Shown: positions 1 through 18,230 of the stretch, one piece after another
How the letters are laid out: each line of letters begins with the position of its first letter
Numbering within the stretch: position 1 is the first letter of the stretch
From: a virus
DNA length: 18,230 nucleotides
Direction: 5' to 3' (one strand)
UHGV virus genome: UHGV-1777858
Notes under the pieces: model-generated
Seen by the model: the letters and a program-made list of their open reading frames with translations, nothing else
The model's database searches: none
What the model was told of the DNA's origin: nothing
Program-made: the position numbers and the translations under genes

Positions 1-71
1 TAATGCAGCCTCCCCCCGACTGGCAGACACCGCTGAACGGGATTATTTCACCCTCCGGGAACGACTGGTAA
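1..71 (+). CDS. rzoR: o-spanin Rz1, C-terminal fragment embedded in the Rz gene in another frame
   Basis: Frame 0 reads (M)QPPPDWQTPLNGIISPSGNDW then TAA at 69-71, with the proline-rich PPPDWQTPLNGIISPS motif recalled from lambda Rz1. Embedding inside Rz is the canonical spanin arrangement. Confidence 0.7.
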   Translation, partial: MQPPPDWQTPLNGIISPSGNDW

Positions 72-130
72 TGATGCAGGCCCAACTTGAAGGTGCTCAG
101 CAATACATAACCGAGCAGTGTTTAAAGTAA
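1..130 (+). CDS. rzpR: i-spanin Rz, C-terminal fragment (gene begins upstream of window)
   Basis: Frame 2 is open from the window edge to TAA at 128-130 and translates to ...NAASPRLADTAERDYFTLRERLVMMQAQLEGAQQYITEQCLK, which closely matches my recollection of the lambda Rz C-terminus. Symbol assumes the Rac context implied by adjacent trkG. Confidence 0.8.
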   Translation, partial: NAASPRLADTAERDYFTLRERLVMMQAQLEGAQQYITEQCLK

Positions 131-200
131 AATCTTAACTACAATATGATTCATTTTGATGATTGTTTCATAAGGAACAGTGAAGTAAGATCTAAGAGGA

Positions 201-230
201 GTTAAATTTTATACAGTATAATCATAATAT
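201..230 (+). promoter_or_regulatory. Candidate sigma70-like promoter for trkG (weak)
   Basis: TTAAAT (202-207) and TAATAT (225-230) separated by 17 bp in an AT-rich tract upstream of trkG. Several alternative -10-like hexamers (TATAAT at 217-222 and 245-250) make the assignment ambiguous. Confidence 0.2.
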
Positions 231-267
231 TGCAGCAAGGTGGTTATAATTGAAAGAATATTTAGAT

Positions 268-1725
268 ATGAATACATCTCATGTAAGAGTTGTTACTCAT
301 ATGTGTGGGTTCCTGGTTTGGCTCTATAGTCTTTCAATGTTGCCACCAATGGTTGTAGCATTGTTTTATAAAGAAAAAAGCCTGTTCGTTTTCTTTATAA
401 CTTTCGTTATATTTTTTTGCATTGGTGGCGGAGCGTGGTATACAACTAAGAAATCTGGCATTCAATTACGTACCCGTGATGGGTTTATTATAATTGTAAT
501 GTTTTGGATTTTGTTTTCTGTTATTAGTGCATTCCCTTTATGGATTGACTCAGAACTTAATTTAACGTTCATTGATGCTCTGTTTGAAGGGGTTTCTGGA
601 ATAACAACAACAGGAGCAACTGTAATTGATGATGTTAGTTCATTACCTCGGGCATATTTGTACTATCGGTCACAGTTAAATTTTATAGGTGGTTTAGGAG
701 TTATTGTTCTGGCGGTTGCTGTATTGCCATTATTGGGTATTGGTGGTGCAAAGCTTTATCAGTCAGAAATGCCGGGGCCATTTAAGGATGACAAACTCAC
801 TCCCCGCCTGGCCGATACGTCACGGACACTGTGGATAACTTATTCTTTATTAGGTATTGCTTGTATTGTCTGTTATAGACTTGCAGGAATGCCTTTGTTT
901 GATGCTATTTGTCACGGGATTTCCACAGTTTCGCTTGGTGGTTTCTCAACTCATAGCGAGAGTATCGGATATTTTAATAACTATTTGGTTGAGCTGGTGG
1001 CTGGTTCTTTTTCCCTGCTATCGGCTTTCAACTTCACTCTTTGGTATATTGTTATTAGCAGGAAAACGATAAAACCTTTAATCAGAGATATTGAACTTCG
1101 TTTCTTTCTGTTAATAGCCTTAGGGGTGATCATTGTTACCTCTTTCCAGGTCTGGCATATAGGTATGTATGACTTGCATGGAAGTTTTATTCATTCGTTT
1201 TTTCTTGCCAGCTCCATGCTCACTGATAATGGTTTAGCTACGCAGGATTATGCAAGTTGGCCCACGCACACGATAGTGTTTTTGCTGTTGTCAAGTTTCT
1301 TTGGGGGATGTATAGGTTCAACTTGTGGTGGAATTAAGTCACTTCGATTTCTTATACTTTTCAAACAAAGCAAACACGAGATAAATCAGCTTTCTCATCC
1401 CAGAGCGTTGTTGAGTGTAAATGTAGGAGGGAAGATAGTTACAGATCGTGTAATGAGGTCTGTATGGAGTTTCTTTTTTCTTTATACTCTCTTCACGGTG
1501 TTTTTTATACTGGTGTTAAATGGTATGGGATATGATTTTCTTACATCATTTGCAACAGTGGCTGCATGTATTAATAATATGGGATTAGGTTTTGGGGCTA
1601 CTGCATCGTCATTCGGAGTGCTTAATGACATTGCAAAATGTTTAATGTGCATAGCTATGATTCTTGGTCGCCTTGAAATTTATCCTGTTATTATATTGTT
1701 TTCAGGTTTTTTTTGGCGCTCCTAA
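268..1725 (+). CDS. trkG: TrkH/TrkG-family potassium uptake transporter (Rac prophage TrkG)
   Basis: The 485-aa product from ATG 268 (MNTSHVRVVTHMCGFLVWLYSL...) is a polytopic membrane protein with repeated glycine-rich selectivity-filter-like segments (GVSGITTTGATV, LGGFSTHSE, GSTCGGIKS, NNMGLGFGAT). I recognise the N-terminus as E. coli TrkG. The ORF track starts at TTG 250, which has a better-spaced SD (AAGGTGG 237-243). Confidence 0.9.
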   Translation: MNTSHVRVVTHMCGFLVWLYSLSMLPPMVVALFYKEKSLFVFFITFVIFFCIGGGAWYTTKKSGIQLRTRDGFIIIVMFWILFSVISAFPLWIDSELNLTFIDALFEGVSGITTTGATVIDDVSSLPRAYLYYRSQLNFIGGLGVIVLAVAVLPLLGIGGAKLYQSEMPGPFKDDKLTPRLADTSRTLWITYSLLGIACIVCYRLAGMPLFDAICHGISTVSLGGFSTHSESIGYFNNYLVELVAGSFSLLSAFNFTLWYIVISRKTIKPLIRDIELRFFLLIALGVIIVTSFQVWHIGMYDLHGSFIHSFFLASSMLTDNGLATQDYASWPTHTIVFLLLSSFFGGCIGSTCGGIKSLRFLILFKQSKHEINQLSHPRALLSVNVGGKIVTDRVMRSVWSFFFLYTLFTVFFILVLNGMGYDFLTSFATVAACINNMGLGFGATASSFGVLNDIAKCLMCIAMILGRLEIYPVIILFSGFFWRS

Positions 1726-1811
1726 TATATGGCTGATTTATAATTGTGAGTTTAATATTATGTTGACTCACTCATTGATCCAATACCTAACTTTACCAGC
1801 AACCCCTCCGT

Positions 1812-1846
1812 CCCCAGTAGCACTGGCTGCTGGGGTGCGTTTTATT
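1812..1846 (+). terminator. Rho-independent terminator downstream of trkG
   Basis: A 10-bp stem (CCCCAGTAGC / GCTGCTGGGG, one G-U pair) with a 4-nt loop at 1812-1835, followed by TGCGTTTTATT. Confidence 0.5.
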
Positions 1847-1862
1847 CATAAAGCAAGGCTGT

Positions 1863-2654
1863 ATGAGCGAGAAATTAAAGATAGTCTATCGCCCATTACA
1901 AGAATTGTCACCGTATGCGCACAACGCCAGGACGCACAGCCCTGAGCAGGTGGCACAACTGGTAGAAAGTATTAAGCAATTCGGCTGGACTAATCCGGTG
2001 CTGATTGACGAAAAGGGCGAAATTATTGCGGGTCACGGTCGTGTTATGGCGGCTGAAATGCTCAAAATGGATTCTGTTCCGGTCATTGTTCTGTCTGGCC
2101 TGACGGATGAGCAGAAAAAGGCGTACCGCCTGGCAGATAATCGCCTGCCGATGAATGCTGGCTGGGATGAAGATCTGTTGCGGATGGAGCTGTCGGACCT
2201 AATCAATGCTGATTTTGATGTCTCCCTGACAGGCTTCATCCCGACAGAAATTGATGAACTGTTGACGGATGTTTTGCCCGGTACAGGAAATGAGGAGGAG
2301 CCGTATACGACGAAAATTGATACGCCTGTTTATGAGCCGTCGGGCGGTAAACCGGATATCAGTGAACTGTACGACGATACGAAAACTCAGGAGCTGATCA
2401 GCCGGATACGTTCGGCGTCCCTTGAGCCTGATATTGAGAAATTCCTCCTGTGTGCGGCAGAACGTCACACGGTGTTTAATTTCAGCAGAATTGCGGACTA
2501 TTACGCTCACGCCCCCTCTGAAATTCAGTGTTTTTTCGAGGAGTCGGCGCTGGTGATCATTGATTATCAGCAGGCTATTGAAAATGGATTTGTCCGGATG
2601 ACGCAGCGCATGGTGGAGATCATGCATGGTGGTGAGGAGGAGGAATATGCGTGA
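1863..2654 (+). CDS. ParB-like nuclease domain (ParB N-terminal domain) protein with a C-terminal domain of unknown function
   Basis: 263 aa. The N-terminal ~100 aa (YRPLQELSPYAHNARTHSPEQVAQLVESIKQFGWTNPVLIDEKGEIIAGHGRVMAA...YRLADNRL) has the ParB/sulfiredoxin-type arrangement with a glycine/arginine box (AGHGRVMAA). The C-terminal ~160 aa are acidic and I do not recognise them. SD AAGG lies 4 nt upstream of the ATG. Confidence 0.75.
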   Translation: MSEKLKIVYRPLQELSPYAHNARTHSPEQVAQLVESIKQFGWTNPVLIDEKGEIIAGHGRVMAAEMLKMDSVPVIVLSGLTDEQKKAYRLADNRLPMNAGWDEDLLRMELSDLINADFDVSLTGFIPTEIDELLTDVLPGTGNEEEPYTTKIDTPVYEPSGGKPDISELYDDTKTQELISRIRSASLEPDIEKFLLCAAERHTVFNFSRIADYYAHAPSEIQCFFEESALVIIDYQQAIENGFVRMTQRMVEIMHGGEEEEYA

Positions 2655-3546
2655 TGATTTTTGCGCCTTTATTCTGACTCACGGGCGACCGGACAAAGTT
2701 CTGACTTACCGGACGTTGCGTCGTGCTGGCTATACCGGGAAAATTTTTATCGTTGTTGATGAATTTGGTGAACAGGTGCTGGTGTTTTCCAAAGCCGATA
2801 TCGCCAGTCGTTTTGACGAAGCCGATAATTTCTGTGACCGCCGCTCAATTTTTTACGCCCGTAATGCCTGTTTCGACCTGGCAAAACTGGTCGGGTGTAA
2901 ATACTTCATTCAGCTCGATGATGATTATCACGAGTTCCAGTTTCGGGTGGATCGCAACTATGACCAGGCCTATTTTCCGATAAGGAAACTGGATGCGATC
3001 CTTTCTGAAATGCTGGCGTACTACGAATCAATACCTGCTCTTTCCATCGCTATGTCGCAGGGCGGGGATTTTCTTGGTGACAATGGCGGCCATGCTTCGT
3101 GGGTGAAACGCAAGGCAATGAACAGCTTTATCTGTTCGGTTGATCGACCGTTCTCATTCATGGGGCGCATTAACGAGGATGTGAATACGTACACGAATCT
3201 CGGTCGCTGTGGTGAATTGTTTATGACGATCGGTGCTGTCCAGTTAGGGCAGAAACAGACGCAGAAAAACAGCGGCGGAATGACCGAGCTGTATCTGGAT
3301 TCCGGAACCTACGTTAAAAGTTTTTACTCCGTCATGTATGCGCCGTCGTGCGTAAAAATCTCACTGATGGGTGCCAGCCATAAACGCATTCACCATCAGG
3401 TCACCTGGAACAACGCTGCAGTAAAAATCCTTCACGAAAAATACAGGAAGAAGACACCCTGCATATCAATGGGGGTGACAAATGATTCCGTATTCGAAAG
3501 TCGAGTCTCTGGCAGCGTGCCGGATGACTGCACAACAAATCGCTGA
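2647..3546 (+). CDS. GT-A fold protein, family-2-glycosyltransferase-like (putative glycosyl- or nucleotidyl-transferase; function unknown)
   Basis: Start ATG 2647 follows a strong SD (GAGGAGGAGGA) and overlaps the ParB-like stop as ATGCGTGA, suggesting translational coupling. The N-terminus matches the GT2 pattern: beta1 AFILTHGRPD, then GKIFIVVDEFG (compare EIIVVDDGS), then ARNACFDLAKLVGCKYFIQLDDDY (compare aRNxGxxxAxGxYixFLDxDD, DxD near residue 91-93). No transmembrane segment is evident. Confidence 0.55.
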   Translation: MRDDFCAFILTHGRPDKVLTYRTLRRAGYTGKIFIVVDEFGEQVLVFSKADIASRFDEADNFCDRRSIFYARNACFDLAKLVGCKYFIQLDDDYHEFQFRVDRNYDQAYFPIRKLDAILSEMLAYYESIPALSIAMSQGGDFLGDNGGHASWVKRKAMNSFICSVDRPFSFMGRINEDVNTYTNLGRCGELFMTIGAVQLGQKQTQKNSGGMTELYLDSGTYVKSFYSVMYAPSCVKISLMGASHKRIHHQVTWNNAAVKILHEKYRKKTPCISMGVTNDSVFESRVSGSVPDDCTTNR

Positions 3547-3733
3547 CGTTCTGGATGTTGATCTGAACCGACTGAAAGAAAATCGGGAAGCAATGACAGA
3601 TTTTTATGCGGCCATCCGTAAGGGCAGAGCGAAAGGTGAAGCCGAGTTACGAGCGGCATTGTTTAAGCTTGCCAGAAAAGGGGATGCCTTTGCTCTGCGC
3701 GAACTACTCAGGGTGGATAAAAATCAGGACTAA
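3482..3733 (+). CDS. Small hypothetical protein, HTH-like (possible packaging accessory or DNA-binding protein)
   Basis: 83-aa ORF with SD GGGGGTGA upstream of ATG 3482. It overlaps the 3' end of the preceding gene by 65 nt. It contains an HTH-like segment (MTAQQIADVLDVDLNRL); an alternative start is ATG 3524. Confidence 0.4.
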   Translation: MIPYSKVESLAACRMTAQQIADVLDVDLNRLKENREAMTDFYAAIRKGRAKGEAELRAALFKLARKGDAFALRELLRVDKNQD

Positions 3734-3736
3734 CTG

Positions 3737-4831
3737 ATGAGCAGACCGGACTGGGGGGCGTTGCAGCAGGAGTATATTGCTGAATACACCCGCTCCGGTA
3801 TATCTCCGGTGGCATGGTGTGAAGCAAGGGGACTGAATTACGCAACAGCCCGTCGTTACATCAAAAAAACTCCGAAAAATGCGCAGACAGAAATGTGCAA
3901 AACTGCGCAAAAAAGTGCGCAGAAAAAATCTGCGCAGACTGCACAAAAGCGGAACGAAAAATCTCAGGAAAAAAAGCCAGTATTCGATGCGGGCCTGAAT
4001 GAGGGCGACGCGGAGGAATTTTCGTTCTGTCCCGATGAATTCGGCATTTCTGACCAGCAGGCTAAGTTTGCGATGCTTGTTGCTCAGGGTAAAAAGCCGA
4101 CAGAGGCGTACCGACTAGCCGGTTATGAGGGGCAAGGTGCGACAGCTAACAGCAACGCCAGTCGTATGCTTAGAAATGCCAGGGTTTTTCGCGCTATCAG
4201 CTACTTCCGCAATCAGTACCAGAAACGCTATACCGCAGACCTGGATTTACTAGTGAGTCAGTTGATGGCTATTGTCCTGGCCGACCCCAATCAGCTTGCA
4301 CAATTTCGCCGTGTTAACTGCCGTTATTGCTGGGGCGAGAATCATCTCTACCAGTGGCGCGATATAGCAGAATTCGACAAGGCAGCGGCGCAGGCTTCCA
4401 GAGATGGCAAACCCGAACCGGAATATGGAGGCCTCGGCTTTGTTGATAACGCCATACCCAATCCGGACTGCCCGAAGTGCTGCGGTGAGGGAACGGGACA
4501 GCTTTATATGGCTGATACCACTCTGCTTGATGGGGATGCGCGGCAATTATATGCAGGGGCAAAATTCGGAAAATTCGGCGTTGAGATCCTGCTGGAGGAT
4601 AAGGCTGCCGCCCGGCGTGAATTGTTGCGTTTGCTTTCTGCTGGCGGGGATTTATGTGCAGATAAGCGGCTACAGGAACTGGAAATTGAACGGCGCAGAA
4701 TGGAAAACCAGAAGCTGCGCAAAGAGATCGAAACGGTGGAAGATAATGAACATCCCCAGCCTGTGGCGATCAATATTAATGTGGTTGATGCCAGAGTAAG
4801 GAGTGATGAAGATGATCTCTCCGACGCTTAA
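3737..4831 (+). CDS. Terminase small subunit (Terminase_2 / P27-like family) with N-terminal HTH domain
   Basis: 364 aa. N-terminal HTH-like segment (GISPVAWCEARGLNYATARRYIKK), a low-complexity K/Q/A linker, then a terminase-small-subunit signature (QQAKFAMLVAQGKKPTEAYRLAGYEGQGATANSNASRMLRNARVFRAISYF). Sits immediately upstream of terL and overlaps it. Confidence 0.85.
   Translation: MSRPDWGALQQEYIAEYTRSGISPVAWCEARGLNYATARRYIKKTPKNAQTEMCKTAQKSAQKKSAQTAQKRNEKSQEKKPVFDAGLNEGDAEEFSFCPDEFGISDQQAKFAMLVAQGKKPTEAYRLAGYEGQGATANSNASRMLRNARVFRAISYFRNQYQKRYTADLDLLVSQLMAIVLADPNQLAQFRRVNCRYCWGENHLYQWRDIAEFDKAAAQASRDGKPEPEYGGLGFVDNAIPNPDCPKCCGEGTGQLYMADTTLLDGDARQLYAGAKFGKFGVEILLEDKAAARRELLRLLSAGGDLCADKRLQELEIERRRMENQKLRKEIETVEDNEHPQPVAININVVDARVRSDEDDLSDA
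3872..3946. repeat. Cluster of palindromic TGCGCA hexamers (four perfect, two 1-mismatch) inside terS; candidate pac / TerS recognition repeats
   Basis: Perfect TGCGCA at 3880, 3904, 3916 and 3931; TGTGCA at 3894 and TGCACA at 3940. Spacing is 9-15 bp, and most copies are preceded by an A-run and followed by A/G-A (AAAAnTGCGCAGA). Confidence 0.45.
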
Positions 4832-6113
4832 TGTGCCTCAGGCGCGATTTCTTTCAATGCCCCATAAATTTAAAGCCTATATTGCTGGTTTTGGCTCGGG
4901 CAAAACATGGGTTGGGTGTGGCGGCATATGCAAGGGGATTTGGGAGCATCCAGGTATAAATCAGGGATATTTTGCGCCAACGTATCCCCAAATTCGCGAT
5001 ATTTTTTACCCTACAGTGGAAGAAGTTGCTGCTGACTGGGGATTGAACGTAAAAATTAATGAGGGAAATAAAGAGGTTCACTTTTATTACGGACGCCAGT
5101 ATCGGGGAACCACTATCTGCAGATCGATGGAGAAGCCACAAACGATCGTCGGTTTCAAAATTGGTAATGCGTTGGTGGATGAACTGGACATTTTGCCGAA
5201 GGAAAAAGCCAGAACGGCGTGGCGCAAGATAATTGCGCGTATGCGTTATAAGATTGATGGACTTCGCAACGGTATTGACGTTACAACCACGCCGGAAGGA
5301 TTCAAATTTGTCTACGAGCAGTTTGTTAAAGCCGTGCGTGAAAAAACAGAGCTGGCCTCACTGTATGGTCTGGTGCAGGCATCTACTTTCGATAATGAAA
5401 AGAACCTGCCAGCAGATTACATTCCTTCGCTTCTTGAATCATACCCTCCAGAGCTGATTAAAGCCTATCTGCGAGGACAGTTTACTAACCTGACAAGTGG
5501 TACTGTTTACCATCAGTTTGACCGGAAACTGAATAATTGCGAAGAAGTGGAGCAGCCAGGGGAGCCGATTTATATTGGGATGGATTTTAACGTTGGAAAG
5601 ATGGCGGGAATCGTCCATGTGCTGCGTTTGGGGCTTCCATGTGCGGTAACTGAAATCATCAATGCCTACGATACGCCGGATATGATCCGCATCATTAAAG
5701 AACGCTTCTGGCTGTATGATGGGAATGATTACCGGAAAGTGAGGGAAATTTATATTTATCCAGATGCTTCCGGGGATTCCAGAAAATCAAGTAACGCAAG
5801 TACGACGGATATAGCCCAGCTTAAGCAGGCTGGTTTTAACGTTGTGGTGAACAGCTCGAACCCGCCAGTAAAAGATCGCGTTAACTCAATGAATGCAATG
5901 TTCTGCAATGCCAATGGTGAGCGTCGCTATAAAGTTAATGTGAAGCGTTGCCCGTTATATGCCGAATCTCTGGAGCAACAGGTCTGGGATGAGAAGGGGG
6001 AGCCTGATAAAAAATCTGGCAATGATCACCCGAATGATGCCGGAGGTTATTTCATCGTTAAGCAATTCCCTATTGTCAAACCGACCGGAAGAGTCACATC
6101 ACTTCGGATTTAA
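4812..6113 (+). CDS. Terminase large subunit (ATPase/nuclease)
   Basis: Walker A-like motif near the N-terminus (AGFGSGKTWVG), size ~430 aa, position directly after terS. The ORF is open from GTG 4803; ATG 4812 has the best spacing from SD AAGGAG (4798-4803). Confidence 0.9.
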   Translation: MISPTLNVPQARFLSMPHKFKAYIAGFGSGKTWVGCGGICKGIWEHPGINQGYFAPTYPQIRDIFYPTVEEVAADWGLNVKINEGNKEVHFYYGRQYRGTTICRSMEKPQTIVGFKIGNALVDELDILPKEKARTAWRKIIARMRYKIDGLRNGIDVTTTPEGFKFVYEQFVKAVREKTELASLYGLVQASTFDNEKNLPADYIPSLLESYPPELIKAYLRGQFTNLTSGTVYHQFDRKLNNCEEVEQPGEPIYIGMDFNVGKMAGIVHVLRLGLPCAVTEIINAYDTPDMIRIIKERFWLYDGNDYRKVREIYIYPDASGDSRKSSNASTTDIAQLKQAGFNVVVNSSNPPVKDRVNSMNAMFCNANGERRYKVNVKRCPLYAESLEQQVWDEKGEPDKKSGNDHPNDAGGYFIVKQFPIVKPTGRVTSLRI

Positions 6114-6115
6114 TT

Positions 6116-7522
6116 ATGGCTGATATATCAACACCCAACCTCGACTATAACGATATGCTGGAGGCGTGGGATATTAACGACGCACTGATGGGCGGTACGC
6201 TTGAAATGCGCAGGCAGGGGGAAAATTATCTCCCAAAATGGCCTAACGAAGATGAAGACGCTTATAAAAAACGCCTGTCTGCGGCTACGCTACTTCCTGT
6301 GTATGAAGAAAGCATCAAGCAAAATATTGGGCGCATATTTGCAGAGCCGACAGTATTGAGTGAGGAAACGCCGGCAAAAATCAGGGAATATGCAGAAAAT
6401 ATCGACATGGAGGGAAGCCGACTGGATGTGTGGGCGCAGCAATTTTTCAGCCTCGCATTTCAGTATGGTGTGGCACATGCGCTGGTGGACTATCCACGAA
6501 CGGATATGAAAGAGATTCGGACAAAAGCCGATGAAAACGCGGCCGGTAGTCGTCCGTACGTTACGATGCTGAATCCACGCCAGGTTATTGGATGGAAATC
6601 GAAAGTTGAAAAAGGGAAAGTTGTTCTCACTGATTTGCGTATAAAAGAGGTCATCATTATTGATGGTGATGATTTCGGGCAGAAGAAGGTGGAGCAGATC
6701 CGCCATATTATGCCCCGTCGAGTTGAAATTTATCGACGTAGCGAAGGCACTAATGGCGAATCTGTCTGGACGCTTCATGAGTCATGGAATACCAGCCGTG
6801 ATGATATTCCTCTGGTAACACTGTACACGAAGAAAACAGGATTTATGCGTGGTACACCGCCATTGCTTAATCTTGGCTTGCTGAATATCAAGCACTGGCA
6901 AAGCCAGAGCGAGCAGGACAATATTCTTCATGTTGCCCGCGTTCCATTGCTGGTGGCCTACGGGCTGGACAGGAATGAAGAACTGACGGTTGGTGCATCC
7001 ACCGCTACGATTTTTGAGGACAGAACAAAAAATGGCCTCGAATATGTTGAACATAGTGGCGCAGCGATAGAATCTGGCGAAACATCACTTGAGAAGCTGG
7101 AAAATCAGATGCGTCATGCCGGCGCTAAACTTCTGCGTGCTGAAAATACATCCACCAAATCTGTTGATCAGACTAATGAAGAGCGAATGCAGGAAAACTC
7201 GCCGCTTTATACAATGGCGAACTCCCTCGAAGATGCCCTCGATAATATTCTCCAGATAATGGCGGAATGGATCGGAGAGAGTTGCGGTGGCAATGTGGAT
7301 GTGCGCACTGAACTGGATGTATCTGCCCAGGTGTTTGACTCATCCTCCGCGCTGGCTGTTCAGTCATTGCGTCAGGGCGGTGATATACGTCAGATTGATG
7401 CGATTCGGGTGTTGCAGGCGTTGAAATTTATCGATCAGGATTCCCGTCCAGAGGAAGTGATCGATGAATTAAAAAATCAGAGTGTAATGCTGATGGAAAT
7501 CAATGATGCAAACCGTGAATGA
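6116..7522 (+). CDS. Phage portal protein (probable)
   Basis: 468-aa ORF immediately following terL (stop TAA 6111-6113, ATG 6116), with an acidic C-terminus. Position and size fit a portal; family assignment is from memory of similar prophage proteins and is not verified. Confidence 0.7.
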   Translation: MADISTPNLDYNDMLEAWDINDALMGGTLEMRRQGENYLPKWPNEDEDAYKKRLSAATLLPVYEESIKQNIGRIFAEPTVLSEETPAKIREYAENIDMEGSRLDVWAQQFFSLAFQYGVAHALVDYPRTDMKEIRTKADENAAGSRPYVTMLNPRQVIGWKSKVEKGKVVLTDLRIKEVIIIDGDDFGQKKVEQIRHIMPRRVEIYRRSEGTNGESVWTLHESWNTSRDDIPLVTLYTKKTGFMRGTPPLLNLGLLNIKHWQSQSEQDNILHVARVPLLVAYGLDRNEELTVGASTATIFEDRTKNGLEYVEHSGAAIESGETSLEKLENQMRHAGAKLLRAENTSTKSVDQTNEERMQENSPLYTMANSLEDALDNILQIMAEWIGESCGGNVDVRTELDVSAQVFDSSSALAVQSLRQGGDIRQIDAIRVLQALKFIDQDSRPEEVIDELKNQSVMLMEINDANRE

Positions 7523-8618
7523 ACGGCTGCGTGATGAATCAATTGCTCATGCAGTCTGGATATCCCGCTATAGCACTGGCGTGGCTGCCAGAATGGTGAA
7601 AATACTGAATGACAGCGATGCGGAACTTACTGCTCGCCTGCTGATAGCACTGGACAGCCTCGATCCAGGTAGTTTTACCGTTAAGCGCCTGGAGTCACTT
7701 CTGGCGAGCGTCAGAGAGGTTAACCGCACTGCTATTAACAGCATGTTTACCAGTCTCTCCGGAGAGCTGAACGAGCTGGCAATTTATGAGGCTGGTTATC
7801 AGTTAAGTCTGTTTGATTCTATGCTACCTGATTTTGTTGCTGATGTTCACCCTCTGGTTGGTATCTCTCCTGATGCACTTTATGCCGCTGCAATGGCGCG
7901 ACCATTTCAGGGACGACTGCTCAGTGAGTGGGCCTCAGATCTTGAGGCGGATCGGCTCAGACGCATAACAAATACAGTGCGTCAGGGTTTTTTGCTGGGG
8001 GATACCAATGAGCAGATCGCAAGAAAAATTCGGGGACATGTCAGTAAGGGATTTCAGGATGGTGCATTGCAGATGAGCCGGGCTAATGCGGCCAGCATTG
8101 CAAAAACAGCGGTTGGACATCTTGCTGCTACTGCCCGTGAGAGTTTTGCCAGCGCGAATAATGATTTGATTAAGGGTAAGCAATGGTTATCAACGCTTGA
8201 TAATCGTACTACGCCACAATGTCGAATCAGGGATCGCCTCAAATATACGCTGAATAATAAACCTGTAGGTCACAGCGTGCCTTATTTGCAGGGGCCGGGA
8301 AAAATTCATTTCTGCTGCCGCTCAACGGAAACGTTCATTCTGAAATCAGCGAAGGAACTGGGTATTGATGTTCGCGATATTTCCCCGGCTGAGCGGGCCA
8401 GCATGGATGGCGTGGTGGCCGGAGATACAACCTACAGGGAATGGTTTTTGCGTCAGCCTTACACCAGACAAAAACAGATTGTGGGGGAAACCCGAGCAAA
8501 GCTGATTCGGGATGGTGGTATGTCGCCAGATGAATTTTACACCGATAAAGGCGAATGGCTGACGCTGAAGCAGCTCCGTGAGCGTGATGCACAGGTATTC
8601 AGAAAAGCAGGGATTTAA
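7503..8618 (+). CDS. Head morphogenesis protein (Mu F / SPP1 gp7-like minor head protein)
   Basis: 371 aa, overlaps the portal 3' end and lies between portal and scaffold. Sequence character (e.g. ...GISPDALYAAAMARPFQGRLLSEWASDLE...) is consistent with the Phage_Mu_F family, not verified. Confidence 0.75.
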   Translation: MMQTVNERLRDESIAHAVWISRYSTGVAARMVKILNDSDAELTARLLIALDSLDPGSFTVKRLESLLASVREVNRTAINSMFTSLSGELNELAIYEAGYQLSLFDSMLPDFVADVHPLVGISPDALYAAAMARPFQGRLLSEWASDLEADRLRRITNTVRQGFLLGDTNEQIARKIRGHVSKGFQDGALQMSRANAASIAKTAVGHLAATARESFASANNDLIKGKQWLSTLDNRTTPQCRIRDRLKYTLNNKPVGHSVPYLQGPGKIHFCCRSTETFILKSAKELGIDVRDISPAERASMDGVVAGDTTYREWFLRQPYTRQKQIVGETRAKLIRDGGMSPDEFYTDKGEWLTLKQLRERDAQVFRKAGI

Positions 8619-8637
8619 ATAAATCATTTATTACAAC

Positions 8638-8665
8638 AGGCTACCTTCGGGTGGCCTTTTTTATT
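8638..8665 (+). terminator. Rho-independent terminator (UUCG tetraloop) after the head morphogenesis gene
   Basis: AGGCTACC-TTCG-GGTGGCCT (8-bp stem with one G-U pair) followed by TTTTTTATT. Confidence 0.6.
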
Positions 8666-8722
8666 GCTGCGATCCGGATGGTGAGCAGCGTAACTGTCGG
8701 AAGACTTAAACCAGGTACTAAT

Positions 8723-8860
8723 ATGAAACTGAAAACGGTCGAGATTAACGGAAAACAATACGCAGAAATTGATACTGCTGGCCTGCCAGTTTATGTGCAC
8801 GACGATGGTAAAGAAATTGGCTTCGATGCACCGCTGGCGACAAAAAAAATTACAGAATAG
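8723..8860 (+). CDS. Scaffold-like protein, N-terminal fragment (frame ends just after an A8 tract)
   Basis: MKLKTVEINGKQYAEIDTAGLPVYVHDDGKEIGFDAPLATKKITE then stop. The reading frame continues in the +1 frame across the A8 run at 8842-8849 into the next ORF. Confidence 0.55.
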   Translation: MKLKTVEINGKQYAEIDTAGLPVYVHDDGKEIGFDAPLATKKITE

Positions 8861-9482
8861 CGAGGCAAAAAATCATCGCCTGGCTAAAGAAGCTGCAGAG
8901 GAAAAACTGGCTAAGTTTGCCGCTATCGAAGACCCGAAGAAGGCGATCGAGGCACTGGAAATGCTGTCAAAAATCGACCAGAAAAAGCTGCTCGATGCGG
9001 GACAGGTTGACCAGGTTAAGGCAGAAATTACGAAAAATTTTCAGCAGCAATTAGATGAAGAAAAGCAACGCTCTCAGATGCTGGAGAAGCAGCTTTACGA
9101 TTCTATGATTGGCGGTAGTTTTGCGGGTTCAAAATATATTGCCGATAAAATTGCGATCCCGGCAGATTTATTACAATCACGCTTCGGGCAGGCATTCAAA
9201 GTGGAAGAAGGGAGGATCGTTGCTTATGACGCTTCCGGCAACAAAATTTATTCCCGCGCGAAGCCTGGCGAACTGGCGCAGTTTGATGAGGCGCTGGAGT
9301 TCCTTGTCGAAAATTACCCTCAGAAAGACTACATCCTGAAAGCCAGTGGCAACAATGGCGGCGGCTCCCGTCCGACACAGCATGATATTGGTCAGAAAAC
9401 GATGAAACGCTCTGCTTTTGATGCACTGGATGTTGCAGGTAAGCAAAACGCATTGAAAGACGGTATCACAATCGTTGATTAA
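8826..9482 (+). CDS. Scaffold-like protein, main portion (coiled-coil-rich); likely the same gene as 8723-8860, disrupted by a frameshift
   Basis: Frame open from 8769. The product is rich in charged, helix-forming residues (AKEAAEEKLAKFAAIEDPKKAIEALEML...QQQLDEEKQRSQMLEKQLYD) and lies between the head morphogenesis and major capsid genes, the usual scaffold position. No convincing RBS for an independent start. Confidence 0.6.
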   Translation: MHRWRQKKLQNSEAKNHRLAKEAAEEKLAKFAAIEDPKKAIEALEMLSKIDQKKLLDAGQVDQVKAEITKNFQQQLDEEKQRSQMLEKQLYDSMIGGSFAGSKYIADKIAIPADLLQSRFGQAFKVEEGRIVAYDASGNKIYSRAKPGELAQFDEALEFLVENYPQKDYILKASGNNGGGSRPTQHDIGQKTMKRSAFDALDVAGKQNALKDGITIVD

Positions 9483-9580
9483 CACATTTGTCAGCTTCCG
9501 GATGGGAGCTGGTGTCAGGGCTGGATAGCTCATTACTCCATCTATTCACAATTACGCAAATTTTTAAGGAATATTTAATT

Positions 9581-10720
9581 ATGGCTGGAAATACCCTGAC
9601 CGGGTTGATCCCGACTATTTATACCGCCCTGGATGTTGTATCCCGTGAGCAGGTAGGTTTTATCCCTGCGGTAGCAAAAAACGCAAAAGCTGACGCCGCA
9701 GCAAAAGATCAGACGGTAACCGCGCCAGTTGCGCCTGAGGCGAAAACCGAAGATATCGTACCGGGGCCGTCAGCTCCGAATACCGGTGATCAAAATATTG
9801 GCACTGTTGATGTAAAAATTACTAAATCCAAAATGGCACCTGTTAAATGGAATGGTGAAGAACAACTGGCTCTTGGTCCTTCAGGGACTTACAACACCAT
9901 TCTGGCTGATCAGTTCAAGCAGGCTTTTCGCGCCCTTGCAAACGAGGTTGAGGCTGATCTTGGTGCGTTGTATTTCGGTGCTTCCCGCGCCGTGGGAACC
10001 GCAGGGACAACGCCGTTTGGTGTTAAAGATGATCTTTCTGATGCTGCTCTGGCTCGTCAGGTTCTGGAGGATAACGGCGCACCGACAACCGATCTGCAGA
10101 TGGTGCTTGGCTCCACTGCCATTGCTAATTTGCGCGGAAAACAGTCTGTATTGTTTAAAGTGAATGAATCCGGCACTGAACAGCTACTGCGTGAGGGCGT
10201 GTTGGGGCGTCTGGAGGGATTCAATATTCACAGTTCGGCAGGTGTGAAACGAGCGCCAAAGGTTGCTGCAACTGGTTATCTCGTGAATGGAGAGAAAAAA
10301 GAAGGCGATGTTCTTATTTCCATTGATACTGGTTCGGGGAGTATTTCTGCAGGTCAGATTGTTACGTTCGCTGGTGATCCGAATCAGTATGTTGTGGCAG
10401 CAGCGACCAGCAATCTGATTACTCTTGCAGCGCCCGGACTGCGTCAGGATCTGGCCGATGATACTGCCATCACAGTTGTTGGGGCCTTTACTGCAAATAT
10501 GGCGTTTGATCGCAACGCGTTTCTGCTGGCATCCCGTACTCCGGCAATGCCGGAAGGTGGCGATAATGCTGATGATGTAATGAATGTTACGGACCCGATT
10601 TCAGGGATTACGTTCCAGATTGCACTGTATCGTCAGTATCGCCAGGTGCGCTATGAAGTTGGACTGGCATGGGGTGTTTCATCAGTGAAGCCGGCACATG
10701 GTTGTCTGATTCTTGGTTAA
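9581..10720 (+). CDS. Major capsid protein (probable)
   Basis: 379 aa from ATG 9581 (SD AAGGA at 9566-9570; the ORF track starts at TTG 9488). Lies after the scaffold gene and is followed by a strong terminator, consistent with a highly expressed coat gene. Family not verified. Confidence 0.7.
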   Translation: MAGNTLTGLIPTIYTALDVVSREQVGFIPAVAKNAKADAAAKDQTVTAPVAPEAKTEDIVPGPSAPNTGDQNIGTVDVKITKSKMAPVKWNGEEQLALGPSGTYNTILADQFKQAFRALANEVEADLGALYFGASRAVGTAGTTPFGVKDDLSDAALARQVLEDNGAPTTDLQMVLGSTAIANLRGKQSVLFKVNESGTEQLLREGVLGRLEGFNIHSSAGVKRAPKVAATGYLVNGEKKEGDVLISIDTGSGSISAGQIVTFAGDPNQYVVAAATSNLITLAAPGLRQDLADDTAITVVGAFTANMAFDRNAFLLASRTPAMPEGGDNADDVMNVTDPISGITFQIALYRQYRQVRYEVGLAWGVSSVKPAHGCLILG

Positions 10721-10726
10721 ACATTC

Positions 10727-10750
10727 AAACGGGGCTTCGGCCCCATTTTT
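10727..10750 (+). terminator. Rho-independent terminator (UUCG tetraloop) after the major capsid gene
   Basis: GGGGC-TTCG-GCCCC at 10731-10744 (stem possibly extended by AAAC/ATTT) followed by ATTTTTAA. Confidence 0.65.
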
Positions 10751-10762
10751 AATGGGGGGCAT

Positions 10763-10939
10763 ATGGCCGGATTAACTAAAGAGCAAAGAGCACAGCGTGA
10801 AGCCGCACAAAAAACGCAAATTGAGTTAGTGGTTATGGTGACCGATTATCAGATGTTTCCCGGCGCACCAACTATCGCTAATGTTCATCCTGATGAAGTT
10901 GACAACTGGAAGGCTATGGGCTGGAAAACTCAGGAGTAA
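10763..10939 (+). CDS. Small hypothetical protein (58 aa), not in the supplied ORF track
   Basis: ATG 10763 is preceded by a G-rich SD-like run (GGGGGG); stop TAA at 10937-10939. Fills the otherwise non-coding gap between the capsid terminator and the connector gene. Product: MAGLTKEQRAQREAAQKTQIELVVMVTDYQMFPGAPTIANVHPDEVDNWKAMGWKTQE. Confidence 0.35.
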   Translation: MAGLTKEQRAQREAAQKTQIELVVMVTDYQMFPGAPTIANVHPDEVDNWKAMGWKTQE

Positions 10940-10942
10940 CAC

Positions 10943-11338
10943 ATGATCACTTACGTGACCTGTGATGACGTTGATAATGCGTTTGGGAACGCCTGGACGA
11001 GTGAGAACGCTAAAAATAAAGCTGTTTTAATGGCTAATGCCTGGCTTAATGGCTTCAACCTGAAAATTAACCCATCCCGTATTCCGGAAGAGGTAAAACT
11101 TGCGGGAGCATATGCAGCCAGAATTGCCTCATTTGGTAAGTTGTTTCAGCAGAAAAATGATTCTGGCGTTGTTATCAGTAAAGCCGTGTCGGCTGACGGG
11201 GTCAGTGTATCGAAATCATTTTCTGAGTTGCCAGCAAACAGCACTGCATTGCTTGAACCCGATTTACAGCTTGCGATAGCACTGCTGAAACCGTACGGAC
11301 TTAGTCGCTCACAAGTCAGGGTTGTGAGGGGGGGATAA
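10943..11338 (+). CDS. Head-tail connector / adaptor protein (putative)
   Basis: 131 aa with strong SD AGGAG 6 nt upstream. Position after the capsid gene; stop overlaps the next start (TAATG). Confidence 0.6.
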   Translation: MITYVTCDDVDNAFGNAWTSENAKNKAVLMANAWLNGFNLKINPSRIPEEVKLAGAYAARIASFGKLFQQKNDSGVVISKAVSADGVSVSKSFSELPANSTALLEPDLQLAIALLKPYGLSRSQVRVVRGG

Positions 11339-11721
11339 TGGGGCTTCGTGAAGAGATTCAGTCAGAGGTTGCCGCTGCTTTTGATGAGGATTTAGCGGAC
11401 GCCGTGAGTGATTTTTCTGGTTATTACGTTACGCACCGGCACTGGGATCCTGTGACGGAAACTGGCGGCGAATCCACCGCAATCTATACCGGGCGAGGCG
11501 TGTTGACACGTTATAAGCTGGGCAGAATTGATGGGATTAATATTTTGCATGGTGACCTTAAATTAACCGCTCTGGTATGCGAGGTTACGGATAAACCAGC
11601 TGTCGACCATATTATTGAGATTTATGATCCTGTATCAAGGCAGTTACAACGATACGAGGTAATTACAGCAAGTTTAGATCCTTCCGCATCAGTTTACTCT
11701 ATCCAGTTAAGGAGAGCGTAA
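11338..11721 (+). CDS. Head closure / head-tail joining protein (putative)
   Basis: 127 aa, SD GAGGGGGGG, coupled to the upstream gene via TAATG overlap. Assigned by synteny. Confidence 0.55.
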   Translation: MGLREEIQSEVAAAFDEDLADAVSDFSGYYVTHRHWDPVTETGGESTAIYTGRGVLTRYKLGRIDGINILHGDLKLTALVCEVTDKPAVDHIIEIYDPVSRQLQRYEVITASLDPSASVYSIQLRRA

Positions 11722-12102
11722 ATGGCAAAGGCATGGGATATAGAACCGTCAATATTTGCCGGGATGATTGAGGAAGATGTAGGGCTGAAGATTCGCTACA
11801 TCGCTATGCAGATTCTTACTGCTATTGATATTGCTGCTCCGGTTGATACCGGACGTTTCAGAAATAACAACCTGGTGTCGTTACAGCATCCCGATTTTGG
11901 TATATCTGATAACGTGGATCCGAACGGTACGATTGCTGTTCAGCGTGGGATCGGGGTTATTTCGAAAGCTGCAAATTACGGGGTTATTTATATCCAGAAT
12001 AACCTTCCTTATGCAGAGGCTCTTGAAAACGGTCATTCACAACAAGCGCCAACTGGCGTGTATGCCAACGCTTTTTATGGTGTTTTACAGGCTTACAAAT
12101 GA
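11722..12102 (+). CDS. HK97 gp10-family neck / tail-completion protein (putative)
   Basis: 126 aa with SD AAGGAGA. Contains PVDTGRFRNN, resembling the vDTGrLrns signature I associate with the HK97 gp10 family. Confidence 0.6.
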   Translation: MAKAWDIEPSIFAGMIEEDVGLKIRYIAMQILTAIDIAAPVDTGRFRNNNLVSLQHPDFGISDNVDPNGTIAVQRGIGVISKAANYGVIYIQNNLPYAEALENGHSQQAPTGVYANAFYGVLQAYK

Positions 12103-12491
12103 AGTTTACTGAAATCAGAAATACGGTTATTTCCAGAATGACGGCACAGACGATTATTGATGGAAAAGACGTATTGTATCCGAACGGGCCAACGTTCGAT
12201 CCTTCCGGTAAGTTAATCTGGGCGCGGTTAAGTAATATTCCCGGGCAGGCTGGGGTTAATGAAATTGGCGCGGGGCCGGTTGTTTATCGCACGGGGATAA
12301 TCATTATTCAGTTATTTGTCCCCGCAGGTTCTGGTTCAAAACTCATTACTGAGACAGCCGATAAATTGCGGGAACTGTTTGAGTTTCAGGATGACGATCG
12401 TCTCAGTTACCAGGCTGTTTCCTCAATAGCCGTCGGCGAAAAGAATGGCTGGTTCCAGCTTAATCTTCAAATTCCATATCGCGCGCTCTAG
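12099..12491 (+). CDS. Tail terminator / tail completion protein (gpU-like position)
   Basis: 130 aa with ATGA start/stop overlap with the upstream gene. Lies immediately before the major tail protein gene, as lambda U does. Assigned by synteny. Confidence 0.55.
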   Translation: MKFTEIRNTVISRMTAQTIIDGKDVLYPNGPTFDPSGKLIWARLSNIPGQAGVNEIGAGPVVYRTGIIIIQLFVPAGSGSKLITETADKLRELFEFQDDDRLSYQAVSSIAVGEKNGWFQLNLQIPYRAL

Positions 12492-12517
12492 CGCAATTAA
12501 TGACATAGGAGGCTTCT

Positions 12518-13480
12518 GTGAGTTCAGGTGCAAAGGTTATCTCGGCATTTATCCGGGAGACAGTTGCAGGCACTACGCCAGCAAGTGGTGACTGGAGTTT
12601 ATTAAAACGCACAAGCTGGGGAGTAAAACCCACCCAGAATAAAGGCGAAAATAATGAGATTGGTGGCTCCCGGATGGCTCAGGGGGCGACGCCTGGCACT
12701 GTGGATGTCGGCGGTGATGTTGGTACCAAATTTCGCTGGGGTCAACATGATGATTTTCTTGCATCCTGTTTCGGCGCGGAATGGTCAGGCGATTCTCTGA
12801 CAATGGGGAATGAGCGAATAACATTTTCTCTGGCGACCTATGCGTCCGATGTCGGAATTGCCTCTGTCGTCAGAGGAGCGCAGGTTGGCTCATGGAAAAT
12901 GCAGATCCCTAACGACGGCGATATTACAGCGACCGTAACCTTTGCCGGGCTGGGCTGGGAAACAAAGGCCGATGATACGAATTTTATCAAAGGCAAACCT
13001 GTGGATAGTGCAGGAAAGTTACGCTATTCGTTTAAGGAGGTTTCAGCAGTAAGCCTGAATGGTGTTGCCGGAGGTAACGGTTTTTGTATCGACAGTTTTG
13101 ATATTCAGTTCGATAACAAACTCCAGACACAGCGTTGTATCGGGACTGGCTCGCCTTATGCAGGAGCAAATATTCCGACTACTTTTACACCGTCCGGTAC
13201 GGTGACGCTTTCATGGTCTAAAGCCGCGTGGGAAATCTGGAGTAAAACACTGACTGGAGAAACAGTTCCGTTCAGCTTCACGCTTTCGAATGGAGAGGGG
13301 GCATACACTTTCAGTTTCCCGAAGGTTCAGGTGTCAGGTGAATGGCCTGATGGGGGTAATACTGACATTATCCAGGTTCAATTGAGCATTACCGCAGCAG
13401 ATGAAGCACCTACGATAACCAGAAAAAAATGCTCCCCGACTGCCGTGATCGCAAAAGCCAGTGCTGATGCGATTAGTTGA
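12518..13480 (+). CDS. Major tail (tube) protein, possibly with a C-terminal Ig-like extension
   Basis: 320 aa from GTG 12518 with a perfect SD (AGGAGG). Gly/Thr/Ser-rich composition typical of tail tube proteins; precedes the G/GT chaperone and tape measure genes. Confidence 0.7.
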   Translation: MSSGAKVISAFIRETVAGTTPASGDWSLLKRTSWGVKPTQNKGENNEIGGSRMAQGATPGTVDVGGDVGTKFRWGQHDDFLASCFGAEWSGDSLTMGNERITFSLATYASDVGIASVVRGAQVGSWKMQIPNDGDITATVTFAGLGWETKADDTNFIKGKPVDSAGKLRYSFKEVSAVSLNGVAGGNGFCIDSFDIQFDNKLQTQRCIGTGSPYAGANIPTTFTPSGTVTLSWSKAAWEIWSKTLTGETVPFSFTLSNGEGAYTFSFPKVQVSGEWPDGGNTDIIQVQLSITAADEAPTITRKKCSPTAVIAKASADAIS

Positions 13481-13490
13481 TTTTCCGTTA

Positions 13491-13517
13491 TTCCCCCTGT
13501 GGTACTGCACTACAGGG
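13491..13517 (+). other. Stem-loop without U-tract between major tail and chaperone genes
   Basis: CCCCCTGT (13491-13498) and ACAGGGGG (13510-13517) form an 8-bp GC-rich stem with an 11-nt loop. The 3' arm overlaps the SD-like AGGGGG of the downstream gene. Confidence 0.35.
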
Positions 13518-13528
13518 GGACGCATTGA

Positions 13529-13990
13529 ATGAGGTTATGGATGTTTATTCTTAATCAGAAAATTATCATCGGTGGAGAACGCTGGTTTACGCCAATGAAG
13601 GACTTAAAACCTGTAGACGGGTTAAAACTGTTGGTGGCAAGCAGCGATAACGATCAGTATCGCTCCCGTAATGCATTAATCCGTCGTCACATTGAGAAAA
13701 TGGATGCCAGTTTGCACGTCGGAACGAAGGAGTTTGATATTTCAAAGGTTTCCGAGGTAGATTCTGTTGATGATTTACTCATTGATAATGCTGCTCGTTA
13801 TCTGCTGAAAGACTGGAAAGGGGTTGGTGAACTGGTTAATGGTGCTGAGGTTGCACTGGAATATACGCCAGAACGAGGGATCGCGCTGCTTAAGCAGAAT
13901 CCAGAGTTGTACTGGCAGATCCTTGCAGAAGCAGCCAGCATCGCCCAGGGTAAAGAGCAGCAGAAGCAGGATACGATAAAAAAGCCATAG
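13529..13990 (+). CDS. Tail assembly chaperone (lambda gpG-like)
   Basis: 153-aa ORF (alternative start ATG 13595, MKDLKPVDG...) directly upstream of the tape measure gene. Its last codons contain the slippery heptamer A_AAA_AAG, and the -1 frame is open for a further ~105 codons. Confidence 0.7.
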   Translation: MRLWMFILNQKIIIGGERWFTPMKDLKPVDGLKLLVASSDNDQYRSRNALIRRHIEKMDASLHVGTKEFDISKVSEVDSVDDLLIDNAARYLLKDWKGVGELVNGAEVALEYTPERGIALLKQNPELYWQILAEAASIAQGKEQQKQDTIKKP

Positions 13991-14298
13991 CCGCCCAGCG
14001 GTGGTTATCGGAGTTCGGGGGAGAAAGGGGGGAAAAGGCAAGATGGAAGCGAGAAAAACTCAGGTTGCCACCGATACCGGAACCAGAAATAGACCCGGTG
14101 CTTAAGGAATTGTTGTACGCCTATTCGGTAATATCCCGTGCCCGACGTTATGCTGGAATGACCGGGGTGCCTTTGCCTTTATCTCTGACAGAGATAAATG
14201 AATATTTAGCCACTCATCCGGTATTGATTGAGCGCGATGAGTTTGAAGCAGTGATCTTTGCACTGGATGACCAGTATTTTCAGGATCAGTGTGTGTAG
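13529..14298 (+). CDS. Tail assembly chaperone G-T fusion product (via -1 frameshift at 13978-13984)
   Basis: The -1 frame is open from the slippery site to 14298. The G/GT frameshift directly upstream of the tape measure gene is conserved among long-tailed phages. Confidence 0.55.
13978..13984 (+). promoter_or_regulatory. Programmed -1 ribosomal frameshift site (slippery heptamer A_AAA_AAG) for a G-T fusion
   Basis: G-frame codons are ATA AAA AAG CCA TAG. After a -1 slip the frame reads GCC ATA GCC GCC CAG ... and stays open to TAG at 14296-14298 (the ORF track shows this frame as 14065-14298). Confidence 0.6.
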
Positions 14299-14421
14299 TT
14301 GTTAATTACGTACACTCTGTTACAGAGATGTGATGGTGTCTTTAATTAAATCGATGATGCTCCTGGAGAAAAGCATTGCGTGGCCTCGTAATCGCTATAT
14401 CTACTATTATGTCGCCTGAAA

Positions 14422-14445
14422 CCCACTTCGGTGGGCTTTTTGTTG
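14422..14445 (+). terminator. Terminator-like UUCG-tetraloop hairpin in the G/T to tape-measure intergenic region
   Basis: CCCAC-TTCG-GTGGG followed by CTTTTTGTTG. The stem is short (5 bp), so it may act as a partial terminator or attenuator. Confidence 0.4.
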
Positions 14446-14461
14446 TCTGGAGTTTTAATAA

Positions 14462-16960
14462 ATGGCAGAGCAAACCTCGCGTCTCGCAATAATTATTGAT
14501 AGCACTGGAGCAAAAAATAATGCTGACAATCTGACCTCCTCATTAGTCAAAATGACGCAGGCCGGGGAAACTGCTGCAAATAGCACAGGGAAAGTGACTA
14601 AGGCAACAGAAGATGAGAAGAACGCGCTCGCAAAATTAAAAGCAGCTATTGATCCAGTTGGTGCCGCAATTGATACTGTCGGTCGACGCTATTCTGAATT
14701 AAAGAAATTTTTCGATAAAGGGCTTATTGATAAAGAAGAATATGAATTTCTTGTCCGTAAACTTAATGAAACCACAGAGGAATTGAGCGGGGTTGCGCAA
14801 GCGCAGAGAGAAGCCGAGAAGGCCGGAAAACTTGCTGCCGCCCAGCAGGAAGCGCAGGCTCAGGCCTTTCAAAGAATGCTGGACAAGATCGACCCTCTGG
14901 CTGCGGCGCTAAGAAATCTTGAACAACAGCAGGATGAACTTAATGCTGCGTTTGCATCCGGGAAAATAAATGGTTCTCAGTTTGAGAATTATAGCCGAAA
15001 AATACAGGAAACACGGCGAGAGCTTACCGGAGAGGCTCAGGCAGAGCGAGAAGCAGCAAAAGCGCATGATGAACAGGTTGCTGCTTTGCAACGTCTGATT
15101 GCTCAACTTGACCCTGTCGGAACTGCTTTTAATCGTCTGGTAGAACAACAGAAACAGCTCAATGAAGCAAAAGCTAAGGGGATGCTCTCTCCTGAAATGT
15201 ATGAGGAACTTTCTGGAAAACTTCGTGCTATGCGGAGTGAGCTTGAGGTTACTCAATCTCAATTAAGCAAAACCGGAATGTCGGCAAAACAAACGGCTTT
15301 TGCTATGCGCATGTTGCCTGCACAAATGACGGATATTGTTGTTGGGTTGTCCACTGGTCAGTCGCCTTTTATGGTGTTAATGCAGCAGGGCGGCCAGCTA
15401 AAAGATATGTTCGGTGGGATTGGCCCGGCGATCAAAGGTGTTGGTTCTTATGTGCTGGGATTAATTAATCCTTTTACCCTGGCCGCAGCAGCCGTTGGCG
15501 TCTTAGGGCTGGCTTACTATAAAGGCTCTCAGGAGCAGGACGAATTTAATAAATCTCTTATTCTTACCGGAAATCAGTTGGGGACAACCAGCGGGCAATT
15601 GGCCGATATAGCTCAACGTGCCGGGAATGCGGCTGATTCGACAACTGGCGCTGCGGCGGCAGTATTAAACCAGCTTGTGCGTTCGGGAAAGGTAGCGAGC
15701 AGTTCGCTGGAGCAAGTGACGACAGCGATAGTAAAAACGAGCGAAGTAACAGGAATATCAACCGAACAACTGGTTAATGACTTCAATGAAATTGCAAAGG
15801 ATCCTGTCAGTGCCATATCAAAACTTAATGATCAGTACCATTTTCTGACAATTGCGACTTATAACCAGATTAAGGCGCTACAGGATGAAGGGAACCAGCA
15901 GGAGGCCGCCCGCATTGCGACAGAAGCATACTCATCCTCAATGATCCAGCGCACCAACCAGATTAAAGAAAATCTTGGTTATCTTGAGACTGCATGGAAA
16001 GCTGTCGCAGACTCCGCAAAATGGGCATGGGATTCCATGCTGGACATTGGCCGTGAGGCCTCCCTTGATCAAAAAATCTCAGATGTTCTCCGTCAAATTG
16101 ATGAAATAGAAAAAAATACCCGACCCGGAGTTTTCGGGTTAGGTGGCATTGGAGATGGCGGAGCTCAAAATAAAAGGCTGGCACGATTAAAGCAGCAATT
16201 GGGCGTACTTCAAGCAGAAAAAATTGCTCAGGACGTCCTAAATTCATCAATAAACGATTACAACAAGCGACAACAGGAAGGAATTGAACTCAGACAGAGA
16301 GCAGATGCCTTTTCAAAACAATATCAGACCCGGGAGCAGCAGAGAGCTAGTGAACTTGCAAAACTGGAAAAGCTAAAGAGTCAGTATTCAAAGGAAGAAT
16401 ATAATAATTTTATCGCTCAAATAAATGAGCGTTATAAAGATCCAAAGCAACCAAAGGCGAAAGGTTATTCGGATGATGCTGCCCAACGAATGATTGATCA
16501 TCTGAATCAACAGAATGCGTTACTAAGTTCACAAACTGAATTAACCGTTAAATTAAGTTCCTCTGAACAGGAACTGGTTAAGTGGCGTCAGCAGATTGCC
16601 GACCTGGAGTCACGACCGTCATCGAAATTAACCCAGGATCAGAAATCGCTTCTCTTACACCGGGAAGAAATAACCGCGTTGATGGAGAAAAATGTTGCGA
16701 TTGAAAAAAATAACAGGCTAATCAAGGAATCCGCCGAAATAGCTGCATGGCGTGATTTATTGCAGGCTTCGATTGATAATCGTCAACAGGGGTATGATAT
16801 TCAGATTGCTGGTTATGGGGTTGGCGATAAAAATCAGCAACGCCAGCAGGAATTACTGCGGATTGAACGTGAATATAACAATCAGCGTCTGCAACTTGAA
16901 CGTGACTATGCAGATAAATCCCGTGGGATGTCAAATCATGTTTTTCAGGAGAAAATGTAG
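14462..16960 (+). CDS. Tail tape measure protein, N-terminal 832 codons (ends at an in-frame TAG)
   Basis: Long alpha-helical, coiled-coil-rich ORF with three ~75-aa tandem repeats near the N-terminus and a hydrophobic segment ([58 protein letters not shown]). Sits after G/GT. The same frame continues open after TAG 16958-16960. Confidence 0.85.
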
Positions 16961-17695
16961 GCTCTGAATGATGCTCTGGAACGAGAAAAAGAAATTGTCA
17001 GACAGAAAAACGAGCAGCTCGATATTCAGGCAGGAGACTGGGTTAGTGGTGCCTCCCAGGGATTCAATAACTGGCTGGATGACACTAAGGATATCAGTGA
17101 GCAGATAAAATCAACCACGACTCAGATGTTTGATGGAATGACCGATGCGCTGGGTGATTTTGTCACGACAGGCAAGGCAAATTTTCGTTCTTTCGCTACT
17201 TCCGTGATTTCGGATCTTAGTCGAATAGCATTAAAGGCTTCAATTACTGGGATTTTCGACAGCATTAGTAACAGTTCTTCGGGGGGGATTTTAGGAACTA
17301 TCGGGAGTGCTATTAGTAAATTTATTCCGAATGCAAAGGGCGGTGTTTATGAGTCTCCGTCATTGAACACGTATTCGAACGGTATTTATGATTCCCCGCA
17401 ATTTTTTGCTTTTGCAAAAGGGGCTGGTGTTTTTGGTGAGGCTGGTCCGGAAGCCATTATGCCATTAACACGAACATCCGATGGTTCTCTTGGTGTCAGA
17501 GCTATTAATAGTAAAAGTGGTAATGGAGGCGGAGATATTACCTATGCCCCTGTATACCAAATCACTATTCAAAATGACGGCCAGAATGGAGAGATTGGCC
17601 CTCAGGCAATAAAAGCACTTATGGGGATGGTTGATCAGCGGGTGCAGGGCAATCTGTTAAATATGCGACGTGATGGGGGAATGTTAAGTGGCTAA
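16961..17695 (+). CDS. Tail tape measure protein, C-terminal segment (same frame, downstream of the in-frame TAG; first ATG at 17126)
   Basis: No stop codon between 16961 and 17695 in the tape measure frame, and no plausible start before ATG 17126. The sequence (…GKANFRSFATSVISDLSRIALKASITGIFDS…) resembles the C-terminal region of lambda-like tape measure proteins. Confidence 0.75.
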   Translation, partial: ALNDALEREKEIVRQKNEQLDIQAGDWVSGASQGFNNWLDDTKDISEQIKSTTTQMFDGMTDALGDFVTTGKANFRSFATSVISDLSRIALKASITGIFDSISNSSSGGILGTIGSAISKFIPNAKGGVYESPSLNTYSNGIYDSPQFFAFAKGAGVFGEAGPEAIMPLTRTSDGSLGVRAINSKSGNGGGDITYAPVYQITIQNDGQNGEIGPQAIKALMGMVDQRVQGNLLNMRRDGGMLSG

Positions 17696-18026
17696 TACGG
17701 AAGAATTTCACTGGTTACCAGAGGATGGAATGAAAACAGAAAATAAACCATCGATAAAAACTGTAAGATTTGGCGATGGTTATGAGCAACGAAGTCCAAA
17801 TGGACTTAATCATTCTCTGCGCGTTTTCACCTGTGATTTCAAAGTTGAGGCGAATGAACGTGATTCATTTGAAAAATTTTTAGCCCGGCATGAAGGCTAT
17901 AAATCTTTTTTTTGGCGCCCGCCTGGTATTAACAGAAAAATCAGAGTGGTGTGTCGAACGTGGTCAGCGACAGAACATATCACCTATACCGATTTTTCGT
18001 GTCAGTTTGACGAAGTGGTGATCTGA
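17688..18026 (+). CDS. Minor tail protein M (lambda gpM-like)
   Basis: 112 aa from GTG 17688 (SD GGGGGA). The conserved core VRFGDGYEQRSPNGLN ... SFFWRPP ... VVCRTWS ... FSCQFDEVV aligns with lambda M (VRFGDGYSQRAPAGLN ... SFLWTPP ... VTCAKWS ... FSAEFEQVV) as I recall it. Confidence 0.85.
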   Translation: MANTEEFHWLPEDGMKTENKPSIKTVRFGDGYEQRSPNGLNHSLRVFTCDFKVEANERDSFEKFLARHEGYKSFFWRPPGINRKIRVVCRTWSATEHITYTDFSCQFDEVVI

Positions 18027-18230
18027 TGCAGGACATACAACAGGAAACGCTGAATGAATGCATTCGTGCGGAGCAGTCGGCCAGCTTGGTGCTCTGGGAA
18101 ATCGACCTGACCGAGGTAGGCGGGGATCGCTACTTTTTCTGCAATGAGCAGAACGAGAAAGGAGAGTCTGTCACCTGGCAGAGTCGGCAGTATCAGGCCT
18201 ATCCCATTCAGGGGAGAGGATTTGAGATGA
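18026..18230 (+). CDS. Minor tail protein L (lambda gpL-like), N-terminal part; gene continues beyond the window
   Basis: Starts at ATG 18026, overlapping the M stop (TGATG). The product MQDIQQETLNECIRAEQSASLVLWEIDLTEVGGDRYFFCNEQNEKGESVTWQSRQYQAYPIQGRGFE is nearly identical to the lambda L N-terminus as I recall it. Confidence 0.9.
   Translation, partial: MQDIQQETLNECIRAEQSASLVLWEIDLTEVGGDRYFFCNEQNEKGESVTWQSRQYQAYPIQGRGFEM

Follow-up and report, generated by a model that had tools for sequence, protein, structure and literature searches.

A ParB-like protein and a TAGT-family glycosyltransferase encoded as a pair upstream of the terminase genes of a Rac-like Escherichia coli prophage: a plausible DNA-modification module

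In a Rac-like prophage of E. coli (virus genome UHGV-1777858; the window is the whole stretch of 18,230 nucleotides that was analysed), the sequence revealed two overlapping genes, which code for a ParB-like protein (ORF1) and a glycosyltransferase (ORF2). They are located between the lysis genes with trkG and the terminase gene terS, where the first-pass annotation of this DNA had placed them. This locus raises the question of what a ParB-fold protein and a glycosyltransferase accomplish together in front of the packaging genes. The earlier interpretation, a module for DNA modification or packaging, was partly supported by the analyses described here. The new finding is a subfamily of TET-less TAGT glycosyltransferases that is locked to a ParB-fold protein with a specific, hitherto unnamed C-terminal domain.

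Arrangement and expression signals of the two genes

The locus comprises the following features (positions in the window).

1725: stop of trkG
1812–1845, plus strand: terminator-like hairpin (stem of 10 pairs, 7 of them G-C) with the T-rich tail TGCGTTTTAT
1863–2654, plus strand: ORF1, ParB-like gene (ynaK-type), 263 aa
1863–2267, plus strand: ParB/Srx-fold N domain and following helices of ORF1, aa 1–135
2268–2357, plus strand: predicted disordered acidic linker of ORF1, aa 136–165 (pLDDT below 50 for residues 136–166)
2304–2654, plus strand: C-terminal domain of ORF1, here termed ParBC, about 115 aa, mostly helical, with an acidic tail
2634–2654, plus strand: translational-coupling junction with Shine-Dalgarno sequence, ATG of ORF2 (2647) and TGA of ORF1 (2652–2654)
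2647–3546, plus strand: ORF2, gene of a TAGT-family GT-A glycosyltransferase, 299 aa
2760–2762, plus strand: junction of a 33-bp in-frame deletion, with TGA(A) microhomology flanks
3482–3733, plus strand: small basic ORF, 83 aa, pI 9.3, overlapping the 3' end of the TAGT gene
3737–4831, plus strand: terS, packaging gene downstream of the pair
4803–6113, plus strand: terL, packaging gene downstream of the pair

The hairpin lies between the stop of trkG and the start of the ParB-like gene and, judged from its sequence, likely represents the end of the trkG moron transcript; Q-antiterminated late transcription would have to read through it. No strong promoter-like site was found between the hairpin and position 1863. 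Due to the terminator-like hairpin upstream, the lack of a strong promoter-like site of its own and its position at the packaging genes, the pair is predicted to be expressed late in the lytic cycle.

ORF2 starts with the ATG at position 2647, and RefSeq picks the same start in E. coli SE11. Upstream of this codon, a strong Shine-Dalgarno sequence (GAGGAGGAGGA) is present at 2634–2644, and the stop codon of ORF1 falls within ATGCGTGA, which results in an overlap of 8 nt. Both ORFs, their overlap and the strong Shine-Dalgarno sequence had already been recognised in the first-pass annotation and were recovered here. By these signals, the two genes are translationally coupled. Annotated start/stop overlaps also occur in other carriers of the pair, namely in the phages c5 (29 nt) and phi jlb1 (11 nt) and in the archaeal virus HHTV-2 (11 nt). 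The small ORF at 3482–3733 is related to the middle part of the small-terminase PHROG 309, and RefSeq has a shorter version of it in E. coli SE11; it belongs to the context and lies outside the pair.

With a pI of 4.5, ORF1 is acidic, and the pI of the glycosyltransferase lies on the basic side (8.0–8.3), which fits a protein–protein pair whose enzyme contacts DNA. Neither protein possesses a transmembrane segment (highest 19-residue Kyte-Doolittle mean 1.25; 1.08 for the glycosyltransferase).

Properties of the glycosyltransferase and of the ParB-like protein

ORF2 matched the Pfam profile PF20691 (TAGT) over positions 4–205 of 205 (E-value 3.1e-29; 102.8 bits; cut-off 27.5), and this match assigns it to the TET-associated glycosyltransferase (TAGT) family, which was reportedly defined by Iyer et al. 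in 2013. This membership of a named family had been missed in the first-pass annotation; the enzyme is thus of a known kind. In the AF2 model of the intact allele, the N-terminal half showed pLDDT values above 90, and the top fold matches in the PDB were all GT-A enzymes. Viral TAGT structures were matched with an E-value of 1e-21 and TM scores of 0.72–0.79, and the closest solved folds include the peptide/protein glycosyltransferases ThuS/SunS, ColGalT1, glycogenin and POMGNT1. Thus, ORF2 is a soluble GT-A enzyme, as had been proposed before, and the absence of transmembrane segments excludes a GtrB-like membrane enzyme of seroconversion.

The residues R14, DDD (aa 91–93, nt 2917–2925) and NEDV (aa 176–179) are intact in ORF2 of the window. 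In the alignment, R14, D91-D92-D93 and E177-D178 are invariant, and these catalytic motifs are retained across phyla; the ED motif is directly followed by a valine, and a tyrosine follows three residues later. The succession R...DDD...ED has been reported for phage GT-A DNA glycosyltransferases and for the base-J glucosyltransferase JGT (10.1101/2023.12.21.572611). A search with the glycosyltransferase profile against the sequences of solved structures yielded nothing meaningful (best match T4 gp54, E-value 0.7). The PHROG name 'beta-glucosyl-HMC-alpha-glucosyltransferase' was dropped as a statement of function; T2 and T6 were not among the tblastn matches, and T4-like Aeromonas phages matched at only 23–25% identity. 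PADLOC gave no match for the glycosyltransferase, which means that the pair is not among the catalogued defence systems.

The allele of the window comprises 299 aa and the public allele 310 aa. The difference is due to the 33-bp in-frame deletion, which removes the residues DEDKTRNQYMA, i.e. the loop after strand beta2 and half of helix alpha2, including near-invariant D, D and Y residues, so that the conserved acidic loop is lost. Every public homologue examined reads IFIVVD-DEDKTRNQYMA-EFG, and the stretch IFIVVDEFG, which had been taken for a part of the GT2 signature, is actually the deletion junction. The nucleotide-binding half is therefore not intact in the window, whereas it is intact in the public 310-aa allele, which is carried by Rac-like phages such as the ON4705xx vB_EcoS isolates and by E. 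coli SE11; WP_001291094 with WP_001204037 represent the intact pair. Since neither the 5,426 complete E. coli genomes nor IMG/VR contain the deletion junction, this private deletion of 11 residues probably renders the window's copy of the enzyme defective or inactive.

The N-terminal part of ORF1 matched Pfam ParB_N (PF02195; E-value 1.2e-6; 28.9 bits; cut-off 26.3), and ORF1 matched PHROG 620 (8.5e-91). In the structure search, the predicted fold corresponded to the N-terminal domains of Noc, ParB, KorB and Srx, with PadC also among the matches, and the PADLOC model MTase_II matched aa 10–144 (2.2e-38). The N domain keeps N21, H25, R60 and D92-N93, of which R60 and N93 align with phosphate-binding residues of ParB. 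At the position of the canonical ParB motif GERR, ORF1 carries AGHGR, in which histidine replaces glutamate. No helix-turn-helix (HTH) or other DNA-binding domain was recognised in ORF1, whose C-terminal model is of low confidence. No parA gene occurs near the pair among the ORFs of the window or in E. coli SE11, and a repeat search of positions 1700–3800 revealed no parS-like or other notable repeat. A canonical chromosome or plasmid ParB was rejected for ORF1, which lacks GERRxR, the catalytic glutamate, a recognised HTH, a nearby parA gene and parS-like repeats at 1700–3800.

The 3' third of the linker region overlaps the start of ParBC and bears the conserved motif PYTxKIDTPVYEPS; Y148, K151, P155, Y157 and P159 of the linker are conserved across phyla. 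ParBC itself was matched by no Pfam or NCBIfam model, and a fold search with the whole ORF1 model returned ParB/Srx matches to the N domain only, at a model confidence that is low for ParBC (pLDDT 30–80). The first-pass description of ORF1 as a ParB-like N domain joined to an unrecognised C-terminal part is thus borne out. ParBC comprises approximately 1,200 clusters at 50% identity (1,183 by phmmer), possesses the invariant residues R-H, H, E, D and Y and is nearly always located C-terminally in proteins of 250–300 aa. Homologues of ORF1 and ORF2 number in the thousands, which rules out chance. A search of the literature on ynaK revealed nothing relevant.

Distribution of the pair and partners of its relatives

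The first-pass annotation had tied its reading to the co-occurrence of both genes in other genomes. In all 20 taxonomically diverse genome loci (Enterobacterales, Bacteroidota, Chlorobi, Firmicutes, Saccharibacteria, Thiotrichales and Hyphomonadaceae), the ParBC gene is located directly upstream of the TAGT gene. Likewise, TAGT retrieved 80 loci from IMG/VR, mostly close relatives, and all of these have a ParBC gene directly upstream; a TAGT gene follows downstream in each of the 32 IMG/VR loci with both the N domain (ParBN) and ParBC. Among the loci examined, ParBC was seen only beside TAGT genes, and the pairing is near-obligate. Many E. coli prophages carry the pair, and it is also present in the cultured Lactobacillus phages phi jlb1 (L. 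gasseri) and c5 (L. delbrueckii), in HHTV-2 and in Vibrio phages of 191 kb. In the literature, no characterised pair of ParB and TAGT was found, nor anything relevant on DNA modification in HHTV-2.

Among 15 diverse loci, 14 have a terL gene downstream of the pair. These terminases belong to three different, unrelated Pfam families, which points to a shared timing or position and not to a specific terminase partner. The structural and packaging proteins encoded downstream vary widely among the carrier phages. In phage c5, the pair directly follows the annotated cos site; the annotation of this phage shows no integrase and no cI-type repressor, only a Cro-like one.

An N domain with about 50–60% identity over approximately 135 aa also occurs without ParBC, and the 48 loci of this kind likewise lack this TAGT subfamily. 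In half of them (24/48), the N domain and an N6_N4 DNA methylase form one fusion protein. The downstream region was scanned in the 36 loci with enough flank; here, a Mom-family gene follows right after the ParB gene in five cases and terL is located downstream in about 24. The same ParB N domain is the fused or adjacent partner of methylases, Mom and TAGT, always in one genomic slot. By association only, these methylase and Mom partners support DNA as the target of the pair. GTP cyclohydrolase I appeared once, beside a relative with ParBN only.

Possible function and the question of the acceptor

A DNA-modifying function of the pair is plausible, and we assign a probability of about 0.5 to the reading as a late-expressed two-protein DNA-modification module. 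The YnaK-type protein would contribute its N-terminal ParB/Srx nucleotide-binding fold, as used with other phage DNA-modifying enzymes, and ParBC would most likely dock or activate the glycosyltransferase. With a nucleotide-sugar as donor and a divalent metal (DxD motif), the latter would glycosylate the phage DNA after its replication and just ahead of packaging, by which the DNA would be protected against nucleases of the next host. We infer that both proteins form a complex, that DNA is their target and that their role is anti-restriction.

Several known systems provide models for such a partnership. Phage ParB-like proteins activate their cognate thymine dioxygenases on double-stranded DNA (O'Toole et al. 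2026, PMC13229309), and these activators, such as ParB176 of 5mYOX176/ParB176, are built of a nucleotide-binding domain, a helical or unstructured middle part and a C-terminal domain and lack any recognisable DNA-binding domain (PMC13229309). For ORF1, the same layout is predicted, with low confidence for the C-terminal model, and it is likewise encoded beside a putative DNA-modifying enzyme; its partner, however, is a glycosyltransferase and not a dioxygenase, and no 5mYOX was found adjoining. Fusions of ParB with N6/N4 methyltransferases (PADLOC MTase_II; Kaljevic et al. 2025, PMC12704722) share the N domain at about 50–60% identity and the slot upstream of the terminase, whereas here ParBC and a separate glycosyltransferase gene take the place of the fused methylase. 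The methylase and Mom partners and the activation of thymine dioxygenases (PMC13229309) lend further weight to the earlier idea of a ParB-like partner for a DNA-modifying enzyme.

The first-pass annotation had derived this idea from the DpdA/DpdB pair, and the comparison holds as an analogy only, as no transglycosylase is encoded at the locus. ParB-like proteins are part of the 7-deazaguanine (DpdA/DpdB) and phosphorothioate (DndB) DNA-modification systems. The present pair can be likened to these systems in that a ParB-fold protein accompanies a (here putative) DNA-modifying enzyme, but its chemistry would be sugar transfer instead of base exchange. No tRNA-guanine-transglycosylase-like DpdA and no preQ0 pathway genes were detected in the window or in E. 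coli SE11, and Dnd genes are likewise absent.

The glycosyltransferase resembles the TAGT enzymes, i.e. the phage GT-A DNA glycosyltransferases and the kinetoplastid JGT, in its HMM match, its GT-A fold, the R...DDD...ED motifs and, regarding the former, in being encoded by a phage. Clusters of 5mYOX and glycosyltransferase genes are often reported near terminase genes (PMC13229309), which also applies to ORF2. In contrast to these systems, the pair lacks a TET/JBP (5mYOX), C5-methyltransferase or thymidylate-synthase-like partner, and the subfamily of ORF2 is tied to a protein with a ParBC domain.

This difference concerns the acceptor of the sugar. The TAGT relatives tested so far glycosylate hydroxymethyl-pyrimidines (5hmC, 5hmU) in DNA, and TAGT enzymes are understood to act second in their pathway, after a first step that produces 5hmC or 5hmU; such a first step is missing from about 65% of the phage glycosyltransferase contigs, and these contigs were left unexplained (10.1101/2023.12.21.572611). 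At 14 diverse loci, no TET/JBP or thymidylate-synthase-like family was present among 25 Pfam families in 30 upstream ORFs (about 190 aa or more), nor was one present among the listed neighbour families of the pair. Furthermore, the annotations of the complete c5 (31.8 kb) and phi jlb1 (38 kb) genomes and of the Rac-like prophage of SE11 contain no enzyme of these kinds. The known TAGT acceptors are thus without a source here, which counts against DNA as the target. O-glycosylation requires a hydroxyl group, and the canonical bases have none. It is doubtful, in our opinion, that the ParBC protein and TAGT glycosylate DNA in which the phage itself has made no hydroxymethyl-pyrimidine; if they do, a canonical base or another position of the DNA could be glycosylated, or ParBC could supply the chemistry that forms or activates the acceptor.

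The missing source of a hydroxymethylated base would also be accounted for if the acceptor were a protein. The TAGT enzyme might O-glycosylate a protein of the virion or of the packaging machinery, or its own ParB-like partner at PYTxKIDTPVYEPS, in which case the latter would be a substrate or scaffold and not a DNA adaptor. The animal protein GREB1, a cytoplasmic protein of 1,949 aa that O-GlcNAcylates ERalpha (PMC7968844), contains a homologous TAGT-like domain, and RefSeq designates some copies of ORF2 as 'GREB1-related protein'; GREB1, however, occurs outside phages and without a ParB partner. The peptide/protein glycosyltransferases among the closest solved folds and the invariant motif, rich in hydroxyl groups (Thr/Tyr/Ser), in a predicted disordered segment of the partner point in the same direction. 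The fold matches, though, establish GT-A only, and the nearest relatives of the ParB N domain partner DNA-modifying enzymes (methylase, Mom) and not protein-modifying ones. As the downstream proteins vary widely, the partner itself is the only conserved candidate target. We therefore regard glycosylation of a protein as rather unlikely.

It is very unlikely that the pair is a packaging accessory without any base modification, in which the ParB-like protein would mark or organise DNA near pac or cos for the terminase and the glycosyltransferase-like protein would be structural or regulatory. The conserved slot immediately upstream of terS/terL and the position right after the annotated cos site in c5 would agree with such a role. 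However, the downstream terminases come from three unrelated Pfam families, the ParB-like protein is acidic with no recognised DNA-binding domain, no parS-like repeat occurs at 1700–3800, and the invariance of the catalytic motifs across phyla suggests enzymatic activity.

A slightly smaller chance is given to a function in defence or interference, in which the prophage enzyme would attach sugars to the hydroxymethyl-pyrimidines of superinfecting (T-even) phages or would otherwise act on foreign DNA. The lack of a hydroxymethylase in the own genome would be explained in this way, as the known acceptors 5hmC and 5hmU are brought by some invading phages, a possibility raised for prophage-encoded glycosyltransferases (10.1101/2023.12.21.572611), and many E. 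coli prophages carry the pair. Against this stand the signals upstream of the pair, which predict expression in the late lytic phase and not in the lysogen, the absence of a PADLOC match for the glycosyltransferase, and the occurrence of the pair in c5, with no annotated integrase or cI-type repressor, and in the 191-kb Vibrio phages. Finally, modification of cell-envelope glycans of the TarP or Gtr type, leading to seroconversion or exclusion of other phages, is hardly credible, for although the phage GT-A DNA glycosyltransferases structurally resemble the prophage wall-teichoic-acid enzyme TarP (10.1101/2023.12.21.572611), neither protein has a transmembrane segment, the carriers are viruses of Gram-negative and Gram-positive bacteria and archaea with unrelated envelopes, and the enzyme is always paired with a ParB-fold protein among late packaging genes.

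The locus represents one large and coherent part of the unexplained glycosyltransferase set, namely a TET-less TAGT subfamily tied to a ParB-fold protein. If a sugar is indeed put on DNA without a phage-made hydroxymethyl-pyrimidine, a new type of DNA modification would be encoded by a considerable share of E. coli genomes as well as by bacterial and archaeal viruses. As inducible E. coli prophages and small Lactobacillus phages in culture carry the pair, the question of the acceptor is directly testable. An acceptor in DNA would mean a new modification chemistry, and an acceptor in a protein would extend the role of ParB-fold adaptors beyond DNA enzymes.

Gene order and the two encoded proteins

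The window represents a Rac-like lambdoid prophage of E. coli and matches the prophage of E. coli SE11 (identity 100% over 1-2762 and 99.2% over 2760-18230). The relevant features are arranged as follows (window positions, 5' to 3' on the strand presented):

250-1725: trkG, potassium transporter gene, a moron with the lysis genes on one side and the late packaging genes on the other
1812-1835: strong terminator-like hairpin with a T-rich tail behind it, lying between trkG and the pair
1863-2654: ORF1, ParB-like gene (263 aa; RefSeq name ynaK)
2647-3546: ORF2, glycosyltransferase gene (299 aa), second gene of the pair
3482-3733: small ORF (83 aa, basic)
3737-4831: terS
4803-6113: terL
after terL: portal gene

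The overlapping arrangement of ORF1 and ORF2 reported in the first-pass annotation was confirmed, as the ATG of ORF2 (2647) and the stop codon of ORF1 are both located within ATGCGTGA, and GAGGAGGAGGA is found upstream of this ATG at 2634-2644. No strong promoter-like site was detected between the hairpin and the pair; from this and the hairpin itself we infer that the pair is transcribed together with the late genes.

ORF2 is a member of the TET-associated glycosyltransferase family (TAGT, Pfam PF20691), as judged from HMM, fold and motifs. The Pfam match (3.1e-29) covered the whole profile, and a model of the intact allele matched exclusively GT-A enzymes in the PDB and viral TAGT-domain models with E 1e-21 (TM 0.72-0.79). 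The earlier designation as a GT-A transferase was therefore correct, but with the TAGT match the enzyme is no longer one of an unknown kind. The protein is basic (pI 8.0-8.3), and transmembrane segments are lacking, as already noted for ORF2, in both proteins of the pair. Some RefSeq records label copies of ORF2 as 'GREB1-related protein'. Phage GT-A DNA glycosyltransferases and the base-J glucosyltransferase have been described with R...DDD...ED motifs (bioRxiv 10.1101/2023.12.21.572611), which in ORF2 are represented by the invariant residues R14, D91-D93 and E177-D178. A TET/JBP or hydroxymethylase partner, the contextual feature of the TAGT family, was not found with ORF2.

The 83-aa ORF overlaps the final 65 nt of the TAGT gene and terminates 3 nt before terS. 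Of the small-terminase family PHROG 309 it matched the middle alone (E 8e-23, profile positions 145-218 of 319), and it may be a split-off DNA-binding piece of a small terminase. The C-terminal extension of about 20 aa which causes the overlap is absent from enterobacterial TAGT homologues outside Escherichia.

The ORF1 protein belongs to the ParB/Srx fold, outside the canonical partition ParBs. It matched Pfam ParB_N (E 1.2e-6, just over the curated cut-off) and PHROG 620, and a profile of its homologues retrieved Noc and ParB by their CTP-binding N domains, the alignment placing IIAGHGR opposite IIAGERR. In the AlphaFold2 model, residues 1-135 comprise a confident ParB/Srx fold and then two helices, followed by a linker (residues 136-166) and a helical C-terminal part, both of low confidence. 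For the N domain, Foldseek retrieved ParB, Noc, KorB, PadC and sulfiredoxin folds. In contrast to canonical partition ParBs, ORF1 and its locus lack the glutamate of GERR, a recognised HTH domain, a parA gene and, over 1700-3800, a parS site.

The ORF1 protein is acidic (pI 4.5). Acidic tails end the ParB-like proteins of the window (2626-2654, GGEEEEYA) and their homologues in the comparison loci L006-L020. In E. coli, the codons of this tail also serve as the Shine-Dalgarno sequence for TAGT. Similar tails also occur in homologues of Bacteroidota, which are not known to rely on Shine-Dalgarno sequences, and the tail is therefore probably functional at the protein level.

A 33-bp deletion in ORF2 of the window

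In comparison to SE11 and all other public copies examined, ORF2 of the window lacks 33 bp at about 2760 (2760-2762), in-frame and between short TGA(A) microhomologies. The string 'IFIVVDEFG', which had been read as part of a GT2 signature, is in fact the deletion junction. The lost residues (DEDKTRNQYMA, including two near-invariant Asp and one Tyr) are kept in 14 of 14 aligned homologues, down to 60% identity, and form the loop after strand beta2 and half of helix alpha2 in the model of the intact allele. In GT-A enzymes, this region generally holds the nucleotide of the sugar donor. The 299-aa protein has no record in the protein collection, and neither IMG/VR nor any of the 5,426 complete E. 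coli genomes contains the junction sequence. Because of the loss of this conserved segment and the absence of the allele from public data, the copy in the window is probably defective. The deletion could have arisen privately in a prophage undergoing decay, or could be an artefact of the assembly or sequence.

Pairing of the ParBC domain with the TAGT enzyme

The C-terminal domain of ORF1, here termed ParBC, shows better conservation across phyla than the ParB N domain, with an approximate consensus of Y[TS]xK[IV]xxPxY..P; FL..AAxRH..F; IA.Y.H; Q.LME.SALVIID; AI..G and an acidic tail at the end. Among 1.84 billion representative proteins, phmmer retrieved 1,183 clusters, in which ParBC nearly always forms the C-terminal part of a protein of 250-300 aa; neither Pfam nor NCBIfam contains a model for it.

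The pairing of ParBC and TAGT is near-obligate and ancient. In a survey started from TAGT on contigs with one genome per species (Enterobacterales, Bacteroidota, Chlorobi, Firmicutes, Saccharibacteria, Thiotrichales and Hyphomonadaceae), a ParBC gene was located directly upstream on the same strand in 20 of 20 loci. The same was found in 80/80 IMG/VR loci retrieved with TAGT, mostly close relatives, and TAGT followed in all 32 IMG/VR loci possessing both the ParB N domain and ParBC. The co-occurrence in other genomes, on which the first-pass annotation had made its proposal depend, is thus given. This TAGT subfamily was absent from all 48 IMG/VR loci with an N domain of about 50-60% identity and no ParBC. 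Pairs with overlapping stop and start codons were further found in L. gasseri phage phi jlb1, L. delbrueckii phage c5 and the archaeal virus HHTV-2; homologues of TAGT, recorded for this gene alone, occur in Nocardia phage NTR1 and in 191-kb Vibrio phages as well. The pair region was matched in 1,610 of 5,426 complete E. coli genomes (867 at >=80% of its length).

In a Lachnospiraceae contig (L015, 3306-6011), ParBC is a stand-alone ORF of 134 aa without the ParB N domain, placed between a family-A DNA polymerase gene, which it directly follows, and TAGT. It is therefore ParBC, and not the ParB fold, that constantly accompanies this TAGT subfamily. A Hyphomonadaceae locus (L020, 2614-6158) possesses two tandem TAGT paralogues after the ParB-like gene, the first within a 564-aa ORF whose C-terminal extension (about 270 aa) is uncharacterised.

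A terminase large subunit was encoded downstream of the pair in 14 of 15 diverse loci (Terminase_6N 8, Terminase_3 5, GpA 1), and in phage c5 the pair lies directly 3' of the annotated cos site. The upstream genes vary, with lysis genes, Q antiterminators, nucleases and methylases among them. In the searchable literature, no description was found of a TET-less ParBC-TAGT module, of its dedicated C-terminal domain or of its conserved place upstream of terminases, which extends from E. coli prophages to an archaeal virus.

Possible target of the pair

Modification of DNA is the best reading of the pair (probability about 0.5), because the closest relatives of the N domain partner DNA-modifying enzymes and an experimental precedent exists. 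The concept of ParB homologues directing DNA-modification enzymes goes back to Iyer et al. 2013, as cited in PMC13229309, and is now experimental for dioxygenases: phage ParB-like proteins, consisting of a nucleotide-binding domain, a linker and a C-terminal domain without a DNA-binding domain, activate cognate thymine dioxygenases on double-stranded DNA (PMC13229309). Glycosyltransferases, ParBs and terminases are the domains most often co-occurring with phage 5mYOX genes (PMC13229309).

Among the 48 relatives without ParBC, the ParB N domain was fused to an N6_N4 DNA methylase in 24, and the PADLOC type II methyltransferase model matched ORF1 residues 10-144 (2.2e-38). Thirty-six of these loci had enough flank for a scan of the downstream genes, which revealed a stand-alone ParB N gene with a Mom-family gene directly behind it in five, a more canonical TAGT in two, GNAT acetyltransferases in two and GTP cyclohydrolase I in one; terL was located downstream in about 24. 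In locus L058 (4779-6097) and the four other Mom loci, all from IMG/VR, the stand-alone ParB N gene, about 60% identical to the N domain of the window, overlaps the Mom-family gene directly 3' of it (Pfam PF25680, 2.6e-46), upstream of the terminase. This points to the use of a ParB partner by Mom-like enzymes as well. That canonical bases can be substrates of such enzymes is shown by Mom of phage Mu. The same ParB module, fused to a methylase or next to Mom or TAGT, is thus found with alternative DNA-modification enzymes in one genomic slot. In the comparison locus L056 (2818-9115), lysis genes are followed by MptE-like, GT9-like and Methyltransf_23 genes, a ParB N gene (222 aa, without ParBC), a canonical TAGT (3e-47), terS and terL. 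No TET was found in this cluster, which may be a glycan-building version of the slot with a multi-step glycan pathway.

A difficulty for a DNA target is that DNA without a hydroxymethyl base offers no obvious hydroxyl acceptor. TET/JBP or thymidylate-synthase-like proteins were not represented among the 25 Pfam families (complete list) in 30 upstream ORFs of at least about 190 aa or in the other neighbour lists of the diverse loci. Neither were such genes annotated in the complete genomes of c5 (largest ORF without annotation 208 aa) and phi jlb1 or in the SE11 prophage. The known TAGT acceptors 5hmC and 5hmU are therefore without an evident source. Glycosylation of a protein, which we consider unlikely, would agree with the eukaryotic TAGT-like domain GREB1, whose glycosylation target is a protein (PMC7968844). 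In addition, the predicted disordered linker of ORF1 harbours an invariant Thr/Tyr/Ser-rich motif, which could be a sugar acceptor or a docking peptide. That the pair defends against hmC or hmU phages, acts purely in packaging, as had been offered beside DNA modification, or modifies the envelope is in each case highly improbable.

The SE11 prophage also carries a DUF262-domain gene (locus L001, 8006-9688, outside the window). This ParB-like NTPase domain is that of GmrSD-type type IV restriction enzymes, whose target is glucosylated hmC DNA. Together with the TAGT pair, one element thus possesses a possible writer and a possible reader of sugar-modified DNA.

The matter of interest is the sugar acceptor (DNA, as we favour, or protein), which is directly testable in E. 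coli and in Lactobacillus phages.

Follow-up and report, generated by a model that had tools for sequence, protein, structure and literature searches.

A hexamer array inside the small terminase gene of a Rac-like prophage as a candidate recognition site for the protein's own N-terminal domain

Gene context and domain layout of terS

The window, i.e., the whole stretch of DNA analysed here (18,230 nt), belongs to a Rac-like lambdoid prophage of E. coli. The genes that bear on the analysis are listed below by position in the window.

250-1725, trkG-like K+ transporter gene
1863-2654, ParB_N-domain gene
2626-3546, TAGT-like glycosyltransferase gene
3482-3733, small ORF
3737-4831, + strand, terS, small terminase of 364 aa (Pfam Terminase_2)
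4803-6113, + strand, terL, large terminase (Pfam Terminase_6N, E = 3.7e-33; Terminase_6C, E = 3.4e-10)
6116-7522, portal gene
7503-8618, MuF-like gene

Situated in the middle of the late operon, terS lies directly upstream of terL, which starts at 4803. The relatives of this terL belong to Jersey-like and Kagunavirus siphophages, which we take to be headful packagers. Of 5426 complete E. coli genomes, 883 contain the 5' region of terS, including the array described here. One lysogen with this prophage is E. coli 7/2 (NZ_CP023820). Within terS, the following parts can be distinguished.

3737-3871, + strand, codons 1-45, accessory N-terminal HTH-like domain (AlphaFold2 model)
3851-3853, + strand, Arg39 codon CGT, in the predicted recognition helix YATARRYIKK
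3872-4036, + strand, codons 46-100, Lys-rich flexible linker whose coding DNA contains the array
3880-3945, no strand assigned, hexamer array of six slots with A-rich spacers, inside the linker-coding DNA
4037-4831, + strand, TerS core with the canonical Terminase_2 HTH and oligomerisation region, and the C-terminal tail

The core matches Pfam PF03592 (Terminase_2) over aa 122-321 at 35.1 bits (cut-off 26.1) and carries a CxxC...CxxC insertion, with CRYC at aa 195 and CPKC at aa 245. For the N-terminal domain, no significant Pfam family was found, and its homologues gave weak hints of HTH_23, HTH_29 and HTH_Tnp_1. AlphaFold2 places its helices at residues 6-20, 24-30 and 35 to about 44, with a pLDDT of 82-87 over aa 11-40; the model covers 75 aa, was built from 42 sequences, has a mean pLDDT of 67.7 and calls the third helix for aa 35-38 only. 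The top Foldseek matches in the PDB were all HTH DNA-binding domains (the DeoR DNA-binding domain, Aca1, sigma region 4 and IstA), none of them significant (E > 1) for a fold of about 40 residues. On this basis the N-terminal domain is the predicted reader of the hexamers. The linker that follows is predicted to be disordered (pLDDT <50 at aa 54-66 and 71-75 of the 75-aa model), and its sequence diverges strongly between relatives. The layout agrees with the original prediction of a low-complexity linker between an HTH and the terminase domains, here an N-terminal three-helix segment at aa 6-40 and Terminase_2 at aa 122-321, and the linker translation quoted with it, AQTEMCKTAQKSAQKKSAQTAQK, is correct.

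The hexamer array

The array consists of four perfect copies of TGCGCA (3880-3885, 3904-3909, 3916-3921 and 3931-3936) and two copies with one mismatch, TGTGCA at 3894-3899 (slot 2) and TGCACA at 3940-3945 (slot 6), so that our recount reproduces the four perfect and two near-perfect copies in ~70 bp claimed previously. All TGCGCA copies of the terS array form a single cluster without GATC, and the segment that codes for it translates to KNAQTEMCKTAQKSAQKKSAQTAQK. A count of the hexamer against expectation, proposed as a check together with the original prediction, went both ways. With 10 copies, compared with 7.2 ± 2.6 expected, the total for the whole window is unremarkable, whereas the clustering is unusual, with four of the ten copies falling within 57 nt; at least four starts within 55 nt occurred in only one of 3000 simulated first-order Markov sequences with the composition of the window.

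Slots 2 and 6 hold a perfect TGCGCA in most of 80 close relatives from IMG/VR, and the ancestral array therefore consists of six perfect copies. A few relatives have also gained or lost whole units, with one copy more in L063, three fewer in L064 and one fewer in L066. Start-to-start spacings in the window are 14, 10, 12, 15 and 9 nt (mean 12), a pattern that is helical in a loose sense at best. Among loci, spacing varies within as well as between lineages, and 7, 9, 12, 14 and 16 nt are all common values, which does not bear out the roughly helical spacing proposed earlier; we rejected helical phasing, given that neither the spacings in the window nor the peaks among relatives share a phase.

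Conservation of the array as DNA

An ordinary Lys/Ala/Gln-rich linker of low complexity, generated by replication slippage and with no function at the DNA level, could in principle account for such repeats. The variable copy number among L063, L064 and L066 fits this account as well as it fits a DNA element; Tandem Repeats Finder reports periods of 12 and 36 over the array (only 2.1-2.3 copies, at 80-87%), and the predicted disorder of the linker is also compatible with slippage. The distribution and the coding of the hexamers across loci speak against it. TGCGCA reaches a density of 27.8/kb in the 180 nt after the N-terminal domain of 55 intact Arg39 loci, all from different species, compared with 0.79/kb in the flanks (~2.3 kb per locus), a 35-fold difference, and the first hexamer starts at a median of 14 nt past the codons of the helix. 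The 12 loci with Lys39 instead carry TGCGAA/TTCGCA, at 31/kb after the helix against 0.55/kb in the flanks.

The 275 hexamers of the 55 Arg39 loci are spread over the three reading frames, with xxT GCG CAx (Ala-Gln) accounting for 207, xTG CGC Axx for 55 and TGC GCA for 13, and they encode the different peptides AQ, (M/V/L)R and CA. Most copies in the family of the window read xxT GCG CAR (Ala-Gln), and slot 2 reads ATG CGC AAA (Met-Arg-Lys). Two Klebsiella prophages (L090 and L092), whose TerS is 39% identical to that of the window, have six TGCGCA after the N-terminal domain and use all three frames within one array (TAQ, LRT and KCAE). At the level of codons, 187 of 209 Ala-Gln dipeptides in linkers are encoded by T-GCG-CA; GCG is the Ala codon in 91%, and T occupies the wobble position of the variable codon before it in 94%, whereas the wobble base of Gln, one position outside the hexamer, is free (CAA 114, CAG 95). 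Synonymous sites are thus fixed inside the hexamer and free beside it.

Hexamers also persist while the spacers between them diverge. Between the window and an 82%-identical homologue (L086), 34 of 36 hexamer bases are identical, both mismatches being those of the degenerate copies in the window, compared with 18/30 in the spacers, 105/132 in the DNA coding for the HTH and 51/91 in the downstream linker. In the sister lineage with TGCGAA, the encoded peptides are AN, SQ and CE. Together, these observations contradict the slippage account, which we regard as very improbable. By these comparisons the array is conserved as a DNA element and not as protein, in agreement with the earlier claim that the repeat is under more constraint at the DNA level than in the peptide. 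In Rac-SA53, a deletion has joined gene O to terS at a point within the array and eliminated the HTH, and three of the copies still present are mutated (TTCGCA, TGCGCT and TGCCCA), which suggests that the array decays once its reader is lost.

We considered whether mRNA or cruciform structure of the self-complementary hexamers, e.g., as a cause of ribosome pausing in the A-rich linker, could be the feature under selection. Positions 3865-3955 fold at -29.8 kcal/mol compared with -15.6 ± 2.7 for shuffled sequences (z = -5.35), and many database ORFs are frameshifted in the A-rich stretch. Strong folding is nonetheless automatic for a GC-rich palindrome that is repeated. No compensatory changes occur in the hexamer, whose sequence is invariant, while the pairing partners and spacings are not conserved; furthermore, the array of Pasteurella phage Pmp11 consists of nine direct TGCGAA copies, with no TTCGCA, and hence could not form hairpins. 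A search of this region gave no Rfam match. Structure as the conserved feature is therefore quite improbable in our assessment.

Three further candidate observations were set aside. Programmed -1 frameshifting at the A runs was rejected, as the zero-frame CAA AAA AGT is not an X XXY YYZ slippery site. In the homologue P0037 (L084 and L085), three +1 changes in A runs shift the array into a different frame; we do not rely on this case because the portal gene of L084 is also split and sequencing error is possible. In E. coli CUWW10, IS1 has inserted at the first hexamer, an event that belongs to prophage decay and is uninformative.

Covariation of residue 39 with the hexamer

Across 67 intact loci, drawn from a scan of one genome per species and from phage records, Arg39 accompanies TGCGCA in 55 of 55 cases and Lys39 accompanies TGCGAA/TTCGCA in 12 of 12, without exception. 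Klebsiella phage RothC and Providencia phage PSTCR3 encode homologues with Lys39. Distant homologues carry a recognition helix of the form ...A-R-R-Y/H... with TGCGCA and ...A-K-R-Y... with TGCGAA/TTCGCA, the latter arrays often being arranged as the palindrome TGCGAATTCGCA. Among the 67 loci, no column of the domain other than residue 39 follows the type of hexamer. The closest pair with different residues (L139 and L152) differs at 2 of 43 positions and has four TGCGCA in the one and seven TGCGAA/TTCGCA in the other, and sequences with Lys39 are about as close to those with Arg39 as to one another. A proxy based on protein alone (114 further clusters at 50% identity) gives a similar picture, with a mean of 3.4 AQ per 60 aa in the tails of Arg39 proteins and AN, SQ or CE in place of AQ in those with Lys39. 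Some distant members, P0346, P0338 and P0373 among them, have neither AQ nor AN repeats after the helix, as judged from their protein sequence.

TGCGCA and TGCGAA differ solely at position 5 (C or A), which is consistent with a direct contact between Arg and a G:C pair. The sister specificity relies on a hexamer that is not palindromic, so the palindromy of TGCGCA may be incidental. We note that reader and site lie only ~10-40 nt apart, and for that reason their co-inheritance proves nothing by itself; it is only the fixed difference of one residue and one base, together with the conservation of the hexamers, that argues for an interaction.

The array might instead be bound or modified by another factor, such as a host protein, the product of the upstream ParB_N or glycosyltransferase-like gene, or a restriction-modification enzyme specific for TGCGCA, with residue 39 as a mere passenger; type II enzymes recognise palindromes such as TGCGCA. 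In 7 of the 12 Lys39 loci, a copy of TGCGAA is formed by the (Ser/Thr)-Ala-Lys codons, and with the Lys codon inside the hexamer, selection on DNA could set the residue and contribute to its association with the site. The remaining 5 keep Lys without a hexamer over the codon, however, and no TGCGCA in that frame could ever encode Arg39; in addition, TGCGAA is not palindromic. Further evidence on this alternative comes from the genes and domains that accompany the arrays.

An N-terminal domain that travels with its sites

In all 296 clusters at 50% identity that a profile search returned, the domain is placed at the N terminus; it is present in at least 70 other species. TerS regions past the linker fall into three main clusters, each of which includes both modules, i.e., Arg39 with TGCGCA and Lys39 with TGCGAA. 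Klebsiella phage RothC, Pasteurella phage Pmp11 and Aeromonas phage phiARM81mr have arrays and share only the first ~50 aa with the TerS of the window, which indicates that the array goes with the N-terminal domain and not with the HTH or core of Terminase_2. Among the first 120 viral-contig matches to three close TGCGCA, at least 72 lie directly after this domain. Some loci start 18-40 nt before the array, and we considered contig ends at this place as physical DNA ends; they are internal pieces of longer contigs, a storage artefact, and the candidate was dropped.

A different pairing occurs in PP818812, where the TerS core is 81% identical to that of the window and the N terminus is an unrelated, HTH_50-like domain. 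Its linker DNA has TTTCCA and TGGAAA repeats in place of the array, and relatives at 56% identity show two to three TTTCCA followed by three to four TGGAAA in the same place. With an unrelated N terminus having its own arrays, the same design appears to have arisen at least twice. These results weigh further against recognition by another factor: upstream genes differ by lineage, the HTH domain is the only gene part constantly beside the arrays, and a third, unrelated repeat accompanies an unrelated HTH. We thus consider it improbable that something other than TerS is the reader.

The same data raise the possibility of a portable cassette for packaging specificity, in which an accessory HTH and its own hexamer sites, written in the DNA of its tether and following an Arg39/Lys39 code, move together between unrelated TerS cores in Enterobacterales, Aeromonas and Pasteurella, the design having also been evolved by at least one unrelated HTH family. 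We are about evenly divided on this broader proposal.

Proposed mechanism and role in packaging

Considering the comparative evidence as a whole, our preferred reading is that the array is a set of cis-acting sites bound by the N-terminal HTH of the same TerS and is the recognition part of a headful pac site, to which we assign a probability of roughly 0.65. A pac-type recognition element inside terS had been put forward originally, and comparison favours it, the type of hexamer tracking residue 39 in all 67 loci. The adjacency of the array to the N-terminal domain is a plain observation, as is their covariation; physical binding, its multivalency and the role in packaging we infer from sequence comparison.

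Small terminases of the Terminase_2 type form ring oligomers with peripheral HTHs (PMC9611059). In the proposed mechanism, TerS would form such a ring, with the accessory HTHs held on flexible, Lys-rich tethers of ~55 residues. Each HTH would bind one hexamer, and Arg39 of the recognition helix would read the C:G pair at position 5. Several HTHs engaged at once on 5-9 irregular hexamers within about 70-100 bp would give sequence-specific marking of high avidity; TerL, once recruited, would make its cut close by and translocate the DNA that TerS has marked, thereby beginning a headful packaging series. Under this mechanism, reader and site would be inherited and recombined together because the binding sites are written in the DNA of the reader's own tether. 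Points that count against this reading are the irregular spacing, in contrast to the fixed geometry of λ cosB, the distant members that have neither AQ nor AN repeats, and the limitation of the array in the window to four perfect copies.

The most serious alternative accepts that the HTH of TerS binds the array and assigns it a regulatory purpose, either autoregulation of late-operon transcription or translation by way of terS, or the timing of terminase assembly. Autoregulation is common among HTH proteins whose binding repeats lie within or close to the gene that encodes them, and all the comparative evidence for binding fits this purpose equally well. However, at least three types of small-terminase core carry the domain as a fusion, in every case at the N terminus, and the gene lies in the middle of the late operon beside terL. 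Moreover, known pairs of terminase HTHs and sites serve packaging specificity (PMC4669245). We therefore consider a regulatory purpose unlikely, and favour packaging recognition.

Comparison with known packaging sites

Our literature search found no paper joining TGCGCA with pac or terminase in such a sense; papers on LF82 (Gally) and on gut viromes concern other phages. Among characterised systems, the array would belong with the terminase recognition-site arrays, its kin being the cosB R sites of λ and the pac hexamers of P1. In λ, 21 and N15, the R sequences of cosB vary together with the recognition helix in gpNu1's N-terminal winged HTH, and the two determine packaging specificity; N15 has one R copy (rR2) inside its TerS gene (PMC4669245). 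As in the window, several short repeats lie beside or partly inside terS and are read by an N-terminal HTH of TerS, an activity that we propose for the window by comparison. The differences are also clear. Unlike the arrays described here, in which 5-9 hexamers with variable spacing of 7-16 nt lie wholly inside an ORF, cosB is mostly non-coding, and its 1-3 sites, each about 12-16 bp long, keep a fixed distance from the cosN nicking site and need an IHF bend between R3 and R2. Furthermore, cosB is found in cos phages, which have cohesive ends and a TerL of the gpA type, whereas the TerL of the window is Terminase_6N/6C, with no gpA-type match reported. In the window, the HTH is an additional domain that precedes a Terminase_2 core already equipped with an HTH.

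For P1, the hexamers of pac (TGATCA/G) contain GATC, are under the control of Dam methylation and form two groups that flank the cleavage region. What they share with the array in the window is their arrangement as repeats, seven in P1 (PMC11260489), inside the gene for the terminase subunit responsible for recognition. The array in the window differs in forming one cluster, in having no GATC and in its TerS of the Terminase_2 type.

In P22, pac is a single asymmetric 22-bp site inside gene 3, and SPP1 has pacL and pacR (PMC9611059). Transduction of plasmids bearing P22 pac has been measured (PMC11260489). The likeness to these phages lies in a headful recognition site in or next to the coding sequence of terS, with the difference that the hexamers in the window occur in multiple copies and are paired with a dedicated accessory HTH, for which comparison suggests a specificity code. 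Relative to all of these precedents, the array stands apart by our comparison in having sites that are wholly in the ORF, numerous and irregular, apparently read by an added domain and encoded in the DNA of its tether.

Implications

In work on how the small terminases of pac phages select viral DNA, binding of TerS to pac DNA of P22, Sf6, SF6 and SPP1 has been weak, non-specific or undetectable in vitro, according to a 2022 review (PMC9611059). The TerS family described here offers a tractable case, owing to its small and separate reader, a short, exact motif in 5-9 copies and a natural switch between Arg39 with TGCGCA and Lys39 with TGCGAA, which makes specificity testable by swapping one residue and one base. 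If the reading as a cassette is true, it would represent a clear instance of sequence-specific recognition of DNA by TerS in pac phages, which has been hard to demonstrate in P22, Sf6 and SPP1. A known pac signal would help to predict which prophages cross-package one another and where lateral or generalised transduction starts, and would aid in building packageable vectors; such knowledge would be widely useful because the array region is carried by so many E. coli genomes and the domain by so many other species. Finally, the locus would be a case of overlapping codes, in which one stretch of DNA encodes a protein linker and at the same time provides the sites for the domain tethered by it, so that the linkage between the two may be kept through mosaic recombination.

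Junctions and frame changes at the terS array

The TGCGCA array is a place of mosaic and rearrangement junctions, with examples involving the loci L001, L002 and L296:
window ~3889: start of nucleotide homology to phage PP818812 (L002 2207-3298) and to prophage Rac-SA53
Rac-SA53, L001 2412-3440: O::terS deletion fusion at the array
E. coli CUWW10, L296 1301-1445: IS1 inserted at the first hexamer

We noticed that the terS-terL region of PP818812.1 ('Actinobacillus phage vB_Apl-pPE4', L002) shares 93% DNA identity with E. coli Rac-like prophages. Its recorded host is Actinobacillus pleuropneumoniae, and such likeness to E. coli prophages is unexpected for a Pasteurellaceae host.

Many terS ORFs of this family in databases end or shift frame within or just past the A-rich array, and the frame is broken there in approximately 7 of the 74 species-representative genomes. 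Specifically, terS at L102, L128, L135, L148, L156 and L158 carries a stop or frame change at the array, ~60-300 nt into the gene. Well over 100 truncated family proteins of 44-81 aa occur among P0121-P0240, their tails being the array read in other frames. Sequencing error in homopolymers may explain these broken ORFs, as may decay of the prophages or genuine slippage. The full-length TerS P0037 (L084/L085 1501-2598) carries three +1 changes in A runs that shift the frame over the array and then restore it, leaving the hexamers intact and altering the encoded peptide to KCAERNAQNCAKKCAKKKLRRLRK. This frame-shifted form is present in two sequencing runs; the shifts are possibly sequencing errors, because the portal gene of L084 is split as well.

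At the RNA level, the array (window 3865-3955) has a predicted fold of -29.8 kcal/mol, far stabler than shuffled controls (z = -5.35) and containing an 8-bp stem (UGCGCAGA/UCUGCGCA, window 3916-3936). Such strong folding is probably a by-product of the repetition of GC-rich palindromes.

Genes upstream of terS and the TerS core

The genes between the trkG-like moron and terS include:
window 1863-2654: ParB_N-domain protein
window 2626-3546: TET-associated-glycosyltransferase-like (TAGT) protein (E = 3.4e-29)

No TET/JBP gene accompanies the TAGT-like gene in the window. The pair, which may constitute a DNA-modification or anti-restriction module, was found in the close E. coli relatives L084 and L087 and was absent from L086 and from other genera.

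Within TerS, the Terminase_2 core harbors an insertion:
window 4319-4480 (TerS aa 195-248): two CxxC motifs (CRYC and CPKC-CGEG)

The insertion resembles a zinc ribbon, and TerS homologues give weak DnaJ_CXXCXGXG matches. A single 200-residue Pfam Terminase_2 match runs across it.

Other TGCGCA clusters and relatives of the HTH domain

Further clusters of 5-6 TGCGCA occur on viral contigs without an upstream HTH matching the HTH sequence pattern used:
L178 ~2120-2210
L206 ~10430-10550
L216 ~1118-1200 and L291 ~1553-1640
L274 ~1890-1980

These clusters could serve as iterons or as operators, or they could be the arrays of terminase modules that have diverged further. Among proteins, the distant members P0346, P0338 and P0373 have an Arg-type recognition helix followed by no Ala-Gln repeats; any binding sites that they have may be at a different place or be read in a different frame. 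Finally, P0371 (565 aa) is built from a domain akin to the N-terminal HTH of TerS, repeated about eight times in tandem (consensus ...EEKWLALVKEQxASGKSQxxWCEExGI...), suggesting that this fold is part of a wider transposase-like HTH group.

Follow-up and report, generated by a model that had tools for sequence, protein, structure and literature searches.

The window, which is the whole 18,230-nt stretch of viral DNA analyzed here (UHGV virus genome UHGV-1777858), is a Rac-type prophage of Escherichia coli according to its gene order, its Pfam matches, and the annotation of its relatives. A megablast search with the whole window found at least 80% of it covered in 695 complete E. coli genomes; the top genomes, which include ES1 and a strain named "ST38", were 99.9% identical to the window. 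The genes are arranged as follows (window coordinates; strand given for the genes around the locus under study):

250–1725: trkG, the first gene in the module order
1863–2654: gene with a ParB/Srx N-terminal domain, after trkG
2647–3546: TAGT (TET/JBP-associated glycosyltransferase) gene, PF20691, directly 5′ of the terminase genes
Between the TAGT gene and the portal gene: small and large terminase genes
6116–7522: DUF4055 portal gene
7503–8618, + strand: Mu-F-like minor head protein gene (Pfam PF04233; annotated "phage minor head protein" in relatives)
9581–10720, + strand: P22-like major capsid (coat) protein gene (Pfam PF11651 and annotation in relatives)
3′ of the coat gene: head–tail and tail genes, ydaY, and the tape measure gene

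Two features of this neighborhood lie outside the gene described below. The ParB/Srx gene and the TAGT gene may together form a candidate DNA-modification module of the Rac-like prophage, of which a ynaK remnant is all that survives in K-12-like and B strains. In addition, a terminator-like hairpin (AGGCTACC TTCG GGTGGCCT, window 8638–8657, then TTTTTATT, with the T-run reaching to about 8667) sits in the 104-nt gap between the stop of the Mu-F-like gene (8618) and the start of the scaffold-like gene (8723). A terminator inside a late operon is an unusual placement, and such sites occur in this region at the chance count.

The split gene and its protein family

The scaffold-like gene between the minor head and coat genes is distributed over two reading frames, and its parts are the following:

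8723–8860, + strand: 5′ fragment of the DUF6651 scaffold-like gene, 45 codons from ATG 8723 to a premature TAG at 8858–8860
8826–8828, + strand: candidate start ATG of the downstream frame, without a Shine-Dalgarno sequence, for a putative 218-aa C-terminal fragment
8842–8849, + strand: A8 homopolymer at its wild-type, in-frame length (ACA AAA AAA ATT = T K K I)
8855–8857, + strand: junction of a 5-bp deletion, AGCTT being gone between 8855 and 8856 (equivalent to GCTTA between 8856 and 8857)
8856–9482, + strand: 3′ part of the gene, ancestral N47–D254 and the stop codon, now shifted to +1 with respect to the start
8949–8963, + strand: candidate internal restart, GAGG at 8949–8952 followed after 8 nt by ATG 8961, for a putative 173-aa C-terminal fragment

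The initial annotation had described this gene as split by a frameshift, and the two-frame layout, together with the coordinates of the ATG, the A8 run, and the stop, was confirmed from the sequence. The product of the first frame (MKLKTVEING...LATKKITE in translation) is identical to residues 1–45 of the intact 254-aa protein of CP133856 and spans a small N-terminal β domain and the first turns of a long helix. An SD-like AGG (8713–8715) is located 7 nt before ATG 8723, and of all the products, the 45-aa stub alone has a start in proper context. The second frame has no stop between a TGA (8730–8732) and a TAA (9480–9482) and reads ...QKKLQNSEAKNHRLAKEAAEEKLAKF...; the 3′ part of the gene (8856–9482) holds the coiled-coil region and the DUF6651 domain and has no further change compared with the intact allele. 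The A8 run is inside the frame overlap (8733–8857), that is to say, between the TGA of the second frame and the TAG at 8858 of the first. Three A8/T8 runs occur in the window, compared with 2.94 expected from shuffles, and the A8 run is unremarkable by frequency.

The downstream frame had been thought to have no convincing start or ribosome-binding site. This description holds for ATG 8826, which has no Shine-Dalgarno sequence and is the start chosen by the gene caller on a sister contig (NODE_1402 of ERZ1756020, described below), but not for ATG 8961, which is preceded by GAGG, so that candidate starts do exist. Internal restart at ATG 8961 may be possible, and a 173-aa product beginning at the matching ATG is the gene-caller choice (P0078) in alleles of this gene with an A7 or A9 tract, described below.

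With AGCTT re-inserted, the restored protein matches Pfam DUF6651 (PF20356) over residues 116–226 with 203.5 bits against a cutoff of 27, aligns end to end with phrog_784 (1–253 on 1–249/250), and matches phrog_206, "head scaffolding protein", at 4e-23. Homologs (n = 1873) were found in Citrobacter, Klebsiella, Raoultella, Serratia, Erwinia, Pantoea, Yersinia, Salmonella, Gilliamella, Azotobacter, and other hosts, and the complete members are single ORFs of 249–254 aa with 100% coverage, in which the pattern KI[ST]xLN[GS]EAK is conserved over the segment affected in the window. The window does not contain the single ORF of ~250 aa by which members of DUF6651/PHROG 784 are recognized; judged from its sequence, the window gene is a pseudogene of the DUF6651 family and not an intact member. 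The matches to DUF6651 and to PHROG 784/206, and the location, with the Mu-F-like minor head gene on the 5′ side and the P22-like coat gene on the 3′ side, agree with the earlier placement of this gene in the scaffold position. We regard the function "scaffold", predicted from position and profile, as a reasonable assignment; a literature search for the scaffold and capsid of the Rac prophage found nothing specific.

The AlphaFold (AF2) prediction for an E. coli homolog with 85% identity, which is of modest confidence (mean pLDDT 68.9, pTM 0.33), consists of a confident β domain (residues 1–33), long helices (residues 36–132), and a C-terminal α/β domain. The lesion at residue 45/46 is located at the start of the long helix and cuts the β domain from the remainder. 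A BFVD fold search gave weak matches to GP20/scaffolding proteins (TM about 0.2), which are suggestive at best. A PDB sequence search with the intact protein returned no solved relative, and a match to uL11 (E = 0.016) was rejected as spurious.

The 5-bp gap and the A-run

Comparison between the window and its intact relatives revealed that (i) CP026723, CP133856, and ON470581 (a predicted prophage) have the same A8 and, after window 8855, the 5 nucleotides AGCTT in pairwise and multiple alignments, and the A8 is likewise found in the intact genes of E. coli B and ET82; (ii) the gene in the intact relatives is a single 765-nt ORF encoding a 254-aa protein (WP_001551057.1, "DUF6651 domain-containing protein"), which reads ...TKKITELNSEAK... 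through the A8; (iii) the relatives have ACA AAA AAA ATT ACA GAG CTT AAT AGC (T K K I T E L N S) in the start-codon frame, compared with ACA AAA AAA ATT ACA GAA TAG C in the window allele, the deletion thus turning GAG CTT AAT AGC into GAA TAG C; and (iv) the sequence at the deletion junction is GACAAAAAAAATTACAGAATAGCGAGG, with a microhomology of 1 nt. The gene encoding WP_001551057.1 in E. coli 266917_2 and ES1 has the same neighbors and the same A8 and is 100% identical in DNA to the window gene except for the 5-bp gap; that gene is intact, whereas the loss of AGCTT leaves the window with a 45-aa stub and the 3′ part out of frame. Over 18.2 kb, the full set of differences between the window and CP133856 consists of 5 SNPs, a 33-bp deletion at 2760, and the 5-bp deletion, the last being the sole difference inside the gene.

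The loss of AGCTT alone accounts for the frame shift. The initial annotation had placed the frameshift inside the A8, as a slipped-strand mutation, a sequencing error, or slippage; however, the tract is 8 nucleotides long in the intact orthologs, and the lesion lies 6 nt downstream of it. The tract length would differ from that of intact orthologs in a slipped-strand pseudogene, and here it is A8 in both. In addition, related prophages encode a single gene at this locus, and not the two separate genes that the initial annotation had named as a refutation. From these alignments, the gene is very probably genuinely split, and by an ordinary small deletion with no slip in the A8. A repeat-mediated deletion was considered and rejected, the junction microhomology being just 1 nt. 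The rest of the gene is unchanged, and the deletion is therefore apparently recent.

The A-run does vary in length in other strains. At least 15 Logan contigs, drawn from several sequencing runs and including L022–L027, have an A9 tract with AGCTT kept (...AIKKNYRA*), a recurrence that suggests a real lineage allele over random error. An A7 tract with AGCTT kept (...KKLQSLMAR...) was found in three contigs (L028–L030) and in CP178642 (E. coli VTB96777v), and the products P0144 and P0147 imply an A6 allele. The A7 and A9 alleles are frameshifted, and the gene calls on them are a short N-terminal ORF and a 173-aa DUF6651 ORF. Since A7 and A9 break the gene when AGCTT is present, A8 is the in-frame, functional length of the tract. 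These alleles and the window allele are alike in that the same gene is disrupted by small indels that lie no more than about 15 nt apart, with similar gene calls; they differ in that the A-run is changed and AGCTT kept in the former, whereas the A8 is kept and AGCTT lost in the latter. The view of the A-run as a slip-prone site thus applies to this tract elsewhere, but in the window the A8 is untouched, and in those other assemblies the change of tract length breaks the gene.

The same variants bear on whether the window sequence conceals a true A7 or A10, through either a slipped-strand mutation or a homopolymer sequencing error. An A7 or A10 tract would indeed join both frames arithmetically, as had been pointed out, and the tract is prone to indels in other datasets (A7 and A9, with A6 implied). 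However, joining the frames would give 252 aa with A7 and 253 aa with A10, not the ~258 aa proposed, and the ancestral protein has 254 aa. The A7 reconstruction, ...TKKLQNSEAK..., is also not the original protein, since the ancestor reads ...TKKITELNSEAK... and the conserved I-[ST]-x-L-N motif, I-T-E-L-N in this protein, would be lost from both the A7 and the A10 reconstructions. Moreover, the intact orthologs have exactly A8, with the start-codon frame passing through it, the missing AGCTT explains the shift by itself, and A7 and A9 break rather than repair the gene in relatives. A7 or A10 reads are not needed to explain the split. A slip in the A8 is already refuted for the window by the alignments, and we assign next to no probability to it.

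Occurrence of the deletion allele

The abundance of the 5-bp deletion in complete E. coli genomes was assessed with an 80-nt probe over the window junction and an 85-nt probe for the intact allele. The 80-nt junction matches 753 complete E. coli genomes with a best identity of 94.1%, which corresponds to the 5-nt gap, and a 100% match to the deletion junction was found in 0 of these 753 genomes. The 85-nt intact probe matches all 753 at 95% identity or more. In 30 evenly spaced sampled records, the intact match was ungapped in 29, the exception being CP178642, which has the A7 tract and is annotated "frameshifted". The deletion junction pattern had 0 matches in scans of the GTDB representative genomes, the JGI metagenomes, and IMG/VR.

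The same junction, the A8 followed by TTACAGAATAGCGAGG, is present in contig NODE_1402 of the ENA metagenome assembly ERZ1756020 (15,378 bp, SPAdes-style). This contig was found by a look-up of exact products; the gene calls on it are 69 aa and 218 aa, the 218-aa product carries PF20356, and both products occur only on NODE_1402 within a collection of 15 billion proteins. Over 15.4 kb, 4 SNPs separate NODE_1402 from the window, which suggests that the contig is independent of the source of the window. An exact look-up of the 45-aa product was discarded as evidence for the deletion: all 10 contigs that it returned are truncations of the intact allele at contig ends (...ACAGAG[CT]), which reflects a selection bias.

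The rarity of the allele raises the alternative that the 5-bp gap is an artefact of assembly or sequencing and that the gene is intact in the organism. The absence of the allele from the 753 complete genomes that have the locus and from the three collection scans would fit this alternative, as would a second private deletion in the window, the 33-bp deletion at 2760. By contrast, the 5-bp gap is located outside any homopolymer or repeat, with a microhomology of 1 nt, and the identical junction recurs in a separately assembled contig whose SNPs differ slightly from those of the window. A gap that is not in a homopolymer and that recurs in another assembly with differing SNPs argues for a real, rare allele, and we consider an artefact improbable.

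The 33-bp deletion (window 2759–2760) is in frame and removes 11 codons, TGATGAAGATAAGACACGGAATCAGTACATGGC, from the TAGT gene compared with CP133856 and CP026723. NODE_1402 begins exactly at window 2760, which is the 3′ edge of the 33-bp deletion; this start would fit a branch in the assembly graph between alleles with and without the 33-bp deletion in the sample.

Slippage, prophage decay, and annotation

A real deletion could still be leaky. Transcriptional slippage that shortens the A8 to A7 in the mRNA, or a +1 slip of the ribosome on A AAA AAA A, would restore the frame if it occurred within 8733–8857, where the A8 lies, and would yield some near-full-length scaffold of 252 aa (...TKKLQNSEAK...) with the predicted junction peptide LATKKLQNSEAK. 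In other systems, slippage at A8/A9 runs is known to rescue frameshifts: Baranov et al. (2005) described how transcriptional slippage at A/T runs compensates for frameshift mutations (PMC1088944), and Atkins et al. (2016) discussed the concept of the "savior indel" (PMC5009743). Like these systems, the window has a slippery run just 5′ of the lesion and before the premature stop. Unlike them, the A8 of the window needs a deletion-type slip, and the arrangement has no conservation. According to the passages on gfp reporters in PMC6260861, any slippage signal from E. coli RNA polymerase needed at least 8 A's, shorter runs being inactive, and these passages report no detectable deletion-type rescue on poly(A). 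The rescued protein would also miss the conserved ITEL segment, and the relatives have one ORF, with no conservation pointing to selection for recoding. Meaningful rescue by slippage is therefore unlikely, and we see only a very slim chance that the lesion leaks in this way.

Programmed recoding was likewise considered and rejected: the two-frame arrangement is confined to the window and a single contig, whereas the 753 genomes and the protein family have a single ORF. A slippery sequence is present within the frame overlap (A8 at 8842–8849), but it is ancestral and at chance frequency. The A8 could also be conceived of as a reversible switch, in which an A8-to-A7 slip in the DNA, or rarely in the mRNA, restores 252 aa in the deletion background. 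Natural A6, A7, and A9 variants of the tract exist (A6 by implication), and we hold such a switch to be highly improbable, if marginally less so than leakage by slippage. If it were true, the lesion would turn head assembly of the prophage "off" in a leaky or revertible way and would not be a dead end.

The preferred reading remains an ordinary deletion, for which the following sequence of events is proposed. The deletion of AGCTT at 8855^8856, six bases 3′ of the unchanged A8, shifts the frame and brings a TAG into frame two codons on; the gene now encodes the 45-aa N-terminal stub; and the coiled-coil and DUF6651 portion would be left untranslated, or at best be weakly translated from an internal ATG. 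Loss of scaffold function would be the likely outcome, while a C-terminal fragment translated from ATG 8826 or ATG 8961 might keep coat-binding activity.

The deletion occurs in a lineage with other signs of decay, among them the private 33-bp deletion in the TAGT gene. The tape measure gene (window 14462–17695) has one in-frame stop (16958–16960; ...FQEKM*ALNDALE...), past which its frame continues into a lambda-type C-terminal domain. The same split is found in close E. coli relatives (PGAP, "internal stop") and in ON470581; the stop may be an inherited nonsense mutation, with a read-through site as the less likely alternative. The Rac-like prophage is probably already unable to make tails. 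In other E. coli and Shigella, the same DUF6651 gene is affected by IS1 truncation, in-frame deletions, and C-terminal frameshifts. In ET82 (CP101005), the DUF6651 gene is cut short by an IS1A insertion, with a deletion that extends as far as the tail tube gene. E. coli B (CP115178) has an intact DUF6651 gene, the immediate neighbors of which are the ynaK remnant and a tail fibre gene.

The window shares its island and its markers (trkG, the ParB-like ynaK, and ydaY, with rrrD and the lysis genes upstream in relatives) with the cryptic Rac prophage of K-12 and B, and progressive decay of the structural genes is common to both. The window prophage keeps an almost complete head and tail module, whereas E. 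coli B has lost the head genes flanking DUF6651. The window gene combines the features of a pseudogene in a degrading prophage, namely an indel relative to intact orthologs, a premature stop, recurrence in NODE_1402, and other signs of decay nearby. It is an ordinary deletion pseudogene in a decaying prophage. We infer that the deletion is most simply neutral decay in a lineage that already has the tape measure stop.

For annotation, the locus should be recorded as a frameshifted DUF6651 scaffold-like pseudogene due to a 5-bp deletion. The ancestral sequence is regained when AGCTT is put back after 8855 and the A-run is left as it is, and a homopolymer "fix" would create a protein that never existed; a homopolymer in a frame overlap need not be the site of the frameshift. 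For the prophage itself, the deletion adds another decay allele to a Rac-like element that is probably defective.

Follow-up and report, generated by a model that had tools for sequence, protein, structure and literature searches.

A single amber codon interrupts the tape measure gene of a full-length Rac-type prophage

The tape measure locus and its interrupted reading frame

The window analysed here is an 18,230-nucleotide stretch of DNA from the virus genome UHGV-1777858, taken as a whole, and all coordinates refer to it. The list of its open reading frames contains, on the plus strand, an 832-codon ORF that starts with ATG and is closed by the amber codon TAG 16958-16960 (14462..16960), in the local context GAG AAA ATG TAG GCT CTG. 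Translation of positions 14462-17695 in this one frame gives 832 sense codons, the stop, a further 244 sense codons and finally TAA 17693-17695; with the TAG read as sense, the product would comprise 1077 residues. A first-pass annotation of the same sequence had described 245 open codons after the amber; the frame is indeed open, but it holds 244 sense codons and the higher count includes the TAA. Its other observation, that the first 55 codons after the TAG contain no start, agrees with the position of the earliest in-frame ATG, GTG or TTG, which is ATG 17126, codon 56 after the stop. Since the chance of 244 codons without a stop is about 5e-7 at the local base composition, and since a significant Pfam domain is found in that stretch, the open frame downstream of the TAG is not a product of chance.

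The segments on the two sides of the amber codon carry complementary tape measure domains. The N-terminal part (832 codons, 14462..16957, plus strand), which is equivalent to the truncated product that would result from termination at the TAG, matches the Pfam families TMP_2 over residues 267-471 (E 7e-82, 274.6 bits, cut-off 30.2) and TMP_4 over residues 671-748 (E 2e-24, 86 bits, cut-off 27). The C-terminal part (244 codons plus TAA, 16961..17695, plus strand) matches Tape_meas_lam_C over residues 25-99 (E 2e-27, 95.2 bits, cut-off 23), and all three matches lie above Pfam's curated cut-offs. In a comparison with solved structures, residues 267-814 of the N-terminal piece align with residues 54-610 of lambda gpH (8iyk_H; E 1e-51) and residues 21-244 of the C-terminal piece with gpH residues 623-850 (E 5e-20), an alignment that covers the counterpart of gpH 818-842 and places the amber position between gpH residues 610 and 623. 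The resemblance of the downstream segment to a tape measure C-terminus, noted at first pass, is borne out by both its Pfam match and its alignment to gpH 623-850. Because the domains are complementary and the alignments to one gpH chain are colinear, the two ORFs are consecutive parts of a single tape measure gene of the lambda gpH type.

The same assignment is given by gene position. Upstream of the tape measure gene lies a tail assembly chaperone pair (13529..14298, plus strand), made up of a YdaY/G-like frame that stops at TAG 13988-13990 and a -1 T frame, with a slippery sequence A AAA AAG at 13978-13984 and a -1 frame that is open over 13954-14298; the family Phage_YdaY (PF27119) was matched on a homologous chaperone product. 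Downstream, a gpM-like minor tail gene with a GTG start (17688..18026, plus strand; Pfam Phage_min_tail, E 1e-31), whose equivalent is annotated at this place in relatives, shares 8 nt with the 3' end of the tape measure gene, TAA included, an overlap that had also been recognised at first pass. The chaperone pair fixes the gene order as tube, G/GT, tape measure, M and L, with the tape measure gene between the G/GT pair and M, and the genes L, K, I and J are annotated in the genomes that carry the TAG allele (hereafter carriers).

In these carriers, gene callers report a separate 'tape measure' gene, a 189-codon ORF in the same frame that opens with ATG 17126 (17126..17695, plus strand). Direct reading of the sequence upstream of this ATG, CCACGACTCAG, revealed no Shine-Dalgarno-like motif, and the codon falls inside Tape_meas_lam_C, at residue 56 of the fragment (domain 25-99); for these two reasons separate initiation at this codon is not credible. 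A scan for promoters and terminators around the stop returned nothing relevant on the plus strand near 17126 and no terminators. The 17126..17695 ORF is thus most likely an annotation by-product and not a gene, and the paired adjacent 'tape measure' CDSs of some GenBank prophage records represent one broken gene.

The closest well-described system is alike in both protein and neighbourhood. Lambda gpH (PDB 8IYK chain H, 853 aa) shares TMP_2 and Tape_meas_lam_C with the protein described here and is colinear with it over gpH residues 54-850, and both loci comprise the tube gene, a G/GT pair with an A AAA AAG frameshift site, the tape measure gene, and M, L, K, I and J. In contrast to gpH, the present protein would have 1077 instead of 853 residues, with about 210 extra N-terminal residues, and its gene is interrupted by an amber codon.

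Prophage setting and distribution of the amber allele

The element had been labelled Rac-like at first pass, and the genomic context supports this more precisely as Rac-type. In the carrier 266917_2 and in the CAG strain 19A14, it is located beside ttcA, at the ttcA-intR site, and contains intR, xisR, recET, kilR, racR, ydaSTUV and trkG, the last of which lies within the window at 268-1725. Carriers also have ralR and lysis genes and, after trkG, a complete head and tail module extending through gpJ, lom and side-fibre genes. Over its whole length the window differs from carrier 266917_2 by two short deletions and six SNPs, and nothing else. From this gene content, the element is assigned as a full-length Rac-type E. 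coli prophage of about 47 kb.

Of 5426 complete E. coli genomes, 718 contain the window region. A probe of 63 nt with the interrupted codon at its centre has exact matches in 312 complete E. coli genomes in its CAG form and in 32 in its TAG form. Every relative inspected outside the carrier lineage (n=9) has CAG (Gln) at the codon, namely 473R12, Salmonella phage SPF_0923, LH85-a, 19A14, EcPF14 and four more diverged genomes, DX6, 442/2, 2018-02-2CC and 124611. Nucleotide identity of these CAG relatives is about 96.4 to 99.9% over 901 nt around the codon, and 98.4% over the whole gene for SPF_0923. Seven of the nine have an annotated CDS of the full 1077 aa; this runs without interruption over 3234 nt in the prophage record 473R12 and in SPF_0923, LH85-a, 19A14 and EcPF14. 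The alignment with Rac-like relatives that had been proposed at first pass therefore returned a sense codon, CAG for Gln, together with an uninterrupted gene of 1077 aa, in agreement with the earlier reading of a single nonsense mutation in one gene of about 1077 codons; orthologues of this kind are what is looked for in a nonsense pseudogene. As evidence to the contrary, that annotation had named homologues in which the stop is conserved and the downstream gene has a start of its own; none were found outside the near-identical carrier lineage. One of the diverged genomes, 2018-02-2CC, has CAG at the codon, yet contains a separate internal stop in its tape measure gene.

These comparisons indicate that the direction of the mutation was from CAG (Gln833) to TAG, that is Q833* (16958..16960, plus strand) by a C-to-T transition at 16958. 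Over 18.2 kb the TAG carrier ES1 and the CAG strain 19A14 show two differences only, position 16958 and one SNP private to 19A14, and because the haplotypes are nearly identical the stop mutation is judged to be recent; it is accompanied by no other change. The distribution of the amber allele points to clonal inheritance. Deamination at a Dcm site was considered as the cause of the transition and rejected, the context being TGCAGGC and not CCWGG.

Since gene callers report the 189-aa product only where the tape measure gene is split, this product could be used as a query for the TAG allele. The exact product is indexed in 1592 blocks of a large assembly collection, and TAG was present in all nine of the places read. 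An exact-product look-up of the 832-aa protein of the window gave no match, owing to the change A42T, which is private to the window in the sense of being seen in no other sequence examined. TAG also occurs in five draft-derived prophage records.

The amber pseudogene is already known, in that public RefSeq/PGAP records flag the allele. In the PGAP annotation it bears the label 'phage tail tape measure protein, internal stop' (C4R22_RS00845 in NZ_CP026723.1; RHO05_RS11305 in NZ_CP133856.1), and the tape measure gene of both records differs from that of the window solely by the window-private SNP at 14585; the allele is the same, and the other private changes of the window lie elsewhere in the prophage. 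The carriers 266917_2, 28Eco12 and NMBU_W05E18 belong to ST38 (PMC6963479, PMC7311804), so that all carriers typed from papers (n=3) are ST38, and one TAG carrier record bears the name 'ST38'. The TAG at this codon may also be a convenient one-base marker for a Rac haplotype, all typed carriers of which belong to this clinically relevant E. coli clone.

The five draft-derived records with TAG, entered in GenBank as 'phage', were predicted by PHASTER in draft genomes of isolates that produce carbapenemases (bioRxiv 10.1101/2022.06.29.498070), and as predictions rather than isolated phages they were rejected as a sign of a viable phage. PHASTER scored these regions as intact prophages, a call too generous for this element. 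Siphovirus particles were observed in mitomycin-induced lysates of the carrier isolate Eco_611, which is a polylysogen, so that they are not assignable to the Rac-type prophage (bioRxiv 10.1101/2022.06.29.498070).

Sequencing error, split gene or readthrough

An error of sequencing or assembly, in which the true base at 16958 would be C and the gene intact, can practically be dismissed. The window holds several changes seen in no other genome, and the sequence from which it derives may be unusual or below the usual quality; however, the T at 16958 occurs in the 32 independent complete genomes, which come from different laboratories and platforms, in the five draft-derived prophage records and in the nine of nine further assemblies read, and a single-base substitution outside a homopolymer is atypical of assembly artefacts. 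The number of independent assemblies with TAG is what rules out an artefact. A genuine split tape measure, in which the 832-aa product would assemble and function together with a C-terminal protein initiated separately at ATG 17126 or by reinitiation, is extremely unlikely. Two 'tape measure' CDSs are annotated by gene callers and in GenBank prophage records, and the downstream frame is fully intact in carriers, as is to be expected if the mutation is recent and a single SNP separates the haplotypes otherwise. Against such an arrangement stand the 55 start-free codons after the stop, the ATG 17126 that lacks a Shine-Dalgarno motif and would, as a start, delete the first 31 residues of Tape_meas_lam_C, and the single continuous gene of all relatives outside the clone.

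Functional readthrough or suppression, by a host suppressor tRNA or through the codon context, would maintain tails and possibly two isoforms of the protein, and here too the probability is judged to be very low. The remark made at first pass that an amber-suppressor host could still yield the full-length protein is correct in principle, and a Gln-inserting supE host would restore the ancestral residue exactly. Moreover, few copies of the tape measure are needed per tail, so that rare functional tails might result from low-level natural UAG readthrough, and the allele is still found in a clone of worldwide distribution. Its persistence is, however, explained by hitch-hiking in a clonal host, and the proposed check for amber-suppressor tRNA alleles came out negative where it was made. 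The window contains no tRNA genes, the tRNAs of the 49-kb prophage region are Thr(UGU) and Gly(UCC), neither of them a suppressor, and in the one carrier checked, 15.TR.026_OXA, both glnV and glnX, located by synteny of the glnX-glnV operon, have the wild-type anticodon CTG. No amber suppressor was thus found in the window, in the prophage region or in glnV and glnX of one carrier. Among complete genomes, 155 have glnV in its supE form, and the 60 of these 155 that were among the matches listed are all laboratory K-12-type strains.

The features of programmed readthrough are likewise missing at this locus. The stop is not conserved across diverged homologues, TAG being confined to one near-identical haplotype, and no dedicated signal accompanies it: the TAG haplotype and the nearest CAG haplotype are identical over 18.2 kb apart from the stop and one distant SNP, which argues against a co-evolved readthrough signal. 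In addition, IS insertions and further breaks in the tail genes of carriers argue against selection for tails. It is equally improbable, in our estimate, that background UAG readthrough or an unrecognised suppressor in ST38 hosts supplies a few full-length tape measures; if the amber were leaky in this way, a widespread clone would be keeping a low-output Rac phage, and the element would be a naturally attenuated prophage rather than the bearer of a pseudogene.

Predicted loss of tails and decay of the prophage

The explanation that we favour, with a probability of roughly 0.94, is that one nonsense mutation, recent and inherited clonally, has inactivated the tape measure gene in an otherwise full-length prophage of the Rac type and would be part of neutral decay. 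On the comparative evidence, the gene is classed as a nonsense pseudogene of an ordinary kind, borne by a Rac-type prophage in decay.

From this reading we infer both a defect in tail assembly and the neutrality of the amber allele. Ribosomes would terminate at the amber codon and release an 832-residue product devoid of the last 244 residues, and the segment 16961..17695 would now go untranslated, or nearly so, in the TAG allele. With these residues, the product would lose Tape_meas_lam_C and the counterpart of the C-terminal helix in the tail-tip lumen. In lambda, gpH residues 818-842 form a three-helix coiled coil in the tail-tip lumen that is held by the gpI trimer, the gpH C-terminus being situated in the tip (PMC10721106). 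The segment aligned to gpH 818-842 (...IGPQAIKALMGMVDQRVQGNLLNMRRDGGMLSG) falls after the amber codon, and the 832-residue product is for this reason expected to be without its tip-joining end. Such a tape measure should fail to join the tip complex that initiates polymerisation of the tail tube, and the prophage should make no functional tails. It is therefore reasonable to suppose, as the first-pass annotation had predicted, that the truncated product would block normal tail assembly.

Amber mutants of the lambda gene provide the nearest precedent. Suppressor-sensitive ('sus', amber) lambda mutants, including mutants in gene H, are said to go back to Campbell. In lysates defective for lambda H, heads are present and active tails are absent, and it is on account of this behaviour that heads without functional tails would be expected from the Rac-type prophage. 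The lambda H 'sus' mutants and the Rac-type allele have in common a single amber in the tape measure gene, with rescue by supE or supF and a tail-less state in non-suppressing hosts as the expected behaviour. They differ in that the lambda mutants were selected in the laboratory, whereas the Rac-type allele is natural and fixed in the prophage lineage of wild isolates, in a host without supE (one checked).

A more advanced state of the same kind of prophage is found in E. coli K-12, where Rac has lost most of its structural genes and retains a remnant tape measure pseudogene. Both elements are integrated beside ttcA with intR, xisR, ralR, recET, kilR, racR, ydaSTUV, trkG and ydaY, and neither has a functional tape measure gene. 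Unlike K-12 Rac, the element of about 47 kb described here retains a complete head and tail module, and its tape measure gene is broken by one point mutation. The TAG element may thus represent an early stage of the decay that reached large deletions in K-12 Rac.

Several further lesions are consistent with a relaxation of selection on a prophage for which particle formation has become dispensable, and the amber mutation itself would be part of this ongoing neutral decay. Private to the window are a 5-bp deletion after 8855, by which a head-module gene (DUF6651) is shifted out of frame after codon 45, a 33-bp deletion after 2759 that preserves the frame, and five SNPs, four of them non-synonymous, including that at 14585 responsible for A42T in the tape measure gene. 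Among the TAG carriers, ECSC054 has an IS within the N-terminal part of the tape measure gene, gpJ is split in two in three assemblies, an IS200-type transposase adjoins the fibre genes, and ydaU is frameshifted in 266917_2. Such a series would display clean, datable first steps of prophage decay, a point mutation and then, in separate descendants, the insertion of IS elements, frameshifts and non-synonymous drift. Prophage decay of this type is already well understood, and the amber codon matters little beyond bookkeeping. An independent nonsense codon was also observed in the tape measure gene of an unrelated strain, 115 codons upstream of the amber position.

Lesions in the tail genes of related prophages

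In strain 2018-02-2CC (L015, NZ_AP021896.1), a 901-nt stretch matching window 16500-17400 contains a nonsense codon (LES*PSS) at a position occupied by Arg in relatives. This codon is located 115 codons upstream of the position of the window's amber codon (TAG 16958-16960), where 2018-02-2CC has the Gln codon CAG, as do relatives with an uninterrupted tape measure gene. The two nonsense codons are independent, and the tape measure gene was thus inactivated on more than one occasion.

Genomes sharing the TAG of the window carry further lesions in this region. In ECSC054 (L018, AP024112.1, 6138-9835), the tape measure gene is interrupted in its N-terminal region by an inserted DDE transposase. 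The lesions around 12950-16430 of loci L020, L022 and L023 comprise gpJ present as two ORFs, in three assemblies, and a Y1 (IS200-type) transposase adjoining the side-fibre gene.

A strong Shine-Dalgarno-like motif, AGGAG, was observed 4 nt ahead of ATG 16955 (window 16946-16957). As this ATG is the codon directly preceding the TAG, a start-stop mini-ORF is present in the mutant allele. The same motif is found in the CAG alleles, in which it could indicate an internal start for a C-terminal fragment.

Changes private to the window

The DUF6651 gene (window 8723-9482), located between the minor head protein and major capsid genes, lacks in the window 5 bp (AGCTT) that relatives carry after 8855. 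The resulting frameshift terminates the reading frame after codon 45, with the stop at 8858-8860; the remainder of the gene persists as an ORF at 8769..9482. The deletion is absent from all 743 complete E. coli genomes in which the site occurs. It is therefore either a second inactivating lesion, confined to the window, or a mistake in the source sequence. An in-frame deletion of 33 bp (11 codons), found in none of the relatives fetched, lies at window 2759/2760 inside the gene for a 310-aa hypothetical protein upstream of the small terminase; its junction shows short TGA/TGAA microhomology.

Five SNPs, at window 6282, 9841, 14585, 18086 and 18217, are also private. Four of them change an amino acid (V56A in the portal, A42T in the tape measure protein, V21L and S64R in gpL) and one, in the major capsid gene, is synonymous. 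This is consistent with relaxed selection, but the sample is too small for a test.

Intact chaperone genes and anti-phage cargo

The tail assembly chaperone pair (window 13529-14298) is intact. At 13978-13984, shortly before the YdaY/G-like frame terminates at 13990, is the heptamer A AAA AAG, a canonical -1 slippery site. The T frame is open across 13954-14298; in the PGAP annotation the T part appears just as a small hypothetical protein of its own.

Upstream of the window, the Rac-type prophage of NZ_CP026723.1 has its replication genes separated from the late genes by an annotated anti-phage pair, iteA/iteS, encoding an ATPase and an S8 peptidase (L005 5264-8657, corresponding to NZ_CP026723.1 133263-136656). 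Through such cargo the prophage, even a defective one, could be worth keeping for the host.
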